Shown: one piece after another, positions 1 through 64,000 of the stretch | Position numbering within the stretch: position 1 is the first letter of the stretch | Layout: every line of letters starts with the position of its first letter | Virus record (IMG/VR): IMGVR_UViG_3300045988_176782 | Span: 103,279-167,278 of that record | From: a virus | Reading direction: 5' to 3' (one strand) | DNA: 64,000 bases | The notes under the pieces: generated by a model | Told to the model about the DNA's origin: nothing | Seen by the model: the letters and a program-made list of their open reading frames with translations, nothing else | The model's database searches: none | Program-made: the position numbers and the translations under genes

Positions 1-891
1 GTGGAAAAAGAAGTAGGAGATAATTTTCTTCGTAGTAAAATCTATACTACAACCTCCGGAAAACACCTACTTTTTATTAAACTTCTCGCCGCCGCAACAA
101 TTACACTAAACATTAATGCTTCTTTTGTTGATTGGGGCGACGGCACACAAAGTACTACTCTATCCCATACCTATTCTACTGCCGGCGCATACACTATAAA
201 ATGTGATGGTACAACACTAAAGGCAAACTTCATTTCTCCTAACAGCATTTTATATGAGGCGCATTTTGCAAAAGGCTTAACCACCATACAACAAAATGCC
301 TTTTCCAATCAAACTTTTCTCCAAATTCTAACGCTGCCTTCTTCTTGCACCAATATCGCTGCGGAAAATGTATTTAACGGTTGCGTTAGTTTAAATGCGT
401 TAGTGTTTCCAGCTAATTGTTCTATTACAAAGTTAAATGCTGTAAAAGTTTAGAATATAATTTTGCCTTCTACAATTTCTGAACTACCTTCTTCCTACAA
501 CAATAGTAATCCCTCTCTAAAACAAATTACTTTGCCTGAAGGTATAAAGGAAATTCCCGCCGCGTCCTTTTTGTATAATTATGGTTTGGAGCAAATTCAT
601 TTACCTTCTTCTTTGGTTTCTATTGGCTCCAATGCCTTTAAAGGATGCGCGAATTTACAAAAATTGGAAATCCCGCAATCAATTACTACCTTAAGTGTTG
701 ATTGTTTTAGGGATTGCACTGGCTTACTTTCTATTAAATTAAAGTCTCCTACGCCTCCTATTCTCCAAAATGGGCTTGTGTTTGATAAGTCAGCTTGTCC
801 CATTGTTGTGCCTAAAGGGACACTTACTACCTACAAAAACGCAACAAATTGGATATTACTCCAAGACCGCTTAAAGGAGGCCGTGCAATGA
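1..891 (+). CDS. BspA-type leucine-rich-repeat protein, 5'-truncated at window edge; one in-frame TAG (451-453) read through
   Basis: ORFs 1-453 and 463-891 share one frame and are joined by TAG. Repeated units such as LPSSLVSIGSNAFKGCANLQKLEIPQSITTL are typical of BspA-like LRRs. Stop is TGA 889-891. Confidence 0.7.
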
Positions 892-1061
892 TACAACAAA
901 AAATATATTCAACAATTCCACTTATTTACGAAACTAAAAGTGACCGTAATATGTGGATTAAAAGCGAACTTTCTGGCGCACTTTATGTTATTGCCTATGA
1001 CCCTATTCCAAAAAAATATAGCGAAACGGAGGAACCAATAAATGAGTCAACGAGTGATTGA
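888..1061 (+). CDS. hypothetical small protein (57 aa)
   Basis: ATGA start/stop overlap with the upstream gene; intact ORF; no motif recognised. Confidence 0.45.
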   Translation: MIQQKIYSTIPLIYETKSDRNMWIKSELSGALYVIAYDPIPKKYSETEEPINESTSD

Positions 1062-1707
1062 CCTTGCTAAAAAGATTTCTCCTCCTCTCCCTTGGGGTAA
1101 TTAGGGTGAGGCAGGAGCGACAGATTTATTCTTAGATATAAGTGAATTTTATATGGCCGATCCGAATGGGAAAGCCATTGTTACTTTTACCCGTCAAGAT
1201 GGACATACTTACATACACAAATTTTAGTTAGAAAATAAAAACCTATTCATAACCTTAACTGCTACCGATACACAATTAGTGGGGAAATGTGAAGTTTAGA
1301 TTAATTGGCTTTCTAAAGGGAACCGATTAACTAAATCTTATAATTATAAAAGTTTTATTCTCCCCGCTGCGTCAGAAAAGCCCTTCCCATTAACAGAAGA
1401 AAGTGTTGCTGCTTTAGATAATTTGCAATCTTATATTGAAGATGCCAAAAAAATTCTTGAAGAAGCTAAACTTAAAAAACAAATTATCTTCTGTGATGAA
1501 CTTCCATTGGAAGGTTTGAGTGAGTTTGTCTATTTACTATCAAAAGATAAAGGATTATATTATTGGTCTGATGGCTGGTATTTGCTTAATCCTAAAAGTT
1601 CTGGCGGCGGTTTAGGAGATTATGATTTTGTTTTTGGCGGCAATGCTGAAGGTCCCACAAATGAAAGTCAGTGGATTGGAGGTACTGCTAGCCAAGTAGA
1701 CCCTTAA
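1042..1707 (+). CDS. virion/baseplate-like protein, three in-frame TAG (1102, 1225, 1297)
   Basis: ATG 1042 follows GGAGG. ORF 1423-1707 is in the same frame. The N-terminal WGN*GEAGATDLFLDI resembles the BppU-N type 'QGD' motif. Confidence 0.55.
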
Positions 1708-1727
1708 TTCTTCATTGAGGTGATATT

Positions 1728-2987
1728 ATGGCAATAAGTCTTAACACCAGAATTTGCCTACGCAATGATACGGCAGCTCGCTGGGTTGAAGTAAACCCTA
1801 TTCTTAAAAAGGGCGAAATTGGCGTAGAAAATGATACTGGTAAGTTTAAAATTGGTAATGATGAAAGTAATTGGAACGACTTAGATTATGCCAATAGCGG
1901 CTCTGATGTATCTGTTGCCGCGCACTATGAAGGTGAAGCCGCAGAAGGCGAAACCGATGAAGCTGTTATTGCTCGTGTTATGGGCGCAACTGCCCCTGCA
2001 AATGACGACATTTTTGTTGTAAAACGTGTAATTAACGGCGAAAAGAAATCTTACACTTCTTACGTTTACAATGGCACTGCTTGGGCTGCGATGGATGGCA
2101 ATTATAATGCTAATAATGTGTATTTTGATGCTGATTTTGTCGCAACAGAAAAAGTTGGTACTATTACCATTCCCGCTTCTGGCAGCGCCACTGTAACAGC
2201 AGCAGGCAAAAATGTAAAAGAAGTATTGGCTTCTATTCTTGCGCAAGAAAAGAATCCTACTGTTACCCAACCCTCTGTTTCTGTTAATATAACTAATTCT
2301 ACCAAAGCATTAGAAGTAGGCTCTAAAGTAATTCCTACCTATAAAGCTACTTTTAATGCTGGTTCTTATTCTTATGGCCCTGCTACTGGCATTACTGCAA
2401 AGACTTGGGAAATTACCAACTCTGTAACTGATGAAACATTAAATACTGCCGAAGGTTCTTTTGCAGAACTAACTGTGGCAGACAACACCAACTTCTCTAT
2501 CACTGCTAAAGCAACCTATGAAGGTGGCGCAGTTCCCAAAACCAATATCGGCAATGAAAAACCCAATTTAGCTATCGCGGCTGGTTCCAAGAGCGCCGTT
2601 AGTTCTGCTAAAATTACTGGCTATCGTAATTTCTTCTACGGTTTTGTAGCCTCTAGTTCTGCCGATGTCCCTGTTGATAGCGCGCTAGTTCGTAGTTTAA
2701 CTGCTGGCGGCGCTTATAATGCAAAAAAATCCTTTACGATTAAAGCTGCAAACACTGCTGGCGCAAAGCGTATTGTTGTTGCGATTCCTGCTAACTCTAC
2801 TCGTAGCGGCTTAATTTCTGTTTCTCTTGATAGCACTATGAATCTTGACATTACTGCTGAATATAATCAAATCGCTAATGTTAATGTTGAAGGCGCTAAT
2901 GGTGCTACCGCAATTCCTTATAAGGTTTGGGTATATGAACCTGCTGAATTAGGCAGCGACCAAATTCAAACCATTACTTTAGGTTAA
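1728..2987 (+). CDS. tail-fibre-like protein with Mtd_N/hyaluronidase-type N-terminal domain
   Basis: N-terminus LNTRICLRNDTAARWVEVNPILKKGEIGVENDTGKFKIGND matches the RIQLRRDT..W...NP.L..GE motif of phage fibre N-domains. GAGGTG RBS. Confidence 0.7.
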   Translation: MAISLNTRICLRNDTAARWVEVNPILKKGEIGVENDTGKFKIGNDESNWNDLDYANSGSDVSVAAHYEGEAAEGETDEAVIARVMGATAPANDDIFVVKRVINGEKKSYTSYVYNGTAWAAMDGNYNANNVYFDADFVATEKVGTITIPASGSATVTAAGKNVKEVLASILAQEKNPTVTQPSVSVNITNSTKALEVGSKVIPTYKATFNAGSYSYGPATGITAKTWEITNSVTDETLNTAEGSFAELTVADNTNFSITAKATYEGGAVPKTNIGNEKPNLAIAAGSKSAVSSAKITGYRNFFYGFVASSSADVPVDSALVRSLTAGGAYNAKKSFTIKAANTAGAKRIVVAIPANSTRSGLISVSLDSTMNLDITAEYNQIANVNVEGANGATAIPYKVWVYEPAELGSDQIQTITLG

Positions 2988-3001
2988 GGAGGTAAGTGAA
3001 A

Positions 3002-4603
3002 ATGGCTGAAATTAAAAAGGTATTTAATGCGTCTTCCTTACCTATTGCGTTTTCTCGTGGTAATCCTATTCCAATTGACAAGAGTTCTGTATGGTACTCT
3101 AAAACGGATATGGAAAATTACGCTAAAACTGGCGCAACCGCTTATGTTGGTCAAATTTTAGCATTAGTTGATGACGTAAATAACACTTCCACTGCATACA
3201 TTATCACCGATACTACTGGCACTTTAAAGGAAGTAGGCAGTGCAACTATAGGTGATAATAAAACTATTGTATTAAACGAAGGTGCGCTTTCTTTAAAAAA
3301 CTGGGGCGTTGAATATTACCGTTGGGTAGATGCAGTAGGAGAAGAAGGGCAAGAAGGCTATGTTGCTGGGCATCATGAAAAGCAAATCGTTGATGAAACT
3401 CACCCTTGGATTGCTGGCTTAGAGCCTAAAGCAATCGCAGGCATTGATGGCACTTTTGAAATTGCTTGGTATCAGCCTTCTACTACAACTGTTGAAGGTT
3501 TAAATTCTGCTATTGGTTCTTTGCAAACTTCTGTAAATGAAATTAATAGTGCATTAGGTAATGCTGAAACTGCAGGCACCATTCGCGGTGATATTAAAGC
3601 TAATAATGATGCTTTAACCACTAAGCTCGCTCTCGCCGGTGGCACTATGACTGGTGATATTATCCTAACCGACGGCGGTAAAGCTATTTCTGATACTGCT
3701 GTTGCTGGTTTAATCGCATCTGCTGGTCATATTAAGCGCACAATTGTAGAAGTTTTACCTGAAGCCTCTACGGCTAATGCCAATACCATTTATATGGTTA
3801 AGGATGCTACAGTTACTTCTGGCGACGCATATAATGATTATATGCTTATTGACGGGGCACTAGTCCAAGTCGGCGGCACAAGCGTTGATTTAAGTGGCTA
3901 TGCTACTACAGAAGCAGTAAGTGAAGTTCAAACTGCTTTAAACAACCATAAAGCTGACACAACTCTACACATTACTAATGAGGAACGTTCTGCTTGGAAT
4001 AATAAGGTTGATAAGGCAGAGGGAAAATCTCTTGTTGCAGATGAGCAAATCACCAAGTTATTTGGTCTTGCTAACATCAAAACGATTGGGAAGAACCTTT
4101 CTCTTTCTGAAGATGGTGTTCTTGCTGCATTAGCAGAACAATATACTCTTCCTGCTGCAACCGCTAGCGACCTTGGTGGTGTCAAGAAGGGTGATGGCCT
4201 TTCTATTACCACTGAAGGTGTTTTAGCCGTTCAACTTAACACAGAAAAAGCCAACGGTCTAACTGTCAGTGCGGATGGCCTTGAATTAGCTCTAGCTTCC
4301 AATACTACCGCGGGTGCAATGAGTGCTGCCGAACATGTAAAGTTAGCCAATTTGGTAGAAAATGCACAAGCAAATATCATTGAGGGTGCTTTATTAGGTA
4401 CTGTTGCCGCAACAATTGATGAGAATAAGAATCTTGTTATTCCTGTTGCAACAGAAACCGCGCTTGGCCTTGTTAAAGGTAGTAAGGAAGATAATGAAAT
4501 TACAATCCAAGGAAATGGCGAAATGGAAGTTAATCGTCTTTCTGTTGGTAAGTTATTTGTTCCAGAAAATGAAGAGTTCATTATTAATGGTGGGAATGCT
4601 TAA
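3002..4603 (+). CDS. tail fibre protein
   Basis: AAGGAGG lies 9 nt before ATG 3002 (GTG 2996 is too close to the RBS). Ala/Thr/Gly-rich fibre-like sequence in the structural operon. Confidence 0.6.
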   Translation: MAEIKKVFNASSLPIAFSRGNPIPIDKSSVWYSKTDMENYAKTGATAYVGQILALVDDVNNTSTAYIITDTTGTLKEVGSATIGDNKTIVLNEGALSLKNWGVEYYRWVDAVGEEGQEGYVAGHHEKQIVDETHPWIAGLEPKAIAGIDGTFEIAWYQPSTTTVEGLNSAIGSLQTSVNEINSALGNAETAGTIRGDIKANNDALTTKLALAGGTMTGDIILTDGGKAISDTAVAGLIASAGHIKRTIVEVLPEASTANANTIYMVKDATVTSGDAYNDYMLIDGALVQVGGTSVDLSGYATTEAVSEVQTALNNHKADTTLHITNEERSAWNNKVDKAEGKSLVADEQITKLFGLANIKTIGKNLSLSEDGVLAALAEQYTLPAATASDLGGVKKGDGLSITTEGVLAVQLNTEKANGLTVSADGLELALASNTTAGAMSAAEHVKLANLVENAQANIIEGALLGTVAATIDENKNLVIPVATETALGLVKGSKEDNEITIQGNGEMEVNRLSVGKLFVPENEEFIINGGNA

Positions 4604-4666
4604 TTATTAAATTAATTATTCTCTTTTATAAAATACTTGCACATACACAACGAGGTGTAATTATTT

Positions 4667-6523
4667 ATGGCTGAACACATTTTAAATACACGGATTACTC
4701 TAAAGTATGATACTTATGAAAATTGGCAAAAATCTACTTTAGTTCTGAAAGCTGGCGAAGTTGCAATCTGCGCAGTTCCAAGTGGTGTAACTGTTGAAGG
4801 CATCGCTAAGCCACCCGCCGTTCTTCAAAAAATTGGCGATGGTGTAAATGTCTTCAAAGATTTACCCTGGCTTCAAGCCGTTGCTTCTGATGTTCATACT
4901 TGGGCAAAAGCAGCGAGCAAACCTACCTATAAAGCAGATGAAATTACTGGCTTAGACACTTACATTACTGGTCAGATTCAAGATACTGATACTCAATATA
5001 CAATTGTTAAAGGCGACAACGATTATACATATAAGTTAATGTCTCGTGCTAAGGGCGCAGAGAATTACTCTACTGAGGTCGCTACTTTATCCATTCCCGA
5101 CCCCAGCGCGGATATTAATGTTCTTAAGGCCCTAGTTGGTGATACCGCAGTCGCTACTCAAATTAGCGAGGCTATTGCTGCTTTAAAACTAAGCGATACT
5201 TATGAGCAAAAGGGTGCTGCCGCAGCTGTAAAGACTGCTTTATTAGGCGACGCCGCGGAATCTTATAATACTTTAGGTAAGTTAGAAGATGCTGTAATTG
5301 CTGCGAAGGCCTCTGCCGATGAAAAAACTACTATGGCTGCCGTAGAAGCCAAAGACTATGCCACTAAGACAGAAGCCCAAGGCTACGCTACTGCTGTAGT
5401 TGGCGCGGCTGCAGATACCGTAGATAAGGACACTGTAAAGGGTGCCAAAGCTTATGCTAAGGGCCTTAATGATGCCACCAACACTCGCGTAGAAGCTCTA
5501 GAAACTGCCATTGGCGAAGGCGGCTCTGTTGATTCTCAAATTGATGCTAAGATTGCAGAACTGGATGCGGCAGAGGTTGCTGTTGGCACAGGTGAAATTA
5601 TTGAGAAGATTTCTCAAACCGACGGTAAGATTTCTGTAAGTAAGCGCGCTTTGGCTGCAGGCGATATTCCCACAATTGAACAGAATCAAGTGAATGGCCT
5701 TGCTGGCGCTCTGGCCGCAAAACAAGATACCTTGGCCTTCCAAAGCGACAACTATGATAAAGAAACAAATAAGGCCATCACTAAGAGCGACTTAGACACA
5801 GCTATTGCGGGCTTGACAGGCGTAACTCACTTCAAGGGCGTAGTAGAGAATCTACCTGTTTCTGCTGAAAACGGCGATATTTACATCAAGACTGATGGCA
5901 CTGAGCATATTTATGTAAAGCCTGATGCCGCGACAGAAGGCCGTTTTGAAGAACTGGGCGATCAAAATTCCCATATCAAGCACGGCACTGTTGTAGATAG
6001 CGATATTGCCGCTAATGCTGCTATTGCTCAATCCAAGATTGCCGGTCTAACCGATGCCTTAGCCGCAAAGGCTAACACTGCTGACCTTGGTACCATGGCC
6101 GTAGAAACCGCCACAAATTATATCAAGAAAACCGAAGCTTCTGGTTATGATGATATTCTAACCACTGCTGTTGCTGGCACAACTTACGAAACCAAGAAAG
6201 ATGCTACAGCTAAGCTAACCGAAGCTAAGGGCTATGTTGATACTGAGCTTGGTAAGCTAGACCTTACAGAAGTTACTGCTGGCCAAGGCACAATCATTGG
6301 AGCGATTTCTCAAACCGATGGTCTTATTAGTGTATCTACTCGTGAATTAACTGCTGATGACATCCCTGTTTTAGCACAAAGCAAAATCACTGGTTTAGAG
6401 GCCGCTTTAAATGCGAAGGCAAATGACGCTGATTTAGCAGCAATTGCAAAGAGCGGCTCTACTGATGATTTGATTCAAGGAACAGATACCTTAGTCTTTA
6501 ATTGCGGCGGTGCGAATGCGTAA
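4667..6523 (+). CDS. tail fibre protein, Mtd_N-type N-terminus and internal duplication
   Basis: N-terminus ILNTRITLKYDTYENWQKSTLVLKAGEVAI. The segment G.IIe.ISQTDG.ISVS.R.L.A.DIP...Q....GL..AL.AK occurs twice (about 5590-5720 and 6290-6420). Confidence 0.7.
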   Translation: MAEHILNTRITLKYDTYENWQKSTLVLKAGEVAICAVPSGVTVEGIAKPPAVLQKIGDGVNVFKDLPWLQAVASDVHTWAKAASKPTYKADEITGLDTYITGQIQDTDTQYTIVKGDNDYTYKLMSRAKGAENYSTEVATLSIPDPSADINVLKALVGDTAVATQISEAIAALKLSDTYEQKGAAAAVKTALLGDAAESYNTLGKLEDAVIAAKASADEKTTMAAVEAKDYATKTEAQGYATAVVGAAADTVDKDTVKGAKAYAKGLNDATNTRVEALETAIGEGGSVDSQIDAKIAELDAAEVAVGTGEIIEKISQTDGKISVSKRALAAGDIPTIEQNQVNGLAGALAAKQDTLAFQSDNYDKETNKAITKSDLDTAIAGLTGVTHFKGVVENLPVSAENGDIYIKTDGTEHIYVKPDAATEGRFEELGDQNSHIKHGTVVDSDIAANAAIAQSKIAGLTDALAAKANTADLGTMAVETATNYIKKTEASGYDDILTTAVAGTTYETKKDATAKLTEAKGYVDTELGKLDLTEVTAGQGTIIGAISQTDGLISVSTRELTADDIPVLAQSKITGLEAALNAKANDADLAAIAKSGSTDDLIQGTDTLVFNCGGANA

Positions 6524-6530
6524 TTAATAT

Positions 6531-6561
6531 GGGGAGGAATTTTCCTCCCCTTATTTTTTTT
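6531..6561 (+). terminator. intrinsic terminator
   Basis: GGGGAGGAAT/TTTCCTCCCC hairpin followed by a T-run. Confidence 0.8.
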
Positions 6562-7014
6562 AAAGTGAAGACTTATTGTTTATTTTTTATTATAATTATT
6601 AAAGTTTGAATTTAATAAAATTTGACTTTTATGGAAATTTAATATACACTAATTAAAAAAGAAAATGATAGACAATTGTAAATACAAATTTGATTTAAAA
6701 AAAATTTTCCCTTTGTAATTTAATTAATTCTTTTGAGTCACTTAATAAGAAAATTAAATTCGTTAAATTAGTGAAGGAAAATATTTTAATCTTTAAAGTC
6801 TATCTTCTCCGTCAAAAACGGCAAATAAAGGATTTATAAAAAGTTTCTTTTATAGAAGAATTTATTAACAAACAAAATGTTCTATTAGAATGATTACTTA
6901 TAAAATTTAATTAATTTTGGCTAGAAGAATTCTTCTTGCCGCATATTTGAGTTGAAAAAAGATACTCAAAACAAATACTCGTTCTGAAAGTGACGAACAA
7001 AAGGGGTAATTTGT

Positions 7015-8136
7015 ATGGCAGAAAAAATATTGCAAACAAGAATTTAGTTAAAATATGATACTGAAACCAACTGGAATAAAGCTACAAATTTTATTCCTAA
7101 AGCTGGCGAAATTATTTTATATTCTGATGGCGGCGGTACTGGTATTCCTAAAATGAAAGTTGGGGATGGAAGTACAAAAGTTGGAAATTTAAAATTTCTT
7201 AAAGGAGATGGAGAATATCTAACCTCTGTCCCTGCTGGGACTTGGACTTGGACTAATGGTACATCTGCAGGGCCTACTGCAAAATTAACTATTGACTCTA
7301 ATGCAACAACTATCGGCGCAATTCCAGCTGCTTCTTAGAGCCAAAGTGGTATAATTACAACAACTTCTCAAGTCATTTCTGGTAATAAAGCTATGTTAGG
7401 TAATTTTTCTGTTGGTAGCAGAACTGATGCAAATTTATATACTTTAAATATTAGTCGTAAAAGTGCTTCTGATGCATCTTCTATGCTGTTTTAGGGCTAT
7501 ATTAATGAAACCGCAAACAATTTTCAAATGTGCATTTATCGTTATGGAATAGATAATACCGAAGCTTGGCGTTTAATTCTAAATTTTTTAAATGGAACAA
7601 TTACAAGTGATTCTACTACTCCAATTACTCTTGGTTCTGCGGACATTCCTTGGACTGCTGTTTATGCTAAGAAATTTGTTGGTGGTGAAGCCACAACTTC
7701 CGTAGCAGGTTTGATGAGTGCAGAAGATAAAACTGCCCTTGATAGTTTAAGCGCTGTTTTTGGTGGCAGTTCTTCTAGTTCAGCTGGCACAAAAGGTCTT
7801 GTTCCTGCTCCTGCAAGTGGGCAACAAAATTATGTTTTACGTGGCAATGGCAGTTGGTCTCAATCTGTTGTTTCTACTACTGCGACACTAACTGCCAATG
7901 GCTGGTCTTCTTCTACACCACACACTCAAATCATTAGTGTTAGCGGTATTACTACGAATTCTAAGGTAGTAATTGATGTTAATTTAAGCGGACAAAGTTC
8001 TGACAATATTTCTAGTATTCTTGAAAATTGGAGTAATGTTAATGATATTCAAACTAATAGTGGCGCATTAACAGCTTATTGCTATGGTGATGTTCCTACA
8101 GTTAATTTGCCAATTAATATTATTGATATTAAGTGA
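7015..8136 (+). CDS. tail fibre paralogue, three in-frame TAG (7045, 7336, 7492)
   Basis: ATG 7015; ORFs 7153-7338 and 7528-8136 are in the same frame. N-terminus MAEKILQTRI*LKYDTETNWNKATNFIPKAGEI is paralogous to genes 1728, 4667 and 11208. Confidence 0.7.
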
Positions 8137-8145
8137 GGTTAAGTT

Positions 8146-9261
8146 ATGGGACAATGTTTAATTACACGTCGTGGTGGAAAGACATCTGTAAATACTGACT
8201 TGCCTGCTTTAGATAATAATTATCCTCAAGATGTTATAATTTGGGGAGGAGAAGCAAATGCTTCTTTTAAAGTTGTAATTAGTCGGGCCGGAACCGACAC
8301 AAATTATGCCTATCAATGGTTTAAGGATGGTGCAGTAGTTGGGACTGCTGCAACATATTCAGAAACGACACCTACTGATTATGGTTCTCACACTATACAA
8401 TGCGTTATAACTACCTCTTAGGGAATTATATCTTCTCGTATTGCCACTTATATTGTAAAGAATCCTAATTTCTTATATTCATACACTGGTAATATAACTA
8501 CCGGTTCCAATAATACCTTCTATCTTACTACAAGTGGCACCTTAAATATTGCTAATTATGGTAAAAATGAAGATGGAATGTTTGATATTTTTCTCCTTGG
8601 TGGCGGTGCAGGTGGAGCTGTTACTGGCCTTGGTGGTGGCGGTTATTATACTATTACTTCAAAGAAGAAATTAGAAAAAAACACTAATTATCAGTTTATC
8701 ATCGGTGCAGGCGGCGCGGCTGGTTCTTTAACTGCGGCAGGCGGTAATGGCGGCTCAACTACGACGACTATTAGCAATATTAATGAAGGAGCGGGCGGAA
8801 AAGCTGGCAACAGAGTTGACGCATATATTAGTTGTACTTGCCAAAGTCCTAATGGCACAGCGGGTAATATTTACGAATATAGATATGGTTATAATCAAGA
8901 TACAGGTGTTTATACTATTACAAATCGCAGTTCTGTAGGGAGCGGAAGTCGGACTTTAAATTTATTATACCCATTAAAACAAGTTTCTGCTTTATATAAC
9001 GGCTCAGCTATTAATGTTTATCTCGCTCCAAATAAAATTGCTTATTGGTGTTATATTACAGAGCAAAAGACCATTTCTAGTAATAATGCAACTGCTGGTG
9101 CGGGCGGTTCAATAACATATATATTTGGAAGTAACTCTAATCTTCAGGTTAGCGGTCCAGGCGTGTTTAACAGCAATGCTGCTTTACGTTATGGCTAGGG
9201 CGGTAATAATAATATTTTAGCAGGTAAGAATGGACTAGCCGCGATTAGGTTTAGTTCATAA
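8146..9261 (+). CDS. Ig-like plus glycine-rich-domain tail protein, two in-frame TAG (8419, 9196)
   Basis: ORFs 8146-8421 and 8578-9198 are in the same frame and continue to TAA 9259-61. The YQWFKDGAVVG...HTIQCVIT Ig-like unit, GGGAGG tracts and ...GLAAIRFSS end parallel the next gene. Confidence 0.65.
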
Positions 9262-9271
9262 GGAGTAAAAA

Positions 9272-10315
9272 ATGAGTTCTTGTTTATTAGTGCAAAGTCT
9301 TAAAGAAAAGAAAATCCCGCCTACTTTATCACCTTATCAGCCTGCTAATGCCACAGCTTGGCAAGGTGATTCGGCAACTTTTTGGGTAGAAATCGCCACT
9401 CCTGGTGTCCCTGCGGAATATACTTATCAATGGTACCGTGATGGAGCAAAATGGTCCGGAGCGACAAAAGCAAGCGTCAGTTGGAGTAGTGCATCTATTG
9501 GAGTGCATAGTATTTATTGTATAATATCTAATGCCGCTGGAGAAGTAACAAGTCGTACAGCCACATTGACGGTAAAGAACCCCAATATGACTTACACCTA
9601 CACTGGCGGCCATGAGAAGATCGACGACGGAAGCGGCAACTGGCGCATCAAGTTCAAAAGCAGCGGCACGTTGAAATTTACCAACCTTGGCAAGTGGGAC
9701 GGCAAGCTGGACGTGTTCTGCGTGGGTGGAGGTTGCGCAGGTGGTAGCGGCTACTGGGACGCAGGCAACGGCTACGGTAAAGCTGGTAGTGGTGGGTACA
9801 CCACAACCCAAAAAAGTGTCCAATCAGCCGCAAATGTCTCTTATAACATTGTTATCGGTGCAGGTGGACAAAGTGCCTTTGCGTCTGGTGGAAACACTAC
9901 CGCTTTTGGTGTGGCGGCTGGTGGCGGCACGAAGCTGGGAGGTGGCAGCGGCGGCGGCGCTTATGGTAACAGAGAAGTGAACAACGGCGGCTCGGACGGC
10001 GGCAATGGCGAACCGCAGAACGCCGCCAACATCGGCATTGACCATTGGGGTTCCCCCGGCAAGGGGCAGGGAACCACGACCCGCGAGTTCGGCGAATCCA
10101 CCGGCACCCTCTACGCGGGCGGCGGCGGTGCTGGCGGAAACGGCTCCGCACAGGCCCATGGCGGCGCTGGCGGTGGCGGAAATGGCGCGTGGAATGGGCA
10201 CCCACAAACAAGTGGCACGGAAAACACCGGTGGCGGTGGTGGTGGCATGTACTATGGCCTAACTGTCCTGGGCAAAGGTGGTAGTGGCATAGTCGTCATA
10301 CGTAATCACCGATAA
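9272..10315 (+). CDS. Ig-like plus glycine-rich-domain tail protein (paralogue of 8146-9261) with a GC-rich C-terminal half
   Basis: YTYQWYRDGAKW...IYCIISNAAGEVTSRTATLTV followed by GGGxGG tracts ending GSGIVVIRNHR. Intact ORF. Confidence 0.75.
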   Translation: MSSCLLVQSLKEKKIPPTLSPYQPANATAWQGDSATFWVEIATPGVPAEYTYQWYRDGAKWSGATKASVSWSSASIGVHSIYCIISNAAGEVTSRTATLTVKNPNMTYTYTGGHEKIDDGSGNWRIKFKSSGTLKFTNLGKWDGKLDVFCVGGGCAGGSGYWDAGNGYGKAGSGGYTTTQKSVQSAANVSYNIVIGAGGQSAFASGGNTTAFGVAAGGGTKLGGGSGGGAYGNREVNNGGSDGGNGEPQNAANIGIDHWGSPGKGQGTTTREFGESTGTLYAGGGGAGGNGSAQAHGGAGGGGNGAWNGHPQTSGTENTGGGGGGMYYGLTVLGKGGSGIVVIRNHR

Positions 10316-10336
10316 ATGGTGGTAAAGGAGTGTTTG

Positions 10337-10612
10337 TTTATGAATTATAATTATGCTTTAATTTCTGACGGTGTTGTGCAAAATGTTATTTCGCTTTATC
10401 CAGGAAATGCGAAAGAATTTCCCACTGCAGTTCCTTTAGATGATTATCCAGTTGCAATTGGAGATACTTATGATGGAACTTATTTTTATCGTAATAATGA
10501 GCAATTAAAAACTGAAAAGCAATGTTTTCAAGAAGAAAATACAAAACTTGTCGCGGCTTTTTCAGCTTTAGGCTTAGATTTTAATTCTATGGAGGAAACA
10601 ACAAATGAGTGA
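10337..10612 (+). CDS. hypothetical protein
   Basis: AAGGAG RBS before ATG 10337 (ATG 10316 is also in frame). Confidence 0.5.
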   Translation, partial: FMNYNYALISDGVVQNVISLYPGNAKEFPTAVPLDDYPVAIGDTYDGTYFYRNNEQLKTEKQCFQEENTKLVAAFSALGLDFNSMEETTNE

Positions 10613-11012
10613 TAATCGTTATCTTGATGCTATTTTAGAATTATGCGAAGCTATGAAAAAAGCGGGTTTTTTCTTAACTGATGAGCAAGCATTAGAAGTA
10701 CAAATTATCTATCCAATTTGGACTTCTACTGGTACTTACGCAGTAGGGGATAGAGTGCGATATAATAACGCCCTTTATCGTTGCCTTATCGCTCATACCG
10801 CTCAAGAATCTTGGACTCCTGAAGCCGCAGCTAGTTTGTGGGCAAAAATCTTAACTGACCCAAGTGGTGGGATTTTACCTTGGGAGCAACCCGACAGCAC
10901 TAATCCATACAAGAAGGGTGATAAGGTTACTCATAATGGTAAAACTTGGATAAGCACAATTGATAATAATGTATGGGAACCAGGCGTTTATGGTTGGGAA
11001 GAAGTTCAATAA
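10605..11012 (+). CDS. carbohydrate-binding (CBM5/12-like) protein
   Basis: Two units of the type Y.vGD.V.YNn.lY.C..AHT....W.P....SLW (GDRVRYNNALYRCLIAHTAQESWTPEAAASLW; GDKVTHNGKTWIST). Confidence 0.55.
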   Translation: MSDNRYLDAILELCEAMKKAGFFLTDEQALEVQIIYPIWTSTGTYAVGDRVRYNNALYRCLIAHTAQESWTPEAAASLWAKILTDPSGGILPWEQPDSTNPYKKGDKVTHNGKTWISTIDNNVWEPGVYGWEEVQ

Positions 11013-11014
11013 AT

Positions 11015-11043
11015 TTGATTTTTTATAAAATTTTCTTTATAAT
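11015..11043 (+). promoter_or_regulatory. sigma-A-type promoter TTGATT-N17-TATAAT
   Basis: -35 at 11015-20, -10 at 11038-43. Confidence 0.6.
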
Positions 11044-11097
11044 ATAATTAAAGAAAAATGAAATTTATTAGCATTATTTACTTATTTTATTAAGTCA

Positions 11098-11133
11098 AAC
11101 GCCGCAGCGTCTTGTTCATTCTGCGGCGTTTTG
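11098..11133 (+). terminator. terminator-like hairpin inside the leader of gene 11208
   Basis: AACGCCGCAG...CTGCGGCGTT plus TT, located between the promoter and the RBS. Confidence 0.55.
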
Positions 11134-11207
11134 GCATCTTTATTCTGAAAAGATGAATAAAGAAATTACCAATCGTCTGAAAAGACGACGATTAGGAGGT
11201 AATAATT

Positions 11208-13403
11208 ATGGCAAAACAACTTAACGCTCGTGTTCAAACTAAACGAGACACAGAACAAAATTGGAATTAGGCAATTAACTTTATTCCTAAAGATGGCGAA
11301 ATTATTATTTATAAAGCTGATACAACCGCGGAAGAGCTTCAAACTTTTTATGAAGCATATTTGGCGGAAGTTGAAGCACTAAAATTAATTACCAATACTT
11401 CCTCAACCGAATATCAAGAACAATCTGTAAAAGTTTCTGAAGCTCTCGCCACCTATAATAATCGCTCTACACGAATTGTGCCGCGTTTTAAAGTAGGAAA
11501 TGGAGAAAAATATTTAAAAGATTTACCTTTTGTAAATGACCCATTTGTAATTAAGGAAGAAGGTAAAGGTCTTTCTGAATGTGATTATGATAAGCGTGCT
11601 CACGATATTATTGAGAACTTAAAGCAATTTGAAGATAATAATACCGGTGAAGTTTAGTATACTGACACAAAATATACTAACGGCGTCGGATTGGGGCTAT
11701 TAGAGGATACAATTCCTTCAACTTCTCAAACCCATACTTTCTACAATACTGGTATTGTTTCTATTCAAGAAAGCGCCATTAATGGTAACATTTCTGTAGC
11801 TCGTGGTAATTCCAGCACCGATACCACTGTAAGTGATATTGCAATTCACGGTTTAACTCAAACTGCTTATACTTTACCTGAAACTTTTGCTACAGCAAAA
11901 GCGGGCGAGCGCGCAATGACGGCATTGCAAAATGTCGCTACTCCTTTTGAACCAGTAAGCGTAAAAGATTTAACAATTCAAAAGTTGTTTGATTTAGGTT
12001 TCTTAAATACATCTTCTATTCCTGATTCTGCCGCATATTTACTTTCAGACGAAGGAAAAGCTAAAAAAATAGAAGAAATTCCAAGCTCCGAAAACGGTAG
12101 TATAAGTTATTTAATTTTTCTTGGCCTTTATCCATATGATGTCGCCGCACAAACAATGCTTCGTGGTACAGTTAATTTACAAAAAATGGATGAGGATGAC
12201 AATCTAATTAACCTCTATGCGCCTGTAATTGGATTGGGCAAAATGGCTTATATTGATGAAGTTAATGCTTCCAATATTAACTTGGATACTTTGCCTATTA
12301 TGACAGGTGTTAGGAAAGTTGAAACTACTGATGAAGATGGCAACATTACCGAAACAACTTATCTTTCTGGGCATAAAGGTTTGGTTCCGACTCCAACAGA
12401 AAACGATTATGGCAAAGTTCTATTTAGCGATGGCTCTTGGCGACCAATTACAGATATTGCGATTAACATTGGTGATATTCCTTCTGGTTTAGCAACCGAT
12501 AATGAAGGTAAAATTTATAATAATGGTATATTAAATTTAAGTAGTGAAGAAAATATTATAAACTTTACTCAACTTCAATTAGATGAAGCTACTCAAAAAT
12601 ATCAATTAGTTTCCTATCAACTTGAAATTCCCGCAGCGGTATCTTGGACTTCAACACTTACGAGTGGAGAACAAATTGGCACTTTAACTATTAATAACGC
12701 TGAAAATATTTTATATGCTCCGGTTGCATCCGACAGAGTGGCAAAAGCAGGAGATACAATGACCGGACGATTAATTTCTCCTGCGATAGAAATTCGCAAA
12801 GACGCTTGGCCATAGCTTCTATTAAGCAATGCTTCAGGTGGTCCTCGTGGAATGATGTATGTAGCAACCAGTGATGGTAGTGTGGGTAATTTATATCTTA
12901 GAGCATATTCTTCTGACACAGAATATTCTCAAGCTTATTTAACAACTTCTGGAACTTTTTCCGCACCAAGTGTTGAAGGCGCAGTCTTTAACGATTACGC
13001 AGAATACCGTGCTTTAAAAGACCCAATTGAATCCTACGAACCAGGTTATTGTATGACCTGCAATAGAGATGGAAAACTTTTCCGCACTTCTTCTCGTATG
13101 CAACATTGTGAAGGCATTACCTCTGATACTTTTGGTTTCTCTATTGGCCGCACAGATGAAGCTACTGTTCCTCTTGCAGTTGCAGGTCGCGTACTAGTAT
13201 ATACTTCTGAAGACCCCTCTACTTACTATACTGGTCAAGCTGTTTGTGCTAGTAGGGGTGGCCGCGTTTCTAAAATGACAGATTCTGAAATTGCTCAAAA
13301 TCCTGACCGTATTGTTGGAATAGTAAGTGAAGTTCCTACATATGAAACTTGGGGAACAAATAATGTTAAAGTTAATGGTAGAATTTGGATTACAGTAAAA
13401 TAA
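11208..13403 (+). CDS. tail spike/fibre with Mtd_N-type N-terminus and Peptidase_G2-like C-terminal autoprocessing/chaperone domain; three in-frame TAG (11268, 11655, 12813)
   Basis: ORFs 11361-11657, 11691-12815 and 12852-13403 are all in the frame of ATG 11208. The C-terminus FNDYAEYRAL...TVPLAVAGRVLVYT...GQAVCAS...IVGIVSEVP is like the phi29 pre-neck appendage C-terminal domain. Confidence 0.7.
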
Positions 13404-13452
13404 ATTTGCCTATAAACAAAAATTATTGTAAAATAATTTTGGAGGATGAAAT

Positions 13453-14910
13453 ATGAAACAAGTAAATATTATTGTAAAGTCTTCTGTGCAAGAATAGGAA
13501 AAATTTATTGGAACTTATCCAGAAAAAAACCTATTAACAATTGATGCAGAAGGACAAATTATTCAAGATGATGTAATTACTCACGGTATAAAAATTGGTG
13601 ATGGCGAAACCAAATGGGATGATTTACCTTTCTTGAAGTTGCCGCCTGATATAGCGAATGATTGGAAAGTTTTAGCAGAAAGCGCGACCAATGGCCAACT
13701 TGTGACCTTACCTGATTTGAATTTTGCATATTTATTAATTGACGCAGAAAAACTAGATAACGCACAGTATACTGAAATTGTAAATCAAATTGCTTCTCGT
13801 AATATTGGTTTATATTTAGCCGCGGCAGAATCAGAAAAATCATTATACCCTGATGGAAGTCAAATTCAAAATTATGCTCTCACAATCAACACAGACGAAG
13901 ATAAACCATTCATAACTCAAGACCCAAATGGTGCAACTGCCACAAATAGTATAGTAGATAGGTTTATTTTTAATACTTCAAATGAATCCAAGTATAATAA
14001 AATTGAAGTGAAATTAAAAGATAGTGAAGCGCAAGAAAAAATTGAACAGCTTAAAGCTACGGTAGATGATAAATTTACTACTTTTTCTGAGCAAACTAAA
14101 AAAGATATTGAACAAGTAAAAAAAGATATTAAAGAATCCACCTATATTTTTGGTAGCAATAACATCCCCGAAGGAACCACAAGTGGCCTAATTCCTTTTC
14201 CTGAAGTAGAAAAACGAACAAAAGATTACTTCCTTTCTGGCGCAGGGACTTGGGAACAAATCATTCTTACCGCTGATAAAGTAAAATACACCACTCCGAC
14301 TGGTAGCCAAACATATGTTAAAGATGTGTTAGATGATTTATTGAGCGGTGCTAGTCTAAGTTTTGCTCAAGGTAGCGCGACAGACCGTCAGGTATTTATT
14401 GTTGGCGCGACACAAGAAGGTTTGAATAATAAAAAAACTACATTAAAATATAGTCCAAGTGTGTATCTTGACTGTAAGGATAATGTACTATATGGCGGCG
14501 CTTGGAATGATATTGCTGAATTTAGGGAGTCTTTTGATTCTTATGTGGCAGGAAACTGTGTATATGAAACTGCACGAGGCAAATTGATGATTTCTGATAA
14601 GCGTATGATTCCAAATAGTTATATTGTATCTGACACTTATGGTTATGCTTTGGGTGAGAAAGATATTGATACAGTTCCTGTTACTATTGCCGGTAGAGTT
14701 TTGGCTTATTATTTAGAAGATAAAAATGAACTAAAAATTGGTGATGCTGTATGCAGCGGTCCAAATGGTGCAGTTTGTAAGATGAAGAAATGGGAAAAAA
14801 TTTTACATCCTGAATGTATTATTGGCTATGTAAGTGAAATTCCTCAATATGAGATTTGGGGCCAACATAATACTTCTGTGCGCAATCGTATTTGGATTAA
14901 GGTGAAGTAA
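13453..14910 (+). CDS. second tail spike/fibre with Peptidase_G2-like C-terminal domain; one in-frame TAG (13495)
   Basis: GGAGG RBS and ATG 13453, same frame as ORF 13633-14910. The C-terminus WNDIAEFRES...TVPVTIAGRVLAYY...GDAVCSGPNG...IIGYVSEIP is paralogous to 11208-13403. Confidence 0.7.
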
Positions 14911-14911
14911 T

Positions 14912-15604
14912 ATGGTAGAAAAAATTACAGCTTCTTGGTTTAATAGAATTATTGATGCCATTAAGCGTTTAAAGAATTTAGGATTTGCTTTTTCTACAGA
15001 AGGAGTCCCAAATAAAATTACCATAAATTCAGATGGCACAACAGGAAAACTTTATACTCCTTCTGACTTTAGTGCGATTAATGCAATAATTCAACGAATG
15101 TCAACAGATGAATACTTACAGCAAACAAATAACGCTTCTTATCCTGCACAACAAATTTATTATAATACTGTTTCTGTCGGTAAGCGTGGGCAAAGACCGT
15201 TATTAGATTGGAAAAATCAATTAGATAGAACGGTTGATTCTTGGCAATATATTACTTGCTATCACGGAACTGCAAAAACGAATGGTGTAAATAGCGTTGC
15301 GTGCCAGCATGGGGCGAATAGTAATGGTGATAATACGAATGGTTATTGCCAAAGAGGATTAACTCCTTGTGACCATGGAACTAATCATGTTTGTAATACT
15401 AATTATAGTAGTCAAGGTAATAAAGGTTGGCATACTAAAACTTGCTCCAACGCCACCGTAAAAGATGGAAAAGGCAGCAACACCAATGGTATGTATTCCC
15501 CTAACGGCACAAATAGTAACGGTACTTTTGCTAACACTTGTCCTCACGGAGATTGTCAGCAAGGTATCGATATTAACATTCGTTATAAAACAACACAAGG
15601 ATAA
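14912..15604 (+). CDS. tail-fibre-associated protein with Cys/His/Asn/Gly-rich C-terminal region (candidate radical-SAM substrate)
   Basis: N-terminus KITASWFNRIIDAIKRLKN. C-terminus has 8 Cys in CxHG-type motifs (CYHG, CQHG, CQRG, CDHG, CPHGDCQQG) amid N/G/S/T. Lies directly upstream of two rSAM genes. Confidence 0.6.
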   Translation: MVEKITASWFNRIIDAIKRLKNLGFAFSTEGVPNKITINSDGTTGKLYTPSDFSAINAIIQRMSTDEYLQQTNNASYPAQQIYYNTVSVGKRGQRPLLDWKNQLDRTVDSWQYITCYHGTAKTNGVNSVACQHGANSNGDNTNGYCQRGLTPCDHGTNHVCNTNYSSQGNKGWHTKTCSNATVKDGKGSNTNGMYSPNGTNSNGTFANTCPHGDCQQGIDINIRYKTTQG

Positions 15605-15613
15605 AAGAAAAGA

Positions 15614-16954
15614 ATGAATAAAAATTTAAAGCATACTGTCTTAACTTTATTTCCTTCCGCAGTTTGTAATTTAAACTGTACATACTGCAACATTAGTAAA
15701 AATAAGGCTCTAATTGAAATTGATAAAGAATTGAAAGATTTCTTTAACGACCCAGATTATATAATGCAACGAGTGCATAAGTATTTTGAACCTTGTGCTC
15801 TTACCACATTAGAAACCTGGGGCGGCGAACCTTTTCTCCATATGGATAGAATATATAAGGTATTGCCGCGACTTGTGGAAGATTATCCATATTTACAGAA
15901 TTTCTTCAGTTCTACAAATTTTTCTTTTTCTACTTGGATAGAACAATTTTTTGGCCTGATGCACCAATTTAAGCAATGGCCAGACCGTCAATTTAATTAC
16001 AAACTCCAAATTTCTTGTGATGGCCCAACTGAATTAAACGATTTGGGGCGCGGAAAAGGCACAACTTTAAAGTGCTTGGAAAATTATGCCAGATTGGTTG
16101 AGTCTTTAGAAAAGAGATTGCCTGCTAATATCAATCTTTCTATTGTTCCTAAGCCTACTTTAAATTTAGAAACAGTTCGTTTATTAAATACAAAAGAAAA
16201 AATTATAGAATATTACCAATTCTTTGAAGATTGTTTTATTAATTTAGTTAATAAGTTGGAATTTAATAATGTTCAAGCTTACACAAACACTCCGAATATG
16301 GGCGTTCCTTGTCCAGCAACAAAAGAGGACGGGTTATATTTTGCTAAGTTTGCGAAAAATTGTGCAGAAGTAAGCAAACACGCAAAGAAATACTTCAAAT
16401 ATTATACTAATGTGCGACCTTTTTCCATATATCAAAAACAAACGAAAAACCTAACTTTCTATCAATCCTGTATTGGTTGTGGTATGGGATATTCTAATAT
16501 TGGACTTTTGCCGCAAGACAAAATTTCAGTATGTAATGAAGGATTTGTTCAAACTGTAAAACAATATAATGAACTACGCTCTCAAGAGCAAGAAAGCGGC
16601 ACAATTGAAAAGAAAACTCGTCAATCAAAAAATCAACATCATCTATGCTATAGTGATGATGAATATGAGAAGTTTGAAGAACAAATGTGTAATTTCTGTT
16701 ATACTGCAAATACATCAGTTTTGGTTGGTTTATGCAATCAAATCACTCTTTTGGCTTTAAGCGGCCAGATTGATAAACAATATATACAGCAATCTAATGC
16801 TCTTCACGCCGCACAAGTTTTAGCAGGAGAATACTTTTGTTTAAAAGATAATTATGACATTACAGGATCTTTTTCTCTTGTTCCTGTAGGGTTAATTCGT
16901 TTATTATTAAATGGTGCTTTGCCATATTTGGAGAATAATGATGAAAACATTTAA
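15614..16954 (+). CDS. radical SAM protein (peptide/protein maturase-like)
   Basis: CNLNCTYC (CxxxCxxC) near the N-terminus; additional C-terminal Cys cluster SCIGCGMG...VCNEG...CNFC. Confidence 0.8.
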   Translation: MNKNLKHTVLTLFPSAVCNLNCTYCNISKNKALIEIDKELKDFFNDPDYIMQRVHKYFEPCALTTLETWGGEPFLHMDRIYKVLPRLVEDYPYLQNFFSSTNFSFSTWIEQFFGLMHQFKQWPDRQFNYKLQISCDGPTELNDLGRGKGTTLKCLENYARLVESLEKRLPANINLSIVPKPTLNLETVRLLNTKEKIIEYYQFFEDCFINLVNKLEFNNVQAYTNTPNMGVPCPATKEDGLYFAKFAKNCAEVSKHAKKYFKYYTNVRPFSIYQKQTKNLTFYQSCIGCGMGYSNIGLLPQDKISVCNEGFVQTVKQYNELRSQEQESGTIEKKTRQSKNQHHLCYSDDEYEKFEEQMCNFCYTANTSVLVGLCNQITLLALSGQIDKQYIQQSNALHAAQVLAGEYFCLKDNYDITGSFSLVPVGLIRLLLNGALPYLENNDENI

Positions 16955-18338
16955 AGAAGAAAATAACGATTTTTTAAAGTTTTTGTTAAATGAAAGGTTT
17001 TTTAAGAATTGGAAGAAACCTTCAAATAATGGCAAAGACTTACATTCTATTTCTCAAATTGAGTTTTATATTACTAACCAGTGTAATCAACATTGTGAGT
17101 ATTGTTATTTATATAATAATTACAATATCTATCCAAAAGAAGCCACAGAAGCAAAAACAATTCTTAATAATCTAACTATGGTTTTTAATTGGCTTATTGA
17201 AAATAATTATTATATTCAAACTATTGATTATTTTTCTGGCGAAATTTGGCATACTCAATTAGGATTGGACATTTTGGATTTGACCTTTAAAGCTTTACAA
17301 AATGGTTTGCAAGTTAAACGAATAATGATTCCTACAAATGGCTCATTTATTATGAATGATGCGGTTAAACAGAAAATTCAAAACTATATCAATGCTTTCC
17401 AAGACCTTGGGACAAGTCTTCAACTGTCTTTTTCCATTGATGGTAAAGTAATTGACAACTTGAATCGTCCACGTAATGACAGTTCTAAATTATATACTGA
17501 CGAATTTTATAATAAAGTATTTGATTTTGCTTATCATAATGATTTTTTCTTCCATCCAATGGTTGCTGCTTATTCTATTGAAAAATGGAAAGAAAACTTC
17601 TATTGGTGGAAAGAAATGTGCCAAAAATATAATTGGTCAACTCATTATCGTGTAATGATGTTGGAAGTGCGCAATGATGACTGGACGGAAGAAAAGATTA
17701 AAACTTATTGTGATTTTCTTACATTTTTAATGGATGATTTTAGAGAAGAAAATCCTCAATATGCTTCAATAGAAAATTTTTCTGAATTTATCTTTGGTAA
17801 ATATATAACACTAGAAGAAAACTATACTTACCTTCCTTGGGTACTTGCGCTAACTTCCGATGTTTTTTCTTGTACAATACCGTGTCAATTATGTATTCGT
17901 TTAGGCGATTTAGCTTTGGCACCTTGCCATAGAACAGCATACGATAAATTTATCTATGGCTATTTTCAAACTCAAAATGGTCGCATCGTAGACATTAAGG
18001 AAAATAATTTTTATCTTGCTGAACGATTTCTTTATATGAGCAATATTTACGCTACTCCTCATTGCGATACTTGTGTGTATAATAAGTTCTGTATAAAGGG
18101 ATGCGCAGGTTCACAGTATGAAAATACTGGAGATTTATTCTTCCCTATTCCCTCTGTATGCAAATTAGAAAAAGCAAAAATTAATACAGCAATTAACTAT
18201 TATCAAAAGAATGGCATAATTGATTACTACAAAAATCTTCCTATTGACCATTTTATGTATTCAAGTGCCTCAAGACTTTTAGGAGAAATTTATGCTATTC
18301 AAAAAGAAACCGAAACTTATTCAATCTCTAACTCTTGA
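16938..18338 (+). CDS. radical SAM/SPASM-domain protein
   Basis: CNQHCEYC motif. C-terminal CTIPCQLC...APCHR...HCDTCVYNKFCIKGCAG is SPASM-like. GGAGA RBS before ATG 16938. Confidence 0.85.
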   Translation: MMKTFKEENNDFLKFLLNERFFKNWKKPSNNGKDLHSISQIEFYITNQCNQHCEYCYLYNNYNIYPKEATEAKTILNNLTMVFNWLIENNYYIQTIDYFSGEIWHTQLGLDILDLTFKALQNGLQVKRIMIPTNGSFIMNDAVKQKIQNYINAFQDLGTSLQLSFSIDGKVIDNLNRPRNDSSKLYTDEFYNKVFDFAYHNDFFFHPMVAAYSIEKWKENFYWWKEMCQKYNWSTHYRVMMLEVRNDDWTEEKIKTYCDFLTFLMDDFREENPQYASIENFSEFIFGKYITLEENYTYLPWVLALTSDVFSCTIPCQLCIRLGDLALAPCHRTAYDKFIYGYFQTQNGRIVDIKENNFYLAERFLYMSNIYATPHCDTCVYNKFCIKGCAGSQYENTGDLFFPIPSVCKLEKAKINTAINYYQKNGIIDYYKNLPIDHFMYSSASRLLGEIYAIQKETETYSISNS

Positions 18339-18531
18339 ACAATCTTGTCAAGGACAATTAACTACTACGGCGGAAAAAGTAGATATATATAGTGATGATA
18401 CTGTTGTTCGTTATTATACATATTCTATTCGTCATTTTGATAATATTGATGGCATTACGCCGCTTAATTATGTAGGACAAAAAATTTATAATCAGTTAAC
18501 TGGGTATAAAGAGGAATTGACGAATTCCTAA
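18292..18531 (+). CDS. hypothetical small protein overlapping the end of the rSAM gene
   Basis: AGGAGA RBS before ATG 18292; 79 aa; last ORF before the operon terminator. Confidence 0.35.
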   Translation: MLFKKKPKLIQSLTLEQSCQGQLTTTAEKVDIYSDDTVVRYYTYSIRHFDNIDGITPLNYVGQKIYNQLTGYKEELTNS

Positions 18532-18692
18532 AATCAAAATAGATGAGACGATATTATAGCAGTTAAGTTTATTATCCAATTCACGGGAAAGCGCTTAACA
18601 GTCGCAGAAGAAAAAATAAAACTTCTCTTCTAGTGTCGGCTCAATTGATTTATCTACGGCGATTTTAACAGGTGGTAATTCCATTACGAATT

Positions 18693-18723
18693 AAGAGGAC
18701 AATTTTGTCCTCTTATTTTTTTT
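18693..18723 (+). terminator. intrinsic terminator ending the structural/rSAM operon
   Basis: AAGAGGAC/GTCCTCTT hairpin plus a T-run. Confidence 0.8.
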
Positions 18724-18749
18724 ACAAAAAAGAAAATTTCGTGTATAAT
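18721..18749 (+). promoter_or_regulatory. promoter TTTACA-N17-TATAAT
   Basis: -35 at 18721-26, -10 at 18744-49. Confidence 0.6.
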
Positions 18750-18776
18750 ACAATTAACAAAGAAAGGAGCAAAGAT

Positions 18777-19091
18777 ATGAGACAAAAACATATAATTGAA
18801 TTAGAACACGAAGATTTTCAATATTTATTAGAACATTGCGCAGAAAAGCTCTGGATATCTAAATCAAATAAAACATATTATCTTGTTATTCGCGGCTCTG
18901 AGCTGTGTCCGCATTGTCATCAAAGGACAGGTTATGGTGTTGTAGGAGAATATAATAAAATTGTTTGTCCGCAATGTGGTTTTGAGAGAACATTAATTGT
19001 ATTAGATGATGGGAATGCAAACGTAAATTTAGACCACATAAAGGCAAGTTCTTTGCTTATTTTCAAAGACAAAGGAGTACGTCATGAATGA
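18777..19091 (+). CDS. zinc-ribbon protein
   Basis: CPHC...CPQC; AAGGAG RBS; N-terminus ELEHEDFQYLLEHC is paralogous to the next gene. Confidence 0.55.
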   Translation: MRQKHIIELEHEDFQYLLEHCAEKLWISKSNKTYYLVIRGSELCPHCHQRTGYGVVGEYNKIVCPQCGFERTLIVLDDGNANVNLDHIKASSLLIFKDKGVRHE

Positions 19092-19539
19092 TTACCATAT
19101 TACATTAAAACACGAAGATTTTATGTATCTTCTTAAACATTGTACTTATCATCCAAAAGACAACTTGCAGCCTATAGTCGTCCTTGATAGTAATATTTGT
19201 CCAAATTGTGGGACTGAAGATGCCTGGCATTATGATAATAAGTCATTAACTGTCTCTTGCGCTTCTTGTGGGCATAACCGTACTAATATGTATCTTTCTG
19301 GAAGTGCGGTTCCCAGTAAAGAGGGCGGTGGCGGTGAAGTTGGATGGATGATTCCATCGGTAATTTTTCTTGATGAAAACGATGAAAAATATTTTAAGAA
19401 AATTTGTAAAAAAGCACGAAGGGAAGTATTTGTATGGAAAATCAAAAACCAACCCTCATTGTTATGGTCGGAGTTCCGGGAAGTGGTAAAGATTACCAAA
19501 TTGAAAATAGTGAATTTCTTTACGCAGATGGAGAAGTAA
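19084..19539 (+). CDS. zinc-ribbon protein (paralogue of 18777-19091)
   Basis: TLKHEDFMYLLKHC, CPNC...CASC. Confidence 0.5.
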   Translation: MNDYHITLKHEDFMYLLKHCTYHPKDNLQPIVVLDSNICPNCGTEDAWHYDNKSLTVSCASCGHNRTNMYLSGSAVPSKEGGGGEVGWMIPSVIFLDENDEKYFKKICKKARREVFVWKIKNQPSLLWSEFREVVKITKLKIVNFFTQMEK

Positions 19540-19967
19540 AAAGAGAGGTCATAAGTCGCGACCTCGTGCGGTATGGGATGGTAAGGGAAGATGAAGAATA
19601 TTTTTGTCGTGAAAAGGAAGTTTTTGAACAATATATTCTTCAAATTTCTAATGCTCTTTCAAATAATAAAATTGTAATTGCAAATGCCACTCAAGCTAAT
19701 TATGGTAGCCGCAAAAAGCTTCTCCACGCTGTTGATGAAAAGTTTGGTCGCGATTACAATATTGTTATGTATTGTATTATTTGCGATTATGAAACTGCAG
19801 ACCGTCGTAATAAGCAACGTGAAGGTAGAGCTGTTGTACCAAGCAAGGCTATGATGGAAATGTTTAATAATTTTTCTGTGCCAAATCTTAAAGAAGATGA
19901 TAGGATTGAAAAAATTATCATTGAATGTTATGGTGCGTGTAGCATTATGCGGCGACAGAAAATTTAA
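19434..19967 (+). CDS. P-loop kinase-like protein (polynucleotide-kinase-like candidate)
   Basis: TLIVMVGVPGSGKD Walker-A-like motif; about 177 aa; directly upstream of a metallophosphoesterase. Confidence 0.55.
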   Translation: MENQKPTLIVMVGVPGSGKDYQIENSEFLYADGEVKREVISRDLVRYGMVREDEEYFCREKEVFEQYILQISNALSNNKIVIANATQANYGSRKKLLHAVDEKFGRDYNIVMYCIICDYETADRRNKQREGRAVVPSKAMMEMFNNFSVPNLKEDDRIEKIIIECYGACSIMRRQKI

Positions 19968-19985
19968 GGAAAGGAGAAAGAAGAT

Positions 19986-20777
19986 ATGAATCAAGTGTAT
20001 TTTTCCTCGGATTTTCATCTGGGGCATTTGCGCGAATTTCTGTTTAAGCCTCGTGGTTTTTCTTGTATCGAAGAACACGACCGCAATATTATTGCAAATA
20101 TCAATAAGGTTGTCGCAGAAGACGATATTCTTTATATTCTTGGCGACCTTATGTTAAACGATAACGACAAGGGAATAGAATATCTAAAGCAAATTAAATG
20201 CCAAGATGTCCGTGTTGTGCTTGGCAATCACGATACGGATAATCGTAAGACTTTGTATGAATCGCTTCCTAACTTTACTATTCTTGGTTATGCTCATCCA
20301 TTTAAATATAAGAAGTGGCGTTTTATGCTTTCTCATTATCCAATGGCTACAGCAAATTATGATGATGATGAAAAGCCTTATTTGAAGGTGCATAATATTT
20401 GCGGCCATAGCCATACCAAGAATCGCTTTGACGATAAGACTGGCTCTTATCATGTGGAGTTGGATGCGCACGAAAATTTCCCTGTGAGTATTGATGAAAT
20501 TATTTCTGATATTAAAAATCGTAAAGAAATTCAAAAAGTAGATACAATTATCCCTTACGAATGTTATACTACACACGAACACAGCCCTTTCCGTTTTGAT
20601 GGTAATTGTCCTCATTGTGGCCAGCCACTTATGATTAATAGATTAAATCTACACGATATGGAAGTATGCCTTGACTCTTATAAGGGATATTCTTATCGTT
20701 TTAATGGACATTTTGTATGTGAAAATTGCGGAAAAGAAGTTAATGAATTTCAAACTTATTGGGGTGAGTTAAAGTGA
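19986..20777 (+). CDS. calcineurin-type metallophosphoesterase with C-terminal zinc ribbon
   Basis: SDFHLGH, LGDLMLND, LGNHD and GHSH motifs; CPHCG...CENCG. Confidence 0.8.
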   Translation: MNQVYFSSDFHLGHLREFLFKPRGFSCIEEHDRNIIANINKVVAEDDILYILGDLMLNDNDKGIEYLKQIKCQDVRVVLGNHDTDNRKTLYESLPNFTILGYAHPFKYKKWRFMLSHYPMATANYDDDEKPYLKVHNICGHSHTKNRFDDKTGSYHVELDAHENFPVSIDEIISDIKNRKEIQKVDTIIPYECYTTHEHSPFRFDGNCPHCGQPLMINRLNLHDMEVCLDSYKGYSYRFNGHFVCENCGKEVNEFQTYWGELK

Positions 20778-21064
20778 AGCGGCGAAAGAAAACGGTTGGA
20801 ACAAAAGTTTCTTCAGAAATTAAAACGCTATATAATAATATTATTAGAACCCATATTGTTTTATTGCACAAAACGAATAAATATGAATATTATTTTAGTC
20901 AAATATTTAATGATGCGCAATTATTAGAACTATTAAGCTTATTTAACAAGCATGGATTCCAATCCACCGCGACTCGTATTGCGTCAGTTCAAGGAACAAG
21001 TTGTAATAATTGGTTATTTCACATTACTTGGGAGAAAGGAAAAATTGATTTATGCTTAGAATGA
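20774..21064 (+). CDS. small early protein, member of a tandem paralogue array
   Basis: About 96 aa; C-terminal pattern L...GF......I.W shared with neighbours. Confidence 0.5.
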   Translation: MKRRKKTVGTKVSSEIKTLYNNIIRTHIVLLHKTNKYEYYFSQIFNDAQLLELLSLFNKHGFQSTATRIASVQGTSCNNWLFHITWEKGKIDLCLE

Positions 21065-21345
21065 CTGCACATGACGCTTATAATGAAGCAACGAGACAAG
21101 AAGATGGTTTTTTCTCTACTTTATATGAAGCTATTCAAGACAAAATTCTTGAAGCTACAAAAAAGAAGCAATTGCAAATGACTACACCTATTTATGCTTC
21201 TTTGGAAGAACTTTTTGAAGCTTTAAATATGCTTGAAAATGATGGATTTCAAACAACTGTTAGAATTATTAAATACGATGAAAAGCAACTTCCATATGTT
21301 GAAACAAGTGTTAGCGTTAATTGGTGTAATGAATTCCGTGATTAA
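21052..21345 (+). CDS. small early protein, tandem array member
   Basis: MTAHDAYNEA...LENDGFQTTV...VNW. Confidence 0.55.
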   Translation: MLRMTAHDAYNEATRQEDGFFSTLYEAIQDKILEATKKKQLQMTTPIYASLEELFEALNMLENDGFQTTVRIIKYDEKQLPYVETSVSVNWCNEFRD

Positions 21346-21365
21346 AACAAATTGGAGATTAATCT

Positions 21366-21638
21366 ATGAAACTACCAACAGCACAAGAAGCACGGGCGTG
21401 GAGTAATTATAAGTATGACGACCCGTTTATGTATATCTTAACAAAAATTTATGATGCGATTTCTAAACATCAGACTTCTACATTAATTATTTTTTCAAAT
21501 AAATACGCAAATGATGAATTAATGACACTTTATGTTGCTAATTTAGAACACAATGGTTATTCTGCATTTTACAGTAAATGGGAAGGTTTATATCACTTAT
21601 ATATTAATTGGTATGGAGAAGAAAATGATACAATTTAA
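21366..21638 (+). CDS. small early protein, tandem array member
   Basis: PTAQEARAWS...LEHNGYSAFY...INW. Confidence 0.55.
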   Translation: MKLPTAQEARAWSNYKYDDPFMYILTKIYDAISKHQTSTLIIFSNKYANDELMTLYVANLEHNGYSAFYSKWEGLYHLYINWYGEENDTI

Positions 21639-21891
21639 ACCAGCGATATATGCTCGTCAAGCAACATTAGAAGCCTTAAAAGTTGAAGAACTTGCAAAAG
21701 AAATTCAAAACAATATTAGTGCTGCTGCGAAAGCGGGCCAATGGAAAACCTGTTGTATTAATCCTAATTTTGGAACTGAAGTATGGATTTATCTAAGACG
21801 CTGTTTAGAGGCCCAAGATTACATTGTTGGTGAAATTGCAAAAGATTATGAACTTGTTGGTCTTGAAATTAAATGGATGGTATATAAATGA
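21625..21891 (+). CDS. small early protein, tandem array member
   Basis: GGAGA RBS before ATG 21625; ARQATLEAL...LEAQDYIVGE...IKW. Confidence 0.5.
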   Translation: MIQFKPAIYARQATLEALKVEELAKEIQNNISAAAKAGQWKTCCINPNFGTEVWIYLRRCLEAQDYIVGEIAKDYELVGLEIKWMVYK

Positions 21892-22196
21892 ATTGCATTG
21901 AAGAAATTTTGGGCCACGATTTAATGACTGCCGATGAGGCTTATCATTCCACAATATTTGATTGTAGTTTAGAAACATTAATATCCATTGTAGATAAACA
22001 AATTCGCGCAGCAGTAGAAATGCGGTTAGATCATGTTAAAATTGATATGTCAAACTTTTATAGCTGTGAAATTGAAAGGATGTATTATATACTTAATGAA
22101 TATGGTTATGAAGTAAAAACAGATAGTTCTTACAATCTTATTATTACTTGGAATAATAAACATTTTGACAAGGATTATGGTGAAGATGATGATTAA
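21888..22196 (+). CDS. small early protein, tandem array member
   Basis: MTADEAYHST...LNEYGYEVKT...ITW. Confidence 0.55.
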   Translation: MNCIEEILGHDLMTADEAYHSTIFDCSLETLISIVDKQIRAAVEMRLDHVKIDMSNFYSCEIERMYYILNEYGYEVKTDSSYNLIITWNNKHFDKDYGEDDD

Positions 22197-22440
22197 TGCA
22201 GACCAAGCAAGAGAATTAACCAAAGAAAGAAAAACTGTAGAACTTGACCGCTTTTTAAAAGCAGTAGAGGAAGCAGTTATCGCTACTGCAAACATAGGCG
22301 GACATATCTGTTATGTGGATATTAATAAATATGAGTATAATCTTATTAGTTATGCGCCAGAAGTATTGCAAAATTTAGGTTATGAAGCAAATTTTGAATC
22401 TGATCATCAACAAACGACTTGCTTGGTGGTGAAGTGGTAA
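22186..22440 (+). CDS. small early protein, tandem array member
   Basis: INADQARELT...LQNLGYEANF...VVKW. Confidence 0.55.
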   Translation: MMINADQARELTKERKTVELDRFLKAVEEAVIATANIGGHICYVDINKYEYNLISYAPEVLQNLGYEANFESDHQQTTCLVVKW

Positions 22441-22646
22441 TGGATAGCTTAGATAAGCGCTTTTCTAAAGAAGAATTGAATTATCTTGATGTTTTTCTTT
22501 CAGACAAAAATAGTCCTGAAGAAATTCTTCAGAAACTTAAAGAACTTAGCATTTCTCCCCTAAATCCTAATGGTACTTTTAAAACTTTTTTCACTCTCAC
22601 TGAAGAAATTATTAATGCTTTTCATCATAATAAAATTGACAATTAA
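22440..22646 (+). CDS. hypothetical protein
   Basis: TAATG overlap with the upstream gene; 68 aa. Confidence 0.45.
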   Translation: MDSLDKRFSKEELNYLDVFLSDKNSPEEILQKLKELSISPLNPNGTFKTFFTLTEEIINAFHHNKIDN

Positions 22647-22687
22647 TAAATTTTCATATATAATTTTCTTGTAAGGAGTTGAGAGTT

Positions 22688-22846
22688 ATGACTTATGAAG
22701 AATTTGTCTTATGTAAAGTGCCAAATATTATTTCTTGTGAAAATTGCCCATATTATTCAAGTATGTGTCCACCTGTTAATTGTTTAAATGATTTTGAAAG
22801 TGAAGGCATAATTTGTGAAAGGTGGCTTGCTTTAAATGAAAAATGA
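22688..22846 (+). CDS. small Cys-rich protein (52 aa)
   Basis: AAGGAG RBS; MTYEEFVLCKVPNIISCENCPYYSSMCPPVNC. Below the ORF-track length cut-off. Confidence 0.45.
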   Translation: MTYEEFVLCKVPNIISCENCPYYSSMCPPVNCLNDFESEGIICERWLALNEK

Positions 22847-22997
22847 AAAACTACCTGTAAAGCCCTGGGAAGAAGTTTATCAAAAAATGCGGCGGCAATG
22901 GCCAGAAGGTTTTAAGCCCGCTACAAAAATTGAAACCGATAAACGCAAAAAGCCACCCAAGCACAAGAAAAGAGAGGAAGAAAATTATGAAGGATGA
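22836..22997 (+). CDS. small basic protein (53 aa)
   Basis: ATG overlaps the upstream stop region; Lys/Arg-rich C-terminus. Confidence 0.4.
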   Translation: MKNEKLPVKPWEEVYQKMRRQWPEGFKPATKIETDKRKKPPKHKKREEENYEG

Positions 22998-23346
22998 TAA
23001 ATTTTGGTGGGATTTATCTGGATTAGCAAAGCGGCAATATAAGCAGGAACGCCTTAAGGAAGGCATTAGTGAATATGATTGTTGGGATTTGGATGATTAT
23101 TTAATTCATATTATTATTGTTGGGTTAAAAAAACTTGCAAATACAACTATTAGCTATCCTGGATTCGCGCCATATGAGACTCATGAAAAATGGGTAGAAT
23201 ATCTTCAAGACTTAAGCAAAAGATTCCAAGAGTATTCTGAAATTGATTCTTTTGACTATTATCCTGACCGTGCAGACGAGTTAGTTGAAAAGCGTAATCA
23301 ACTCTTTTTGGAGTTAAGTAAAGTTTTTCCTATGTTATGGAATTAA
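22987..23346 (+). CDS. hypothetical protein
   Basis: ATG 22987 within ORF 22930-23346; translationally coupled to the upstream ORF. Confidence 0.5.
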   Translation: MKDDKFWWDLSGLAKRQYKQERLKEGISEYDCWDLDDYLIHIIIVGLKKLANTTISYPGFAPYETHEKWVEYLQDLSKRFQEYSEIDSFDYYPDRADELVEKRNQLFLELSKVFPMLWN

Positions 23347-23361
23347 AAGGAGAATTGAATA

Positions 23362-24270
23362 ATGATTTGGTTTATTTTAGCAGTATTGGCATTAATTGCG
23401 GCGATTATTATTGCTATTCTACGATATCAAGGAGCGAGCATCATTACTTTTGGGGCAGCGTTCCTATTCGGGATTTTATCAATTATTGCAAGTGTGCCTG
23501 CGGGTCATGTAGGTGTTGTATCTACTTTTGGTAAAGTAGATGAAAATGCTCGTGAAGCTGGTTTGTATGTAAAGGCGCCTTGGAGCTTTGTTACTCAAAT
23601 GAGTATTCAAGAACAGCGTTATGCTTTTGATACTGTAGCTTATAGCTCTGATATTCAAGAGGCCGCGGTTAAGGGCAGTGTTAATTATATCATTGATAAA
23701 ACTGCCGCCGTCAATCTATATCGCACAGTTGGTGTAAATTATCTTGAGAAATTAATTGCTCCTCGTGTTGCGGAAAGTTTGAAAGACGTATTTTCTCATT
23801 ATCGGGCGGAAGAGTTAATTAGTCAACGTGATTCTATCTCTAAAGCTATTTGCGAAAAAATGAATAAAGAATTAGAAGTATATGGTATCACAATTGTTGG
23901 ATTACAAATTGAAGACATTGATTATTCCGATCTTTTTACTTCTGCGATTGAAGCTAAACAGGTTGCGACTCAAGAGAAGTTGCGCGCTCAAACTGAGCAA
24001 GAACGTGTAACGATGGAAAAGGAAGCTCAACTTGCTCGTGATAAAGCACAAGCCGAGACTGATGCAGAGATTAAGCGTATTAATGCCCAAGCAGAAGCAG
24101 ACCGTGTAAAGATGCTTGCAGATGCAGAGGCAGAAGCTAATAAGAAAATTAGTGAATCTTTAACTGAAGACCTTATTAAGTATACCCAAATTTCCAATTG
24201 GAATGGTGTTATGCCTACGACAGTTGTTAATGGTAATAATACTATGCCTTTACTGTCTATTGGTGAATAA
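23362..24270 (+). CDS. SPFH/Band-7 (prohibitin/HflK-C-like) membrane protein
   Basis: N-terminal TM segment, then PAGHVGVVSTFGKV...GLYVKAPW and a C-terminal charged coiled region. Confidence 0.8.
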   Translation: MIWFILAVLALIAAIIIAILRYQGASIITFGAAFLFGILSIIASVPAGHVGVVSTFGKVDENAREAGLYVKAPWSFVTQMSIQEQRYAFDTVAYSSDIQEAAVKGSVNYIIDKTAAVNLYRTVGVNYLEKLIAPRVAESLKDVFSHYRAEELISQRDSISKAICEKMNKELEVYGITIVGLQIEDIDYSDLFTSAIEAKQVATQEKLRAQTEQERVTMEKEAQLARDKAQAETDAEIKRINAQAEADRVKMLADAEAEANKKISESLTEDLIKYTQISNWNGVMPTTVVNGNNTMPLLSIGE

Positions 24271-24277
24271 AAATTTT

Positions 24278-24306
24278 GGAGTGCGAAAGCACTCTTCTTT
24301 TTTTTT
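24278..24306 (+). terminator. intrinsic terminator
   Basis: GGAGTGC-GAAA-GCACTCT hairpin plus a T-run. Confidence 0.75.
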
Positions 24307-24333
24307 GACAAAAATAAAAAATTTTTATATAAT
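24305..24333 (+). promoter_or_regulatory. promoter TTGACA-N17-TATAAT
   Basis: -35 at 24305-10, -10 at 24328-33. Confidence 0.7.
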
Positions 24334-24359
24334 ATAATTATCAAGAAAGGAGAGAAACT

Positions 24360-24665
24360 ATGATAACGGTTCAAACAGGCAAAGAATACTTTAAACATAT
24401 TCAAGGAAAACAACTTCAAATTTGTGAATGTTGGACTTGCCGCAATTTTGAAGGCGAAAACAAATGGTGTGGCCATAAAGGTATTGAAGTGAATTATAAT
24501 ACTGTTAAGGCCGATTGTGAATATTTTGACATAAAGGAATATTGCGGCGATTGTAAATTTTTCTTAAAGCGCTTTTCTTGTATTAAATATCCACATTGCA
24601 CCATTCAAACTACCGATCACGCTTGTAAAAAATTTAAACCTAAGGATAAGGAGATTTATGTTTAA
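24360..24665 (+). CDS. Cys-rich hypothetical protein
   Basis: Intact ORF; multiple CxxC-like pairs. Confidence 0.5.
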   Translation: MITVQTGKEYFKHIQGKQLQICECWTCRNFEGENKWCGHKGIEVNYNTVKADCEYFDIKEYCGDCKFFLKRFSCIKYPHCTIQTTDHACKKFKPKDKEIYV

Positions 24666-24855
24666 CTACGAAACGGAAGAAGCTATTCCACTAACAGATT
24701 ATACCAATTATGATTCTGAAACTACCAATAATATATGCTCTTGTTGTCTCCAATATGACCAATGTTCTGGTGATATAGATTATGGTTGGTGTGATAAGGA
24801 AGAAATCTTAACCAGATGGGACGCAAAAGCTTGTAAGTCTTATAGAAAATTGTGA
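24658..24855 (+). CDS. Cys-rich hypothetical protein
   Basis: Intact ORF overlapping the upstream stop. Confidence 0.45.
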   Translation: MFNYETEEAIPLTDYTNYDSETTNNICSCCLQYDQCSGDIDYGWCDKEEILTRWDAKACKSYRKL

Positions 24856-24864
24856 GTTGATACT

Positions 24865-25077
24865 ATGCGCGCCGATTTTAAAGACCGTAATAGTCATATG
24901 CGTTTTTATTCTGACATTATGAATAAACAACGCACATATTTATTAGATTCTCATTTTGAAAATGTAAATGGTTCTCGTTTTGTTTTACTAACACGAGACA
25001 AAAAACAATTAAAAGATTTTTTTCATAGATGTATTGAAATTATAGAAAAGGATGAAGCAAATGACAAAATTCTTTAA
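24865..25077 (+). CDS. hypothetical protein
   Basis: Intact ORF only. Confidence 0.4.
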   Translation: MRADFKDRNSHMRFYSDIMNKQRTYLLDSHFENVNGSRFVLLTRDKKQLKDFFHRCIEIIEKDEANDKIL

Positions 25078-25525
25078 AACTTGGTGGAAAGTTATTGTAT
25101 GGGTTTTTGTTGCAGTTCTTTTGCTAATTCTTTCCTCCTCTGCTAAAGGTGAAACGTTATATTGTACCGCTTCTTCACTCAATGGTCGCGCCTCGCCGTC
25201 AATAAATGCACGAGTAGAAGCCCATTTTGAATATGGAGACAAGTTAGAGGTTATCGGATATAATGTTAATTGGATTGAAGTTGAAGGCGGCGAAACAGGA
25301 ACTGTTTTTGTGAATGCCAAATATGTTGCTTCTTCTTTAGAAAAAGTAAAATACCAAAATACTTCTGGCGGTCGTGTTATTATTCGTGAAGAGCCAGACG
25401 GAAAGAAAACAAATGATTGGATTAAAGCGGGAAAGAAAATTACCATTTCTGTCGAATTAGATGGATGGGGTTATATTGCTGACCGAGGATGGGTTAATTT
25501 GAGTTATTTTAGTGAGGTGGAATAA
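25052..25525 (+). CDS. membrane-anchored protein with two SH3b-like domains
   Basis: N-terminal hydrophobic segment WKVIVWVFVAVLLLIL. Two units of the type LNGRASPS...G.KLEVIG....WIEV and GGRVIIREEPDG...I.AGKKI.I....GWGYI..GWVNL. Confidence 0.55.
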   Translation: MKQMTKFFKTWWKVIVWVFVAVLLLILSSSAKGETLYCTASSLNGRASPSINARVEAHFEYGDKLEVIGYNVNWIEVEGGETGTVFVNAKYVASSLEKVKYQNTSGGRVIIREEPDGKKTNDWIKAGKKITISVELDGWGYIADRGWVNLSYFSEVE

Positions 25526-25626
25526 TGGGTAATTTTGGGTGGATTTTGTGTGCTGGTTTTATTTTATTGTTTATTGCCTATTTATTTATTGATGATAATG
25601 ATAGTAGGAGGCCGCCGAAGATTTAA
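25525..25626 (+). CDS. small membrane peptide (33 aa)
   Basis: TAATG overlap; MGNFGWILCAGFILLFIAYLFI. Confidence 0.35.
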   Translation: MGNFGWILCAGFILLFIAYLFIDDNDSRRPPKI

Positions 25627-26046
25627 ATGTTTTGGTATATTATTGGTAGTTTGATTATAATTTATGTGGGTTTTACAATTTTTTCTGATAAATATTCAGG
25701 CTGGGTAACGAATACTGCTTTATTTGCTTTTGCTATTATTGGGATAGTTGCGCTATGTTCGTTTTGGTCTTTAATTAGTTCAGCAATTCATGAAGAAACT
25801 CATCCTGATTTAAATACATACACTATTTCAATAATTGAAAAAATTCCTGTTTATGCTACAGATGGTTTATTGGTTTATCGTACAGCTAATGACACAAAAG
25901 ATGTTTCTGCAGATAGTTATATATTTGCAGATGTAGAAAAACCTTATTTAGAAAAGACAATTTATTCTTATAACTCTTTTTTCGTTATGTCTTGGATGAG
26001 CACAATAACTAAAACTGTTTGCTATTTGCCAGAGAAAGGAATTTAA
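25627..26046 (+). CDS. membrane protein
   Basis: Two N-terminal TM segments; paralogous layout to the next gene. Confidence 0.5.
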   Translation: MFWYIIGSLIIIYVGFTIFSDKYSGWVTNTALFAFAIIGIVALCSFWSLISSAIHEETHPDLNTYTISIIEKIPVYATDGLLVYRTANDTKDVSADSYIFADVEKPYLEKTIYSYNSFFVMSWMSTITKTVCYLPEKGI

Positions 26047-26047
26047 T

Positions 26048-26458
26048 ATGTTCTGGATTATTCTTTTTGTATGTTTAACTATTGCGTTAATTACAATAGA
26101 TATTTGCACTCATGGACGTAGTGAGGATTTTTTACAATTCTGTTTTCTAGTGTTTTCTTTACTTATTGGAACTCTTGCAATAATGTATAGCCTTGAAGTG
26201 CATCCACCCGCAGGCCAATGCGAAATTGCAGAAATTACTAGAATTAAAGTCATTAGTGTTGAAGGCGCAATTTTAGCTGAAGATGGCAATATTTATAAAG
26301 AAATTGATCGTTGGGAATATACCAATGAAGCGAAGCCATATGTAATTAATTATAAATACAAATTTAGCGATTTCTGGCATTTACCGTGGTATAGTGATTG
26401 GAGCGAAATGGTTTTATATGTGCCGATGCAAACAACAGAAGATAGTTTAGCTGTGTAA
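26048..26458 (+). CDS. membrane protein (paralogue of 25627-26046)
   Basis: MFWIILFV... with two TM segments and a similar C-terminal domain. Confidence 0.5.
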   Translation: MFWIILFVCLTIALITIDICTHGRSEDFLQFCFLVFSLLIGTLAIMYSLEVHPPAGQCEIAEITRIKVISVEGAILAEDGNIYKEIDRWEYTNEAKPYVINYKYKFSDFWHLPWYSDWSEMVLYVPMQTTEDSLAV

Positions 26459-26480
26459 TTATTACACAGCTTATTTTTTT
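26450..26480 (+). terminator. intrinsic terminator
   Basis: GCTGTGTAAT/ATTACACAGC hairpin plus a T-run. Confidence 0.75.
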
Positions 26481-26507
26481 GACAAAAAGAAAAAATTTAT
26501 ATATAAT
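26479..26507 (+). promoter_or_regulatory. promoter TTGACA-N17-TATAAT
   Basis: -35 at 26479-84, -10 at 26502-07. Confidence 0.7.
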
Positions 26508-26526
26508 ATATACAGAAAGTGAGGTT

Positions 26527-26784
26527 ATGAAAGATATGAAGTATTATTGTGTTGATGAAAATTCTTTGGAGTATTTACAGAGTGGCCTGGGAATTTTAGT
26601 AAAGATTACTGATGCTAATAATCAAAAGACTTGTAATTATGGATACGGGGTTTTTGATGTTCAAACACACAATGTATTTATGTTTAAGGAAGTTTTCAGG
26701 AAAAACCACAAGAGTTTTATTCAACTAAATTTGAAGAAGAGGACTAAGCTATGGAACGAATTATTACAGCGGCAGTTAAATTAA
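26527..26784 (+). CDS. hypothetical protein
   Basis: GTGAGG RBS before ATG 26527. Confidence 0.45.
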   Translation: MKDMKYYCVDENSLEYLQSGLGILVKITDANNQKTCNYGYGVFDVQTHNVFMFKEVFRKNHKSFIQLNLKKRTKLWNELLQRQLN

Positions 26785-27053
26785 GTGTAAAAGGTGAAGA
26801 AAAATTCGTTCCTTGCCATCGTCATAGTGATGCCTACTTTATTTGTAAAGAATTTGGTATTAAATATGATGCTGATTCTACTGTTGAGGGTTTTATAGCT
26901 TATGACGAAGAATTTGATAAACCTACTCGTTTTGTTAATAGAGTAGAAGCGCTCCTAATTGCTGAAAAAGCAAATCAACTACGAAAAGATGATTTAGATT
27001 ATTTTGGTTATAAAAGAAATGGTAATGCACTGTTTTCGGAGGATTTGTGGTAA
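26751..27053 (+). CDS. hypothetical protein
   Basis: Intact ORF. Confidence 0.45.
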   Translation: MERIITAAVKLSVKGEEKFVPCHRHSDAYFICKEFGIKYDADSTVEGFIAYDEEFDKPTRFVNRVEALLIAEKANQLRKDDLDYFGYKRNGNALFSEDLW

Positions 27054-27481
27054 TGGGAGAAGAAGTAATTCATTTACCTTTAAAGGAAATTGACCCATTA
27101 TGTCGTAGAGCTATAATTTTATTTAACTTACTTGGACTAAAAACTCAATATTGTTGTTCTGGACATACAGATAAAGAATATTTAAATCGTTGGTATATTA
27201 TTTTTGATGAATGTGTAACTGATGACCAAATTTCCGCGTTTCAAATGGATATGTTTCATTATACTCATAAAAGTTTTCCTTTAATAAAAACTTGGACAGT
27301 AAATAGTAATACCAATCAGCCTTGTATGCGTTGGATGTGGACAGAAAATACGAATAAATTCGCGATAGAAAACCAACGGATAGCTTATTGGAAAATAAAG
27401 AACTTACAATTATTAGTTGTTTTAAGAAATAGACTTGGCGGCTTAAAACATATGGATAAACTTAAAATATTTTGTGATTAA
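27053..27481 (+). CDS. hypothetical protein
   Basis: TAATG overlap start at 27053. Confidence 0.45.
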   Translation: MGEEVIHLPLKEIDPLCRRAIILFNLLGLKTQYCCSGHTDKEYLNRWYIIFDECVTDDQISAFQMDMFHYTHKSFPLIKTWTVNSNTNQPCMRWMWTENTNKFAIENQRIAYWKIKNLQLLVVLRNRLGGLKHMDKLKIFCD

Positions 27482-27493
27482 GAGAAGAGAGCT

Positions 27494-27703
27494 ATGGATA
27501 ATGAAATTAAAACAACTTGTCCAATTTGCGGTCAAGCCGCGGGACAACCATTAGTGCTTTTAAAGAATCTTCATCATACTCAAGTTTTATATACAATAGA
27601 TTGCCAACCTCTTTGTTCTTGTAAGTGGTGCGGCGCCATTTTTGTCGGAACAAATGATATGAATGAAAAATTAAAAACTATGATAAAAATTGACGTAAAT
27701 TAA
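27494..27703 (+). CDS. zinc-ribbon protein
   Basis: CPICG...CSCKWCG. Confidence 0.45.
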   Translation: MDNEIKTTCPICGQAAGQPLVLLKNLHHTQVLYTIDCQPLCSCKWCGAIFVGTNDMNEKLKTMIKIDVN

Positions 27704-27720
27704 AATTTAATATATAATAT
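27692..27720 (+). promoter_or_regulatory. promoter TTGACG-N17-TATAAT
   Basis: -35 at 27692-97 (inside the end of the upstream CDS), -10 at 27715-20. Confidence 0.65.
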
Positions 27721-27748
27721 ATCCATAAGCTAATAAAGGAGTGGTGTT

Positions 27749-27949
27749 ATGGACTTAATCGGAAATGAAGGAATTGCCTATTTCCATAAAATAAAAGACC
27801 CAAATAATCATCATGGAGAATTAATTCGTTGTGATTTTTGTGGTGAAGTGTCCGAAATTTACACTGAAATTTGTCCATTTTGCCACAGACGATTTGTAAA
27901 TAAGAAAGATAAAACACTTTATATTTTTGGAGAGGAAAAGGAGAAATAA
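27749..27949 (+). CDS. zinc-ribbon protein
   Basis: CDFCG...CPFCH; AAGGAG RBS. Confidence 0.5.
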   Translation: MDLIGNEGIAYFHKIKDPNNHHGELIRCDFCGEVSEIYTEICPFCHRRFVNKKDKTLYIFGEEKEK

Positions 27950-27950
27950 T

Positions 27951-28538
27951 ATGAATTTCAATACTACTAATATGTTTAACGGAATGTTCGGTAAGATTGC
28001 TTCTGGTATGTGCCGGCTTAGTATGAGCGGCGAGATGGCAATCAAGACTTCTCAGGGTTATAAGACTTATGATGTAGAAACTGGTCATCTAACTAATTGT
28101 GATAGCTTTGTTTTTGATATTGGTGAAGATTTTTTCTTTCTAATTCCTACTAACCATCTTGAAAAGGGCGATGTTATTCTTGCTGGTGGCAAGCCGCGTT
28201 GTGTAATTGAGGTAAAGAATAACGAAATTAAGACCTTCTGCTATGAAGATTCTACTATTTCTACCATTGTTCCTGAGCATCATGTGTTTATGGGCAAGAC
28301 TTATTTCTATGGTAAAATTGTTTCTCTCTTTAATCTTGGTGGCAAGGATAAGGGTATGAAGAATATGATGAAGTATTATATGATGTCTAAAATGTTTAGG
28401 GGTGACAATCCTTCTTCTGACCCTATGAGTAATATGTTGCCTATGATGATGTTTATGAATAGTAATATGGGTGATATGTTTGATGGCATTGGAGAAATGT
28501 TTGACTTCTCTAATGATTCTACCGAAGAAGATAAGTAA
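27951..28538 (+). CDS. hypothetical protein with Met-rich C-terminus
   Basis: ATG 27951; C-terminus MKNMMKYYMMSKMF...MLPMMMFMNSNMGDMF. Confidence 0.5.
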   Translation: MNFNTTNMFNGMFGKIASGMCRLSMSGEMAIKTSQGYKTYDVETGHLTNCDSFVFDIGEDFFFLIPTNHLEKGDVILAGGKPRCVIEVKNNEIKTFCYEDSTISTIVPEHHVFMGKTYFYGKIVSLFNLGGKDKGMKNMMKYYMMSKMFRGDNPSSDPMSNMLPMMMFMNSNMGDMFDGIGEMFDFSNDSTEEDK

Positions 28539-28549
28539 GGAGTGATATT

Positions 28550-29428
28550 GTGGGAAGCGGAAATTGGACCTCAATGGCTTATACCTCTAAAATGGCAGAG
28601 AGAGGTATTAAGACTACACTTAATTCTGCAACTATGTCTGCCGTTGCTGACCTTAGTAGTATATCAACTTTACAATATTATACTCAACGCACTATTAGCG
28701 ACAGACTTAATCCATATCAAGTAATGCGTGAATGTGTAGATTCAAGTGAGCATCCTAATACAATTCCGGTGCTCCTTGCACTTGACGTAACTGGGTCAAT
28801 GGGCCAAACAGCAAATGCTTGCGCCGCCAAGCTAAACGAAATTATGGAACTACTTTATCGTCAAATTACAGATGTTGAATTTATGATTTGTGCTCTTGGC
28901 GACCTTTCTTATGATTCTGCACCTTTTCAAGCAGGTCAGTTTGAAAGTGATATTCGTATTTCTGACCAATTAGACTTAGTTTATTTTGAAGCTGGTGGCG
29001 GTGGTAATCGCTTTGAGAGTTATACATTGCCTTGGTATTTTGGGCTACATAATACTTCTCTTGATTGTTGGAAACGCAATAAGAAGGGTATTATTATTAC
29101 GATGGGCGATGAACCTTTGAATCCATACATGCCTCATCTAGAGTTAAATGTTTGCCTTGGTTGCCATGAGCAATCAGATATTAATACTAAAGAATTGTAT
29201 CAAGCCGCACGAGAAAAGTTTGATATTTATCATCTTTCCATTGACGAAAGAACTAGCTCTTATAATTATCATAAAAATGATGCAGATAAGATTTGGCGGC
29301 AAGTTTTAGGTGAAAATTATCGTGTAACTAATCTTGATAACCTATCTCAAACTATTTCTGATATTATTATTAATGCAAAAACCGATATGAATACTGTCGT
29401 ATCTTCCGCTGACGGTATTAGTTGGTAA
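28550..29428 (+). CDS. von Willebrand factor A (vWA) domain protein
   Basis: MIDAS-like LALDVTGSMG; downstream ...IIITMGDEP; GTG start after AAGGAG. Confidence 0.65.
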   Translation: MGSGNWTSMAYTSKMAERGIKTTLNSATMSAVADLSSISTLQYYTQRTISDRLNPYQVMRECVDSSEHPNTIPVLLALDVTGSMGQTANACAAKLNEIMELLYRQITDVEFMICALGDLSYDSAPFQAGQFESDIRISDQLDLVYFEAGGGGNRFESYTLPWYFGLHNTSLDCWKRNKKGIIITMGDEPLNPYMPHLELNVCLGCHEQSDINTKELYQAAREKFDIYHLSIDERTSSYNYHKNDADKIWRQVLGENYRVTNLDNLSQTISDIIINAKTDMNTVVSSADGISW

Positions 29429-29441
29429 GAAAGGAGAAAGT

Positions 29442-30575
29442 ATGAAGCGTTTTCAGGCAGTAATAGATTGCGGTTTTGGTGACGCAGGAAAAGGCTTAGT
29501 TTCTCGTTGGCTTGCAAAGCAAGCATTTGAGCGTAAAGAAAAAACTTTAACTGTATTTTTTAGTGGCGGTTGCCAACGCGCCCATACCACTATTGAAGGC
29601 GTTTTTCATACTTTACCTGCTGGGTTATTTTTTGACAGTGATATTCTATATAGCGAAATGTTTGTCATTGACCCTATCGCTATTTATTTAGAATATGAAA
29701 GTTGGAAGCAAAGTTTCGGGCCATTTATTGAACCAAAACTTTATGTAAGCCCACATTGTCGTGTGGTTACTCCTTTTGATGTCTGGAATAATCGTCTAAA
29801 AGAAACTCGTCGTGGCGCGCAAAAACATGGCAGTTGCGGTATGGGCATTTTTGAAACCGTATTTAGAGATAAGAGTTTATTTGAATTAAAAGCCAGAGAC
29901 CTTTCCAACCCTTGGAAACTTTGGGAACAACTAAAGAAAATTGAAGAACTTTATAGCAATTCTTGCAGTGATATGGTCTATAATGCCCACAACTTTATGA
30001 AGGCCGCGGAATGGTTTACTAAAAATGTAGAGCAATTTGAAACATATGAAGTATTAAAAAAATATGATACCATTATTTTTGAAGGAAGCCAAGGTTTGTT
30101 GCTTTCTCAAACTAATGTGGATTTCTTTCCATACTTAACTCCTGCCTCTACCGGTGTTGATAATATTGAACATTGGTTCAATTTAGGCGCGGCGGAAGAA
30201 AAAGAAATCTACTATGTTTCTCGCTCTTATATGACACGACACGGTGCTGGGCCTTTTCCAACAGAATGTAAGAAGAAAGATATTAATCCCACAATTGTTG
30301 ATTCTACTAATATTCCTAATAAATGGCAAAATAATTTGCGTTTTGGATACTATGATGTAAAACTTATTGGTGATGCTATTGTTAAGGATACTTGTAGAAT
30401 TACGAACAATAAGGTAAAATTTAATATGGTATTTACGCAACTTAACTATACTAATGGCAAAGTAAGATGCGGCAAGAATGACGATTTGGATATTAATAAT
30501 GATTTATTTTTCTTTCTCAATTTTGACCATCTATATGGTTCTTGGGATAAAGAAAATGTAGAAAGGATTATGTAA
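29442..30575 (+). CDS. adenylosuccinate-synthetase-family enzyme, short phage type (PurZ-like candidate)
   Basis: GFGDAGKGLV (cf. PurA GDEGKGK), GSCGMGIFET..RDK (cf. GIGPAY.DK), EGSQGLLLS (cf. EGAQG.LLD), YMTRHGAGPFPTE (cf. TRVG.GPFPTE). 377 aa, shorter than cellular PurA. Confidence 0.7.
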   Translation: MKRFQAVIDCGFGDAGKGLVSRWLAKQAFERKEKTLTVFFSGGCQRAHTTIEGVFHTLPAGLFFDSDILYSEMFVIDPIAIYLEYESWKQSFGPFIEPKLYVSPHCRVVTPFDVWNNRLKETRRGAQKHGSCGMGIFETVFRDKSLFELKARDLSNPWKLWEQLKKIEELYSNSCSDMVYNAHNFMKAAEWFTKNVEQFETYEVLKKYDTIIFEGSQGLLLSQTNVDFFPYLTPASTGVDNIEHWFNLGAAEEKEIYYVSRSYMTRHGAGPFPTECKKKDINPTIVDSTNIPNKWQNNLRFGYYDVKLIGDAIVKDTCRITNNKVKFNMVFTQLNYTNGKVRCGKNDDLDINNDLFFFLNFDHLYGSWDKENVERIM

Positions 30576-30577
30576 TT

Positions 30578-30709
30578 ATGATTTATTCTAAGGAAACTCG
30601 TATTGGTATGCTACAATATCGTATTTCTCTTCTAATGCGTGATGAAGTAAAGAACTTCAATCTTCTGCGTAAGACACGTCGTGAATTGCGCAAGCTACAA
30701 GAGTCGTAA
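30578..30709 (+). CDS. small basic protein (43 aa)
   Basis: ATG 30578 lies 2 nt after the upstream stop. Confidence 0.35.
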   Translation: MIYSKETRIGMLQYRISLLMRDEVKNFNLLRKTRRELRKLQES

Positions 30710-30716
30710 ATATTTG

Positions 30717-30741
30717 CCTCCTACTATCGTAGGAGGTTTTT
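30717..30741 (+). terminator. intrinsic terminator
   Basis: CCTCCTAC/GTAGGAGG hairpin plus TTTTT. Confidence 0.75.
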
Positions 30742-30768
30742 GACTTTTTAGAAAAAATTTTATATAAT
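30740..30768 (+). promoter_or_regulatory. promoter TTGACT-N17-TATAAT
   Basis: -35 at 30740-45, -10 at 30763-68. Confidence 0.7.
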
Positions 30769-30790
30769 ATATTAGTAAGGAGTTGAGATA

Positions 30791-30925
30791 ATGATTTGGT
30801 TTCTATGCGGTTTAGTATGTGGAATTTTTGTTGGGATAAAAATGTCAGGAGATGTGATTGCAAATTATTATCCTGATATTTACGATGATTTATACAATAG
30901 AATGACGAGGGATACAAAGAAATGA
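30791..30925 (+). CDS. small membrane protein (44 aa)
   Basis: AAGGAG RBS; MIWFLCGLVCGIFVGI. Confidence 0.4.
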   Translation: MIWFLCGLVCGIFVGIKMSGDVIANYYPDIYDDLYNRMTRDTKK

Positions 30926-31113
30926 CAATTAGAAGTCGCGAAGAAATGCTTGGTGAAGTTGATATGCTTAGAGGAAATATTAATCGTATTTGTGTTAGTG
31001 ATAATGTAGAAGAAATTTCCCAAATGTATCATTATGCTTTAATGCGTCTTGAAGAAATTATGAAATATAATGTACGGCGAGTTGTAGAAAGGAAGAAGAA
31101 TATTGAAGACTAA
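30922..31113 (+). CDS. hypothetical protein
   Basis: ATGA overlap with the upstream ORF. Confidence 0.45.
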   Translation: MTIRSREEMLGEVDMLRGNINRICVSDNVEEISQMYHYALMRLEEIMKYNVRRVVERKKNIED

Positions 31114-31546
31114 GAAAATTTATCTTGCCACTCCTGTTGGTGACCCTACAGAAATAAATATTCGCAGGAATGCAGAACAAGTTAAAAAAATTCTTGAATC
31201 TAAAGGGTTTGAGGTATATGCCCCCTGGCAGATGCATATACCGCGGGCGTGGGATTATCCAAATCAGGAATGGGGTTTAATGGTATTTACGGCTGATTTA
31301 CAGCATTTGCAAGAATGCGATATTGTAGTTGTATTGTCCTATGGTCGTATTGGCACAGCAGGGACGGCTTGGGAACAAGGCTTTGCTTATGCAAAGGGCA
31401 AAAAGATTCTTGTTGTAGAGATAACTAATCATATTCAAAGTCTTATGGTTATTAATGGCGCTAATGCTGTGATTAAATTCAAAGACCTTAATTCTTATGA
31501 TTTTGAAAAATTCCCCTACTGCCGCACTTTAACGGAGCAAAAATAA
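31103..31546 (+). CDS. nucleoside 2-deoxyribosyltransferase-family protein
   Basis: KIYLATPVG...CDIVVVLS...GTAWEQGFAYAKGKKILV is typical of the NDT fold. Apparent TTG start. Confidence 0.65.
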   Translation: MKTKKIYLATPVGDPTEINIRRNAEQVKKILESKGFEVYAPWQMHIPRAWDYPNQEWGLMVFTADLQHLQECDIVVVLSYGRIGTAGTAWEQGFAYAKGKKILVVEITNHIQSLMVINGANAVIKFKDLNSYDFEKFPYCRTLTEQK

Positions 31547-32184
31547 TGAATACAAAAATTACTTTAAAGAAAATTATTGGTCACCTCAGAACTATCCATC
31601 TCCATCGCAAATGGGTTAGGTATTTCTGTTTTAAATTTGGCTTATACAAACAAGGGTTATTGCACGATTTAAGCAAATATTCTCCAACTGAATTTTGGGA
31701 AAGTATTCGTTACTATTCTGGCACTGATAGCCCGATTAATGCCGCTAAGAAAGATAAAGGATATTCTGATGCTTGGCTTCATCATCGTGGTCGCAATATG
31801 CATCACTATGTTGCGTGGATTGATAACTTTGATAAAGGCGGAACTCCAATTCCTATGCCATATAAGTATATGATGGAGTTAATTGCTGACTATCTTGGTG
31901 CGGGCGCAGCATATAACAAGATTAAGTCTAAAAAGGATATTAATGAAATTTTCTATCGTAATGAGTATAAATGGTGGGAGCGAAATAAAGAGGGCCAAGT
32001 TATTAATCTAGTTACTAAAGATTGGATTGAATACTATTTAAAAAACTTTTGTATGAATTCTACTTTCCTGCAAGAGGAGCGTTGGCAAGCTTATCGTAAA
32101 ACTGGTCGCGTAGCAGATGAAATTATATATGAAAATCGTTGTACGGAAGAATTTCATAAACTAAAAGAAATCCTTAACGCCTGA
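31546..32184 (+). CDS. HD-motif protein (phosphohydrolase-like, function unverified)
   Basis: HLHRKW...GLLHDLSKY...WLHHRGRNMHHY His/Asp clusters. Confidence 0.4.
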   Translation: MNTKITLKKIIGHLRTIHLHRKWVRYFCFKFGLYKQGLLHDLSKYSPTEFWESIRYYSGTDSPINAAKKDKGYSDAWLHHRGRNMHHYVAWIDNFDKGGTPIPMPYKYMMELIADYLGAGAAYNKIKSKKDINEIFYRNEYKWWERNKEGQVINLVTKDWIEYYLKNFCMNSTFLQEERWQAYRKTGRVADEIIYENRCTEEFHKLKEILNA

Positions 32185-32204
32185 AATAGGGCGTTTTATT
32201 TTTT
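32176..32204 (+). terminator. intrinsic terminator
   Basis: AACGCC...GGCGTT hairpin plus a T-run. Confidence 0.7.
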
Positions 32205-32230
32205 ACTTTTTTAAAAAATCTTGTTATAAT
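32202..32230 (+). promoter_or_regulatory. promoter TTTACT-N17-TATAAT
   Basis: -35 at 32202-07, -10 at 32225-30. Confidence 0.5.
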
Positions 32231-32257
32231 AACTTATAAATGAAAGGAAGTAAGAGA

Positions 32258-32689
32258 ATGAATAAACGCGATACGCATATGTTTGAGTTGGCAAAATCGG
32301 AGAGCTTGTTGTCGGATTATAAGGGTTATAGTAATGTAAAAATTGGTTGTGTTGTAAGTTATAATGGCTCCATTATCGCACGAGGCCACAACACCGATAA
32401 GACCTCAACAATTCAATCTCGTTACAACTGTTTAAGATACGCTGAAAGTCCTACCCGATATTTTGCCGCAAAGGGACACGCGGAAATTCTTGCTCTTACT
32501 AAAATTAAGTATTTAGATATTGATTTTTCTAAAGTAAAGGTATTTGTATACCGAGAAACTAAAAATGGAAAGCCAGCTATGGCGCGACCTTGTCCTTCGT
32601 GTATGGGTTTTATTAAAGAATTGGGCATTAAAAAGATTTACTACACTACTGATTGTGGCTTTGCCTATGAAGAGCTTAAATATGATTGA
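32258..32689 (+). CDS. dCMP/cytidine deaminase-family zinc enzyme
   Basis: HAEILAL and PCPSCMGFI zinc-binding motifs. ATG 32240 is an alternative start. Confidence 0.8.
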   Translation: MNKRDTHMFELAKSESLLSDYKGYSNVKIGCVVSYNGSIIARGHNTDKTSTIQSRYNCLRYAESPTRYFAAKGHAEILALTKIKYLDIDFSKVKVFVYRETKNGKPAMARPCPSCMGFIKELGIKKIYYTTDCGFAYEELKYD

Positions 32690-33044
32690 TAGAGAAGATT
32701 TTAAAAATTATATTGATGGATTAGAAAGATATTATCGCAAAACAGAACCAGTTCTTGACTTACTGCGCAACACAGAAGATTTTGATGAACTATATTCTTC
32801 TGCCATTCAGTTACTGGCTCAATTGGTGGCATATGGTTCTTCCATTAATCCTAAATGGGTTTTAGATGATTTAGAGTATTTTATCTACGAATTAGATTAC
32901 GGTCGAGAGTATGAGCCGGGCATGATTACAGACGAACAATATCCAGGCAATATTGTTGATTTTTCCGATGCTGACCATTTATATGACTATTTAGTTTGGA
33001 GAGAACAAAATGCAAGTCTTTATATCCCTTCCAATGAAAGATAA
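32682..33044 (+). CDS. hypothetical protein
   Basis: ATG 32682 overlaps the deaminase stop. The upstream part of ORF 32544-33044 lies inside the deaminase gene. Confidence 0.45.
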   Translation: MIDREDFKNYIDGLERYYRKTEPVLDLLRNTEDFDELYSSAIQLLAQLVAYGSSINPKWVLDDLEYFIYELDYGREYEPGMITDEQYPGNIVDFSDADHLYDYLVWREQNASLYIPSNER

Positions 33045-33309
33045 AACGGAAGAAGAAATTAAAAATAATTTAAAAAATGCATTAGAAGAAGTGCGCTCTC
33101 TTACTTCTTCTTCTATGGAGCTATTAGATACTTATATTAATTTAGGGCCAGAAGCAGACGGCTTTGATTATATTGCAGAAAGCATTAAACTTATGAAAAA
33201 GGCAGATGCAATATATTTTTATGATAATTGGAAAGAAAGCAAGGGCTGTTTAATTGAACGAGTAGTTGCGGAACTTTATTGTCCAGATAAAATTATTCAA
33301 AAAAAATAA
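33010..33309 (+). CDS. DUF4406-like (nucleoside 2-deoxyribosyltransferase-fold) protein
   Basis: MQVFISLPM...ADAIYFYDNWKESKGCLIERVVA matches the W..S.G...E pattern of that family. Confidence 0.5.
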   Translation: MQVFISLPMKDKTEEEIKNNLKNALEEVRSLTSSSMELLDTYINLGPEADGFDYIAESIKLMKKADAIYFYDNWKESKGCLIERVVAELYCPDKIIQKK

Positions 33310-33330
33310 GAGGGCCGAAGCCCTCTTATT
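33301..33330. terminator. bidirectional terminator between convergent genes
   Basis: AAGAGGGC-CGAA-GCCCTCTT hairpin flanked by an A-run and T-rich sequence. Confidence 0.75.
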
Positions 33331-33619
33331 AAAGTTTTTCTATTCTATGAATTAGTGAATTTTTCCAGTCTTCTAATTCTTCAAGTGCAATAGATGCAAT
33401 AGAATCTGGTTCTTCTTTTGTTTTTTCCATAATTGCTTCAATTACAGCCTTTGTTTCTTTATAGTCTTTAGTTAGTCTGCCCGCTGCAGTTGTTATAAAG
33501 AACTTCATAATATCAGCCATTTCTGGTTCATTTTTTAGTTCTTCTGCATAATCTAATAACATAGCCGCGTCTTTAGTGTGGTCATTTAATATTTTATACA
33601 AATGTCCTAAAACTTTCAT
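33329..33619 (-). CDS. hypothetical helical protein
   Basis: Intact ORF, last gene of the minus-strand module. Confidence 0.5.
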   Translation of the reverse strand: MKVLGHLYKILNDHTKDAAMLLDYAEELKNEPEMADIMKFFITTAAGRLTKDYKETKAVIEAIMEKTKEEPDSIASIALEELEDWKNSLIHRIEKL

Positions 33620-34047
33620 AATTGTGCCCTCACTCTATAAACAGTTAATGCAGCATTAGTATATGTCGCAGCCAAGCCAGTATTTACAACTGTGAGAGTC
33701 TTTGGCATATTATTAGAAACAGCGCAGCAATTAGGCTGAACTTTAACTAAGGTAGCAAAAGAAAGATTTCCAATATCTGTTGCGGCGGTAGAATAAAATG
33801 TTGCCTCTGCTCCAGGATAAACCGTGCCATCAACTTCTAATTGAGCAGTAACGTTGCCAGCAGTAGAGCCTGTTATGGCAGCATCAGCGTTAAAAATTAC
33901 AAGATAATAGCCAGTTCCAGTTAAAGCAGTAGATGCGCTACCAGCAGTATGACGAACAAACTGACAAGCAGAAATAGCAGTATTATTGAAAGTTAGGGTT
34001 TCATTAACTGCAACTGCTTGGGAGGTATTGGTGTAGGTATTTAACAT
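33616..34047 (-). CDS. C1q/TNF-like (BclA-C-terminal-domain-like) protein
   Basis: ...TGTGYYLVIFNADAA...VDGTVYPGA... beta-rich pattern resembling exosporium BclA C-domains. No collagen repeats. Confidence 0.4.
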   Translation of the reverse strand: MLNTYTNTSQAVAVNETLTFNNTAISACQFVRHTAGSASTALTGTGYYLVIFNADAAITGSTAGNVTAQLEVDGTVYPGAEATFYSTAATDIGNLSFATLVKVQPNCCAVSNNMPKTLTVVNTGLAATYTNAALTVYRVRAQL

Positions 34048-34061
34048 TTTACCTCACCTCG

Positions 34062-34829
34062 TTAACCATTATAAGTATTATAGGTTCCACCGCAGCCGCC
34101 TTGAGAGTTGCATACACCGTAAGAAGGAATTGCACGAGGTTTAAGGATATTAACAAGATACTGAGTTTGGTTATATTGACTGATTTGGTTATTAGCTTCA
34201 ACAAGGTCACGGTCACGGTCAGCAAGACGGTCGCGCAGGTCTTGGATAGTGTTTTGAGTAATTAAGCCACGAGTAAGTTCGCCTTCTTGGTGAATTGCGG
34301 TAGTAATTTCACAAGTATTGCGATAGTCTTCGGCGGCGAGGTTAGAGATTAGCTGTTTATTTTCACAGCAGCATTGAGCCTGTTGCGCGGCGAGCTGAGC
34401 AATAGAGCCTTGAATGCCATTAAAGCCAGAACATAAATCACGGCCAACTTGATTAAAGCCTTGTAGGCTAGCAATGTTAGCACTATTAAAGCCTTGAAGC
34501 ATATTGGTATTGGTGGTATTAAAGCTCTGGAGATTGCTGGTATTTACAGTGCTAAAGCCTTGGCACAGAGACTGTGCGATGTCATTTAGCTGATTGTCTA
34601 AAGACTGATAGTTTAGGCCATCATACAGTTCTCCGCGAGTTAACGCGCCTTGAAGTGCGGCGTTTCCGTCGCCCCAGCCATTTCCAAACATACGGAAAGC
34701 ATACATCCAAATAAGATAAACGAAAGGGTTATTCCAGAGTCCATTCATACCGTAATCATCGCAATTACGATTTCCCATCATTGCTGCGATGTCAGCAGGA
34801 GACATACCGTTTTCTAACATATAGAACAC
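34062..34829 (-). CDS. Asn/Gln-rich repeat protein with Cys clusters
   Basis: Repeats LQSFN/LQGFN/LQGFNQ, a CCCEN cluster, C-terminal GVCNSQGGCGG. Confidence 0.5.
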   Translation of the reverse strand: MFYMLENGMSPADIAAMMGNRNCDDYGMNGLWNNPFVYLIWMYAFRMFGNGWGDGNAALQGALTRGELYDGLNYQSLDNQLNDIAQSLCQGFSTVNTSNLQSFNTTNTNMLQGFNSANIASLQGFNQVGRDLCSGFNGIQGSIAQLAAQQAQCCCENKQLISNLAAEDYRNTCEITTAIHQEGELTRGLITQNTIQDLRDRLADRDRDLVEANNQISQYNQTQYLVNILKPRAIPSYGVCNSQGGCGGTYNTYNG

Positions 34830-34842
34830 CTCTTATAATATA

Positions 34843-35061
34843 TTAAAAGCCTGAGCGTAAGCTATTAATGAAACTCATACCTTGATTAATTTCTTCCTCA
34901 CTAATTCCTTGCGCACGAGCTTGCTATTGAAGTTGGGATAACATATTATTGTTCAGTTTGGGAAGCCAAGCTTTAAATTGTTCTGGATTTATTTTAGGTT
35001 TCCCATTCTGTGGGAGTTGGTTTGCGGGCACTGGCATTGGATATTGGCTATACTGCATCAT
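34843..35061 (-). CDS. small protein, one in-frame TAG
   Basis: GGAGG RBS; MMQYSQYPMPVP...LSQLQ*QARAQGISEEEINQG. Confidence 0.5.
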
Positions 35062-35413
35062 TATTATTATTGCCTCCTAATAAAGTTTTTAACTTCTGTT
35101 CCAGCGCATTAACGCGAGCTTCTAAGTCAGAAGTTTCATTGTTGGTAGTTTGTGTTTGTGTTTGTGTTTGCGGTCCTTCATTGTAGGGCGCAATTCTGTA
35201 TGCTAAAAAGCTTGGAACGCCATTCTACATGGATTTAATATAAAGTAAGTTTTCACCTAAACAAAGTGCTAATGTGATTCCTGCACCGGCGGGAATATTC
35301 GCAACCTCAAGACTATTTTGGATTACATATACATTTCCATTAGGTTGCGGGAACATTGGTTGTTGCTATGGAGCATAATAGGGTGCGTTATTGCCAACAT
35401 AAGGATAACCCAT
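34994..35413 (-). CDS. hypothetical protein, three in-frame TAG
   Basis: GGGAGG RBS; MGYPYVGNNAPYYAP*QQPMFPQPNGNVYVIQNSLEVANIP...; (QT)n tract; ends TAA 34994-96, overlapping the next gene. Confidence 0.5.
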
Positions 35414-35546
35414 TATACCACCTCCCTTCATAGTATAAGTGAAAATAACGATGGGAAAACAAAAACTAATGATAAAATCGCATATTACATTAAAATATCT
35501 GAAATTATTACAAAATTATTGTAAATATGAAGATTTTGTAATAAAT

Positions 35547-35575
35547 TTGATTTATTTAAAATTTTTATCTATAAT
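35547..35575 (+). promoter_or_regulatory. promoter TTGATT-N17-TATAAT
   Basis: -35 at 35547-52, -10 at 35570-75. Confidence 0.6.
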
Positions 35576-35608
35576 ATCAATATTAGAAATACGCGAGGTG
35601 AAATTTAT

Positions 35609-35950
35609 ATGGTGACGCGAGCAATTTTAGTATGGCCCAATGATAGTGGTATTACAAGTACAAAATCACGAATATTTGACCATTCAGACCCAGAAAACTT
35701 TTCATATAGTGCGGCTTTGGTGGCTTTTGTTTTAACTCGTAAAAAGGATATTAAAGGTGGCACGATGTTTTTAGATGATGCGCCTTCTTTTGAAGGGGCA
35801 AAAGCGATTGTTGAGGCTGAACTTAAAAAAGTTGTTTATGCCAAGCAGGCGCTAACAGCAGATCAAATTTCTGCAATTCAACTTTTAGAACAATTTGGAA
35901 TTGAAACTTATTACAATCCCGGAATTGTGTTAGCAGGAGAGGAATTATAA
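35609..35950 (+). CDS. hypothetical protein
   Basis: GAGGTG RBS; intact ORF. Confidence 0.5.
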   Translation: MVTRAILVWPNDSGITSTKSRIFDHSDPENFSYSAALVAFVLTRKKDIKGGTMFLDDAPSFEGAKAIVEAELKKVVYAKQALTADQISAIQLLEQFGIETYYNPGIVLAGEEL

Positions 35951-36378
35951 TGGATTATCAACAAATTATTATTCTTGTTATTGGTGCGCTCTTTTTGGGC
36001 GGTTTAGGTGTTTGTTTTTATTTAGGGAAGGATTATTTAAAGTATCATAATATCTTTGCCCCTGTTCTTAAAGGTTTAGTTTCTGCCGCAAAAGCTTTAA
36101 GCGGCGCTGTTCCTGATAACCAGACTTTAAAAATCATTGCTTTTGTTATGAATGCAGCACTGGATGGCGCGCAAAGGGCGGAAGAACTGTGGCTAAATGG
36201 TGAGCTTGATAAAGAACAGCGTAATCATTATGCAAAACTTTATATTGCTGATATGTTGGAAAAGGCTGGTATTGACGTTAATGATAATATAAGTGCAATG
36301 ATTGATGGTTTTATCGCAGTTGCTTGTGCAATTTTCCCACACGGTCAGACACCAAAGACCAAAGAAGAAGAAAAGTAA
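35950..36378 (+). CDS. holin, LL-H-family-like
   Basis: Single N-terminal TM segment IIILVIGALFLGGLGVCFYL, and HYAKLYIADMLEKAGIDVN...IDGFIAVA as in LL-H holins. Confidence 0.6.
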   Translation: MDYQQIIILVIGALFLGGLGVCFYLGKDYLKYHNIFAPVLKGLVSAAKALSGAVPDNQTLKIIAFVMNAALDGAQRAEELWLNGELDKEQRNHYAKLYIADMLEKAGIDVNDNISAMIDGFIAVACAIFPHGQTPKTKEEEK

Positions 36379-36407
36379 GAGGCATTAGTGCCTCTTATTT
36401 TTTTTAT
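36378..36407 (+). terminator. intrinsic terminator
   Basis: AAGAGGCA/TGCCTCTT hairpin plus a T-run. Confidence 0.75.
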
Positions 36408-36465
36408 AAAAAACCAAAGCATAATAATTTTCTCTCTTCACTTACAAAATGAAGGAGGGATAAAT

Positions 36466-37119
36466 ATGTCTAAACAGCAAATCCCAATCAATGACCTTTT
36501 ACAATATTTGGATGAACAAGAAGAAAATAATACTATTTCTTGTGGCTGGACAATTATTGATTATATTTATGGCCATTATAATTTATTAAGTAAAAGAAAT
36601 ATACACACTCCAACGGCCTGGATTTTTTCTAACTGGTGTTTTGGAAACCATGGAACAATTTCAGAATACACTATCTTTATGCCCGGTATGTTAGTAAGAA
36701 AGCCAGGTTTATTTGGCGTTATACACGAAGGGAAAAATCTTCATAAACGAGAACAAACTTCCAATCTTTGGGTCTATTATACAGATACAAAATTTGGAAC
36801 AATTCTTGATGTTCCTTTTTACGCGCCGGAATGGGAACAATGGGGAACAATGAGCCAGATTTATGATTATTCTATTTATAAGCCTCAAAAGAATTTTTAT
36901 ATGTTAGGTAAGCGCAAACTCTCCATTGGAGACCATGGACTGGATGTTTTAATTTTGCAAATTGCACTTTTAAATTTTGGAGAATAGGTAAAGGTAAATG
37001 ATGATTATGATTTTGCCACTAAAACCGCTATTGAAAATATTTAGAAGTGTTTTTCTTTACCTGTTAATGGTATTGTGGATATTGATGATAATTTATTATC
37101 TTACTTACATAAGGAGTAA
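36466..37119 (+). CDS. cell-wall-associated protein with C-terminal PG_binding_1 domain; two in-frame TAG (36985, 37042)
   Basis: GGAGGG RBS. C-terminus GDHGLDVLILQIALLNFGE*VKVNDDYDFATKTAIENI*KCFSLPVNGIVD matches the peptidoglycan-binding repeat (FQ column = TAG). Confidence 0.65.
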
Positions 37120-37121
37120 AT

Positions 37122-37754
37122 ATGAATATAACAGTTAAGTTATATAATGATAAAAATATTAAATTCTATGGCTCTAATCAAATTACAATAGATTTAGAGG
37201 AATATTTGGTTGGATGTGTCGCGGCAGAAATAGGAAATGCACCACTTGAAGCTTGTAAGTCTTAGGCTGTGGCAAGCAGAACTTTTGCTCTAAATGCAAT
37301 TAAAAGTAAAGGTTATATCACAGATAAAAGTTCTTCTGACCAAGCTTTCAGAAGTGAGCGTTTAACGGGTTATCCTAATGTAATTTAGGCCGTTAAAGAT
37401 ACCGAAGGAGAAGTTTTATATTACAATGATAAACTCGCTAAAGCCTATTACTCTGCTTCTAATGGCGGCTATATGATTAGTGCAAAAACACGATGGGGTG
37501 GCGACCTGCCTTATTCTGTAAGTGGCGTTGATAAATACGATGATGGTAAAGGCAATGGCCACGGAGTTTAGTTGAGTTAGATTGGCGCGAAAAATCGTGC
37601 AAAAGCCGGTTTTGAATATAAGTAGATTTTAAGTTTTTATTATCCTGGGACAAATATTCATAAAATTGAAGAACAATCATATGAAATTAAAATCCCAATA
37701 ACTTCTGAATTATATAAAAATCTCTCAACTGCTGAGGTTGAAATGAGGAGGTGA
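37122..37754 (+). CDS. SpoIID/LytB-family lytic enzyme; five in-frame TAG
   Basis: LEEYLVGCVAAEIGNAPLEACKS*AVASRTFAL (cf. EEYL.GVV..EM....EALKAQAVAARTYA), YSASNGG, GHGV*LS*IGA (cf. GHGVGMSQ.GA), YK*ILSFYYPG. Confidence 0.8.
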
Positions 37755-37762
37755 TGCCTCTT

Positions 37763-38562
37763 ATGACTACAAACGAACAAAAAATTATAAATTGGGCAGA
37801 GTCCAAAGTCGGTTGTGGTTATGTATCGTTTGGGGAGCAACAGGATATGTATTAACAAAAACGAAGTTGCAAGAGTTAATCGCTCAGTACCCTCAATATG
37901 TTTCTGAATCAAAAAATAGTAAGTATCTTGGAAAGGCTGTATATGATTGCGCGTCGCTGGTTCGTTATGCTATGAAACAAATTGGCATTTCTATGGTAAG
38001 CGGCGCAACCAGCCAATGGAAGAAAACCAAATGGGCTCGTAAAGGCACAATTGATTAGCTTCCTAAAGATTAGGTTGCTTGCCTGTATCGTTGGACAGGC
38101 TCAGTTATGCAACATACTGGCATCTATCTTGGCAATGGCTATGTAATTGACGCCCGTGGTAGTAGTGCTGGAGTTATTAAGTCTAAGCTTTCTTCTTATC
38201 CTTGGACCCACTTTGGGCAGCCGCAAGGACTAATTAAAAAAAAACAAACTAACGAGGTGATAAGCGTGAATTATCAAGCAAAAGTAGTAGCAGACAGTGG
38301 CTCAACAGTTCGTATGCGTTCTGCTCCTTCTAAAGAAGCTAGTGTTTCTGCCACCATTGCTCTTGGGGCAATTGTTGATGTTGTTGAAGAAGCAGAAGGT
38401 TGGTGCGGCATTGTATATAATGGGCAGAAAGGCTATATGATGAGCCAATTCCTTGAAAAAACTAAAAGCGAGGAGGGGTTATATTATGTCCGAATTAAAT
38501 GCGGAAGTCAAAGTGAAGCAGAACAATTAGCAAACCTCTTACGACAAGCAACAACAAACTGA
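37763..38562 (+). CDS. NlpC/P60-type endolysin with C-terminal SH3b; needs a frame change near 37826-37832; two in-frame TAG (38056, 38071)
   Basis: AGGAGG RBS and ATG 37763 give MTTNEQKIINWAESKVGCGYVSF, stopping at 37853. Frame -1 continues WGATGYV...YDCASLVRYAMKQIGI...HTGIYLGNGYVIDA and an SH3b domain (ORFs 37792-38058 and 38107-38562). Confidence 0.65.
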
Positions 38563-38878
38563 AGAAGGAAAGCATTTCTGGCGTAATTTGTTCGCACGAG
38601 CAAACGAATTTAGTAAAAAAATTGCATTAATAGATACTTTTTCTTACATTGCTTTAATTATTTTGCTATTAATTATAATGTGGATTAGACCTGATTTGGC
38701 GATGTATTGTGTTCAAATTGTGCCTTATCTTACAACCACAGTAGTATCTTTGCGTCTTGCTTATGCGGGAAAAGCTTCTGTGGAAAACTGGAAGAAAATT
38801 TCTGCATCTGTTCAAACCCTTGATACTTCCGCCGATTTTAACGCGGAAGCAAAGGACGAAGAAAATACTTAGGGCTAA
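38486..38878 (+). CDS. membrane protein of the lysis cassette (holin/antiholin/spanin-like); two in-frame TAG
   Basis: GAGGAGGGG RBS and ATG 38486, same frame as ORF 38588-38872. Two TM segments. TAG 38870 then GGC TAA. Confidence 0.5.
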
Positions 38879-38881
38879 AAT

Positions 38882-38910
38882 TTGATTTTTTTAAAAATTT
38901 AATCTATAAT
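38882..38910 (+). promoter_or_regulatory. promoter TTGATT-N17-TATAAT
   Basis: -35 at 38882-87, -10 at 38905-10. Confidence 0.65.
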
Positions 38911-38913
38911 ATA

Positions 38914-38959
38914 TTTACAAAGTGAGGGAAGGAATTCTCTCCTTTGTAAATGTTTTTTT
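38914..38959 (+). terminator. promoter-proximal terminator-like hairpin (possible attenuator)
   Basis: TTTACAAAG...CTTTGTAAA 9-bp stem plus inner pairing, followed by TGTTTTTTT. Begins a few nt after the -10. Confidence 0.5.
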
Positions 38960-38979
38960 ATGAAAGAAGGATATAATAT

Positions 38980-39279
38980 ATGAAGTATTATTCTGAACAA
39001 CTATCTAAGTTCTATGACACTGCCGAAGCCTGTGAGGCCGCAGAAGTAGAAGCTAAGTCTGCTCAAGAAGCCAAGAAGGCGGCGGAAAATGATGCTAAGG
39101 CCCAATTACAGATTCAACAAGATACTGTAAATGCAATTCGTGAGCAATATAATGCTCTTGGCAAGCACTATAATGAAGAATACACTAAGCTAAGTAAGAT
39201 GCTAAGTGCCTATTCTCGTAAGTATGGCTATGTGCCTAAGGGTTTTAGTACCTTAGATATGTTGTTTGATTTGCTGTAA
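38980..39279 (+). CDS. hypothetical coiled-coil protein
   Basis: Intact ORF, AAGGA RBS. Confidence 0.5.
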   Translation: MKYYSEQLSKFYDTAEACEAAEVEAKSAQEAKKAAENDAKAQLQIQQDTVNAIREQYNALGKHYNEEYTKLSKMLSAYSRKYGYVPKGFSTLDMLFDLL

Positions 39280-39301
39280 GAAAATTTTATAGAATTAAAT
39301 T

Positions 39302-39330
39302 TTGACAAAAATAAAAATTTAATCTATAAT
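39302..39330 (+). promoter_or_regulatory. promoter TTGACA-N17-TATAAT driving the suppressor-tRNA transcript
   Basis: -35 at 39302-07, -10 at 39325-30. Confidence 0.7.
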
Positions 39331-39463
39331 ATATACAGAAAGTGAGAGAGAAATCTTTCACCAGACTGGCGATAGGAGTGGTGCTTATGAAACACGCTTT
39401 TACTCTGACTGGAGATAAAACTCCACCTCGCTATAAAGGGGAGAAGTAATTCTCCCCATACGA

Positions 39464-39553
39464 TGGCCCTTAGTTGAATGGTGACAACAGCTGACTCTAA
39501 ATCAGTAAGTGGGGTTGACCCCGCAGGTCTTGGTTCGAATCCAAGAGGGCTAA
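39464..39553 (+). tRNA. suppressor tRNA, anticodon CUA (reads UAG), class II (long variable arm), no encoded CCA
   Basis: Acceptor TGGCCCT/AGGGCTA (U1-A72, G2-U71). D stem GTTG/CAAC. Anticodon stem GCTGA/TCAGT with loop CT-CTA-AA (CTA 39497-99). 22-nt variable region with GGGG-TTGA-CCCC hairpin. T arm CTTGG-TTCGAAT-CCAAG. Discriminator A. Confidence 0.8.
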
Positions 39554-39607
39554 GGTATCAAATGGTCTGCCTTCTCGTGGCGATACTGACTGAAATAACG
39601 AAAGGCC
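39554..39607 (+). ncRNA. HDV-like (theta-type) self-cleaving ribozyme candidate abutting the tRNA 3' end
   Basis: P1 GGTATC/GATACT with G1-U. P2 GGTCT/AGGCC. P3 GCC/GGC with L3 TTCTCGT. J4/2 CGAA. The string ATGGTC..GCCT.CTCG.TGGC is close to the genomic HDV ribozyme. Confidence 0.65.
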
Positions 39608-39700
39608 TTTACAATGAAAGGGAGCATTAGAGTAATTAACTAATGAGTAATGTGCCCCATACACAAGCTTTCATATTGTTTATAATATGGGGTGAATTTT

Positions 39701-40537
39701 ATGGGATATATTTATAAAATTACTAATGATATTAATGGAAAAGTTTATATTGGTAAAACATTAAATACGGTTGAAGCAAGATGGAAAGAACATTGTTATG
39801 ATAAAGACCGGAGAAAAGTAGAAAATCGTCCGCTTTATTAGGCAATGAATAAATATGGTCTTCAGCATTTTTCTATTGAGACTGTAGAAGAATGTAAAAC
39901 TAATTTAGAAGAACGAGAAGTTTATTGGATTAAATATTATAATTCTTATATTGGTTGGCCAAATAGCAATGGTTATAACGCTACTTTAGGTGGAGATGGA
40001 AAACAATATATTAATTATGATATGATTCGTGAATTAGCAAATACAGAAAAAACTTAGGTTGAAATTGCTGCTATTGTTGGATGTAATGTTGATACTGTGG
40101 CAAAAGTTTATTTATAGGATAATCAAGAAAATTATAATTATAATAAACGGATTAGTATCGCTGTTTATCAGAAAGATAAAGATGGTAATATTATTGCAGA
40201 GTATCCAACAATAAAATCCGCCGCAGAAGCAACCTTAACTAGTCCAAGTCATATTGGACAATGTTGTGCTGGGAAACGAAAAACTTGTGGTGGTTATTAT
40301 TGGGAATATGTTAATACTAAAGAAGGTTAGACACGGCGAGCAATTAGTAATTAGCCTAAAGTAAATATCCCGCGTGAAATATTAAAATCATTAATAAGAG
40401 AACATCCTATGGAAGAAATTGGCCGTATATATGAATGTTCTGCAGCATCAATTAGACGATGTTGCGAACGGCTAAATCTTCCACGAACTAAAAAAGAAAT
40501 CAATTCTTATTCTGATGAAGAATGGTTTAAAATATAA
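39701..40537 (+). CDS. GIY-YIG homing endonuclease with C-terminal DNA-binding modules; five in-frame TAG
   Basis: MGYIYKITNDINGKVYIGKT...RPLY*AMNKYG...REVYWIKYYNS...GYNATLGG, then NUMOD/IENR-like CGGYYWEY and an HTH-like tail. ORF 39845-40057 is in the same frame. Confidence 0.8.
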
Positions 40538-40610
40538 AGTTGTTATGGTGTGAAAATCCAACCCATCAAGCCTCTTAATAATGCTCAAACCGATGGGAGT
40601 TTCATAGCTT

Positions 40611-40681
40611 AAGACGCATACAGCCAATTATTAATGTAAGTTTTTATTAGAAATAAAATAATACAAATAATTCGCGTCTTG
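40611..40681 (+). repeat. AAGAC..GTCTT element copy (E1)
   Basis: AAGACGC-ATACAGCCAAT...GCGTCTT-G followed by T-rich sequence. Confidence 0.6.
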
Positions 40682-40708
40682 TATTCATTTTCTTCTTTTC
40701 TTTTTTAA

Positions 40709-40773
40709 AAGACATATACAGCAAAAGATTTTACATCGCATAATAGTTGGCTGATTACCTACAATGTGTCTTG
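40709..40773 (+). repeat. AAGAC..GTCTT element copy (E2)
   Basis: AAGACAT-ATACAGCAAAA...GTGTCTT-G. Confidence 0.6.
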
Positions 40774-40781
40774 AAAAAAAT

Positions 40782-40810
40782 TTGACAAAAATAAAAAATT
40801 AAATTATAAT
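40782..40810 (+). promoter_or_regulatory. promoter TTGACA-N17-TATAAT driving a non-coding transcript
   Basis: -35 at 40782-87, -10 at 40805-10. Confidence 0.7.
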
Positions 40811-40816
40811 AAATCC

Positions 40817-41425
40817 ATAATAAAGAAAAGATATTTTTCTTTACTATATGATACCTCGGTGAAGAGCATTTGGCCAATGTGCCGAGAACAAACGGAAGAT
40901 AGCCAGCTCCATATGATGGATACATTATATGCCTGAGCCGCGAAAACAGTGATGTTTAGCGATAGGAGAAAAGACTCCAATATCAAGTTTGTGTGCTTTG
41001 TATTTCGCAATTTAACGCATAATTTCTCTGGAGAACACAATAGAAAGCAGGATGAATAGTCCTGCCGAATCCAAGGCGCCGTTAGCTGGTGACTGTCGGG
41101 GAAAAGATACGGCCTTGGAAACAACCACAAGTTCTTTTGTGATGAAACACAGAAATGTGATATAACAGAGGTTTGTAGTCTGAGTAGCTCAACACAGCGA
41201 ACAAAAAGATGATACAAATTGGCTATTGTTTCTAATTTGCTGAATGGCTTGGGTGAAAAGTGCGAGTAGTCAATCTCGTTAGAGCGTTGTTTGGATAAAG
41301 AAGTCAAGGAGTAGCTAACTTGGCTCAGCCTTTATCTTCTCTATGGCGGAATAAGATTGAAGAAATCACAAAGTAGGGCGAAGGTCCATCAGTTAGTAGA
41401 GAAAAATATCTTTTCTTTTTTTTAT
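40817..41425 (+). ncRNA. large (about 600 nt) structured RNA closed by a 25-bp terminal helix (ROOL/GOLLD-class candidate)
   Basis: 40822-40846 AAAGAAAAGATATTTTTCTTTACTA pairs with 41394-41418 TAGTAGAGAAAAATATCTTTTCTTT (one mismatch), followed by a T-run. No sense ORF. Many internal helices, e.g. CCAAGGC...GCCTTGG and GCAGGA..TCCTGC. Confidence 0.65.
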
Positions 41426-41442
41426 TTATGAAAGGAGATACT

Positions 41443-41607
41443 ATGTATAGTAGTAGAAGATTCTTTAGTGAAGATGCTTGGGTTGATTTTAATGAATGGC
41501 TTAGGGATTTTCACGGTGAAATTGTAAATGTAAGTCATACAACGGTTCCGATTGGAAGATTTGATTTCTGGATGGATATTGTGGTGGTTTATAAAAATTT
41601 GACATAA
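41443..41607 (+). CDS. small hypothetical protein (54 aa)
   Basis: AAAGGAG RBS; ends inside the next promoter. Confidence 0.4.
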   Translation: MYSSRRFFSEDAWVDFNEWLRDFHGEIVNVSHTTVPIGRFDFWMDIVVVYKNLT

Positions 41608-41626
41608 AAAATAATTACGATATAAT
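41599..41626 (+). promoter_or_regulatory. promoter TTGACA-N16-TATAAT
   Basis: -35 at 41599-604, -10 at 41621-26. Confidence 0.6.
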
Positions 41627-41655
41627 ATAGAAAATTAAGAAAGGAAGTTAAATCT

Positions 41656-41781
41656 ATGGAATGGATTTTAGGAATAGGTTGTTTGGCTTTTTTGTTTGTG
41701 TTGTATAAGCCGAATATTGAAAGAATGATTTACAGCATTAAAGATTGGATTGAGAAAGGAAATAAAGAAAATGACATTTGA
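41656..41781 (+). CDS. small membrane protein (41 aa)
   Basis: AAGGAAG RBS; MEWILGIGCLAFLFVLY. Confidence 0.4.
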   Translation: MEWILGIGCLAFLFVLYKPNIERMIYSIKDWIEKGNKENDI

Positions 41782-42220
41782 AACACTCCAGCAAGAAATG
41801 TATTCTGCTATGAAGTCCGGAGATAAATTTCGTAAAGAAGTTATTTCTGGTCTTATTGCTGACATTAAGCGCGTAGCTATTGATAAAAATTGTCGTGATA
41901 ATATTACTGAAGAAGTCGTAAATACAGTTCTTCTAAAAAGTCGTAAGATGGCACAAGAAATGATTGATACTTGTCCTGAATCTCGTCTTGACCTTCTTGA
42001 ACAATATAAACAAAACGCCGTAATTATGGACGAGTATGTTCCTAAGCTTATTACAGACACAAACGAAATTGCAGCGATTATTAGTCAACTTTTAGTTAAG
42101 TTTAATGTTGAACCTGTCAAAGCTAATATGGGTAAGATTATGAAACTTTGTAAGGAAAACCTTAATGGCAAAGTTGATATGAAAATTGTAAGTAATATTG
42201 TAAAATCTATTTTAGTCTAA
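41771..42220 (+). CDS. GatB/YqeY-domain protein
   Basis: MTFETLQQEMYSAMKSGDKFRKEVISGLIADIKR...ITEEVVNTVLLKS.K...E is the typical YqeY layout. Confidence 0.65.
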   Translation: MTFETLQQEMYSAMKSGDKFRKEVISGLIADIKRVAIDKNCRDNITEEVVNTVLLKSRKMAQEMIDTCPESRLDLLEQYKQNAVIMDEYVPKLITDTNEIAAIISQLLVKFNVEPVKANMGKIMKLCKENLNGKVDMKIVSNIVKSILV

Positions 42221-42236
42221 AGAAAGGAAGAGAAAA

Positions 42237-43565
42237 ATGTCTGAACATGTAGGTTATGTTGTAAAAATTAATTCATTGCGGCCTCATTCTAATGCTGACC
42301 GTCTTCAAATTGCTACTATTTTTGACTCTAATGTTATTGTTAGTCTTGATACCCATCTTGATGACATTGGCGTGTATTTTCCTTCTGATATTCAGCTCTC
42401 TAAGGAATTTTGTAAAGTAAATGACCTTGTTCGTCGTAAAGATGAAAATGGCAATCCTGCAGGTGGCTATCTTGACCCAAATAAGCGTAATATTCGTCCG
42501 TTGAAGTTGCGCGGTGAAAAAAGTGATGGTCTATATCTGCCCATTACTTGTATGATGGAGTTCTGTCCTATTTCTGACCTTAAGGTTGGCGACACTATTG
42601 GTGTTGTAAATGGGCACGAAATTTGTAAGAAGTATATTCCCCATCGCACGAAGGCATACCATTATACTGAAAAAGTAAGGAAGCAAAAGGTTAATTTTGC
42701 TCCTACCTTTTTTGAGCATTGCGATACCGCTCAACTTGCATACAACCTTGAAGCTTTCCGTGCAGGAGATGTTGTAGAGCTAACTCTTAAAATGCACGGG
42801 ACCAGTGCGAGAATGGGCTATCTGCCTTTGCTGCAACCTCGGACTTTGCTAGATAAAATTCTTCGTCGCACTCGCAAAACTTATGGAAATGTTATTGGCA
42901 CTCGCCGCGTTGTATTGGATGAAACTCATACTGGTGGTTTTTATGAGGACAATGCTTTCCGACGCCATATTGCTAAAAAGGTTGAAGGAAAACTCCATCG
43001 TGGAGAAACTATTTATGGAGAAATTGTAGGCTTTCAAGGTCCCAATGGCGCGCCTATTATGTCTTCTGTGAAAAACTCTAAAATTTCCGATAAAGCATTC
43101 ACGAAGCAATATGGTGAAGAAACTGTATTCTCTTATGATTGTAATGCTGCGAATGGTTATGAAGATGAACATCCTTGTTGTGAATTATATGTTTATCGTA
43201 TGACTATGGTAAATGATGACGGCGATGTGGTAGATTACTCTCCTGCGCAAATCCGTTATCGTTGTGAGCAAATGGGAGTTAAAGTTGTTCCTCAATTTGA
43301 AGTATTCGTAATTCCTCAAGATGAACCCCATCCTGGTGAATATGTAGTACGTAAAGTTGAAGAATACTATGACGGTCCTGACCCTATTGGTAAAACCCAT
43401 GTACGCGAAGGCGTTGTTGCTCGTATTTTGAATCGGAATAATTTTGCGGTTTATAAAATGAAGAATTGGAACTTCAAATGCCTTGAGGGTATTGTTAAGG
43501 ATGAAGCGGCAGAACCAGATATGGAAGAAGCGCAAGAAGAACTAGTGGAGGAGCAAACTGAATGA
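42237..43565 (+). CDS. RNA ligase with N-terminal OB/tRNA-binding-like domain (Rnl5-like architecture)
   Basis: N-terminus VVKINSLRPHSNADRLQIATI (tRNA_bind-like). Nucleotidyl-transferase motif I LKMHGTS (KxHG). Confidence 0.65.
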   Translation: MSEHVGYVVKINSLRPHSNADRLQIATIFDSNVIVSLDTHLDDIGVYFPSDIQLSKEFCKVNDLVRRKDENGNPAGGYLDPNKRNIRPLKLRGEKSDGLYLPITCMMEFCPISDLKVGDTIGVVNGHEICKKYIPHRTKAYHYTEKVRKQKVNFAPTFFEHCDTAQLAYNLEAFRAGDVVELTLKMHGTSARMGYLPLLQPRTLLDKILRRTRKTYGNVIGTRRVVLDETHTGGFYEDNAFRRHIAKKVEGKLHRGETIYGEIVGFQGPNGAPIMSSVKNSKISDKAFTKQYGEETVFSYDCNAANGYEDEHPCCELYVYRMTMVNDDGDVVDYSPAQIRYRCEQMGVKVVPQFEVFVIPQDEPHPGEYVVRKVEEYYDGPDPIGKTHVREGVVARILNRNNFAVYKMKNWNFKCLEGIVKDEAAEPDMEEAQEELVEEQTE

Positions 43566-44182
43566 CCTTTAGTTCGCTTTTTACTGGCTCTCTTCTTGCT
43601 GGTATTTTAATCGCTTTAGGAAATATGATGTATGTATGTATTGAGAATAAGATTGTTGCCGCGTTCTTATTCTCAATTGCATTATGCTTTATTAGAATCA
43701 AAGAACTAAATCTATTTACTGGTTCCATTGGGAAACTTTATTTTGATAAAAATTTAAAGATATACCATTTAATTTTTATCCTTTTGTTTAATATCACCGG
43801 CACAGCTATAATGCGTTTAGTGCCAAATTTTCCAGTGGATGTATATGCAATTGCAAGAATGAAATTCCTTGATGTTAGCTTATTGCGAGTTGGTTTTTAT
43901 TCTATTTTTTGCGGTATGTTAATGGTTATTGCTACAGATTCGCTAACTCCTATGTGGCTAACTATTATGTGTGTAGCTGGTTTTTTGCTTGCTGGTTTTA
44001 GACACAGTATTGCTGATAGTTGGTATTTTTGGTATTTACCGTTGGCAAACTACAAGACCGGATTAAAAGTTCTCGGTATTGAAATTTTAGGTAATTTCAT
44101 TGGCGGTTCTTTCATTGCTATTTTTATTAAAGAAAATTTACAAGACAAAGCAAAACCCCTATTAAATATAAAGAATCTTTAA
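43562..44182 (+). CDS. formate/nitrite-transporter (FNT)-like membrane protein, short
   Basis: ELNLFTGS and GFRHSIADSWYF resemble FocA ELFTGN / GFEHSIANM. Multiple TM segments. Confidence 0.45.
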   Translation: MTFSSLFTGSLLAGILIALGNMMYVCIENKIVAAFLFSIALCFIRIKELNLFTGSIGKLYFDKNLKIYHLIFILLFNITGTAIMRLVPNFPVDVYAIARMKFLDVSLLRVGFYSIFCGMLMVIATDSLTPMWLTIMCVAGFLLAGFRHSIADSWYFWYLPLANYKTGLKVLGIEILGNFIGGSFIAIFIKENLQDKAKPLLNIKNL

Positions 44183-44199
44183 TACTTTATTTAGAGAAG

Positions 44200-44230
44200 A
44201 AGACCGAGTTAATGCTCGGTCTTTTATTTA
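44200..44230 (+). terminator. intrinsic terminator
   Basis: AAGACCGAG/CTCGGTCTT hairpin plus T-rich tail. Confidence 0.75.
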
Positions 44231-44244
44231 TAAGGGAGATAGTT

Positions 44245-44439
44245 ATGGATGTTATTACTTATGCTTTATTAAGAAAAATTGAGCAAAGTGGCAGTAGCGG
44301 CGCGCCGGGAAAAAGTGCTTACGAGATTGCCAAAGAGCACGGTTTTTCTGGAACAGAACAAGAATGGTTAGAGAGCTTAAAAGCGGAATCTGACTTAGTT
44401 TTTGCTACTGATGATGACATCAGAGCTATTGTAAAATAA
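44245..44439 (+). CDS. small tail-fibre-motif protein
   Basis: GAPGKSAYEIAKEHGFSGTEQEWLESLKA motif is common in phage fibres. GGGAG RBS. Confidence 0.5.
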   Translation: MDVITYALLRKIEQSGSSGAPGKSAYEIAKEHGFSGTEQEWLESLKAESDLVFATDDDIRAIVK

Positions 44440-44453
44440 AGGAGGTTTTTAAT

Positions 44454-45257
44454 ATGGCAATGATTAAGAACGAAAATGATGGAAAAGTTCTTTTAACTAA
44501 TCATTTAGCCTTATTTTATAATTTAATTAAAGACAAATTCATTAGTCGTGATGAAATTGCAACTACTCAAGATGTTGAAAAATTATTCGCTACCTTACAA
44601 CAACTTAATACTTATGAAAAATTAAATGAAAAATTCCAAGAAGGCGGCGAAATTAAACTAACAAACAATATTATTATTCCCGCTGCGAATACAACAGAAG
44701 AAAGTCGCACAAAAATTACCAAAGATGCTTTTGTAGATTTTGGTAATAATATGGTTTTAGTTCCTGCTGAATTAGGAGGCTCTGATTCCAGTAATTGGGC
44801 AGGCTTATATGCCGATGGAGATAAAATTACTGTTATCCTAAATGGCAATGAAGGCGGTATCGCCACTGCTACAGCGACTGAAAACTTAGATTGTCCTTAT
44901 TGCGTAGGCGTATTAAATGGTGCTACTGTTATTATTAATGGTGGTCATTATAAAGGTTCCGGTAGTGCAATATATGTTCGCAATGGTTCTTGTATTATCA
45001 ATGGCGGTTTCTTTGAAGCCTATCCTTGGCAGAATGGAGTAAATGGTGAACTTAAGCCTTGGACTTTAAATTGTCAAAACGATACTTATAAGAAAGGCCT
45101 AGCTCATATTATTGTCCGCGGCGGCACCTATGTTAATTTTGACCCATCTAATCCTAAGACAGATGATGCAGAAACTTATGTTGATGCAAATTATCAGGTG
45201 GTTTCTGAAACTAAAACCAATGGAGATATTTGGTATTCTGTTGTAAAGAAAAATTGA
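44454..45257 (+). CDS. hypothetical protein (beta-helix-like?)
   Basis: AAGGAGG RBS; repeats INGGHYKG / INGGFFEA / VRGGTYVN. Confidence 0.5.
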   Translation: MAMIKNENDGKVLLTNHLALFYNLIKDKFISRDEIATTQDVEKLFATLQQLNTYEKLNEKFQEGGEIKLTNNIIIPAANTTEESRTKITKDAFVDFGNNMVLVPAELGGSDSSNWAGLYADGDKITVILNGNEGGIATATATENLDCPYCVGVLNGATVIINGGHYKGSGSAIYVRNGSCIINGGFFEAYPWQNGVNGELKPWTLNCQNDTYKKGLAHIIVRGGTYVNFDPSNPKTDDAETYVDANYQVVSETKTNGDIWYSVVKKN

Positions 45258-45282
45258 CTTTTATAAAAAATTCTTTTATAAT
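45254..45282 (+). promoter_or_regulatory. promoter TTGACT-N17-TATAAT
   Basis: -35 at 45254-59, -10 at 45277-82. Confidence 0.7.
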
Positions 45283-45313
45283 ATATACATAAGATGAAGA
45301 AAGGAAAGACGTT

Positions 45314-45631
45314 ATGAAGTTTTTATTATATGATTTGCAAACAGCTTTTGAAGCTGGCGTATCAGAGCATCCACAAGAACAGATGGGTAAATTATTTAAA
45401 GTAATTCATTGTGTTCCGCAATCAATTGGTGAATGCTGGTGGTTTTGTGTTGAAGATTATAATATAAAGCAACTTCCTCCTTATCTTACAGAAATGCGAC
45501 CATACAATCTTACTTATTGGCGAGATGGTTGTTATAAAACTTGCTCTTTTTGGCAAAAAACTAAAGGAGCTTGTTGCCATGGCGGCTGGGACTGTATAAA
45601 TAATTATAAAGAGGTAGAATCCGATGTTTGA
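45314..45631 (+). CDS. Cys/Trp-rich hypothetical protein
   Basis: Intact ORF, GAAAGGAAAG RBS. Confidence 0.5.
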   Translation: MKFLLYDLQTAFEAGVSEHPQEQMGKLFKVIHCVPQSIGECWWFCVEDYNIKQLPPYLTEMRPYNLTYWRDGCYKTCSFWQKTKGACCHGGWDCINNYKEVESDV

Positions 45632-45761
45632 TTTGGATGATTTGTATAAGATTACTTGTGAAGAATATTACAACTATATGGGATTTGATACATATGCTCC
45701 TGATTACGAAGGCGGTTCTACTGAAGAATTTGAATTAAAATTTGACGAAAACGAAAAATAA
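45624..45761 (+). CDS. small acidic protein (45 aa)
   Basis: ATG overlaps the upstream stop; ends inside the next promoter. Confidence 0.35.
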   Translation: MFDLDDLYKITCEEYYNYMGFDTYAPDYEGGSTEEFELKFDENEK

Positions 45762-45770
45762 ATATATAAT
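45742..45770 (+). promoter_or_regulatory. promoter TTGACG-N17-TATAAT driving a tRNA-like transcript
   Basis: -35 at 45742-47, -10 at 45765-70. Confidence 0.65.
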
Positions 45771-45901
45771 ATATTCAGAAAGTGAGAAACGGACAAGGCT
45801 TTGGCAAGTGAAGGAACTTTGATGTAGGAGATGAAAGTCGTTTGAACTAATAAAAAGTTCCTAATAAATTGGTGGGATGCGAGTGGTTTCTTACTTCTTA
45901 T

Positions 45902-46022
45902 GTGGGGTTAGTGTAATGGCAGCACGTTGGTTATAAGTGAGTCTTGGCAAAGAGTCATCAGCAATTATTCTTTCTTGCAGGGAGCCCGAAGGACAGGGTT
46001 CAATTCCCTTGACCCTACACCA
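45902..46022 (+). ncRNA. tRNA-like gene with oversized anticodon/variable region (about 121 nt), encoded CCA
   Basis: Acceptor GTGGGGT/ACCCTAC plus A plus CCA. U8, D arm GTGT-AATGGCA-GCAC. T-arm-like CAGGG-TTCAATTC-CCTTG. About 45 extra nt between the D and T arms; anticodon not assignable. Confidence 0.4.
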
Positions 46023-46067
46023 ACAATCATTTTGCAATTAAAGTAAAAGAAGAAAGGAAATAAGAAT

Positions 46068-46274
46068 ATGTTTGAGTATAAAGTTCGTTTTCGCAATGAA
46101 GATGGTGATATTAGTTTGTCTCATGGTGTAATCGGCGCGAAGTCTTACTCTAAAGCAGCAAAAGAAATTATAGAATATTTCGGTACAGAAATTATCACTA
46201 TGGAACTTTCTGAATTAATGAATCCTTTAGAAGAAGATGGCCTGAAAGGTTTTATGGAGGAAAATTTTGAATGA
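46068..46274 (+). CDS. hypothetical protein
   Basis: Intact ORF with RBS. Confidence 0.5.
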   Translation: MFEYKVRFRNEDGDISLSHGVIGAKSYSKAAKEIIEYFGTEIITMELSELMNPLEEDGLKGFMEENFE

Positions 46275-46603
46275 AAGTAGCAATTCTTGCAGGCAGTCAG
46301 TCTTTTTCTTATGACCAAGGAATATATGACTTTACCATTGAAGAAGTAAATAATATTGAAGAAGCTAATGAAATCGGCGCAGAAATGTCTCGTGATGTAA
46401 TTGATAGTTATCATTGTATTTCTTCTTTAATTGAAGATGCTGCTCATGACGCACAAGAAAATGGTGAAGATTATGATGAAGCATATGAAGATGCTTTACT
46501 ACAAGAACTTTTTTGGGAAGTTTTTGAGTTAAAGGATGACGCGCCAAAATCAATTAAAATTGATGAAGATTATGAAGATTTTCTTAAGAAATGGAGAAAA
46601 TAA
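46271..46603 (+). CDS. highly acidic protein
   Basis: ATGA overlap. Asp/Glu-rich (DAQENGEDYDEAYEDA..., DEDYEDF). Confidence 0.5.
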   Translation: MKVAILAGSQSFSYDQGIYDFTIEEVNNIEEANEIGAEMSRDVIDSYHCISSLIEDAAHDAQENGEDYDEAYEDALLQELFWEVFELKDDAPKSIKIDEDYEDFLKKWRK

Positions 46604-47164
46604 ATGACGCCTAAAGAATTGGGTCAATTATTTGTTGATTTAATAGAAATTGATGATAATGGTTGTTCTCCTCAAATTTATATGAAAGATTTAGTTGAAA
46701 TTGAACCAGAATTTCGTACTACTAATGGTTCTCAATGGAGCCGAGCTAATGGTTGGCTAGGAAAACAGTATTTAATTCAAAAAACTTATAAATCTGGACG
46801 AGTTGATTCAATTCAATTAGTAGGCAAAAATACTTCAAATGAAAATCATTCTGTTCCTGCAGAAGTATATGCTTATTATAAAGGAAAGCCTTGTGTTTTC
46901 ACAGGAACAACAAACAATATTGAAATTGACCATAAAAATGCTCGTTATAATAATTCAGAATATACAATGGCCGATTTTCAGCCTGTATGCAAAATGATGA
47001 ATGATATTAAACGAGAAATTTGTAAAAAATGTCGTCTAAACAAACTTAGGCCAAAAGCATCTTCTCTTGGCTTTTTAAAAGATTTTATTTCTGGCGACGA
47101 AAAATCTGAAACTTGTCAAGGATGTTATTATTATGACCCAATTGAATTTAGAAGAAACCTATAA
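46604..47164 (+). CDS. HNH/beta-beta-alpha-Me nuclease-like protein (candidate restriction endonuclease)
   Basis: NNIEIDHKNARYNN plus Cys pairs CKKC...CQGC. Overlaps the methyltransferase gene. Confidence 0.45.
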   Translation: MTPKELGQLFVDLIEIDDNGCSPQIYMKDLVEIEPEFRTTNGSQWSRANGWLGKQYLIQKTYKSGRVDSIQLVGKNTSNENHSVPAEVYAYYKGKPCVFTGTTNNIEIDHKNARYNNSEYTMADFQPVCKMMNDIKREICKKCRLNKLRPKASSLGFLKDFISGDEKSETCQGCYYYDPIEFRRNL

Positions 47165-47861
47165 AAATCAAAGCTGTTTTGAGTTCCTTCCTACTATTCC
47201 TTCTAAATCCATTAATCTTATTCTAATTGACCCGCCATATGAAATTTCTCGCGCCACTAATTTTCAAAGTGGAGAAGAAACTGGAACTGATACTGACCGT
47301 TTTCGTATCTCTATGGATTTTGGCGATTGGGATAAGAATTTTTTTGGCTTAGAAAAGGTTTTTAAAGAAGCACAGCGGATTTTGGTTGATGGCGGCACAA
47401 TGATTTGTTTTTATGATTTATGGAAAATTGAAACAATTAAACAATATTATGAAAATAATAAGTTTAAACAAATTCGCTTTCTTGAATGGATTAAAACCAA
47501 TCCTGTGCCAATTAATAGCAAAATCAACTATTTAACTAACACTCGTGAAGTTGCGGTTTTGGGAATAAAAAAATCTAAACCAACTTTTAATAGTTCATAT
47601 GATAAGGGAATTTATGAATATCCTATTTGTCATGAAAAAGGCCGCTTCCATCCCACACAAAAGCCATTAGAGTTAATGGAAGCTTTGATTCTAAAACATT
47701 CTAATGAAGGCGACACTGTTTTAGATTGTTTTGCAGGAAGTGGCACAACTGGTGTTGCTGCGATTAAAAACAATCGGAAATTTATTGGTTGTGAAATTTC
47801 TCCAGAATATTATTCTCAATCTTTGGAACGACTAAAAAATTTGACAAAAATGAAAAATTAA
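47133..47861 (+). CDS. DNA methyltransferase, beta-class (N6A or N4C)
   Basis: LILIDPPYE (motif IV) near the N-terminus, and VLDCFAGSGTTGVAA (motif I) near the C-terminus. Confidence 0.8.
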   Translation: MTQLNLEETYKNQSCFEFLPTIPSKSINLILIDPPYEISRATNFQSGEETGTDTDRFRISMDFGDWDKNFFGLEKVFKEAQRILVDGGTMICFYDLWKIETIKQYYENNKFKQIRFLEWIKTNPVPINSKINYLTNTREVAVLGIKKSKPTFNSSYDKGIYEYPICHEKGRFHPTQKPLELMEALILKHSNEGDTVLDCFAGSGTTGVAAIKNNRKFIGCEISPEYYSQSLERLKNLTKMKN

Positions 47862-47869
47862 ATTATAAT
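47841..47869 (+). promoter_or_regulatory. promoter TTGACA-N17-TATAAT for the tRNA island
   Basis: -35 at 47841-46 (inside the end of the MTase CDS), -10 at 47864-69. Confidence 0.65.
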
Positions 47870-47882
47870 TAATACATAATGA

Positions 47883-47945
47883 ACGGCAGATACAGCAAAT
47901 TTTTAAGCTTGTGATTAGGGATTACAAATGCGATTTCCTGCCGTG
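47883..47945 (+). repeat. AAGAC..GTCTT-type element, covarying variant (E3)
   Basis: ACGGCAG-ATACAGCAAAT...CTGCCGT-G: same core, different but complementary flanks. Confidence 0.6.
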
Positions 47946-47950
47946 TTTAT

Positions 47951-48024
47951 AGGCGAATAAGATAATGGTAGTCCCGCGCTCTCCAAAAGCGTTCGTCCCT
48001 GTTCAAATCGGGGTTCGCCTGCCA
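47951..48024 (+). tRNA. tRNA-Trp (CCA anticodon), CCA end encoded
   Basis: Acceptor AGGCGAA/TTCGCCT. Anticodon stem GCGCT/AGCGT, loop CT-CCA-AA. T arm CCCTG-TTCAAAT-CGGGG. Confidence 0.75.
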
Positions 48025-48029
48025 AAATA

Positions 48030-48108
48030 AAGACGCATACAGCTAATATTTTGGTTAAAAAGTTTTCTACAAAAAAGCTTAAGAGATTCAATTTCTCAAT
48101 GCGTCTTG
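48030..48108 (+). repeat. AAGAC..GTCTT element copy (E4)
   Basis: AAGACGC-ATACAGCTAAT...GCGTCTT-G-TTTTT. Confidence 0.6.
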
Positions 48109-48115
48109 TTTTTAT

Positions 48116-48190
48116 GGCTCGTTAGCCTAGTGGTTTAGGCAGTAGACTGTTAATCTACCTAGGCTGGTTCAATTCCAGCACGAGCCTCCA
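48116..48190 (+). tRNA. tRNA-Asn (GTT)
   Basis: Acceptor GGCTCGT/ACGAGCC. D arm GCCT..AGGC. Loop CT-GTT-AA. T arm GCTGG-TTCAATT-CCAGC. CCA encoded. Confidence 0.85.
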
Positions 48191-48412
48191 TTAATTCAAT
48201 AATACGCGTGAGGCCGCGGTGCATATTGGCAAGAACAAGTATCATGAACTCAGCGCCCGAAGGAGAGGTAAATATCGGTTAACTACCGAGGCGCACCTAT
48301 GTGATGAATTGGACCCTTTCAAGTTGAAAGACACCTACGAGGGAGACGACGGAATAATTGGCCGCCTTTAAACGCTTGTCCATGAAAATGGCACTATTAT
48401 TGAATATTTAAA
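48191..48412 (+). ncRNA. structured RNA of about 220 nt closed by an 11-bp helix
   Basis: ATTCAATAATA (48194-204) pairs with TATTATTGAAT (48395-405). The interior is visibly GC-richer than the genome, with several complementary segments. No ORF. Confidence 0.45.
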
Positions 48413-48624
48413 AAACTCTGTCCTCAACGTGGATCGGAAAGTAATTTGCCTATTATTATAGGTAAGTCCACGACCTGATAATAGGTAAATTATGAAGTTT
48501 GTAACAGTGTTCTTCAAAATAACTTCTGAACAGCGGCATAAGAGCCACGCCAGAGGAGCGGATTGGTGTGAAAGATAGAGAGTTGCAATTATCTATTTAT
48601 TCACAGGCCATAAAGAAGTTATAT

Positions 48625-48740
48625 GCCAAGGTAGCTTAATTGGTAGAGCAATAGAGTAAAAAGGAATCTTGTAAAAGATTTTGGCCGCGATTGTTTATAT
48701 TTGGGTCTGTGTGTTCTCGGTTCAAGTCCGAGCCTTGGCT
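48625..48740 (+). ncRNA. tRNA-like gene with a 43-nt insertion in the anticodon loop
   Basis: Canonical acceptor GCCAAGG/CCTTGGC, D arm GCTT-AATTGGTA-GAGC, anticodon stem ATAGA/TCTGT, 5-nt variable region and T arm CTCGG-TTCAAGT-CCGAG. The loop is 50 nt and contains the hairpin AATCTT-GTAA-AAGATT. The 3' loop part ATTTGGG would give anticodon TTG. Confidence 0.45.
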
Positions 48741-48747
48741 TTACCAT

Positions 48748-48824
48748 TGCGGAGTAGAGAAGTGGTTTATCTCGTCAGCCTCATGAGCTGAAAAACGGAG
48801 GTTCAAATCCTCCCTCCGCAACCA
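48748..48824 (+). tRNA. tRNA with CAT anticodon (Met or Ile2)
   Basis: Acceptor TGCGGAG/CTCCGCA. Stem TCAGC/GCTGA, loop CT-CAT-GA. T arm GGAGG-TTCAAAT-CCTCC. CCA encoded. Confidence 0.8.
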
Positions 48825-48892
48825 ATAGAACTTTGAAAAACTTTATCCTTTGCCAAGTTTACCATAAAGAGGGTTTAAAGGCGAGGTCATGA

Positions 48893-48967
48893 TGCTCAAT
48901 AGCTTAACGGTAGAGCAGCGATTTCATAAGTCGTTAGATATAGGTTCAAATCCTATTTGAGCAACCA
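48893..48967 (+). tRNA. second tRNA with CAT anticodon (Met/fMet/Ile2)
   Basis: Acceptor TGCTCAA/TTGAGCA. D arm GCTT..GAGC. Loop TT-CAT-AA. T arm ATAGG-TTCAAAT-CCTAT. CCA encoded. Confidence 0.8.
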
Positions 48968-49093
48968 AGCGCTACACAGATTCCCACTAAACTACCACTG
49001 GCGTCTCAGACCCAATAGGAGAGCGGCGATATGTAGCTTGCGGAAGCGCTATATAAGAAGCGAAGTAAGTGGTGGGCGGTTTACCGCCCGATA

Positions 49094-49167
49094 TGCGGGT
49101 GTAGCTCAATGGTAGAATTCTAGCCTTCCAAGCTGGTTACGTGGGTTCGATTCCCATTACTCGCTCC
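49094..49167 (+). tRNA. tRNA-Gly (TCC)
   Basis: Acceptor GCGGGTG/TACTCGC. Stem CTAGC/GCTGG, loop CT-TCC-AA. T arm GTGGG-TTCGATT-CCCAT. CCA encoded. Confidence 0.8.
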
Positions 49168-49431
49168 AATTGATTTCAAGTAGAACAAGTTAGCTTCTTG
49201 TGAAAGAAATCTGCGCTATGACTACGGAAGACAGCGAGTCAGGGTTTGTAGAATTTTCCATACAATTCTACCGTGAACCAGTTCAATTACTGTTGCTCTG
49301 CTCTGCGACTGCGTGAAGGTCGGTTAAAAAGGTGAAGCGGGTTATTACTGCTTCCAAGAGGAGTAAGCGGGAGATGGGCGCAAAGTCTGCGGTGAGTCTA
49401 AATCCGTGCTAGCAAAATAGACCAATATTAT
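49168..49431 (+). ncRNA. structured inter-tRNA spacer (264 nt)
   Basis: No ORF. Perfect hairpins GTAGAATT..AATTCTAC and GATTTC..GAAATC. GC-richer than the flanks. Confidence 0.35.
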
Positions 49432-49506
49432 GGCTCCGTAGTCAAGCGGTTAAGACGCTGGGTTTTCATCCCAGAGACGCGAGTTCGACTCTCGCCGGAG
49501 CTACCA
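49432..49506 (+). tRNA. tRNA-Glu (TTC)
   Basis: Acceptor GGCTCCG/CGGAGCT. Stem CTGGG/CCCAG, loop TT-TTC-AT. T arm GCGAG-TTCGACT-CTCGC. CCA encoded. Confidence 0.8.
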
Positions 49507-49511
49507 TAGTA

Positions 49512-49611
49512 AAGACACAGGTTAAACAGCAATACTTATAGTGGTTAATAAAATTTTTGTTGTATAAAATTTTTAATGGGTTCAAATCCCACAAAAGAAC
49601 CCTGCGTCTTG
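49512..49611 (+). repeat. AAGAC..GTCTT element copy with inserted T-arm-like remnant (E5)
   Basis: AAGACAC...AACAGCAATAC...TGGGTTCAAATCCCA...GCGTCTT-G-TTTTTT. Confidence 0.5.
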
Positions 49612-49617
49612 TTTTTT

Positions 49618-49708
49618 GGAAAGGTGGCTGAGTTGGTTTAAAGTGACAGATTGCTAATCTGTTGAGGGATTTTCCCCTCCGGAGGTTCAAATCCTCTCCT
49701 TTCCGCCA
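49618..49708 (+). tRNA. tRNA-Ser (GCT), class II
   Basis: Acceptor GGAAAGG/CCTTTCC. Stem ACAGA/TCTGT, loop TT-GCT-AA. Long variable arm. T arm GGAGG-TTCAAAT-CCTCT. CCA encoded. Confidence 0.85.
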
Positions 49709-49711
49709 TAT

Positions 49712-49790
49712 GTGCGCGAGTAACCGAATTGGCATAGGTACTGGTCTAAGAAGCCAGGTTTTATGAGTTTAAGTCTCACCTTGCACACCA
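49712..49790 (+). tRNA. atypical tRNA, anticodon AAG (Leu codon CUU) but short variable region
   Basis: Stem CTGGT/GCCAG, loop CT-AAG-AA. Acceptor GTGCGCG/CTTGCAC has one mismatch. Irregular D arm. CCA encoded. Confidence 0.45.
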
Positions 49791-49793
49791 TTT

Positions 49794-49853
49794 AAGATAC
49801 TAATAACGATTATTATTTTCTTTACAGTTTTTAAAGAACAAGAATGTGTCTTG
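49794..49853 (+). repeat. AAGAC..GTCTT element, divergent copy (E6)
   Basis: AAGATAC...GTGTCTT-G. Confidence 0.4.
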
Positions 49854-49858
49854 ATTAT

Positions 49859-49933
49859 GGGGCAGTGACGCAATGGTAGCGTGTTAGCTTTGCAAGCTGA
49901 AAGTTGAGGGTTCAAATCCCTTCTGCTCCACCA
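49859..49933 (+). tRNA. tRNA-Ala (TGC)
   Basis: Acceptor GGGGCAG/CTGCTCC. D arm ACGC..GCGT. Loop TT-TGC-AA. T arm GAGGG-TTCAAAT-CCCTT. CCA encoded. Confidence 0.85.
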
Positions 49934-50053
49934 GACGTGCCAGTTTCTCCGATGGCCGTATAACTTAGAAATAAGTGAAGCAGAAAGTAGCTATTTTGCA
50001 TCGGAAAGCAAGTCTCCTTATTCCTTGCCATACATAAAAGAATAAGGACGCGT

Positions 50054-50130
50054 GCGCTGATAGCCCAATTGGCAGAGGCAATAGACTTAGGATCTATTCA
50101 GTGAGAGTTCAAATCTCTCTTGGCGTACCA
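50054..50130 (+). tRNA. tRNA with TAG anticodon (Leu CUA/CUG) but class I short variable region
   Basis: Acceptor GCGCTGA/TTGGCGT (3 wobbles). Stem ATAGA/TCTAT, loop CT-TAG-GA. T arm GAGAG-TTCAAAT-CTCTC. A73, CCA encoded. Confidence 0.6.
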
Positions 50131-50133
50131 TTT

Positions 50134-50198
50134 AAGACAGTTACAGCAAATCCTCAAAAGATGCGATTGTTAAAATTACGTTATTATTTACTGTCTTG
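50134..50198 (+). repeat. AAGAC..GTCTT element copy (E7)
   Basis: AAGACAG-TTACAGCAAAT...CTGTCTT-G. Confidence 0.6.
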
Positions 50199-50204
50199 CT
50201 ATTT

Positions 50205-50268
50205 CGGGATATAGTGCGATGTGCTGATAACATGCAAGTCGCGGATTCAAATCCCGCCCCTGTAACCA
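50205..50268 (+). ncRNA. truncated tRNA-like element (CUGAUAA loop, T arm, ..ACCA tail)
   Basis: Loop CT-GAT-AA at 50224-30. T-arm-like GCGGA-TTCAAAT-CCCGC. No convincing 5' acceptor strand or D arm. Alternative long hairpin CGGGAT...ATCCCG. Confidence 0.3.
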
Positions 50269-50269
50269 T

Positions 50270-50345
50270 CGGGGAATACGTCAATTGGCAGACGGCTTGC
50301 TTTGGGAGCAAGCAGCTCTCAGTTCAAATCTGAGTTCTCCGACCA
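50270..50345 (+). tRNA. tRNA-Pro (TGG)
   Basis: Acceptor CGGGGAA/TTCTCCG. D arm CGTC..GACG. Stem CTTGC/GCAAG, loop TT-TGG-GA. T arm CTCAG-TTCAAAT-CTGAG. CCA encoded. Confidence 0.85.
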
Positions 50346-50398
50346 GAGGAATTTATAATCCTTTTTCATAACAAATGGGAGAATTTCTCCCATCTCCT

Positions 50399-50468
50399 TG
50401 GCCGCAAGTAGAGAAATGTTATCTCACCGTTTTAACGGAGTAGGCGGTTCAATTCCGCCCTCGGCCAT
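50399..50468 (+). ncRNA. aberrant tRNA-like element with a 6-nt TTTTAA anticodon-type loop
   Basis: Good T arm GGCGG-TTCAATT-CCGCC and 6-bp acceptor TGGCCG/CGGCCA. The anticodon-type stem CACCG/CGGAG (one mismatch) encloses only TTTTAA, and the variable region is too short. Confidence 0.3.
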
Positions 50469-50598
50469 TAGTCGCCCTGGCACAGGGAGAAATGTGTTGC
50501 TCGGTAGGAGGGCATCCGCGGAGAATATACTATCCTACACAAAACAAAATGGGACTGATGCAGGTCCCACTTATAAGGGGAAGTTCCCCTTTTAATAT

Positions 50599-50684
50599 GG
50601 AGGAGTGGCGGAATGACGAGACGCAGTTGACTCAAAATCAACCACGAAGAAACACTGAGAGTTCAAATCTCTTCTCCTCTACCA
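50599..50684 (+). tRNA. tRNA-Leu (CAA), class II
   Basis: Acceptor GGAGGAG/CTCCTCT. Stem GTTGA/TCAAC, loop CT-CAA-AA. Long variable arm. T arm GAGAG-TTCAAAT-CTCTT. A73, CCA encoded. Confidence 0.85.
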
Positions 50685-50690
50685 GGCCTT

Positions 50691-50765
50691 AAGACAGATC
50701 AGCAATTTATTTAGATGAATGCATTTTTCACCTCCAAGGTAGGCTCTTGGTTGTATCCTGTCTTG
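50691..50765 (+). repeat. AAGAC..GTCTT element copy (E8)
   Basis: AAGACAG-ATCAGCAATTT...CTGTCTT-G-TTTTT. Confidence 0.55.
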
Positions 50766-50793
50766 TTTTTATTTCATATGAAAGGAACTAATT

Positions 50794-51033
50794 ATGATTA
50801 GAGCAAATATTGAATTAATTACTGCTACTGACATGCGAAGTTTTATTTCTTGTGTTAATAGCGATGGCACCGCAGACAAGTATACTCTTGAGAATTTTGA
50901 TGGCAGTTATCGTGCTGATGCACGTTCTATGTTAGGTGTTGCCTACGCGACCGCGGAATTTGATAGTTTATTTCTTGTTAATAGAATTCATGATGGTGTT
51001 TTTCCAAAAGGTATTGATAAATTTCGTAAGTGA
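50794..51033 (+). CDS. hypothetical protein
   Basis: Intact ORF with RBS. Confidence 0.5.
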   Translation: MIRANIELITATDMRSFISCVNSDGTADKYTLENFDGSYRADARSMLGVAYATAEFDSLFLVNRIHDGVFPKGIDKFRK

Positions 51034-51065
51034 AGTCGTAATGTAATATTACGACTTTATTTTTT
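51034..51065 (+). terminator. intrinsic terminator
   Basis: AGTCGTAAT/ATTACGACT hairpin plus a T-run. Confidence 0.75.
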
Positions 51066-51092
51066 GACAAAAGTAAATTTTTCTTTTATAAT
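51064..51092 (+). promoter_or_regulatory. promoter TTGACA-N17-TATAAT
   Basis: -35 at 51064-69, -10 at 51087-92. Confidence 0.7.
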
Positions 51093-51113
51093 AAAAGAAA
51101 AGGAGATAAAAAC

Positions 51114-51386
51114 ATGATAAAAAGTGTGCCTATTAAATATGAAGAAAGTATTGAAGTGCAACGTTTATTTCATAAGTATAATGCATTGCTTGCAGTTTTG
51201 GCTTATATGAATGATAATAGTTCTAAATATACAGATTTTTTAGATAAAAAAGTGAATGAAGCTACCGAGTTATATATTGAATTAGAACAAGCAAAAGATA
51301 AATATGGCATGCGATATAAGCCACAAGGTGATTGGCAACATTATACTTTTGACTTTGATAATAATGTTATTATATATGAGGATTAA
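51114..51386 (+). CDS. small accessory protein of the CXXX-repeat modification locus
   Basis: AAGGAG RBS; 90 aa; directly precedes the rSAM maturase (TAAATG junction). Confidence 0.5.
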   Translation: MIKSVPIKYEESIEVQRLFHKYNALLAVLAYMNDNSSKYTDFLDKKVNEATELYIELEQAKDKYGMRYKPQGDWQHYTFDFDNNVIIYED

Positions 51387-52691
51387 ATGAAAAAGTCTTA
51401 TTTAGATTTAATTGCAACTTTATATTCAGAACCTGATTTACGAAGTTGTAGAAACATTACCTTATAGGTTTGCGATGATTGCTGTTTAAAATGTTCATAT
51501 TGCTATCAAATTCATAAAAGCCACAATTATATGACAAAAGAGACTGCAAAAGCCATTATTGATTTACTATTTAGAATGTATGATGAAGATAAGCCAGACG
51601 CATTTATCAATCATACAACTCATGGTATAATTCTTGATTTTATCGGTGGCGAGCCTCTAATGAACGTTGAAATTATGGAATTTGCTACTGAATACTTTAT
51701 TGACCAATGTTTGCAAAAAAATCACGAGTGGCTTTATAATTTTCGCACAAGTTTTGCAACAAATGGTATTCTTTATTTTGAACCAAAAGTATAGGCATAT
51801 TTACAAAAATTTCACAATTTTATTTCTATGACCGTTAGTATTGATGGCCCAAAAGAAATTCATGATATTTGCCGTCTTGACCGTGATGGTAATGGTAGTT
51901 TTGAACGAGCAAGTACCGCGGCGCACCATTATTGGGAATATTATGGAAAAGATGTCGGGGGACGAGATGAAACTAAAGTTACCATTGCTCCAGACAATTT
52001 ATCTCAATTAAATAAAATTGTAGATTATTTCTTAAATGAAGGCGTTACAGTGATTAATGCCAATCCAGTTTATGAAGTAGAATGGACAGTAGAATAGGCA
52101 AAAATATATTATAATGAATTAAAAAAATTAGCAAATAAATTGTTATTAAATTTAGAAATTAAATGTAGTATTTTTGATAGCCATTAGAACGTCCCCTTGC
52201 CTATTAGTGATAATACGAACTGGTGCGGCGGTGATGGACATATGTTAGCTTTTGACCCGCACGGAAATGCTTATCCTTGTTTGAGATATATGGAAAGCTC
52301 TTTAGGTGGAGAAGTTGAGCCTTTAATTATTGGTGATACTAATGGTATTTATAATACGCCAGAAAGTCAAGAAATTAGGTGTAAACTTTGTACATTAACT
52401 CGTAGTAATTAGTCTACGGAAGAATGTACGCATTGTTCAATCGCCGCGGGCTGCTCTTGGTGCAGTGCTTGGAATTATCAGCAATTTAAAAAGATCGGTA
52501 AGCGTAGCACGAATATTTGTTGGATGCACCGAGCCGCAGCATTGGCCAATGTCTATTATTGGAATCTTAAATACCGTTTAGAAGAAAATGAAAAAAGATT
52601 CCCAATTTATCTTGAACAAAAATATGCTTTGTAGATAATACCCTCTGAAGAATATGATTTGTTGCTTTCACTTTCTCAATGGGGAGAGTGA
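51387..52691 (+). CDS. radical SAM/SPASM peptide maturase (CXXX-repeat-target type candidate); six in-frame TAG
   Basis: ORFs 51531-51794, 51828-52097 and 52197-52412 are all in the frame of ATG 51387. ITL*VCDDCCLKCSYCYQ (CxxxCxxC). C-terminal CGGDG...PCLRY...CTHCSIAAGCSWCSAWN is SPASM-like. Confidence 0.75.
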
Positions 52692-52696
52692 TATTT

Positions 52697-53239
52697 ATGA
52701 GCTGGCTAAAAGGAGATAAAATTACAGCAGAGGATTTCATTGCTATTAAAGAAAAAGTTAAAAACGAATTAGCTCGGCGAAATGCAGAAGGAAGTGTAGC
52801 AAACTATGCAACGAGCTATACTGATATGCCTGTATAGAAAGGGAAAATAAAAGTTAGCCATATTACAGAAATTGTTGAACCATTGAGTCATATTAATAAT
52901 GTAGATTATGATTTAAATAAACCAATTACAATAAAATCTTTAACTACAATTCAAACAATGTTAAATAGTTTAACCACAGCAGAAAAGGCTGCATCAACAT
53001 TAGAAGCAACCGGGTGTAAAGCTTCCTGCACTGGTTTATGTTATACATCTTGTTCAGAAACGTGTCGTTCTTGTGGAGATAGTTGCAGTCAAAATTGTGA
53101 TACTGGATGCAATTGGACTTGTAAAGGGTCATGCCGCAATACTTGTTCTGGACGCTGCAAAGGTAGCTGTGGAACTACTTGCCAATTGGGCTGTTCTAAC
53201 AATTGCAAAGGAAGCAGTGTAGGTGGCTGTTCTGCATAA
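52697..53239 (+). CDS. CXXX-repeat protein: tail-fibre-like N-domain plus C-terminal run of 18 Cys; one in-frame TAG (52835)
   Basis: MSWLKGDKITAEDFIAIKEKVKNEL N-terminus. C-terminus CKASCTGLCYTSCSETCRSCGDSCSQNCDTGCNWTCKGSCRNTCSGRCKGSCGTTCQLGCSNNC (15 of 17 spacings are exactly CxxxC). Confidence 0.7.
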
Positions 53240-53476
53240 AATATACAGTAAATTAAATAAATATTAAGTGCTATAATGATCGAACAAAAATTTATTCCTT
53301 TAATAATTCAATATAATATATTCAATATATTAAATACTAAATTGCTTGTATTATTAGATTTGATTTTCCTAACCACAAAACCGTTGCTTTAGAATCTATT
53401 ATAAAATAAGGCATAGAATAATTTCCTAATTTTAACCTAAAACAAATTTAATCTAGGAGCTTCGTTGCTCCTACTT

Positions 53477-53550
53477 GCCGAAATAGCATAATGGTAGTGC
53501 AAGGCTCTTGTAAAGCTTAGATTTCAGTTCAATTCTGAATTTCGGCTCCA
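53477..53550 (+). tRNA. tRNA-Thr (TGT)
   Basis: Acceptor GCCGAAA/TTTCGGC. D arm GCAT..GTGC. Stem AGGCT/AGCTT, loop CT-TGT-AA. T arm TTCAG-TTCAATT-CTGAA. CCA encoded. Confidence 0.85.
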
Positions 53551-53992
53551 TTTAACCAGACTGAGAGTTAGAGGTAAATACCTGCTCGTGATGATTTTAA
53601 ATGTAATCATGAAAACCTCATAAAATATGGCACGCAGAGAGCTAGGCTCTACAATGGAAACGCTATACGAGATAGGAGACCCCTTACAGACGTAACAGTG
53701 TATGCCAAGATGCCGCGGCATAAGGTGCAATTCCTGAGTAATTGGTGTCGGCAAGTCCGAGCTGTTTTAAAGGAGCGGGCAGAGCGCAAAAATATGATGG
53801 GACAACTGCTTACCTCATATTTTGCTCAGTAGGCGGTCGTGCCGCAGGAAGGCCCACAGGTATGTGGAGTATAGCAAGTCGGGGAGTTAGATGCAAGCCA
53901 GAATTGGGTTAGAACCGACAGGGAGAATAATTCTCTAACAGAGTAAAGGTATGGATGCGGCAATGAGACGCGACCTTTACTCTTTTTATTTT
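53551..53992 (+). ncRNA. structured RNA of about 440 nt between tRNA-Thr and the DUF2828/Ro-like gene, ending in an intrinsic terminator
   Basis: No sense ORF; GC-richer than the surroundings. Long-range GTTAGAG (53566-72) / CTCTAAC (53927-33). T-arm-like GTCGG-CAAGT-CCGAG. Terminal hairpin AGAGTAAAGGT...ACCTTTACTCT plus a T-run. Confidence 0.5.
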
Positions 53993-53997
53993 AAAAT

Positions 53998-54026
53998 TTG
54001 ACTTTTCTAAAATTTTCTCCTATAAT
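53998..54026 (+). promoter_or_regulatory. promoter TTGACT-N17-TATAAT
   Basis: -35 at 53998-54003, -10 at 54021-26. Confidence 0.7.
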
Positions 54027-54087
54027 ATGTCTATAAAAGATAAGCAATAGCTCTATTGCTTCCAAAATGAAAAGGAGAAAAGAAAAC

Positions 54088-55575
54088 ATGAATAATCTAC
54101 TAAATTCCCTAAAGCAAGAAACCAACTATACCTACACCACCAATGGCGCAGTAGCGCACAAATCTACCCTAAACAAAGTCCTTGATCTATTTGCCCTTGG
54201 CGGCGCTTATCGTGTAAAGAGTGACAATGACGTTATTCTTCTCTTTAAAGAAGCATATGACGAGAATCCTGAACTCGCGCTAAAGTGCTTGTTCTTTATT
54301 CGTGATATTCGCGGCAATGGTTATGGTGAACGTCGCTTTTTCCGTGTATGCCTTCATTGGCTTGCTACACAACATCCCGAAGTTGTGAAGCGAAATATTA
54401 ACTATATTCCATTTGTTGGCCGTTATGACGACCTCTATGCTATAATGGATACTCCTTGTATGCTGGATGCTTTTACTTTCTTTGATCGCCAACTGCGACT
54501 TGATATGGAATGCCAAACTCCCAGTTTATGTGCAAAGTGGATTTGGTCAATGAATTGTTCTTCTGCCGAACATAAGAAATATGGTAAGGCACTTGCAGAT
54601 TATATGCGTTTAACTCCTAAGCAATATCGTAAGATGCTTACTGGTTTGCGCGCGAAGATTAAGATTGTTGAAACTCTAATGTCTCAGAATCGTTGGGATG
54701 AAATTCAATTTGATAAATTACCTTCTAAGGCCGGCTTTAAGTATCGTAATGCTTTTGCAAAGAACGATTACACTAAAGAACGCTATGAAGCCTTTATGAA
54801 GTCTAAGACCACTAAGGTAAATGCAAAAACCTTATTCCCCTATGAAGTCGTAAAGCAAGCTATTAACGCTGATTGGCAAGATGAACTAACCTGCAATACT
54901 CTTGAGAAGTATTGGGAGAATCTTGCTGACTATTTCAATAATGCTACTTTTAATGCTCTGGCCATTGTTGATACTTCTGGTTCTATGCGTAGTGGTGCTG
55001 CTTCCGCCGCGCCTATTGATGTGGCAATTTCTCTTGGTATGTATTGTGCGGAAAAAGCTAATGGTCCTTTTAAGAATCATTATATCAGTTTTTCCTCTAA
55101 GCCTCAATTGATTGAAATTAAGGGTGTCAATTTTGTTGACAAGGTTCAGCGTATTTACCAAACTAATCTTTGTGAAAATACTAACATTGAAGCTACTTTT
55201 GATCTTCTTTTAAATAATATTGTGAAGTATAATTTAAATGAAGAAGATATTCCAGAGTATCTTGTAATTATTTCCGATATGCAGTGGGACGAAGGGGTTT
55301 GTGAAATTCGCGGGCGATACTATATGCCTGCGGCGAATCCTCAAACTTTAATTGACCAAATTAAAGAAAAGTGGAAAAGTGTCGGAATAAGGATGCCTAA
55401 ATTAATTTTCTGGAATGTCAACGCAAAACATCCTGTCATCCCTGCTCTTGATGGAAATTACAGTTATATCAGCGGCTTTAGCCCCGCGATTTTTGAACAA
55501 ATTATGACCGGTAAAACCGGCGTAGAACTAATGCTTGAAGCACTAAGTTCTGAACGTTATAAAGACATTCATTAA
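54088..55575 (+). CDS. DUF2828-type protein: helical-repeat N-domain plus C-terminal vWA (Ro60/TROVE-like architecture)
   Basis: YTTNGAVAHKSTLNKVLDLFALGGAYR N-terminal signature. MIDAS IVDTSGSM. GGAGAA RBS before ATG 54088 (ATG 54067 is also in frame). Confidence 0.6.
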   Translation: MNNLLNSLKQETNYTYTTNGAVAHKSTLNKVLDLFALGGAYRVKSDNDVILLFKEAYDENPELALKCLFFIRDIRGNGYGERRFFRVCLHWLATQHPEVVKRNINYIPFVGRYDDLYAIMDTPCMLDAFTFFDRQLRLDMECQTPSLCAKWIWSMNCSSAEHKKYGKALADYMRLTPKQYRKMLTGLRAKIKIVETLMSQNRWDEIQFDKLPSKAGFKYRNAFAKNDYTKERYEAFMKSKTTKVNAKTLFPYEVVKQAINADWQDELTCNTLEKYWENLADYFNNATFNALAIVDTSGSMRSGAASAAPIDVAISLGMYCAEKANGPFKNHYISFSSKPQLIEIKGVNFVDKVQRIYQTNLCENTNIEATFDLLLNNIVKYNLNEEDIPEYLVIISDMQWDEGVCEIRGRYYMPAANPQTLIDQIKEKWKSVGIRMPKLIFWNVNAKHPVIPALDGNYSYISGFSPAIFEQIMTGKTGVELMLEALSSERYKDIH

Positions 55576-55601
55576 GAGAGCTTAGGCTCTCTTATTTTTT
55601 T
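55574..55601 (+). terminator. intrinsic terminator
   Basis: AAGAGAGC/GCTCTCTT hairpin plus a T-run. Confidence 0.75.
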
Positions 55602-55616
55602 AGGTGGTGAAACTTT

Positions 55617-57911
55617 ATGAGTGGAGGATTTTCTGGCGTTGGCGGCTATGCTGTTATTCTAACTCCAGAAGGCGCATCGCTATATGGCGGCGGAAATGCA
55701 AGTTTTGAAGCACTTGTCACTGCTGCAACAGGCCAAATAGATATTGAGGCAACAACATAGGAAATTCTTGCTATTTTATATTAGCAATATGAAGAACAAA
55801 CAATAATAGAAAGGAATATACGGGCAGCTTATGGCAATGAAACTATTGAAAATATTATAAAATCCTTACGCGGAGAAACTTCTAAAGTAATGAGCGGCAC
55901 ACCAGAAATGATACAAAATCTTAAGCAAAATTTGGCCGACTGGCAGAACAAAGAAAAGAGTCGTAAAGAAACAATCGCCCAAATTCGTGGAGATTCTGAA
56001 CATTATTATCAAGTTTATAATACTTTAGTAGACGGATTAGTTGCCTTAGCTAATCAATTAACTAATATGGATGAAAAAGCATTACGAACTGGTCCTGGTA
56101 TCATTGAAACATTAATTCATAAATGGGAAAATTCTTCCAGTCAATTAGAGCAAGAAGCCGCGAAAATGGCGCAATCTTTTTCCAAATTAGATTTAGATAA
56201 TGAATCATTTATTAAAGATATGAATAGTACCTTTGACAAAATTAGAGAGACAATTAACAAAGAAGACATGGCCTATTCTTATGACCCTACTTCTAATACC
56301 ACTGAACTTAAAAATCCAGAATTAACCGCGGCTATTTAGGAATTACTTGCCTTTCAAGAAAAAATCCGCAGTGATATAGATAAAAAAAGTAAACGCAGTA
56401 AAAAGAAAAAACAAAGACTTCTTGCTATGTGGAATAATATTAAATTTGCCAATTGGAATGCAAGAACCAGTAAACTTGGTCAGGCATTAAATCAAAAAGG
56501 TAAAAACGACCCAATGATAATTTTAAATAGTTTAAGGCAAAAAGTCTATGATGTGGCTAAATAGCAATTAGAGGAAAACACTGGACGAAAAGCCACAGAT
56601 AAAGAGCAACAAAAACTTCGTTCTTCAATTACAGAAATTCAAACTAAAGCTGTCAATGAGCTAAGTGAACAAACTAAAGACTATGCAGTACGGCAACTTA
56701 TTTCACTTGTATTTGGCGACCAAGCACAAATTGGTCCATTAAAAGGACTACTTGCCGAGCAATTTAAAACTGCAATGGCTAAATCCTATATACAAGATGT
56801 AAATAATTCAGTTCAGCAAGCCTATCAATAGGCCATTGGTGCAGTATGGGAAGAAATTATAACAAAGCTTTGGCTAACAGGGAAAGATACAAGAAATGTA
56901 AAAATATTAGTACCAGGCCCTGAAGACCTTAAAGACATAGTATAGTCTGATGATGATTTAAGAATAGGAACAGATATTAATGCTTTTGATAATGAAAATA
57001 AACGGTATGGCACGCAACATCGTTTAAAGCGAACGAATGAAGAAATTTTTAAAGGCTATCAAAAAAATAAGAATAAAAAAGATGCCCTTAGCGTTTCATA
57101 GCGCGAACTCAAAACTTGGTTAAAGTCAATTAGCGGGAAAAAAGATTTACCAAACTTACAAGCAAGTTTAGACAACTATTTTAATGAAAATATTATTGAC
57201 CTCCCTTCTATTCAAAAACAATTTGATAAAGTAGATAGTGTTCAAGCGGCGACAGTGGGAAAGAATCCATATTACATTGCTTTCTCAGAAAAGCAACGTA
57301 CTGCAGGTGGTATGACTGGTTCTATTGGTTTAATGGGCGATGATATTAGCAGATTTAATAATATGAAAGCTTCTGGAACTAATTTATATAGTTCTTTAGA
57401 TTTAATTAGTTAGAATGGTTCAGACAAATCTATTCCTACTGCACAAATAATGTTCGCAATGCTGAATCAATCTACTGCTTCTATATATCATGGTGATGCT
57501 GGTGTTCAGGAGTAGATAAGAAATTATATTAAAATGCAACTTGCGGCAAAAGTATTAGATTTGGCATTTAATAGAGTAAATTTTTTCTTCAATCAGCAAC
57601 AAAAAGGTATTGATATGAATCAAAAAAATACTCTATTTGTTATGAATGTTAATAATCTTTATGTCTCTTCCACGGCCATATTACGCGGCCTTATTGAAAA
57701 ATTTCAAAATTATCAAGACGTAATTGCTGACATCGTTTATGTTAATGTAGAATTTGATACTGCCCACCAAGCTTATCCCCTATGGATGACCGCGATTGCA
57801 AGTCAAGGTGGCGGCGATGCAAATCAAGCAGCCCGTTGGGGATTTGTTGCTAATCAAGTTGCTGCTAATACTAAATTGAATGTTTCTCTCAGCATTGCAA
57901 ATTTAATGTAG
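55617..57911 (+). CDS. large (764 aa) virion-type protein, nine in-frame TAG
   Basis: ATG 55617; ORFs 55890-56339 and 57534-57911 are in the same frame, and the frame stays open throughout if TAG is read as sense. Confidence 0.6.
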
Positions 57912-57928
57912 TTATTTGATTTTTAAAT

Positions 57929-57957
57929 TTGACATAAATAAAAATTTTAAATATAAT
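57929..57957 (+). promoter_or_regulatory. promoter TTGACA-N17-TATAAT
   Basis: -35 at 57929-34, -10 at 57952-57. Confidence 0.7.
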
Positions 57958-57988
57958 AAAGAAAAAAATAAGGAAGTGAACGCCTACT

Positions 57989-59236
57989 ATGAAGGCATAT
58001 TTAGCAGCGCCCATTTTTACTGAACGAGACCGAAATTTTAATTCTTATTTAGAAGCAGAAATTTTGAAAGTATGCCCTGATTTAGATTTGTATTTGGCGC
58101 AAAATAACCAAACAATTAACGATAAATCACAATGTGCAACTTCTGCTGATATTTATGTAGGAGATATTTCTCGGCTAAAACAAGCAGATTTAGTAATTAG
58201 TATTATGTCTGGAGACCTTCCTCCTATAGGAAGCTCCTATGAAACGGCGTATTTTTGTGCATTATGCGAACAAGACGACCGAAAAACTATTATTGCACTT
58301 TATGACGATAGCCGAGAAGGCAGCAAAACTTATTCTTCTGGTAAATTGGACGCAATGTTAAGTGGGATTGGCGAGAATCAATGGCCATATGTTAATTTGT
58401 TAGCAGTTGGTTACGTTAAAAAGAATGGCGTAATTTGTTCTACCAGTGAAGAACTTATTCAGCAAGTAAAGCGCCAATACGACCTTTTTACTGATTCTCG
58501 CCAAAGCGGTATTTATAAAATTACAAATTTAAAGAACAATATGATTTATATTGGTCAAACAAAAAACCTCCACGATAGGAAACTTCAGCATTGGCGACCT
58601 AGCGAACGTGAGAAGTATCGTGATGCTCCTTTATATCAAGATATGAATCAAATAGGTTTAGATTATTTTAAATTTGAGATTATTGAAAAATGTGATTTAG
58701 AGCAATTATCTGAACGTGAGCGATATTGGATTGACTACTATGATAGTTATAATTTAGGTTATAATCGTAGCAATGGTGGCTGTACTCTTGAAAATATGGA
58801 TAACTTTACAAGTAGTCAAACCACAGAAATTTATTGTTATAACTTAGATGGCAGTTTTGATAAAAAATATTGCAGTATCTCAAGTGCCGCTCGTGCTATA
58901 GGTTTTCCTCAAAGTCGTGGCGATATAAGCAGATGTGCTTTATTAAATGACAACCATCATCAATCCGGGGGAAAAATGTGGAGTTATCACTATACTGAGA
59001 ATTTTCCTCCATATCAACCTCCATTAAGGGGAAAACAGATTCATTGCTATGATTTAAAAACCAGATTATATATAAAAAGCTATGATAATGCCGTTCGTGC
59101 TGGTGAGGAAATTTTTGGGCATCGCGCTCCACATATTAATGATGCCGCTACAGGAAAGCGTTGTAGCTGTGGTGGGTATCTTTGGGCATATAAATATTTT
59201 GAACGTCTGCCAGAGAAATATCATGAAAATTTATGA
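57989..59236 (+). CDS. fusion protein: nucleoside 2-deoxyribosyltransferase-like N-domain plus GIY-YIG nuclease plus DNA-binding repeats
   Basis: N-terminus MKAYLAAPIFTERDRNFN...ADLVISIM...SSYETAYF (NDT fold). Middle SGIYKITNLKNNMIYIGQTKNL...RERYWIDYYDS..GYNRSNGG (GIY-YIG). C-terminal GGKMWSY / CGGYLWAY repeats. Confidence 0.65.
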   Translation: MKAYLAAPIFTERDRNFNSYLEAEILKVCPDLDLYLAQNNQTINDKSQCATSADIYVGDISRLKQADLVISIMSGDLPPIGSSYETAYFCALCEQDDRKTIIALYDDSREGSKTYSSGKLDAMLSGIGENQWPYVNLLAVGYVKKNGVICSTSEELIQQVKRQYDLFTDSRQSGIYKITNLKNNMIYIGQTKNLHDRKLQHWRPSEREKYRDAPLYQDMNQIGLDYFKFEIIEKCDLEQLSERERYWIDYYDSYNLGYNRSNGGCTLENMDNFTSSQTTEIYCYNLDGSFDKKYCSISSAARAIGFPQSRGDISRCALLNDNHHQSGGKMWSYHYTENFPPYQPPLRGKQIHCYDLKTRLYIKSYDNAVRAGEEIFGHRAPHINDAATGKRCSCGGYLWAYKYFERLPEKYHENL

Positions 59237-59261
59237 ATAAAGAATATGTTAAGGAGTTTTG

Positions 59262-60512
59262 ATGATGATTTATAATATTTCTGACCGCCCACCTTTTGGA
59301 AAGAATCTTCTATTCTCTCTCCAACTTGTGCTTGCCTGTTTCGTCGCAACTTGTTTAATTGCTCAAATTTGCGGTGTTTCCGCAGCTGCTGCACTTGTCG
59401 GCGCAGGTATTGGCACGATTTTTTATCTGATTATTACTAACTTCAAAAGCCCAATGTATATTAGTAGTTCTGGCGCTTTTGTTGCACCTGTTCTCGCCGC
59501 TCTAACTCTTGGAGGTTATACTGGTGCGGTGATTGGTGGAATTATTTCTTGTATTGTATATTGTATTTTTGGATACATTTTTTCCAAAGTTGATGTTGAT
59601 AATATTTATAAGATTTTCCCAAAAACTTTAATTGGCGCTATTACCGCAGTTATTGGTATTAATCTTATGCCGTTCTGCTTAACTTATGTACAAATTGCAG
59701 GTCAGACTTCAATTTGGGGCGTTGTAATTGCTTTTATTACTATGACCGCAATTGCATTAATCTCCCAATATGCTAAGGGACTTGGTAAAATTTTGCCTTT
59801 CTTACTCGGCACACTAATTGGTTATGGAGTCGCAATTATTTTAACTCTAACTGGTATTTATCCCATTGTTGATTTTAGCGTATTCCAGAATCTTAAGTTA
59901 TTCGCTGTTCCTGATTTTGGATTCTTCCATTTCTCAACAATTTCTTGGAGTGCAATTCTTTCTATTGTTGTTCTGTATATTGTTTATACCGTTTCCGCTT
60001 CTATGGAATTGCTTTCTGACCACGCCGCACTTGGTGCGATTATTGGAACAGATCTATATAGAAACCCTGGCCTAAGTAAGATTTATTTTGGTGAAGGCGC
60101 AGCTAACTTGGTTAATGGCTTATTTAGCGGATTAGGTTCATGCTCATACGGAGAAGGAATTAGCACCGTCGGGTTTTCTAAGGTAGCATCAACTTGGACC
60201 ACACTTTGGGCTGCAATTATTATGATTGTTCTTGGTTTCTTTGGTCCAGTGCAAGCGTTAATTACTTCTATTCCTTCTTGTGTATTCTGTGGCGCAGCAT
60301 TGATTTTGTATGGTTTTATCACTTGTAGTGGTATTAAGATGTTACAACAAGTAGATTTAAATAATAATAAGAACATTACCGTCGTTTCTGTTGTTCTTTC
60401 TCTAGGTATTAGTGGTATTGCCATTGGCAGCACAACCTTTGCCTTATCTGGTGTAGCACTTGCTTTAATTGCTGGTGTTGTGCTTAACTTGATTTTAAAA
60501 AATAAAAATTAA
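59262..60512 (+). CDS. nucleobase:cation symporter-2 (uracil/xanthine permease-like)
   Basis: SDRPPFGKNLLFSLQLVLACFVAT resembles UraA ERPPL...LSLQHLFAMFGAT. At least 10 TM segments. Confidence 0.7.
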   Translation: MMIYNISDRPPFGKNLLFSLQLVLACFVATCLIAQICGVSAAAALVGAGIGTIFYLIITNFKSPMYISSSGAFVAPVLAALTLGGYTGAVIGGIISCIVYCIFGYIFSKVDVDNIYKIFPKTLIGAITAVIGINLMPFCLTYVQIAGQTSIWGVVIAFITMTAIALISQYAKGLGKILPFLLGTLIGYGVAIILTLTGIYPIVDFSVFQNLKLFAVPDFGFFHFSTISWSAILSIVVLYIVYTVSASMELLSDHAALGAIIGTDLYRNPGLSKIYFGEGAANLVNGLFSGLGSCSYGEGISTVGFSKVASTWTTLWAAIIMIVLGFFGPVQALITSIPSCVFCGAALILYGFITCSGIKMLQQVDLNNNKNITVVSVVLSLGISGIAIGSTTFALSGVALALIAGVVLNLILKNKN

Positions 60513-60537
60513 AGTGCTTCGGCACTTTATTTTTTTT
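60511..60537 (+). terminator. intrinsic terminator
   Basis: AAAGTGC-TTCG-GCACTTT hairpin plus a T-run. Confidence 0.75.
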
Positions 60538-60592
60538 ACTTTTTTTAAAATTTATCGTATAATACTTATATAAAAGGAAAGGAAGTTGAACT

Positions 60593-61405
60593 ATGGATAT
60601 TATTATTGAATTAAATAAACATGCTCACAAAGCAGAAGAATATGCTCGTGAAAGAAACAATATTCCATTTATCACATTACTTCAAGGCAGTCAAAATTAC
60701 AATCTTGACGATGAAAATAGCGATATAGATACAAAAACTATCGTTGTTCCAACTTGGAGAAAAATGGTTTTGGATAAACAGCCTCTTTCCACCACTTTAG
60801 AAATGCCGGATTCTTCTCATGTAGACATTAAAGATGCACGAGAGATGATTGCTTGTTATAAAAAACAAAACATTAATTTCGTAGAAACACTATTCACAGA
60901 CTATAGCGATTTATCTTATAAAATTAATGTCTATACCGACCTCTGGAATGAACTTTTGCGACATCGTGAAGATATTGCTCACTATAATCGTTATGCCGCA
61001 ATTCAGTGTGTAAGAGGCCAAGCATATAACAAATATAGGGGTTTTAGCCATCCAAGTGAAGGTAATAAAAAAATCTTTGAAGAATATGGTTATATGCCAA
61101 AAGAACTACATCATCTACATCGTAATTTAATTTTTCTCAAAAAATATTTAAATGATATGCCATATAAGGAATGTTTAGTTTGTTCTGAAAAAGAACGCGA
61201 AATCCTTATGCACTTTAAACGAGACAAACTTCCATTTGAACAAGCCGAGAAAAGTCGTGAGTGGGCTTTTAAACAAATTGACACTATTTGTGATAACTAC
61301 TGTTTAACTCATAAAAATGAATTTAATAAGCAAACTAATGACTTCCTAAATGATTGGCTTTATAGACTATTCAAAACTGTTAATGAAAAACAAGGAGAAA
61401 GATAA
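60593..61405 (+). CDS. predicted nucleotidyltransferase (RlaP/PF10127-like)
   Basis: ITLLQGSQNYNLDDENSDIDTKTIV matches the GS..yg....SD.D signature. Confidence 0.55.
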   Translation: MDIIIELNKHAHKAEEYARERNNIPFITLLQGSQNYNLDDENSDIDTKTIVVPTWRKMVLDKQPLSTTLEMPDSSHVDIKDAREMIACYKKQNINFVETLFTDYSDLSYKINVYTDLWNELLRHREDIAHYNRYAAIQCVRGQAYNKYRGFSHPSEGNKKIFEEYGYMPKELHHLHRNLIFLKKYLNDMPYKECLVCSEKEREILMHFKRDKLPFEQAEKSREWAFKQIDTICDNYCLTHKNEFNKQTNDFLNDWLYRLFKTVNEKQGER

Positions 61406-61406
61406 T

Positions 61407-61817
61407 ATGCTTGTTAGCGATATGACAATTGAAAACTTCGCGAACTTACCAGACTTTGAAGATTTACCTGAAAGTATGCAAGTTGAAGTTGTAGATGGGT
61501 TTGTAGTAATTCCAGATGAAACATATGAAAAAGGAATTTCTGGCCGCACATTTTTTAAATTTGCATTGTGTAAAAATGAAACTCCATTTTGTATTAAACA
61601 TATTCATGCAGACATTCTTTCACTTTATGATACTGGATGGCAAGCCATTTATCTAAGTAAAAGTGGTTATATGTATTTTTATAATTATGATGCAACGACT
61701 TTTAAACGCAATGATTTTCGTTGCGGTGAAGAAAATGGTGCTGTTGGTTTAGTTGATGAGCATTCTTCTTTAAATCGTAAGAGTGATATAGTTCGTAGAT
61801 TATTATGGTCTTGTTGA
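61407..61817 (+). CDS. hypothetical protein
   Basis: GGAGAAAG RBS before ATG 61407 within ORF 61350-61817. Confidence 0.5.
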   Translation: MLVSDMTIENFANLPDFEDLPESMQVEVVDGFVVIPDETYEKGISGRTFFKFALCKNETPFCIKHIHADILSLYDTGWQAIYLSKSGYMYFYNYDATTFKRNDFRCGEENGAVGLVDEHSSLNRKSDIVRRLLWSC

Positions 61818-61864
61818 TGAAAGAGAAAAACATCTTACTACATTAGAAAGGAAAATAAATAAAA

Positions 61865-62113
61865 ATGTTAAAACTCGCACCCGCAATTGAAATTAAAGAA
61901 GTTAAAAATTACGATGAATTTGCCAAGAAAATCATTGTAAGTTTTATGATGTTTCCAAATTACGATGGGCATATTTATGATTTGGATAAAAACGCAGAGC
62001 CATTCCTTCCCACTTTTTATAAGGAGCCAGGCTTTCGTGTAATGTATAATGAAGAAATGAAGCGGCTGTATGTACAAAAATTTGAAGAAATGGAGAAGAA
62101 AGAAAATGAGTAA
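61865..62113 (+). CDS. hypothetical protein
   Basis: Intact ORF. Confidence 0.45.
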   Translation: MLKLAPAIEIKEVKNYDEFAKKIIVSFMMFPNYDGHIYDLDKNAEPFLPTFYKEPGFRVMYNEEMKRLYVQKFEEMEKKENE

Positions 62114-62831
62114 TCGTATTTACGTAAGAGGAGACACGCATGGCTCCTATGATTGGCTTGAAAAATTTTGCCAAGACGAACAAACAGACTATTCTGACAT
62201 CCTTATTCTTCTTGGCGACCATGCCCTTCGTTTTGAAGGATACAATAATCGTAGAGAAGTTCGTAGAAAAGAACAAGTGTCTAAATTTCCAATTACAATT
62301 TTTGGCTTGCAAGGAAACCATGACCGGCCGCCGCGCCCGGACATTCAAAAAACACATTGTCCTTTAACAGTCCAACCAATGCTACACGATGAAAAATATT
62401 CTAATCTATGGTATTTTTGCGAGAACGAATTTCCCGTTTGGGAGATTTATGGGAAGCTTTTTCTTGTCCTTCAAGGCGCATATTCGGTAGATAAAGAATG
62501 GCGGCAATTGATGCATTGGACTTGGTATGAAGATGAGCAGCTCACACCGGAACTTCAAAATACCATTCTTGAAGAACTAAAGAAATATCAAAATAACCTT
62601 AAATATGATTTTGTTCTTTCCCACACTTGCCCTGAAAGTTGGGAACCTACAGACCTATTTATGAAGGGTGTAATTGACCAAAGCAAAGTAGACCACCGCA
62701 CAGAAGAATGGTTAGAGGAAATTAAAAATACTATTAATTTTGACCATTGGTATTTTGGACATTATCACGATAATAGAGAAATTAATGATAAGGCGACAAT
62801 GTTGTATGAAGAAGTTAGGAGAATAGTATGA
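62106..62831 (+). CDS. metallophosphoesterase (Ser/Thr-phosphatase-type)
   Basis: RGDTHG, LLGDH and QGNHD motifs. ATG 62106 overlaps the upstream stop. Confidence 0.75.
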   Translation: MSNRIYVRGDTHGSYDWLEKFCQDEQTDYSDILILLGDHALRFEGYNNRREVRRKEQVSKFPITIFGLQGNHDRPPRPDIQKTHCPLTVQPMLHDEKYSNLWYFCENEFPVWEIYGKLFLVLQGAYSVDKEWRQLMHWTWYEDEQLTPELQNTILEELKKYQNNLKYDFVLSHTCPESWEPTDLFMKGVIDQSKVDHRTEEWLEEIKNTINFDHWYFGHYHDNREINDKATMLYEEVRRIV

Positions 62832-63100
62832 CGAAGAAGACTATCCTTATTTTAGTGTTACTAATTTGTATTTTTCTTTTTTCTTCTTGCACATCTACAA
62901 GTTATCTTAGTCTCGGTGGAAAAACTGAGTTGGATTTGCCAGAGGGCGAAAAACTAGTAGATATTTCTTGGCATTCAAGTGAAAACAATTTATGGATTTT
63001 AGTTACTGCACGAGAAGATAATGAAGAACCTAAAACTTACTATTTTTACCAATGGGGCGGCATCATTCAAAGTGGCGGTTTAACCATAAAGGAGCATTAA
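62828..63100 (+). CDS. lipoprotein
   Basis: Signal peptide with lipobox LFSSC. Confidence 0.6.
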   Translation: MTKKTILILVLLICIFLFSSCTSTSYLSLGGKTELDLPEGEKLVDISWHSSENNLWILVTAREDNEEPKTYYFYQWGGIIQSGGLTIKEH

Positions 63101-63102
63101 CG

Positions 63103-63133
63103 GAGGAAGAAATTTGACTTCCTCTTTTTTTTA
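63103..63133 (+). terminator. intrinsic terminator
   Basis: GAGGAAG...CTTCCTC hairpin plus a T-run. The -35 of the next promoter lies in its loop. Confidence 0.65.
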
Positions 63134-63142
63134 TTATATAAT
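63114..63142 (+). promoter_or_regulatory. promoter TTGACT-N17-TATAAT
   Basis: -35 at 63114-19, -10 at 63137-42. Confidence 0.6.
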
Positions 63143-63170
63143 TTCTATATAAAAGAAAGAAGGTAAAAAT

Positions 63171-63443
63171 ATGGCTAAAACAGTTTTATCAAAAGAACAA
63201 TATGATTTACTAATTAGAACTTACAATGAAAAAGGCACTTATGCTGCCGCCGCAAGAGCAGTTGGAATTTCTTCTTCTGTTGCGACAAGAATTATAAAAG
63301 AGTTTCTTGAAAGTGGCGTTTCATTAGAAGAAGAACCAAAAGAAATCCTCGCTTATTCTGGGCCGCAACCGAAAGAAAACCCTGAATATAATGACATCTA
63401 TTATTGTCTTTGGAATAATGAAGAATGGTGTGATTTAATATGA
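63171..63443 (+). CDS. helix-turn-helix protein
   Basis: YNEKGTYAAAARAVGISSSVATRIIKE. Confidence 0.55.
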   Translation: MAKTVLSKEQYDLLIRTYNEKGTYAAAARAVGISSSVATRIIKEFLESGVSLEEEPKEILAYSGPQPKENPEYNDIYYCLWNNEEWCDLI

Positions 63444-63799
63444 CAAATTATAAATATTTTAATTTTGATAAAAGCCCCTGGGTTTCTTATGAGTGTTATT
63501 TTATTTCTGGTTCTACAGAGGTTTGGGAACTTTTTACCAAATGCCCACATCACAATACTTCATTGTTTGGTATTCAAGTGTTTGAAGCTGCGTTATTTGG
63601 TTTGAAGCCAGAAGACTTTTATAACTATATTGCTTTAGTATATAATGCTCACGTGTTACGTTCTGATAAGTCAGTTTGGCGAAAAATTTTCTTTGACAAT
63701 ATTAAAGACGCAAATATCTTTGTAAAAGAATTAAATCGTAGAATGGAATTTGCGGTAAAAAATAAATTCTTTGAGGGGCAATATGGGCAAGAAGTATGA
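63440..63799 (+). CDS. hypothetical protein
   Basis: ATGA overlap; intact ORF. Confidence 0.5.
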   Translation: MTNYKYFNFDKSPWVSYECYFISGSTEVWELFTKCPHHNTSLFGIQVFEAALFGLKPEDFYNYIALVYNAHVLRSDKSVWRKIFFDNIKDANIFVKELNRRMEFAVKNKFFEGQYGQEV

Positions 63800-64000
63800 A
63801 CCTACTCCGGAATTACTTGAAGAAATTCTAACCAAATATGCTCAAAAAGGCAATTACTCCCAAACTGCGCGTAGTGTAGGAATGTCTACTTCAGTTGTTA
63901 CAAGAATTATCAAAGAAAATTATAAACCAAATGAAACTAAAATAAAACAAATCCAATTGATCTATAATGGTTTAACACCGCGAGAACCCGAAAAAAAAGA
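63783..64000 (+). CDS. helix-turn-helix protein (paralogue of 63171-63443), 3'-truncated at window edge
   Basis: YAQKGNYSQTARSVGMSTSVVTRIIKE; ATG 63783. Confidence 0.5.
   Translation, partial: MGKKYEPTPELLEEILTKYAQKGNYSQTARSVGMSTSVVTRIIKENYKPNETKIKQIQLIYNGLTPREPEKK

Follow-up and report, generated by a model that had tools for sequence, protein, structure and literature searches.

A tRNA gene interrupted on the 5' side of its anticodon

The window, the whole 64,000-nt stretch of viral DNA that was analysed, carries a tRNA gene, X1, that may well be interrupted directly on the 5' side of its anticodon by a member of a conserved, phage-borne family of short, protein-dependent hairpin introns. 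Splicing is deduced here from sequence comparisons, and a YqeY-like protein together with an RNA ligase, both encoded by the phage, is the candidate sealer of the exons. The gene and its insert comprise the following parts.

48625..48740, + strand: X1, whole insert-bearing tRNA gene of a gut phage (RF00005 match, ARAGORN intron mode, 11 variants)
48625..48655, + strand: 5' exon, with the acceptor 5' strand, the D arm and the anticodon-stem 5' strand (ATAGA), read from the sequence
48656..48699, + strand: insert (putative intron), 43-44 nt, delimited by in-silico removal in relatives and by the family alignment
48657..48662, + strand: A-rich lead UAAAAA, nearly invariant in X1 variants; UAA(A/U)AA in other family members
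48663..48682, + strand: hairpin GGAAUCUU-GUAA-AAGAUUUU, from covariation count and MFE folds; unique in the window
48685..48691, + strand: tail motif CCGCGAU; family consensus C-N-G-C-R-A-Y; C30 and G32 never vary in alignment A2, and C33 hardly does
48692..48705, + strand: fast-evolving 3' part, made of the A/U-rich insert end and the loop remnant UUUGGG (48700-48705)
48706..48740, + strand: 3' exon, with the anticodon-stem 3' strand, the variable loop, the T arm, the acceptor 3' strand and the discriminator U

As stated in the initial annotation, all four stems and the 5-nt variable region are standard. The acceptor stem is GCCAAGG/CCTTGGC, the D stem GCTT/GAGC, the anticodon stem ATAGA/TCTGT including one G-U pair, and the T arm CTCGG-TTCAAGT-CCGAG; the variable region is GTGTT and the discriminator T (U73). 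The Rfam tRNA model (RF00005) matches 48625-48740 with 48 bits (gathering score 29, E = 3.7e-8) and is covered end to end, from position 1 to position 71 of 71. The sequence also bears out the 50 nt enclosed by the anticodon stem (48656-48705) and the hairpin AATCTT-GTAA-AAGATT described within them; this core extends to 8 pairs, GGAATCTT/AAGATTTT, at 48663-48682. The boundaries of the insert are uncertain by 1-2 nt because bases repeat there. ARAGORN did not call X1 in default mode, while its intron mode called the gene with a 43-nt intron at the default placement 37/38. X1 encodes no CCA. This triplet is present in all 12 ARAGORN-called tRNAs of the array, and it lies just beyond the annotated end of the array tRNA detected by Rfam only (49714-49787).

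The same gene with the same insert was found as 11 distinct variants in about 25 related phage contigs. The lead and the hairpin vary at 2 of 27 columns, versus 3 of 31 and 2 of 35 in the exons (3-4 of 31 for the 5' exon among relatives). In the region of the 3' part (48692..48705), variable columns number 9 of 24 in a set of 7 variants and 14 of 24 in all 11; elsewhere the proportion is about 0.13-0.15. The decaying pseudogene with random indels, named in the initial annotation as the case that would refute it, is thus not what the homologues reveal: the insert is kept in all these variants. Since it is conserved, and since related inserts occur in intact tRNA genes of other phages, X1 is not a randomly decaying pseudogene, and its description as a tRNA gene with an intron-like insert holds. 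Searches with T-arm and acceptor patterns retrieved no intron-less allele of X1 or of the carrier genes of contigs L141 and L053, and among GenBank phages close DNA relatives were limited to matches of the neighbouring tRNA-Met. A wide flank alignment, considered as a neutral yardstick, was uninformative, with rearrangements outside 48401-48747.

The insert belongs to a family of hairpin modules

The module found in X1 recurs in other genes. It consists of an A-rich lead, a hairpin GAAUCUU-GUA(N)-AAGAUU, a tail C-N-G-C-R-A-Y and an A/U-rich end, measures 39-47 nt, and is inserted between positions 28 and 34 in at least five different tRNA bodies. Its carriers besides X1 are X2, in the window, and three tRNA genes on contigs of unrelated phages (two in tandem in L053; L141/L147), the carrier phages being about 40-165 kb in size. 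No protein was found to be common to the window and the partial loci of L053, L141 and L147, and Pfam was uninformative on those loci. Compensatory changes across the family support the hairpin. Indeed, 89.8% of the cells of the family alignment are paired, three pairs have changed on both sides, and the observed values were reached by 0-4 of 500 shuffles. Two further copies lie in the window.

45902..46022, + strand: X2, second insert-bearing tRNA-like gene, ending in CCA, with the related module UGAGUCUU-GGCA-AAGAGUCA followed by UCAGCAAU
48560..48603, + strand: degenerate solo module copy, preceding the insert by 103 nt (direct repeat D1, 76% identity over 17 nt)

The orthologue of X2 in contigs L203/L204 is called by ARAGORN. 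The solo copy is located within a conserved structured spacer (48401-48624), in which 16% of the columns vary and the fold z-score is -3.78. A further contig, L175 (JAYTXX010000109.1), contains a tandem array of at least 23 module units without tRNA. Its units, composed of the hairpin and ACUGCAAU, are separated by variable segments of 15-30 nt, and one variant unit is compensatory (GAAUAUU...AAUAUUC). Used as a scan pattern, the bare 16-base hairpin gave more than 120 matches, mostly due to chance.

A scan of 47500-54000 detected no Rfam intron or ribozyme match to the insert at E <= 1, and a group I intron, small ribozymes, a Y RNA and a tmRNA have no Rfam support. Several other identities were discarded after inspection by eye, as they are not conserved in the family: a lead complementary to the tRNA-Lys anticodon loop, a Shine-Dalgarno sequence with a start-stop mini-ORF, a K-turn or sarcin-ricin motif, and a PUF-like UGUA. 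The variable 3' segment shows no complementarity to anything else in the window.

In-silico removal of the insert restores anticodon arms

In-silico deletion of the insert yields canonical anticodon arms for tRNA-Lys(UUU), tRNA-Thr(UGU), tRNA-Met(CAU) and tRNA-Pro(UGG). The tRNA-Lys(UUU) gene is split at 28/29, and deletion restores the stem CGGGU/ACCCG with the loop CUUUUAA; tRNA-Thr(UGU) is split at 29/30, with the restored stem ACGGC/GCCGU and the loop AUUGUAA. In both genes the stretch immediately behind the insert supplies the absent 5' strand of the anticodon stem. The tRNA-Pro(UGG) arms are those of the closest relatives of the window, where the 3' stem is preceded by the heptamer UUUGGGG or UUUGGGA. 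As the sequences of these relatives show, X1 is ancestrally a tRNA-Pro(UGG). Its G1-C72 pair with U73 does not match the identity set of E. coli tRNA-Pro, which we take to be A73 and C1-G72, and assignment of the isotype by similarity of the tRNA body was uninformative. A normal tRNA-Pro(UGG), called by ARAGORN, is also encoded by the phage at 50270-50345.

After removal, the loop has seven bases, U33 and a purine at position 37 in 6 of the 11 X1 variants, in L141 and in both L053 genes. The window copy is one G short. It retains UUUGGG only, and seven bases (GUUUGGG, anticodon UUG) are obtained only if G32 is exonic. It would consequently read UUG (Gln) if the 5' cut falls after G32, one base downstream of its place in the relatives, or else have a 6-nt loop. 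With one loop G lost and either outcome, the window copy may be a poor decoder. The TTG read from the 3' side in the initial annotation thus survives as one of these two outcomes. The AAA proposed there from the 5' side (GTAAAAA), which is also the ARAGORN default, was rejected: UAAAAA is the conserved start of the insert and belongs to the motif common to inserts in different tRNAs, and reconstruction of the exons places the anticodon 3' of the insert.

Brute-force deletion judged by ARAGORN was too permissive to fix the splice sites, which lie at no fixed distance from the hairpin across all members, the flanks in the L053 tRNA-Met being 2-3 nt shorter. The predicted exon-exon junctions join GGTAGAGCAATAGA to TTTGGGGTCTAT in the relatives, ...AATAGAG to TTTGGGTCTGT in the window, GAGCGCG to GGTCTTTTAAACCCG in L141 and GAGCAACG to GCATTGTAAGCCGT in L053. 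In the two genes whose anticodon stem is split by the insert, the junctions are unambiguous.

Candidate enzymes and a proposed splicing pathway

The following features of the window bear on expression and sealing of X1.

47841..47869, + strand: perfect sigma-70-type promoter (TTGACA, 17 nt, TATAAT) heading the tRNA array
41750..42220, + strand: YqeY-like protein, with a domain related to the tRNA-binding tail of GatB (PF09424, E = 9e-25)
42237..43565, + strand: ATP-dependent RNA ligase, candidate exon sealer (phrog_968, E = 3e-65; PF09414)
62070..62831, + strand: calcineurin-like phosphoesterase, possible RNA end-healing enzyme (PF00149, E = 3e-10)

The ligase gene lies 5 kb upstream of X1, and the YqeY-like gene is always found directly upstream of it, in a conserved pairing. 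About 8000 homologues of the ligase were found, many of them on phage contigs of 150-180 kb. The link of the phosphoesterase to X1 is weak; its homologues are found near the ligase in relatives, and a kinase and phosphoesterase pair stands beside the ligase only in more distant relatives. We found no polynucleotide kinase among the window proteins. The RNA ligase and end-healing-type enzymes announced in the initial annotation hence come down to the ligase and one calcineurin-like phosphoesterase. A PDB sequence search with these two proteins gave no matches. Lysis genes of Firmicutes type (SpoIID, NlpC/P60-SH3) indicate a host in the domain Bacteria. The region is also an island of non-coding RNA, with ROOL, the abiF motif and a Ro-like protein; the Ro60/TROVE-like protein is encoded 5 kb downstream of X1.

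Following the reading that we favour, the promoter at 47841 would drive X1 together with the array, and ordinary tRNA end-processing would release X1 from the array transcript. An endonuclease recognising the hairpin and the tail would then excise the insert by cutting at two sites. We infer that this enzyme is a protein because the insert is too small for self-splicing and has no bulge-helix-bulge motif. No candidate for it was identified, and a scan of about 45 window proteins, part of the ~165 kb genome, detected no tRNA-intron endonuclease (EndA/Sen) domain. The tRNA halves would be held together by the acceptor, D and T arms until sealed by an RNA ligase, for which the phage's own YqeY-like protein and ligase (41750-43565) are the candidates. 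In the genes with an insert inside the stem, the junction to be sealed would be a nicked duplex.

We propose more tentatively that such inserts, in phages of Firmicutes and others, constitute an undescribed class of short tRNA introns, defined by the hairpin and tail module, placed at variable sites 5' of the anticodon including the stem, cut by a dedicated bacterial or phage endonuclease and resealed by the YqeY-RNA ligase pair. To our knowledge, no machinery for removing short tRNA introns has been described in bacteria or their viruses, and only self-splicing group I introns are thought to be present in their tRNA genes. If the proposal is true, it would add a third, bacterial-domain route of protein-catalysed tRNA splicing; the maturation of certain phage tRNAs would depend on phage enzymes, and a functional hairpin RNA may be released. 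The family raises the question whether protein-based tRNA splicing exists in the bacterial domain and which nuclease cuts, and it makes this question testable, with its recognisable hairpin and tail, several isotypes and a candidate sealing pair. As ARAGORN or tRNAscan in bacterial mode misses such genes, phage tRNA repertoires are undercounted.

Alternative explanations

Possibly, X1 yields an unspliced RNA in which the tRNA serves as a scaffold. The tRNA body would provide RNase P processing, 3' trimming and stability, while the hairpin and tail would be a payload binding a phage or host protein, for instance as a decoy or cofactor, decoding being lost or dispensable. In the window lineage the body and the hairpin are kept as the anticodon region decays, with indels, a U37 variant and 6-nt loops, and the L216 variant has completely lost the anticodon and the 3' stem and retained the insert and the body. 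This pattern of variation fits weak selection on decoding. A canonical anticodon arm is likewise restricted to the L136 and L210 variants of X2. The occurrence of the module without tRNA, in the L175 array and the solo copy, points in the same direction, as do the lack of the CCA that the neighbours of X1 encode, the normal tRNA-Pro(UGG) already present in the phage, and the island of non-coding RNAs around the gene. However, the flanks of the insert in six X1 variants, in L141 and in the two L053 genes still encode faultless anticodon arms, U33 and a purine at position 37 included, which is unexpected if decoding is irrelevant. No binding partner was identified, and the Ro-like gene is unlinked to the element in L003 and L004. 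If X1 is indeed unspliced, it would be a natural counterpart of engineered tRNA scaffolds, used by a phage to express a small hairpin RNA.

The anticodon-region decay of X1 and X2 would also be expected of dead tRNA genes with functionless transcripts, hit in their anticodon arms by a small non-autonomous mobile element, such as a REP-, MITE- or PATE-like hairpin. A roughly 40-nt module lying at different positions in different genes, repeated in tandem in L175 and left as a degenerate solo copy, is compatible with such an element. We nevertheless consider this origin improbable. The orientation of the insert is constant and it always lies between nucleotides 28 and 34 of the tRNA; terminal inverted repeats, target duplications and a common target word at the junctions are absent. 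Several lineages have intact exons, and conservation is far higher in the tRNA body and hairpin than in the 3' segment next to them. The genes have also kept their place at the front of tRNA arrays, preceded by strong promoters.

We give little credence to the idea that X1 presents a mimic of a CRISPR repeat, akin to an RNA anti-CRISPR, or a guide-like RNA on a tRNA, with the hairpin and tail as repeat and the variable 3' segment as a short spacer. The L175 units, with their variable 15-30-nt segments and compensatory variant, have this layout, no part of X1 evolves faster than the segment behind the tail, and phage-encoded solitary repeat units are known (PMC10651486). Yet the L175 'spacers' are related to one another and thus look like duplications rather than acquisitions, and what would be the 'spacer' of three carrier genes is simply the remainder of their anticodon arm. 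There is no cas gene on the L175 contig, no further array with this motif was found in 185,579 species genomes, and the L175 repeat gave only chance matches in IMG/VR, GenBank phages and plasmids.

Finally, an archaeal- or eukaryal-type intron cut by a bulge-helix-bulge endonuclease, or a degenerate self-splicing group I intron, is highly improbable: its case consists of the ARAGORN default placement at 37/38 and the short length, but all junction pairs scanned in six family members gave no common bulge-helix-bulge candidate (the single one in the window leaves a 2-nt loop), other members are split at 28/29 and 29/30, a length of 39-47 nt falls far short of a group I intron, Rfam gave no intron or ribozyme match at E <= 1, and the window proteins scanned contain no tRNA-intron endonuclease domain. 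The archaeal or eukaryotic character assigned to the insert in the initial annotation on account of its shortness is therefore abandoned.

Comparison with known systems

Group I introns, the sole intron class established in tRNA genes of bacteria, resemble the insert of X1 in interrupting the anticodon loop of bacterial and phage tRNAs. They measure at least about 200 nt, self-splice and have conserved paired regions, whereas the insert is 43 nt long with one hairpin. Archaeal tRNA introns, cut at a bulge-helix-bulge by EndA, share with it a small size, protein dependence and varied positions that can include the anticodon stem; X1 differs from them by the absence of a bulge-helix-bulge, of an EndA-like gene in the window and of an archaeal host. 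As in the repair carried out by T4 Pnkp and Rnl1, a phage RNA ligase whose gene is close to tRNA genes could reunite tRNA halves after a break in the anticodon arm. The T4 enzymes, however, repair the damage of a host anticodon nuclease, whereas X1 would need two deliberate cuts to remove an encoded insert.

Engineered tRNA scaffolds and the YrlA-Ro60 system have in common with X1 a tRNA fold bearing a foreign module at the place of the anticodon loop, and a Ro60/TROVE-like gene is near X1. YrlA is circularly permuted, has its ends at the position of the anticodon arm and carries a Ro-binding helix. In contrast, the ends of the X1 RNA are in the acceptor stem, and relatives that have the Ro-like gene (L003, L004) lack the element. 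No YrlA or Y RNA match was found by Rfam scans of the whole window at the gathering score, including the 2.3 kb that follow the Ro-like gene (55600-57900), or of 47500-54000 at E <= 1.

The closest parallel is found in the Lak megaphages, whose 'enigmatic' introns, the one previous report of short introns in phage tRNAs, were left unexplained (Devoto et al. 2019, Nat Microbiol, PMC6784885). Those inserts, of tens to about 110 nt, are also located in the anticodon region of phage tRNA genes and highly conserved between related genomes (PMC6784885); they have no Rfam match and no known splicing route, and belong to gut phages that also recode a stop codon. They lie 3' of the anticodon and comprise a minihelix resembling a T arm or an entire tRNA-like unit (Table S6, PMC6784885), whereas the present inserts, of 39-47 nt, lie 5' of it, sometimes in the stem, and share a specific hairpin and tail sequence across isotypes and unrelated phages. 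In the table of Lak introns, the hairpin words GAATCTTG/AAGATT turn up at most by chance. One Lak-type insert was also observed in L141, at 1113-1246. X1 nonetheless answers to the general description of the Lak introns: its insert is tens of nucleotides long, lies in the anticodon region and is conserved in relatives, in which the exons reconstitute a tRNA.

Structure of the interrupted tRNA gene

The sequence at 48625-48740 (+), here called X1, exactly matches the stems, the variable region and the 50-nt loop closed by the anticodon stem that were described in the initial annotation.

X1 and its array
47841-47869: perfect TTGACA-17-TATAAT promoter at the head of the tRNA array
47951-50684, plus 53477: tRNA array containing X1
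48625-48740 (+): X1, with acceptor stem GCCAAGG/CCTTGGC; U8 A9; D arm GCTT-AATTGGTA-GAGC; A26; anticodon stem ATAGA/TCTGT enclosing the 50-nt loop; variable region GTGTT; T arm CTCGG-TTCAAGT-CCGAG; discriminator T

X1 is not called by ARAGORN in its usual bacterial mode; when introns are allowed, the program reports a tRNA-Phe(aaa) with a 43-nt intron at 37/38. The gene aligns end to end with the Rfam tRNA model at 48 bits (gathering score 29, E = 3.7e-8). The initial interpretation is partly supported: X1 is a real tRNA gene that carries an intron-like insert. A further tRNA of the array (49714-49787, +) was detected by Rfam only (39.5 bits) and missed by ARAGORN; its CCA lies just past the annotated end.

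Conservation of X1 among relatives

Variants of X1 were gathered by a T arm and acceptor search of public contigs, and from loci around homologues of the Ro-like protein and of the RNA ligase. We obtained 11 distinct sequence variants, all of which contain the insert.

Variable alignment columns of X1 in seven variants
5' exon: 3 of 31
A-rich lead and hairpin of the insert: 2 of 27
3' exon: 2 of 35
Final 24 nt ahead of the 3' stem: 9 of 24 (an indel among them)

With all 11 variants, 14 of these last 24 columns vary, against a fraction of about 0.13-0.15 elsewhere. Since the lead and hairpin vary as little as the exons, the 5' two-thirds of the insert are as constrained as the tRNA body. X1 is thus not the decaying pseudogene that the initial annotation had envisaged as an alternative. 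Loop variants occur (UUUGGUA in loci L001 and L132; UGUGGG in the L002 type, five loci), and in locus L216 a 12-nt deletion removed the anticodon and the 3' stem while the insert and the body were retained.

A family of inserts in different tRNA genes

On unrelated phage contigs, the hairpin and its downstream tail recur in tRNA bodies very unlike that of X1, again within the anticodon region, and a related module is present in a second gene of the window, X2.

Other insert-bearing tRNA genes
Window, 45902-46022 (+): X2, with module UGAGUCUU-GGCA-AAGAGUCA, then UCAGCAAU; CCA encoded
L053 (155 kb contig), 10899-11018 and 11026-11138: two genes in tandem
L141 and L147 (contig loci): one gene

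The carrier genes of L053 and of L141 and L147 have Rfam tRNA scores of 52.6 and 40.6 bits. X2 is conserved, with eight variants among relatives; it was missed by both the default mode of ARAGORN and Rfam, and is absent from the initial annotation. Its anticodon arm is canonical in only two variants, L136 and L210 (TTGGT/GCCGA, loop UUGAGGA), and non-canonical in the window.

The family consensus reads UAA(A/U)AA, a 6-8 bp hairpin, 3-5 nt, C-N-G-C-R-A-Y and 6-8 A/U-rich nt. Compensatory changes support the hairpin: an A-U pair became G-C in X2, and a C-G pair became A-U in a unit of the tandem array L175 (see below). Of the hairpin cells, 89.8% are paired, versus at most 63.7% for slid partners; three pairs changed on both sides, and the observed values were reached by 0-4 of 500 shuffles.

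Position of the insert relative to the anticodon

tRNAs obtained after in-silico removal of the insert
L141: tRNA-Lys(UUU), stem CGGGU/ACCCG, loop CUUUUAA, insert between 28 and 29
L053, first gene: tRNA-Thr(UGU), stem ACGGC/GCCGU, loop AUUGUAA, insert between 29 and 30
L053, second gene: tRNA-Met(CAU), stem ATTGG/CCAAT, loop AUCAUGG, insert about 33/34
X1, majority form: tRNA-Pro(UGG), stem ATAGA/TCTAT, loop UUUGGGG or UUUGGGA, insert 31/32 to 33/34 (ambiguous)

The junctions of the Lys and Thr genes are unambiguous because the bases completing the 5' strand of the anticodon stem directly follow the insert, which in both begins with U-A-A and ends with a run of A. That the stem should be completed right after the insert by chance in two independent genes is very unlikely. 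The inserts therefore sit within genuine tRNA genes, on the 5' side of the anticodon. Five or more phage tRNA bodies are split by this conserved family of homologous inserts, between positions 28 and 34, and several of them retain intact exons.

Two anticodons had been offered initially for X1. The reading from the 3' side is correct, TTG being possible but derived, because the window copy differs from the majority form by A32 to G and the loss of one G (UUUGGG). The 5'-side AAA, the ARAGORN default, is rejected, as these bases are the conserved lead of the insert. If G32 belongs to the exon, the window copy has the 7-nt loop GUUUGGG and the anticodon UUG; otherwise its loop has 6 nt. The copy may be a defective decoder.

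Copies of the module outside tRNA genes

A motif scan of 185,579 species genomes returned mostly chance matches, one conserved protein-coding word and one striking locus, L175. This locus is a tandem array (3694-5060 of JAYTXX010000109.1) on a 5 kb contig of 25% G+C, binned as Bacteroidota (possibly wrongly), which encodes an 885-aa Hsp70-like protein and carries no cas gene and no tRNA. It holds at least 23 units of GAATCTTGTAAAAGATTTACACTGCAAT spaced by 50-60 nt, plus the compensatory variant GAATATTGAAAAATATTCTTACTGCAAT, and its inter-unit segments are related to one another. Compared by eye, the L127 form of the X1 insert agrees with one unit at about 34 of 41 bases; this similarity reaches well past the search pattern and takes in GCAAT(A/T)ATTTATATT downstream of the tail.

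The window itself has one degenerate copy of the module that stands alone, 103 nt upstream of the X1 insert. The spacer around it matches the tRNA exons in conservation (16% of columns vary), folds better than its shuffles (z = -3.78) and may be a further non-coding RNA.

48401-48624 (+): spacer, 224 nt
48560-48603 (+): solo module copy

Genomic setting

The window comes from a phage of about 165 kb and about 35% G+C, with tail-fibre genes and lysis genes of Firmicutes type (SpoIID and NlpC/P60-SH3). Its RNA-related features are densely clustered.

RNA-related features
39464-39553 (+): 90-nt tRNA with anticodon CUA and a long variable arm, without CCA, called a suppressor tRNA
40562-40598 (+): abiF RNA motif (RF03085, 49.9 bits), just upstream of ROOL
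40831-41406 (+): ROOL RNA (RF03087, 295.8 bits), between the suppressor tRNA and the YqeY-ligase pair
41750-42220 (+): YqeY-like gene
42237-43565 (+): ATP-dependent RNA ligase (phrog_968, PF09414), directly after the YqeY-like gene
54067-55575 (+): Ro60/TROVE-like protein (phrog_850, DUF2828 + DUF7788)

Phages and Firmicutes are known to carry ROOL, which is a large, ornate RNA. The abiF motif could mimic the RNA associated with the host AbiF abortive-infection gene. No Y RNA for the Ro-like protein was found by Rfam scans of the whole window at the gathering score or of 47500-54000 at E <= 1; in the contig locus L208, the Ro60/TROVE-like homologue adjoins an RNA ligase.

Read with TAG as sense, 18 ORFs of at least 120 codons cross 1-10 in-frame TAG codons (e.g. 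39692-40537, 51387-52691, 55617-57926). All six translations tested with TAG as Gln gave coherent Pfam domains (GIY-YIG + NUMOD, NlpC/P60 + SH3, SpoIID, radical SAM). Because many frames run through TAG with coherent domains, we conclude that the phage recodes TAG.

Other neighbouring genes were noted. At 51387-53239 (+), the gene of a radical SAM enzyme, which has six TAG codons in frame, precedes that of a Cys-rich CxxxC repeat protein, whose orthologues in relatives are annotated PF27846, tSAM_targ_Cxxx_rpt; the two resemble a peptide-modification pair carried by the phage. An IceA-like (NlaIII-type) endonuclease and an N6/N4 DNA methyltransferase are encoded immediately upstream of the tRNA array (46604-47861, +) and make up a restriction-modification pair of the phage, which some relatives (L213, L215) lack. 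In contig locus L004 (9057-9882), ARAGORN calls a tRNA-Gly(gcc) interrupted by 755 nt; this may be either a false call or a group I intron that contains an ORF.

Possible fate of the insert

The insert is not of the archaeal or eukaryal type to which it had been likened: no bulge-helix-bulge arrangement is common to the family members, and the lone candidate seen in the window would result in a loop of 2 nt. Its length is far below that of a group I intron, tRNA is the only Rfam family that matches at E <= 1, and no single rule fixes the cut sites across the family.

In the favoured reading, proteins would remove the insert at the RNA level. The tRNA body would keep the two halves together and an RNA ligase would seal them, the sealing site being a nick in a duplex where the insert lies within a stem. 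The phage YqeY-ligase pair is a candidate for this step. A YqeY-like gene always precedes the ligase, and YqeY-type domains are the tRNA-binding tails of GatB and some GlnRS enzymes. In distant relatives a P-loop kinase (AAA_33) and metallophosphoesterases adjoin the ligase, which is the make-up of an RNA repair cassette. The RNA ligase and end-healing enzymes mentioned initially were recovered in part: besides the ligase, only one phosphoesterase was seen in the window (62070-62831), and the window proteins scanned showed neither a tRNA-intron endonuclease domain nor that of a polynucleotide kinase. We give splicing of the insert from RNA an even chance.

The main rival, which we consider rather unlikely, holds that the tRNA is a mere scaffold and the hairpin RNA the product. 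It is favoured by the decay of the anticodon region in the window lineage, including L216 and most X2 variants, by the module copies devoid of tRNA, by the absence from X1 of the CCA carried by the other tRNAs of the array, and by the normal, redundant tRNA-Pro(UGG) encoded in the same array. Splicing and a scaffold role are compatible, as a tRNA and a stable hairpin RNA could both arise from splicing. Inert damage by a mobile element is improbable. For biologists who work on tRNAs or phages the family is of high interest, as a defined starting point for work on a possible route of tRNA splicing by proteins in the bacterial domain.

Comparison with known phage tRNA introns

Our literature searches found a single precedent, and no paper explaining such introns: "enigmatic", highly conserved introns in the tRNAs of Lak megaphages, phage tRNA introns being stated as previously unreported (Devoto et al. 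2019, PMC6784885). An insert of that design was also found at L141 1113-1246 and L147 260-393 (minus strand), where a type II (Leu-like) tRNA carries about 50 nt in its anticodon loop. In the L141 copy, a T-arm-like hairpin ACGAG-TTCAATT-CTCGT lies between CTTCAA/TTGAAG, a minihelix design as in the Lak introns that might be a substrate of RNase P and RNase Z. The Lak inserts follow the anticodon and include T-arm-like minihelices (PMC6784885). The present family is unlike them in sequence, architecture and position, and its members occur in different tRNA isotypes and in unrelated phages. Given these differences and the lack of an explaining paper, we class it as a distinct variant of the unexplained short phage tRNA introns already known from Lak.

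What the first reader, a model, noticed from the sequence alone, without database searches (positions are those of the whole stretch)
51064..53239. TAG-recoded CXXX-repeat radical-SAM modification system whose substrate is fused to a tail-fibre-like domain
- One promoter drives three genes: a 90-aa accessory protein, a radical SAM/SPASM enzyme with six in-frame TAG, and a 180-aa protein.
- The last 75 residues of that third protein hold 18 Cys, and 15 of the 17 spacings are exactly CxxxC (53015-53236).
- The trio matches my recollection of the uncharacterised 'CXXX-repeat peptide / radical SAM maturase / modification-system protein' families defined by genome context. No chemistry or function is known for them.
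- Two things are unusual here. The locus sits in a phage and is expressed only under amber suppression, that is, late.
- The Cys repeat is also attached to an N-terminal domain (W..gdkITAEDF..I.EKV) of the kind found at the start of phage tail-fibre and tip proteins. That suggests a post-translationally cross-linked virion component rather than a secreted peptide.
Basis: partly seen in the sequence, partly recalled or inferred. Interest (0 to 1): 0.85.

Follow-up and report, generated by a model that had tools for sequence, protein, structure and literature searches.

The report
Phage radical-SAM system for Cys-repeat protein
A gut phage that reads TAG as glutamine carries a three-gene cassette in which a radical SAM enzyme probably cross-links a 180-residue protein ending in 18 evenly spaced cysteines; hundreds of other phages and prophages keep the same cassette among their tail genes, so it may be an enzymatically cross-linked virion part.

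Summary
A perfect sigma-70 promoter (51064-51092) precedes three tightly packed genes. They are a 90-aa accessory protein, a 434-aa radical SAM/SPASM enzyme with six in-frame TAG, and a 180-aa protein. That protein's last 74 residues hold 18 Cys, and 15 of 17 spacings are CxxxC. The NCBIfam CXXX-repeat models are the best hits for all three, but all score below their curated cut-offs.

The locus is a distinct phage-type variant of that system. It lacks the second maturase (TIGR04119). Its target carries a conserved ~105-aa helical N-domain instead of the Tat signal seen in the Bacteroidales type. This variant is not unusual in phages. At least 551 protein clusters, at least 274 IMG/VR contigs and many Clostridia prophages carry it, usually between baseplate or tail-fibre genes and the lysis genes.

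All six TAG codons align to Gln codons in an 83%-identical orthologue.

The N-domain shows no detectable homology to tail-fibre N-termini, and late expression is untested. The most likely function is a tail-associated structural protein hardened by many thioether cross-links. That function is inferred, not shown. No paper in the held library describes it.

The parts
51034..51066 (+). Terminator-like hairpin of the upstream gene: 9-bp stem 51034-51042/51048-51056, 5-nt loop, then a T-rich tail. It isolates the cassette as its own transcription unit.
   Evidence: Read directly from the sequence. A comparable hairpin followed by a T-run precedes the promoter in L003 and L004.
51064..51092 (+). 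Sigma-70-type promoter TTGACA-17-TATAAT.
   Evidence: 12/12 consensus match. Both hexamers and the spacing are kept in L003 and L004, although the surrounding sequence differs in L004.
51114..51386 (+). Accessory protein, 90 aa: a divergent member of the CXXX-repeat system protein family (TIGR04116-like). No TAG. GGAG ribosome-binding site at 51102-51105.
   Evidence: TIGR04116 E=0.0015, 18.7 bits, aligned over 4-89 of 90 profile positions. BLAST links it to the L005/L007 accessories (E 1e-10 to 1e-14) and to the Bacteroidales accessory of L002 (1e-3). L002's accessory scores 104.6 bits on TIGR04116. An HMM of seven accessories finds one in 69 of 80 genome loci and 76 of 80 viral loci. The AF2 model has pLDDT 93.6, with strand, two long helices and two strands.
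51387..52691 (+). Radical SAM/SPASM maturase, 434 aa. Six in-frame TAG are read as Gln. It has the CX3CX2C motif (C32, C36, C39) and seven auxiliary-cluster Cys (C280, C298, C347, C350, C356, C359, C378). It has no N-terminal RRE domain.
   Evidence: TIGR04115 2.2e-98, 330 bits; PapB family 138.7 bits. phrog_1802 1e-49. The invariant Cys come from alignment A4. The closest solved structure is CteB 5WGG (E 5e-39), aligned from CteB residue 91. All six TAG align to CAA/CAG in L004.
52668..52691 (+). 10-bp hairpin spanning the last rSAM codons and the ribosome-binding site of the target gene. It could couple target translation to full-length translation of the enzyme (speculative).
   Evidence: Listed by the terminator scan. 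RNAfold gives -12.8 to -13.7 kcal/mol in the window and L003, and a weaker 8-bp version (-6.3) in L004.
52697..53014 (+). N-domain of the target protein (residues 1-106). It is family-specific and predicted as three helices. One TAG at 52835.
   Evidence: An exhaustive HMM search found 79 representatives at E<1e-3, nearly all 170-250 aa with the same architecture. K18, K22, E24, R27, R28 and Y37 are invariant in 104 sequences. AF2 pLDDT is 58-74 with helices 11-27, 53-64 and 79-97.
53015..53239 (+). CXXX-repeat tail of the target (residues 107-180, 18 Cys) plus the TAA stop. The conserved entry motif is C-x-(A/S)-S-C-(T/S)-G-(L/M)-C.
   Evidence: Across the family 88% of Cys spacings are 4 and 10% are 3, with a median of 23 Cys. 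TIGR04117 E 4.8e-5 and TIGR04114 E 3.8e-3. The precomputed Pfam hit PF27846 (tSAM_targ_Cxxx_rpt) is on the 96%-identical P0001.
39464..39553 (+). Suppressor tRNA with anticodon CUA, needed to translate the enzyme and the target.
   Evidence: ARAGORN. Rfam tRNA model 58.9 bits.

Best explanation
This is a phage-type, three-gene variant of the CXXX-repeat radical SAM modification system.

Proposed steps:
1. A strong promoter transcribes the accessory gene, the enzyme gene and the target gene together.
2. The enzyme and the target can be translated only when the phage's own tRNA(CUA) reads TAG as glutamine.
3. The radical SAM/SPASM enzyme has one SAM cluster and two auxiliary clusters but no peptide-recognition (RRE) domain of its own. 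Helped by the 90-aa accessory protein, it recognises the helical N-domain and/or the conserved C-x-S-S-C-T-G-L-C entry motif of the target.
4. It then works along the ~74-residue Cys-every-fourth tail and installs many intramolecular cross-links. By analogy with its nearest characterised relatives (CteB, PapB, QhpD), these are most likely thioether (S-C) bonds.
5. The product is a rigid rod or knot that resists reduction and proteases, carried on a small helical adaptor domain. It most likely becomes part of, or attaches to, the tail or baseplate-fibre apparatus.
6. Such a part can be made in the cytoplasm of strict anaerobes and stay stable outside the cell, where disulfides would not form or last.

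Shown here: gene structure, family relationship, TAG = Gln, and the wide tail-module synteny of the family.
Inferred: that the repeat is the substrate, the thioether chemistry, and incorporation into the virion.
For: - Family assignment: TIGR04115 at 330 bits is far above the next model. The accessory aligns over its full length to TIGR04116, and the repeat matches TIGR04114/04117. L008's enzyme, which belongs to the same N-domain subtype, scores 471 bits, above the cut-off.
- Enzyme integrity: the CX3CX2C motif and all seven SPASM Cys are invariant in A4.
- Chemistry lead: the nearest characterised relatives are thioether formers. CteB 5WGG gives E 5e-39. The PapB, SCIFF and QhpD models are the next best hits. 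Their chemistry is described in PMC12373016 and PMC10352776.
- Coding: all six TAG align to Gln codons in the orthologue, and two fall on family-invariant Gln (Q136, Q342). A tRNA(CUA) is present.
- Target family: at least 551 clusters share the N-domain plus Cys-repeat architecture.
- Synteny in single loci: the cassette follows Baseplate_J/Tail_P2_I in P2-like myophages (L008/L009). It follows the portal, capsid and large tail ORFs in a P22-portal phage (L007). It lies next to endolysin and holin genes in L005.
- Pfam census of 11 prophage loci: Baseplate_J, YQBQ, Mu_Gp48, Sheath_initiator, Tail_P2_I, Mtd_N, Phage_tail_fib, holin, amidase.
- PHROG census of 19 viral loci: tail fibre, baseplate wedge, tail collar fibre, minor tail and endolysin families.
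- No peptidase or exporter is among the 25 most frequent neighbour families in either census.
- In relatives L098/L101/L117 the accessory and rSAM genes directly follow tail-fibre ORFs.
- The Bacteroidales counterpart of the target carries a Tat signal, so it too is matured in the cytoplasm and then used outside the cell.
- Hosts named in the genome records are almost all anaerobes.
Against: - In this window the trio does not lie in the tail module. It sits about 36 kb from the tail-fibre genes, inside a tRNA and RNA-metabolism region.
- No homology links the N-domain to any known virion protein.
- The AF2 model of the target is poor (pLDDT 53) and the Cys tail is unpredictable.
- No acceptor residue is conserved in the repeat. 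Position x2 is Gly in 44% of repeats and x1/x3 are mostly S, T or G. The cross-link chemistry therefore cannot be read from the sequence.
- All three HMM scores are below curated cut-offs.
- The cassette often lies at the boundary with the lysis genes, so a lysis-related role is not excluded.
- There is no proteomic or biochemical evidence of any kind.
Confidence: 0.5

Rival explanations
1. The target is a precursor of a released RiPP-like product such as a bacteriocin, toxin or signal. The N-domain would act as a long leader that is cut off, and the cross-linked Cys-rich core would be freed at lysis to act on competing bacteria or on the host.
For: - The enzyme belongs to the SPASM peptide-maturase radiation, whose characterised members make RiPPs.
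- The conserved junction motif C-x-S-S-C-T-G-L-C looks like a leader/core boundary.
- In the window the cassette lies outside the structural module, like a moron gene.
Against: - No protease, ABC exporter or immunity gene is among the most frequent neighbour families in 30 surveyed loci.
- The 'leader' is a conserved ~105-aa folded domain.
- In some relatives the order is reversed, with the Cys repeat first and an N-domain-like motif last (L048, L042).
- Cores of 74 to more than 500 residues with 17 to more than 130 Cys are far outside known RiPP sizes.
- The position among tail genes is consistent across loci.
Confidence: 0.12
2. The protein works inside the infected cell and is not part of the virion. 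It could be a metal- or cluster-binding protein (metallothionein-like), a redox buffer, or an assembly factor for tail fibres that is matured by the rSAM enzyme.
For: - The tail is 24% Cys with Gly, Ser and Thr and has no conserved acceptor residue, which would suit metal binding.
- Tail modules commonly carry assembly chaperones that are absent from particles (general phage knowledge).
- A fast-evolving 170-200-aa ORF usually follows the target gene, as chaperone genes often follow fibre genes.
Against: - Metal binding alone would not need a dedicated two-auxiliary-cluster SPASM maturase and an accessory protein, which co-occur with the target in 76 of 80 viral loci.
- The Bacteroidales homologues of the target are exported by Tat, which points to a role outside the cell.
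Confidence: 0.15
3. The cassette belongs to the lysis or host-envelope module. The cross-linked protein would act on the cell envelope at the end of infection or at entry, rather than serving as a tail structural element.
For: In many loci the cassette directly precedes endolysin and holin genes (L005, L007). Endolysin families are among the most frequent neighbours.
Against: - The end of the tail-fibre block normally abuts the lysis genes in tailed phages, so this adjacency says little.
- In L008/L009 the cassette lies between Tail_P2_I and further tail-fibre-like ORFs, several genes away from the holin.
- The protein has no signal peptide or transmembrane segment.
Confidence: 0.08

Closest known systems
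NCBIfam/TIGRFAMs CXXX-repeat peptide modification system (TIGR04114 target repeat, TIGR04115 rSAM maturase, TIGR04116 system protein, TIGR04119 second maturase), defined by genome context; here represented by the Bacteroidales-type locus L002
   Same: - Same enzyme family: TIGR04115 is the best hit, with full-length alignment 2-359/359.
- Same ~90-aa accessory family.
- Same Cys-every-fourth target repeat.
- The genes are adjacent.
   Different: - No TIGR04119 maturase: 0 of 80 viral and 0 of 39 Firmicutes loci have one, against 35 of 41 Bacteroidales loci.
- The target has a conserved ~105-aa helical N-domain instead of a Tat signal.
- The accessory is very divergent (18.7 vs 104.6 bits).
- The enzyme scores just under the cut-off (330 vs 350; the Bacteroidales type scores 630).
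- It is encoded in phage tail modules, not in cellular operons.
CteB (PDB 5WGG/5WHY), the thioether-forming SCIFF/ranthipeptide maturase of Clostridium thermocellum
   Same: It is the closest solved structure (E 5e-39). It shares the radical SAM core plus a SPASM domain with two auxiliary clusters, and it acts on Cys-containing peptides.
   Different: CteB has a ~90-residue N-terminal RRE domain, and the alignment starts only at CteB residue 91. CteB makes one Cys-Thr link in a ~45-aa peptide (PMC10352776). Here the target is a 180-aa protein with 18 Cys.
PapB / freyrasin (ranthipeptide with six CX3D motifs, each cross-linked Cys-to-Asp)
   Same: It is the second-best NCBIfam model (138.7 bits). 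The logic is the same: one enzyme processes a tandem array of short repeats, each holding one Cys at a fixed period.
   Different: The score is far below the cut-off of 340. The acceptor Asp of the CX3D motif is missing: the residue four positions on is another Cys, and no acceptor side chain is conserved. PapB chemistry is taken from PMC12373016.
TAG-to-Gln recoded gut phages (genetic code 15)
   Same: In-frame TAG at conserved Gln positions, a phage-encoded tRNA(CUA), and recoding that varies by gene. TAG=Gln was validated by metaproteomics in crAss-like phages (PMC9523058). Suppressor tRNAs are discussed in PMC10879173.
   Different: This is a genome-wide property of the phage and is not specific to the cassette. 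The orthologous rSAM in L004 has no TAG, while its target has five.

Membership tests
CXXX-repeat rSAM modification system (NCBIfam TIGR04114/04115/04116/04119) | The rSAM maturase reaches the curated TIGR04115 cut-off (350 bits). | tested here: not met
   The score is 330.1 bits (E 2.2e-98) with TAG read as Gln, just under the cut-off. The next family (PapB) scores 138.7. Other enzymes of the same phage/N-domain subtype score 300 (L001) to 471 (L008), and the Bacteroidales type scores 630.
CXXX-repeat rSAM modification system | An intact radical SAM CX3CX2C motif and a seven-Cys SPASM domain. | tested here: met
   C32, C36 and C39, plus C280, C298, C347, C350, C356, C359 and C378, are invariant in alignment A4.
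CXXX-repeat rSAM modification system | An adjacent target with tandem Cys-Xaa-Xaa-Xaa repeats. | tested here: met
   18 Cys with 15 of 17 spacings equal to 4, beyond any of 200,000 shuffles. However, TIGR04114 scores 17.6 vs 20 and TIGR04117 scores 23.4 vs 50, both below cut-off. Pfam PF27846 is precomputed on the 96%-identical P0001.
CXXX-repeat rSAM modification system | A ~90-aa system protein (TIGR04116) in the same operon. | tested here: inconclusive
   18.7 bits vs a cut-off of 50, but aligned over 4-89 of 90 positions. Homology by chain: window to L004 to L002, where L002 scores 104.6 bits. A custom HMM finds the protein in both system types.
CXXX-repeat rSAM modification system | A second maturase (TIGR04119, a SPASM-only protein). 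| tested here: not met
   phmmer with L002's TIGR04119 protein finds nothing in the window, 0 of 80 viral loci and 0 of 39 Firmicutes loci, against 35 of 41 Bacteroidales loci.
Ranthipeptide maturases of the PapB family (NF047865) | Score at or above 340 bits, and a CX3D/E acceptor motif in the substrate. | tested here: not met
   138.7 bits. The tail holds only 2 Asp and 1 Glu, and the family shows no conserved acidic position.
SCIFF/CteB-type maturases | An N-terminal RRE peptide-binding domain fused to the rSAM core. | tested here: not met
   The alignment to the SCIFF, QhpD and nif11 models starts at profile positions 77-96 and to CteB at residue 91. The window enzyme has only ~21 residues before the core.
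Stand-alone RRE (PqqD-like) proteins, considered for the accessory protein | A winged-helix fold with a three-stranded sheet followed by three helices, or a PqqD HMM hit. | tested here: not met
   There is no Pfam PqqD hit. The AF2 model (pLDDT 93.6) has strand, two long helices and two strands. Foldseek against the PDB gives no match with E<0.4, only helical hairpins. The profile search against PDB sequences found nothing.
   PHROGs hits cover only the Cys-rich part (residues 86-179). hhalign against the tail-fibre protein P0059 gives probability 0.1%, and against the window's tail-module protein 14912-15604 gives 4%. Foldseek against BFVD and PDB finds only uncharacterised proteins of the same family.
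Phage tail-module genes (by position) | Conserved position among baseplate, tail-fibre and lysis genes in unrelated phages. | tested here: met
   This holds for the family but not for this window, where the trio lies in a tRNA region.
Genetic code 15 phages (TAG = Gln) | In-frame TAG at conserved Gln positions, plus a tRNA(CUA). | tested here: met
   6 of 6 TAG align to CAA/CAG in L004, and Q136 and Q342 are invariant in the family. The tRNA lies at 39464-39553.

The most novel reading that the evidence does not exclude
A large, unrecognised class of tailed phages of gut anaerobes builds part of its tail or baseplate-fibre apparatus from a protein that a phage-encoded radical SAM enzyme staples with about 15-30 (in extreme cases more than 100) thioether cross-links. 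It would be the first virion structural protein matured in the manner of a RiPP. The likely rationale is a disulfide-free way to make an extracellular protein rigid and protease-resistant in a reducing habitat. The orphan 'CXXX-repeat' system of the databases would then be, in its Firmicutes branch, a phage structural module.
Probability: 0.4. Interest if true: 0.85.

Novelty: new variant of a known kind. Interest (0 to 1): 0.72.

Why it matters
- The CXXX-repeat system is one of the context-defined radical SAM families for which I found no described chemistry or biology. I searched the held paper library with seven relevant queries.
- This work places a whole branch of the system in phage tail modules: at least 551 target clusters and at least 274 viral contigs, plus prophages of cultured Clostridia.
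- That turns an orphan enzyme family into a concrete, testable hypothesis: enzymatic multi-thioether stapling of a virion-associated protein.
- If true, it would be a new kind of phage structural biochemistry.
- It would also be a new substrate class for RiPP-type maturases, namely whole proteins with very long repeat arrays.
- It could supply hyper-stable protein scaffolds for engineering.
- Cultured lysogens exist, so the experiment is feasible now.

Tried and rejected
1. Accessory protein as an RRE/PqqD supplied in trans. This was attractive because the enzyme lacks an RRE. It was rejected as a fold assignment: the confident AF2 model has a different topology and no PDB match. A recognition role is still possible.
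2. N-domain as a tail-fibre N-terminal domain. No support from PHROGs, hhalign or Foldseek.
3. Homology between this target and the Cys/His/Asn-rich protein of the window's second rSAM system (14912-15604). hhalign probability is 4%, so I treat it as a separate system.
4. Structure of the target. The AF2 model has pLDDT 53, the Cys tail is not modelled, and the fold searches gave nothing useful.
5. The search for related loci with the target alignment failed because no stretch was conserved enough. I used the rSAM alignment instead.
6. megablast of 24 kb of the window against GenBank phages found no match. tblastn of a family member (P0171) also found none. The rSAM query found near-full-length (at least 80% of the query) relatives only in unannotated human faecal 'Bacteriophage sp.' contigs. 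No cultured phage record in that collection carries the cassette.
7. Literature. Seven relevant queries (CXXX repeat, TIGR accession numbers, ranthipeptide + phage, radical SAM + tail fiber, SPASM + bacteriophage, CX3 + Bacteroides, phage-encoded RiPP) found no paper on this system.
8. A conserved fourth gene. A 170-200-aa ORF usually follows the target, but its versions are mostly not detectably homologous to each other. Only the c170 and c174 groups are related (79% probability). It is absent from the window.
Full report
**1. What is in the sequence**

The window has 35.8% G+C. About 20 kb more of it lies in long ORFs when TAG is read as sense. It carries 13 tRNA genes by ARAGORN, including a tRNA with anticodon CUA at 39464-39553.

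Upstream of the finding, a 79-aa ORF ends at 51033. A 9-bp hairpin and a T-run follow it (51034-51066, read). A perfect sigma-70 consensus promoter, TTGACA-17-TATAAT, lies at 51064-51092. Three genes follow:
- 51114-51386: 90 aa, with a GGAG ribosome-binding site at 51102-51105.
- 51387-52691: 434 aa, starting at the base after the previous stop. It has six in-frame TAG and ends with TGA.
- 52697-53239: 180 aa, with one in-frame TAG at 52835.

The last 74 residues of the third protein hold 18 Cys, and 15 of 17 spacings equal 4. In 200,000 shuffles of that tail the maximum was 10. The only additions are the TAG in the third gene and the choice of 52697, not 52679, as its start. Homologues P0001 and P0002 begin MSWLKGDK.

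**2. TAG is glutamine**

In the 83%-identical orthologue L004, all six TAG positions of the enzyme are CAA or CAG. In the 93% orthologue L003, two are CAA and four are TAG. Two of the positions (Q136, Q342) are invariant Gln in an alignment of seven enzymes from both system types.

The first TAG is codon 27, before the CX3CX2C motif, so no enzyme can be made without suppression. The target would be cut at residue 46.

TAG use is a property of the whole genome and varies by gene. Some tail-fibre genes have 0 TAG and others have 3. L004's enzyme has none, while its target has five. 'Expressed late' is therefore a reasonable inference from what is known of code-15 phages (PMC9523058, PMC10879173, and my own recollection of Borges et al. 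2022). It is not shown here.

**3. Family assignment**

With TAG read as Gln, the enzyme's best NCBIfam hit is TIGR04115 (CXXX-repeat target family) at E 2.2e-98 and 330 bits, aligned over 2-359 of 359 positions. The curated cut-off is 350 bits. The next models are PapB (138.7 bits), SCIFF maturase, QhpD and others.
- The 90-aa protein aligns over its full length to TIGR04116, but weakly (18.7 bits; cut-off 50).
- The Cys tail matches TIGR04117 (E 4.8e-5) and TIGR04114 (E 3.8e-3), both below cut-off.
- The local Pfam copy sees only Radical_SAM, below threshold. The precomputed Pfam hit PF27846, 'tSAM_targ_Cxxx_rpt', is attached to the 96%-identical P0001.

**4. Two system types**

A metagenomic contig that looks bacterial (L002) shows the canonical system:
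- a Tat-signal Cys-repeat protein;
- an rSAM at 630 bits on TIGR04115;
- a second SPASM protein at 235 bits on TIGR04119;
- an accessory at 104.6 bits on TIGR04116.

A scan of one genome per species with an rSAM alignment found more than 535 relatives, and the best 80 fall into two groups.
- Bacteroidales loci (L049-L089) have targets with SRREFFK-type Tat signals. 35 of 41 have a TIGR04119-like gene.
- Loci L010-L048, mostly Clostridia, have enzymes closer to the window's (35-45% identity). 30 of 39 have a target with the same N-domain as the window protein. None has TIGR04119.

The window belongs to this second type.

**5. The target family**

An exhaustive profile search with residues 1-106 found 79 representatives at 50% identity. 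Almost all are 170-250 aa with the N-domain followed by a Cys repeat. A word-indexed profile search found at least 551 clusters at 90% identity.

In 104 aligned members K18, K22, E24, R27, R28, Y37 and the first Cys of the tail are invariant. The tail always opens with C-x-(A/S)-S-C-(T/S)-G-(L/M)-C.

Across the family:
- 88% of Cys spacings are 4 and 10% are 3;
- the median is 23 Cys;
- the tail composition is C 24%, G 21%, S 16%, T 11%;
- no acceptor side chain is conserved.

Variants exist. One protein has 650 aa and more than 130 Cys (L044). Others carry the Cys repeat first and an N-domain-like motif last (L048, L042).

AF2 predicts the N-domain as three helices with modest confidence and cannot model the tail. 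Foldseek finds only uncharacterised virome proteins of the same family in BFVD and nothing in the PDB.

**6. Where the cassette sits**

Three look-ups of family members gave:
- a P2-like myophage in which the cassette follows Baseplate_J and Tail_P2_I and precedes further tail-fibre-like ORFs and a diversity-generating reverse transcriptase (L008/L009);
- a phage with a P22-type portal in which the cassette follows the capsid gene and two large ORFs and precedes an amidase (L007);
- a 156-kb NCBI contig in which it precedes an endolysin and a holin (L005).

A Pfam census of 149 ORFs from 11 Firmicutes loci is dominated by Baseplate_J, YQBQ, Mu Gp48, sheath initiator, Tail_P2_I, Mtd_N, tail-collar fibre, holin, amidase and integrase.

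A scan of IMG/VR found at least 274 viral contigs. Of the best 80, 63 have the N-domain target and 76 have the accessory. A PHROG census of 145 neighbouring ORFs from 19 of them gives tail fibre, baseplate wedge, minor tail, tail collar fibre, virion structural protein and many endolysins.

In three TAG-recoded relatives (53% identity) the accessory and enzyme genes directly follow tail-fibre ORFs. L001, a human faecal phage contig, has the cassette between tail-fibre-like ORFs.

The window itself is an exception. The trio lies within the tRNA array, near an RNA ligase and an RNA-binding protein. It is about 36 kb from the tail-fibre block at 1728-14910. In the sister phage L091 the trio is adjacent to a second rSAM system. 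In the window that second system sits at the end of the tail-fibre block.

**7. Mechanism**

The enzyme has the SAM-cluster motif and all seven SPASM cysteines. Its closest solved relative is CteB (E 5e-39), but the alignment starts at CteB residue 91, so the window enzyme lacks the RRE domain. The same offset is seen against the SCIFF, QhpD and nif11 models.

I tested whether the accessory protein supplies an RRE. Its AF2 model is confident (pLDDT 93.6), but the topology (strand, two long helices, two strands) is not the RRE fold, and nothing in the PDB matches. It may still be the recognition subunit, but that is unproven.

All nearest characterised relatives make Cys thioethers (PMC10352776, PMC12373016). 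I therefore infer multiple S-C cross-links along the repeat. Because no acceptor side chain is conserved, backbone C-alpha (sactionine-like) or side chains of variable residues are both possible.

A 10-bp hairpin covers the target's ribosome-binding site and the enzyme's stop codon (52668-52691; -13 kcal/mol). A weaker equivalent exists in L004. This could make target translation depend on ribosomes finishing the enzyme gene. It is speculative.

**8. Function**

The best-supported reading is a tail-associated structural protein made rigid and resistant by enzymatic cross-links. Four points favour it:
- the synteny described above;
- the absence of protease or exporter genes among the most frequent neighbour families;
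- the size and domain structure of the target;
- the parallel with the Tat-exported cellular homologues, which are also matured in the cytoplasm for use outside the cell.

The rivals are a released RiPP-like product, an intracellular metal-binding or assembly factor, and a lysis-associated factor. None is excluded, because there is no protein-level evidence.

**9. Comparison and novelty**

The locus works like, and is related to, the context-defined CXXX-repeat system. It fails the curated thresholds, lacks one of the four canonical components, and has a different target architecture and genomic setting. I file it as a new variant of a known but uncharacterised kind. I found no paper on it in the held library. 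In GenBank phage records, relatives covering at least 80% of the enzyme occur only in unannotated faecal contigs.

**10. Verdict**

The finding is real and correctly classified in outline. Its most interesting claim, a cross-linked virion component, is strengthened by family-wide synteny but remains an inference. The tail-fibre homology claim is not supported. The TAG gating reflects the phage's genetic code and is not a special feature of the cassette.

Noticed in passing
window 14912-18338 (+): A second, different radical SAM system lies at the end of the tail-fibre block. It has a 230-aa protein whose C-terminal half is rich in Cys, His, Asn, Gly and Thr, followed by two rSAM/SPASM-like ORFs (446 aa with CNLNCTYC; ~465-475 aa with CNQHCEYC). 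These give only weak hits to PapB-type and other peptide maturases. The same set lies right next to the CXXX trio in the sister phage (L091 10512-13828).
   Followed up: partly
window 1728-14910 (+): A row of about ten tail-fibre-like genes. Several share an N-terminal motif (MAE.IL.TRI.LKYDT..NW) that matches PHROG tail-fibre families. Some hold 0 in-frame TAG and others 1-3, so recoding is uneven even within one module.
   Followed up: partly
window 40831-41406 (+) and 40562-40598 (+): A full-length ROOL RNA (Rfam RF03087, 296 bits, model positions 1-574 of 574), with an abiF RNA motif (RF03085, 49.9 bits) just upstream. Both lie close to the suppressor tRNA and upstream of an RNA ligase gene (42237-43565).
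   Followed up: no
window 39464-39553 (+): The tRNA(CUA) is 90 nt long with a long extra arm, like class II tRNAs (Leu/Ser/Tyr). Yet comparative evidence says TAG is read as Gln. Its identity elements and charging enzyme are unexplained.
   Followed up: no
window 48625-48740 and 49714-49787 (+): Rfam finds two further tRNA-like genes that ARAGORN did not list. One spans 116 nt and may contain an insertion or intron.
   Followed up: no
window 53276-53392 (+): A short ORF (MIEQKFIPLIIQYNIF...) resembles the start of a 165-aa gene that follows the cassette in the sister phage (L091 9417-9914). The window and L003 seem to have lost the two genes (174 and 165 aa) that follow the target there. A fast-evolving 170-200-aa ORF follows the target in most loci of the family.
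   Followed up: partly
window 53454-53550 (+): No terminator is evident between the target's stop codon and tRNA-Thr (53477-53550), so the cassette may be co-transcribed with this tRNA.
   Followed up: no
window 54067-55575 and 42237-43565 (+): An RNA-binding protein (phrog_850, E 1e-124) and an RNA ligase (phrog_968, E 3e-65) flank the tRNA array. Together with the ROOL RNA this suggests an RNA repair or maintenance region.
   Followed up: no
window 39701-40537 and 57989-59236 (+): ORFs with GIY-YIG-like motifs (YKITN..NGK.YIGQ/KT), probably homing endonucleases. The first holds five in-frame TAG.
   Followed up: no
L008 12616-13713 and L009 12536-13399; also the Pfam census of A5: Reverse-transcriptase (RVT_1) and Mtd_N genes of diversity-generating retroelements lie a few genes downstream of the cassette in several prophages. 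This fits a receptor-binding neighbourhood.
   Followed up: no
L044 3333-5285: An extreme family member: a 650-aa protein with the same N-domain and more than 130 Cys in CXXX/CXX repeats, from a MAG labelled 'uncultured Tenericutes'.
   Followed up: no

What the first reader, a model, noticed from the sequence alone, without database searches (positions are those of the whole stretch)
53477..55575. tRNA-Thr plus a 440-nt structured RNA immediately upstream of a DUF2828/Ro60-like vWA protein: possible phage Ro-Y-RNA-type RNP
- The protein has the N-terminal signature T.NGA.A..ST...LDLF and a C-terminal vWA domain with MIDAS DTSGS. The overall helical-repeat plus vWA layout is that of Ro60/TROVE proteins.
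- Bacterial and phage Ro orthologues are typically encoded next to their Y RNAs, which contain tRNA-like modules, and next to RNA-repair genes.
- Here the neighbour is a tRNA followed by an ORF-free structured RNA of about 440 nt.
- That RNA has a long-range helix 53566-72 with 53927-33, a T-arm-like GTCGG-CAAGT-CCGAG hairpin and its own terminator.
- RNA ligase, kinase/phosphatase and RlaP-like genes are present in the same window.
Basis: inference. Interest (0 to 1): 0.8.

Follow-up and report, generated by a model that had tools for sequence, protein, structure and literature searches.

The report
New phage RNA beside Ro-like gene
In a large gut phage, a tRNA gene is followed by a structured RNA that no catalogue lists and then by a gene for a Ro60-shaped protein. 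Across phages that protein's constant neighbour is the tRNA cluster, not this RNA, so a dedicated Ro/Y-RNA pair is not shown.

Summary
tRNA-Thr(UGU) lies at 53477-53550. It is followed by a G+C-rich, non-coding stretch of about 440 nt (53551-53992) that ends in a strong intrinsic terminator. A separately promoted DUF2828/DUF7788 gene follows at 54088-55575.

The protein models as a Ro60-like ring plus vWA/MIDAS domain. All 11 best PDB fold matches are Ro60, Rsr or TROVE structures. No TROVE sequence model matches it.

The RNA matches no Rfam 15 family, including Y_RNA and YrlA. Only its first ~105 nt are conserved. They form a module supported by covariation and found in four lineages of 115-200 kb gut phages, always inside tRNA islands. 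The remaining ~330 nt are specific to this lineage.

The RNA does not travel with the gene. The module is absent from all 87 other DUF2828 loci searched. Where both occur, they lie 0.1 to 23 kb apart.

What does travel with DUF2828 is the tRNA island: 63 of 80 viral loci and most cultured phages examined. These islands also carry ROOL, OLE-like and tmRNA genes and, in some phages, YrlA-like RNAs.

Verdict: a real new RNA family and a Ro-like protein linked to tRNA islands. The specific Ro/Y-RNA pairing is unsupported.

The parts
53477..53550 (+). tRNA-Thr (anticodon UGU), CCA end encoded
   Evidence: ARAGORN. Rfam tRNA 66.4 bits. Conserved in L001 and L006.
53551..53992 (+). Non-coding RNA of about 440 nt. 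It is presumably co-transcribed with the tRNA and ends at an intrinsic terminator. The 5' end is inferred from tRNA 3' processing.
   Evidence: No conserved ORF, even with TAG read through. G+C 0.47-0.54. 94-97% identical in close relatives. No Rfam family at E <= 10.
53552..53655 (+). Conserved 5' module of about 105 nt. This is the only part shared by all four phage lineages.
   Evidence: Alignment A4 of 21 distinct sequences. Covariation counts. CM R1 scores 99.5 bits. nhmmer E 4e-25.
53567..53574 (+). P1, 5' strand (GTTAGAGG). It pairs with 53932-53939.
   Evidence: RNAalifold on 7 window-type sequences; an A-to-G change gives a G-U pair. In other lineages the partner (UCUAA or CAAA) follows hairpin 2 directly (sequences).
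53932..53939 (+). P1, 3' strand (TCTCTAAC). In this lineage about 280 nt are inserted between hairpin 2 and this strand.
   Evidence: compared with L010, L011 and L008.
53571..53619 (+). P2 (GAGGU 53571-53575 with ACCUC 53615-53619), which encloses hairpin 1 (53591-53610)
   Evidence: P2 is invariant in 21 of 21 sequences, so covariation cannot test it. Hairpin 1 is a different, covarying hairpin in each lineage.
53634..53652 (+). Hairpin 2: a 6-bp stem with a conserved 7-nt loop AGCUNGG that resembles a D-loop
   Evidence: Stem variants GTGGTG/CACCAC, GTAGAG/CTCTAC, GTACAG/CTGTAT and ATATAG/CTATAT. Four pairs change on both sides.
53722..53736 (+). Hairpin AAGG-UGCAAUU-CCUG with a 7-nt loop resembling a T-loop
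   Evidence: One compensatory change, A-U to G-C, in 3 of 7 sequences. Found by regex.
53747..53761 (+). It may be the remnant of a tRNA T-arm.
   Evidence: Present in the sequence. 11 nt (53752-53762) are identical to part of the T-arm of the tRNA at 48625-48740. The consensus fold does not use it.
53941..53992 (+). Intrinsic terminator: stem 53941-53982, T-run 53983-53992
   Evidence: Sequence. Consensus fold. Window-to-L002 similarity starts at 53983, inside this T-run.
53998..54026 (+). Sigma-70-type promoter of the DUF2828 gene (TTGACT, 17 nt, TATAAT)
   Evidence: 11 of 12 matches. It is duplicated on both sides of the 3.9-kb cassette in the L002/L006 phage.
54088..55575 (+). Gene for the DUF2828/DUF7788 protein (495 aa), Ro60-like fold. 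The GGAG ribosome-binding site is at 54074-54077.
   Evidence: Pfam. PHROG 850, E 9e-125. AlphaFold2 pTM 0.80. Foldseek. Homologues start at MNNLLN.
54970..54984 (+). MIDAS motif DTSGS of the vWA domain
   Evidence: D295, T296, S297, S299, T365 and D397 are invariant in 36 homologues.
55573..55604 (+). Terminator of the DUF2828 gene
   Evidence: 9-bp stem followed by a T-run.

Best explanation
The interval holds three separate elements that belong to the phage's tRNA/ncRNA island.

1. **tRNA.** A functional tRNA-Thr.
2. **RNA.** A non-coding RNA transcribed with the tRNA and ended by its own terminator.
   - Its 5' end is presumably made when the tRNA is cut out (inferred).
   - Its first ~105 nt are a conserved module, closed by helix P1, that defines an uncatalogued family of phage tRNA-island RNAs.
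   - The other ~330 nt are an insertion specific to this lineage.
3. **Protein gene.** An independently promoted gene for a DUF2828/DUF7788 protein with the Ro60 architecture: a helical-repeat ring plus a vWA/MIDAS domain.

The gene and the RNA are neighbours here because both are island components. In this phage group the DUF2828 gene marks the downstream end of the island, and in this lineage the RNA happens to be the last RNA gene.

**Most likely mechanism (inferred by analogy with Ro60/Rsr).** The ring binds structured or misfolded island transcripts: tRNAs, tRNA-like RNAs and possibly this RNA. The MIDAS face recruits a partner such as a nuclease or a repair enzyme. Together they give quality control, protection or repair of the phage's own RNA pool, alongside the RNA ligase and phosphoesterases encoded in the same genome. 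The 440-nt RNA would then be one possible client or cofactor among several, not a dedicated Y RNA.
For: **Shown by tool results.**
- The tRNA is real.
- The terminator followed by a promoter separates two transcription units.
- The RNA is non-coding.
- The RNA module occurs in window-type, L008-type, L010-type and L011-type phages, and always directly follows a tRNA or sits between tRNAs.
- Covariation supports the module: 92.4% of cells paired, 8 pairs with changes on both sides, 0 of 500 shuffles, and 32-44% paired when the partners are slid.
- The 3' parts of the different lineages show no significant similarity (z = 1.9 and 0.3).
- In L008, tRNA-Asn and tRNA-Ser follow the module directly.
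- The protein fold is Ro60-like and the MIDAS is invariant.
- The module is absent from all 87 other DUF2828 loci.
- DUF2828 follows same-strand tRNAs in 63 of 80 viral loci, against 7 of 80 with tRNAs downstream. In 16 loci the last tRNA is less than 250 nt away.
- In L011-type phages the gene lies about 270 nt after tRNA-Cys and 17-23 kb downstream of the RNA.
- The tRNA link also holds in distant cultured phages:
  - a FelixO1-like phage;
  - Bacillus phage Thrax2;
  - Listeria phage LP-083-2, which also has RtcB 1.3 kb away;
  - Campylobacter phage CP8;
  - Klebsiella phage phi1_175008;
  - Enterococcus phage Bop;
  - Pseudomonas phage Astolliot.
- The islands next to DUF2828 carry varied RNAs:
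  - ROOL;
  - an OLE-like RNA;
  - tmRNA;
  - YrlA-like RNAs.
- An RNA ligase gene lies in the window.
Against: - RNA binding by any DUF2828 protein has not been shown, and no TROVE sequence model matches this one.
- Foldseek TM-scores are only 0.38-0.52, and three segments of the model have low confidence.
- Many of the 80 viral loci come from related phages, so the tRNA association is inflated by shared ancestry. No formal background model was computed.
- Two T4-like phages (Vibrio PVA23 and Aeromonas avDM12) show no tRNA within 2.5 kb.
- In three of the four lineages with the RNA, the gene lies within 0.1-4.4 kb on the same strand. This would also fit a lineage-specific partnership.
- No expression data exist for either the RNA or the protein.
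Confidence: 0.6

Rival explanations
1. The 440-nt RNA, or its 105-nt module, is the dedicated Y-RNA-like partner of the DUF2828 Ro-like protein. It is bound through its terminal helix and gates or tethers the ring, as YrlA does for Rsr.
For: - The protein has a Ro60-like fold.
- RNA and gene are on the same strand and within 0.1-4.4 kb in window-type, L008-type and L010-type phages.
- The module is about the size of a Y RNA, is closed by a terminal helix (P1), and has a hairpin that resembles a D-arm.
- Homologous proteins in Wilder and L004 have YrlA-like neighbours.
- Phage Ro60 with adjacent Y-like RNAs has been shown experimentally in Thermus phage phiLo (PMC12135203).
Against: - No Y_RNA or YrlA covariance-model match.
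- No CGAA or GNCGAAN0-1G motif.
- No T-arm or acceptor-like stem.
- The module is absent from all 87 other DUF2828 loci.
- RNA and gene are 17-23 kb apart in L011-type phages.
- A 3.9-kb cassette separates them in a relative whose protein is 95% identical.
- They are separate transcription units.
Confidence: 0.15
2. The RNA works without the protein, as an RNA-only or tRNA-related element of the island. It could resemble ROOL or GOLLD, or act as a processing or decoy element for enzymes that act on tRNAs. The DUF2828 gene would then be an unrelated neighbour.
For: - The RNA is always inside a tRNA island and its distance to DUF2828 varies.
- In L010 it sits directly before ROOL.
- ROOL and GOLLD share this context and have no known protein partner (PMC5737381, PMC12286853).
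- tRNAs are inserted right after the module in L008, which recalls the tRNAs found in GOLLD linkers.
Against: - Every lineage with the RNA that could be checked also encodes DUF2828 in the same genome.
- The conserved part is only about 105 nt, far smaller than the ornate RNAs.
- No function can be read from the structure.
Confidence: 0.2
3. Most of the 440 nt is decaying tRNA-derived or spacer sequence with no function of its own. Only the transcript ends matter, that is, tRNA processing and termination.
For: - The 3' ~330 nt are specific to one lineage.
- The stretch contains a T-arm-like remnant identical over 11 nt to part of a nearby tRNA's T-arm.
- The single-sequence fold z-score is only -1.08.
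- The island holds other tRNA-like debris, such as the pseudo-tRNA at 50398-50470.
Against: - The 5' module is conserved with compensatory changes across lineages whose DUF2828 proteins are only 49-63% identical.
- The RNA is 94% identical between relatives whose wider locus is 89.6% identical.
- G+C is far above background.
- Substitutions in the window-type RNA mostly keep the predicted pairs.
Confidence: 0.05

Closest known systems
Ro60/Rsr with Y RNAs (YrlA/YrlB in Salmonella and mycobacteria; Yrn1 in Deinococcus; phiRo60 with Yrl1/Yrl2 of Thermus phage phiLo)
   Same: - The protein architecture is the same: a ring of helical repeats plus vWA/MIDAS.
- The gene sits in an RNA-repair setting, with an RNA ligase in the window and RtcB next to the Listeria homologue.
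- Structured RNAs are encoded on the same strand nearby.
- Some DUF2828 homologues have true YrlA-like neighbours.
   Different: - No TROVE sequence model matches.
- The RNA here has none of the YrlA hallmarks and is about 440 nt, not about 100-130 nt.
- The RNA is not conserved with the gene.
- The gene's constant neighbour is a tRNA array, not a Y RNA.
ROOL and GOLLD (also OLE): large ornate RNAs of phages and prophages near tRNA islands
   Same: - The genomic context is the same: a phage tRNA island, on the same strand as the tRNAs, ending in a terminator (PMC5737381, PMC12286853).
- tRNAs can be embedded in or abut the RNA (L008).
- The function is unknown.
   Different: - It matches none of these models.
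- Only about 105 nt are conserved.
- It is known only from a narrow group of gut phages.
- Nothing suggests that it forms oligomers.
PHROG 850 / Pfam DUF2828+DUF7788, annotated 'Ro-like RNA-binding protein' in SEA-PHAGES genomes
   Same: Full-length membership: E 9e-125 and Pfam scores above the curated cut-offs. There are 704 cultured-phage records with homologues.
   Different: Nothing differs at the protein level. No function has been tested for the family, apart from toxicity of LeBron gp53 ('Ro-like RNA-binding protein') when overexpressed (PMC13148394); its homology to this protein was not tested here. No paper in the searched library describes a link to tRNA islands.

Membership tests
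tRNA | Cloverleaf with anticodon, detected by ARAGORN and by Rfam RF00005 above threshold | tested here: met
   tRNA-Thr(tgt) at 53477-53550; 66.4 bits against a threshold of 29.
DUF2828/DUF7788 (PHROG 850) | Profile match above the curated cut-off, over the full length | tested here: met
   PF25043 119 bits (cut-off 27.1) and PF11443 113.6 bits (cut-off 29). phrog_850 E 9.4e-125 over residues 1-492.
Ro60/TROVE | Sequence match to the TROVE domain (Pfam) or to solved Ro60/Rsr sequences | tested here: not met
   Pfam scan at E <= 1 returned only DUF7788, DUF2828 and VWA_2, with no TROVE family. phmmer and a 36-sequence profile against PDB sequences find no Ro60.
Ro60/TROVE | Fold: helical-repeat ring followed by a vWA domain | tested here: met
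   AlphaFold2 pLDDT 77, pTM 0.80. Foldseek ranks 1-11 are all Ro60, Rsr or TROVE, with 528-595 aligned columns, probability 1.0 and TM 0.38-0.52. The next hits match the vWA domain only.
Ro60/TROVE | MIDAS (DxSxS...T...D) in the vWA domain | tested here: met
   D295, T296, S297, S299, T365 and D397 are invariant in 36 homologues.
Ro60/TROVE | Binds Y RNA or misfolded RNA | not testable with these tools
   Needs RIP, EMSA or a solved structure.
Y RNA / YrlA | Match to the Rfam Y_RNA or YrlA (RF02553) covariance models | tested here: not met
   No hit at E <= 10 in 53400-54100. No hit at E <= 1 in 38000-58000. The model's sensitivity is limited: it also missed the Wilder YrlA-like RNA.
Y RNA / YrlA | GNCGAAN0-1G motif in the Ro-binding stem (PMC4201824) | tested here: not met
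   There is no CGAA anywhere in 53551-53995.
Y RNA / YrlA | tRNA-like domain: T-arm, acceptor-like stem and D-arm, in that order | tested here: not met
   The regex scan finds no T-arm inside the RNA. Only a D-loop-like hairpin 2 and a hairpin with a 7-nt loop are present.
Y RNA / YrlA | Terminal helix formed by the 5' and 3' regions | tested here: inconclusive
   P1 (53567-74 with 53932-39) is predicted and compatible with an A-to-G change. Equivalent short helices in other lineages were seen by eye only.
Y RNA / YrlA | Encoded within 2-4 kb of the Ro gene on the same strand, and conserved with it | tested here: not met
   True in the window (about 0.1 kb). However, the module is absent from all 87 other DUF2828 loci and lies 17-23 kb away in L011-type phages.
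ROOL / GOLLD / OLE | Covariance-model match | tested here: not met
   No hit on 53400-54100 at E <= 10. ROOL itself lies elsewhere in the window, at 40831-41406.

The most novel reading that the evidence does not exclude
DUF2828/DUF7788 proteins are a large, phage-specific branch of Ro60-like rings whose real clients are the transcripts of phage tRNA islands. These clients would include tRNAs, YrlA-like tRNA mimics, and island RNAs such as this new module and perhaps ROOL. That would be the first protein partner or guardian for these orphan RNAs. It could protect or repair the phage tRNA pool against host nucleases that target tRNAs. In this reading the 105-nt module is a new, non-YrlA type of Ro ligand.
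Probability: 0.25. Interest if true: 0.8.

Novelty: new variant of a known kind. Interest (0 to 1): 0.55.

Why it matters
**RNA.** If the module is functional, it adds a new family to the small set of unexplained structured RNAs in phage tRNA islands (ROOL, GOLLD).

**Protein.** The protein result matters more. The family is very common: more than 7,000 clusters at 90% identity and 704 cultured-phage records, including FelixO1-like, Listeria P100-like, Campylobacter and mycobacterial phages. It has a Ro60-like fold and sits next to tRNA clusters in phages of unrelated hosts. This gives a concrete, testable idea: phages carry their own Ro-type RNA surveillance for their tRNA and ncRNA cargo. 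The idea can be tested in genetically tractable phages. It also suggests candidate protein partners for orphan island RNAs.

**Annotation.** At least one 'tRNA' in a mycobacteriophage record appears to be a YrlA-like RNA.

Tried and rejected
- **Known RNA families.** Rfam 15 at gathering thresholds and at E <= 10 found only the tRNA and chance-level hits (ohsC, mt-tmRNA, MIR405) on the RNA.
- **Cultured phage DNA.** blastn of the locus against 50,697 phage records gave no match.
- **Protein coding with TAG recoding.** A 122-codon frame appears, but close relatives do not keep it.
- **A paralogous RNA at 48191-48624.** Several short colinear matches led nowhere: the global alignment scores no better than shuffles (z = 0.08).
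- **Homology of the 3' ~330 nt to the L008 or L011 3' domains.** Not significant (z = 1.9 and 0.3).
- **RNA homologues beside the gene in L003 and L004.** None by nhmmer or CM.
- **Chance pattern matches discarded.**
  - L007.
  - L017-19, L021, L024, L030, L033 and L036.
  - All 7 genome-contig hits, L208-L214. The RNA was therefore not found in the genomes representing 185,579 species.
- **A generic G+C-rich RNA between the last tRNA and DUF2828 in other phages.** Those gaps are A+T-rich or shorter than 250 nt.
- **ROOL as the general partner.** It lies within 5 kb upstream in only 4 of the 78 viral DUF2828 loci outside the window's own lineage (L087, L073, L106 and L010), plus a Listeria phage.
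- **A YrlA-like element in the window.** There is no CM hit. The regex finds one orphan T-arm (50443), which belongs to a pseudo-tRNA in normal arm order, not a permuted YrlA.
- **A pseudoknot between ACCUGCU and the hairpin 2 loop.** The uncompensated G-to-A change in L001 and L006 does not support it (read).
- **A small CM of phage YrlA-like RNAs.** Abandoned because the acceptor-like stems of the four examples do not align.
Full report
**1. What is at the coordinates**

ARAGORN and Rfam both call tRNA-Thr(UGU) at 53477-53550. From 53551 to the DUF2828 start there is no ORF longer than 76 aa.

G+C rises to 0.47-0.54 at 53650-53900, against 0.15-0.31 just upstream and 0.26-0.28 just downstream.

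A long hairpin (53941-53982) followed by TTTTTATTTT ends the stretch. Directly after it comes a near-consensus promoter, TTGACT-17-TATAAT, at 53998-54026 (11 of 12 matches). A GGAG site and the ATG at 54088 follow, and this is where homologues begin. The RNA and the protein gene are therefore separate transcription units.

The phage recodes TAG. It carries a tRNA(CUA) at 39464-39553, and a radical-SAM/SPASM-like gene (a reading of its sequence; no Pfam match) at 51531-52420 has four in-frame TAG codons. I therefore re-examined coding potential with TAG read through. A 122-codon frame opens in the window, but it is lost in relatives that are 94-95% identical, because they differ by 1-nt indels. 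The stretch is non-coding.

**2. The RNA is real, but only its first ~105 nt are a conserved family**

No Rfam 15 family matches 53400-54100 even at E <= 10, apart from the tRNA. Y_RNA, YrlA, ROOL, GOLLD and OLE are all negative. The single-sequence fold is unremarkable (z = -1.08).

Homologues came from several sources:
- *Close relatives.* L001 carries the same tRNA plus RNA at 94% identity, while the wider locus is 89.6% identical.
- *A more distant relative.* L008, whose protein is 63% identical, revealed a conserved 5' motif.
- *Collection scans.* Scanning with that motif found 7 viral stretches and 25 metagenome stretches, of which 17 are true members, several from human-gut assemblies. 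None of the 7 hits in the species-representative genomes is real.

Four lineages emerge:
- *Window-type.* The RNA follows tRNA-Thr and is about 430 nt long.
- *L008-type.* The module is followed directly by tRNA-Asn and tRNA-Ser, then more ORF-free sequence, then tRNA-Pro.
- *L010-type.* The RNA, with its own terminator, is followed by ROOL.
- *L011-type.* These are phages of about 190-200 kb. The RNA follows tRNA-Leu(CAA), is about 330 nt long and has its own terminator.

The 21 distinct sequences align over about 105 nt (A4). With a structure of P2, hairpin 1 and hairpin 2:
- 92.4% of cells form pairs.
- 8 pairs change on both sides.
- 0 of 500 shuffles reach the observed values.
- Sliding the partners drops pairing to 32-44%.

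Hairpin 2 is the clearest element. Its 6-bp stem varies (GTGGTG/CACCAC, GTAGAG/CTCTAC, GTACAG/CTGTAT, ATATAG/CTATAT) under an invariant, D-loop-like AGCUNGG loop. P2 (GAGGU/ACCUC) never varies, so it is untested.

A closing helix P1 follows hairpin 2 directly in the other lineages: UUAGA/UCUAA, UUGGA/UCUAA and UUUG/CAAA (read). In the window-type, its 3' strand lies about 280 nt further on, giving 53567-53574 with 53932-53939.

Beyond the module, the lineages share no significant similarity. Within the window-type, substitutions mostly keep the predicted pairs, and two pairs show compensatory changes. Diversity is too low to fix the fold.

**3. The protein is Ro60-like in fold and already filed as 'RNA-binding'**

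- *Family membership.* Pfam gives DUF7788 and DUF2828 above their cut-offs and only a weak VWA_2. PHROG 850, 'RNA-binding protein', matches end to end (E 9e-125).
- *Sequence searches for Ro60.* Sequence and profile searches of the PDB find no Ro60.
- *Size of the family.* It is huge: more than 7,132 clusters among the candidates scored.
- *Fold.* An AlphaFold2 model built from 36 homologues (pLDDT 77, pTM 0.80) gives Ro60, Rsr or TROVE structures as its 11 best PDB matches. These include Xenopus and human Ro60, Deinococcus Rsr, and 9KOP, the phiRo60 structure of Thermus phage phiLo (PMC12135203). The matches are full length with probability 1.0. All later matches cover only the vWA domain.
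- *MIDAS.* The MIDAS residues are invariant.

So 'works like Ro60' is plausible. Membership of the TROVE sequence family was tested and not met.

**4. Does the RNA go with the gene? No, except by shared location in the island**

- *L002/L006 phage* (protein 95% identical). A 3.9-kb cassette of radical-SAM-like genes (judged from their sequences) and a Cys/Ser/Gly-rich peptide gene lies between RNA and gene. It is flanked by duplicated copies of the promoter region, and the RNA sits 4.4 kb upstream.
- *L008.* Two small genes and further tRNAs intervene.
- *L010.* ROOL and two tRNAs intervene.
- *L011-type.* The gene exists but lies 17-23 kb downstream on the same strand, about 270 nt after a tRNA-Cys.
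- *All other loci.* nhmmer and a calibrated covariance model (R1) find the module in none of 87 other DUF2828 loci: 81 from viral contigs or assemblies and 6 from cultured phages.
- *Gaps upstream of the gene.* In those other loci the gap before the gene is short or A+T-rich, so it holds no hidden structured RNA.

**5. What does go with the gene: tRNA islands**

- Of 80 viral DUF2828 loci, 63 have same-strand tRNAs within the stored upstream flank. In 16 of them the last tRNA is less than 250 nt away. Only 7 have tRNAs downstream.
- A rough expectation for a random gene in a ~165 kb genome is about 10% (my estimate from the island sizes seen here; I did not compute it formally).
- The association recurs in unrelated cultured phages:
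  - A FelixO1-like phage has the gene, then more than 20 tRNAs starting 165 nt downstream.
  - Bacillus phage Thrax2 has 17 tRNAs, then the gene.
  - Campylobacter phage CP8 has 5 tRNAs, then the gene.
  - In Klebsiella phage phi1_175008 the gene is embedded in the array, 22 nt after tRNA-Arg.
  - Enterococcus phage Bop and Pseudomonas phage Astolliot also show it.
  - Listeria phage LP-083-2 shows it together with a ROOL-like RNA and RtcB.
- Exceptions are two T4-like phages and, weakly, a staphylococcal phage.
- The islands carry assorted RNAs:
  - ROOL;
  - tmRNA;
  - an OLE-like RNA 365 nt upstream of the gene in L098 (85 bits);
  - YrlA-like permuted tRNA mimics in L004 (38.9 bits) and L013.
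- In mycobacteriophage Wilder, the feature annotated 'tRNA-Asn' just after the DUF2828-type 'Ro-like' gene is not a tRNA by ARAGORN or Rfam. It folds as a basal stem plus T-arm, acceptor-like stem and D-arm. This is the YrlA plan described by Chen et al. (PMC4201824).

**6. Mechanism**

*Shown:*
- the gene organisation and the transcription signals;
- the conservation and pairing of the module;
- the protein fold;
- the genomic associations.

*Inferred:*
- The tRNA and the RNA are co-transcribed and separated by tRNA processing.
- The protein binds island transcripts as Ro60 binds Y RNAs and misfolded RNAs. Its MIDAS face recruits a partner. This serves quality control, protection or repair of the phage's RNA pool, together with the RNA ligase (42237-43565) and the phosphoesterases.

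I put about 0.6 on this island-component reading. I put about 0.15 on a dedicated Ro/Y-type pair with this RNA, about 0.2 on an RNA that acts independently of the protein, and about 0.05 on a largely non-functional spacer.

**7. Known or new**

- Phage Ro60 with adjacent Y-like RNAs is known (PMC4201824, PMC12135203). TROVE proteins in jumbo-phage RNA-repair sets have been noted (PMC7824862).
- The 'Ro-like' annotation of this protein family exists (PMC13148394).
- ROOL and GOLLD near tRNA islands are known, and ROOL has no known protein partner (PMC5737381, PMC12286853).
- Not found in Rfam 15 or in the searched literature: this RNA module, and the general placement of DUF2828 genes at tRNA islands.
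- I therefore rate it a new variant of a known kind, of moderate interest.

**8. Caveats**

- Many viral loci are related, so the counts are not independent.
- The Rfam YrlA model is insensitive to the phage examples, so a divergent tRNA mimic in the window cannot be excluded. The pseudo-tRNA at 50398-50470 is one candidate client.
- There are no expression or binding data.

Noticed in passing
window 40562-41406 and 42237-43565: A full-length ROOL RNA (295.8 bits) lies at 40831-41406, preceded by an abiF RNA motif at 40562-40598. An RNA ligase gene (PF09414) follows about 0.8 kb downstream. RNA ligase followed by Form_Nir_trans is also seen in L008; the stored L008 locus starts inside the ligase gene, so whether a ROOL lies upstream there is not known.
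   Followed up: partly
window 39464-39553 and 51531-52420: A tRNA with a CUA anticodon (an amber suppressor, labelled tRNA-Pyl by ARAGORN) is present. A radical-SAM/SPASM-like gene (a reading of its sequence; no Pfam match) has four in-frame TAG codons, and only 2 of 28 long ORFs end in TAG. The phage appears to recode TAG, so ORF calls under table 11 are fragmented here.
   Followed up: partly
L074, L075, L096 and L112 (70-107 nt downstream of the DUF2828 gene): In several phages a CUA-anticodon suppressor tRNA sits immediately downstream of the DUF2828 gene.
   Followed up: no
window 48191-48740: A 435-nt ORF-free segment lies inside the tRNA array. It is followed by a 116-nt 'tRNA' called only by Rfam (48 bits), which may carry an intron or insertion. 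The segment is conserved in the relative L006 and has no significant similarity to the RNA at 53551.
   Followed up: partly
window 50346-50598 (tRNA-like 50398-50470): There is an orphan perfect T-arm (GGCGG-TTCAATT-CCGCC, 50443-50459). It sits in a tRNA-like fold with a 5-bp acceptor stem and an 'anticodon' loop of only 4-6 nt. The 253-nt region folds better than shuffles (z = -3.2). It is a pseudo-tRNA or tRNA mimic that could be a client of a Ro-like protein.
   Followed up: partly
L122 5033-5154 (Mycobacterium phage Wilder, KX580962.1 about 42058-42179): The annotated 'tRNA-Asn' is not recognised as a tRNA by ARAGORN or Rfam. It folds as an 8-bp basal stem plus T-arm, acceptor-like stem and D-arm, which is the YrlA-like plan. 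It lies directly downstream of the DUF2828-type 'Ro-like RNA binding protein' gp55. Flanking repeats of GTGGAC...GTCCAG suggest further Y-like units.
   Followed up: partly
L004 1869-1986; L013 6410-6534 and 6600-6656: YrlA-like permuted tRNA mimics lie inside phage tRNA islands, below the Rfam threshold (38.9 and 27.5 bits). In L012-L016 a pair of them forms a ~340-nt insertion right after the new RNA's terminator; the insertion is absent from L011.
   Followed up: partly
L098 4244-4636: An OLE-like RNA (85.1 bits, gathering score 50) matches the conserved 3' core of OLE and has a tRNA-like insert. It lies in a 135-kb phage contig, 365 nt upstream of the DUF2828 gene. OLE is otherwise known from extremophilic and anaerobic Firmicutes.
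   Followed up: partly
L125 1471-2022 (Listeria phage LP-083-2): A ROOL-like RNA (87.4 bits, E 3.5e-16, just under the gathering score of 99.1) lies in a cultured P100/A511-like Listeria phage, about 1 kb upstream of its DUF2828 gene. An RtcB ligase gene lies 1.3 kb downstream of that gene.
   Followed up: no
window 51531-53239 compared with L002 1-3900: A cassette of radical-SAM-like genes (judged from their sequences; Pfam gave no match to the one window ORF scanned) plus a Cys-rich (window) or Cys/Ser/Gly-rich (L002) peptide gene lies upstream of tRNA-Thr in the window. In the L002/L006 phage a different such cassette lies between the RNA and the DUF2828 gene, flanked by duplicated copies of the DUF2828 promoter region. 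This suggests cassette exchange by recombination at promoter repeats.
   Followed up: partly
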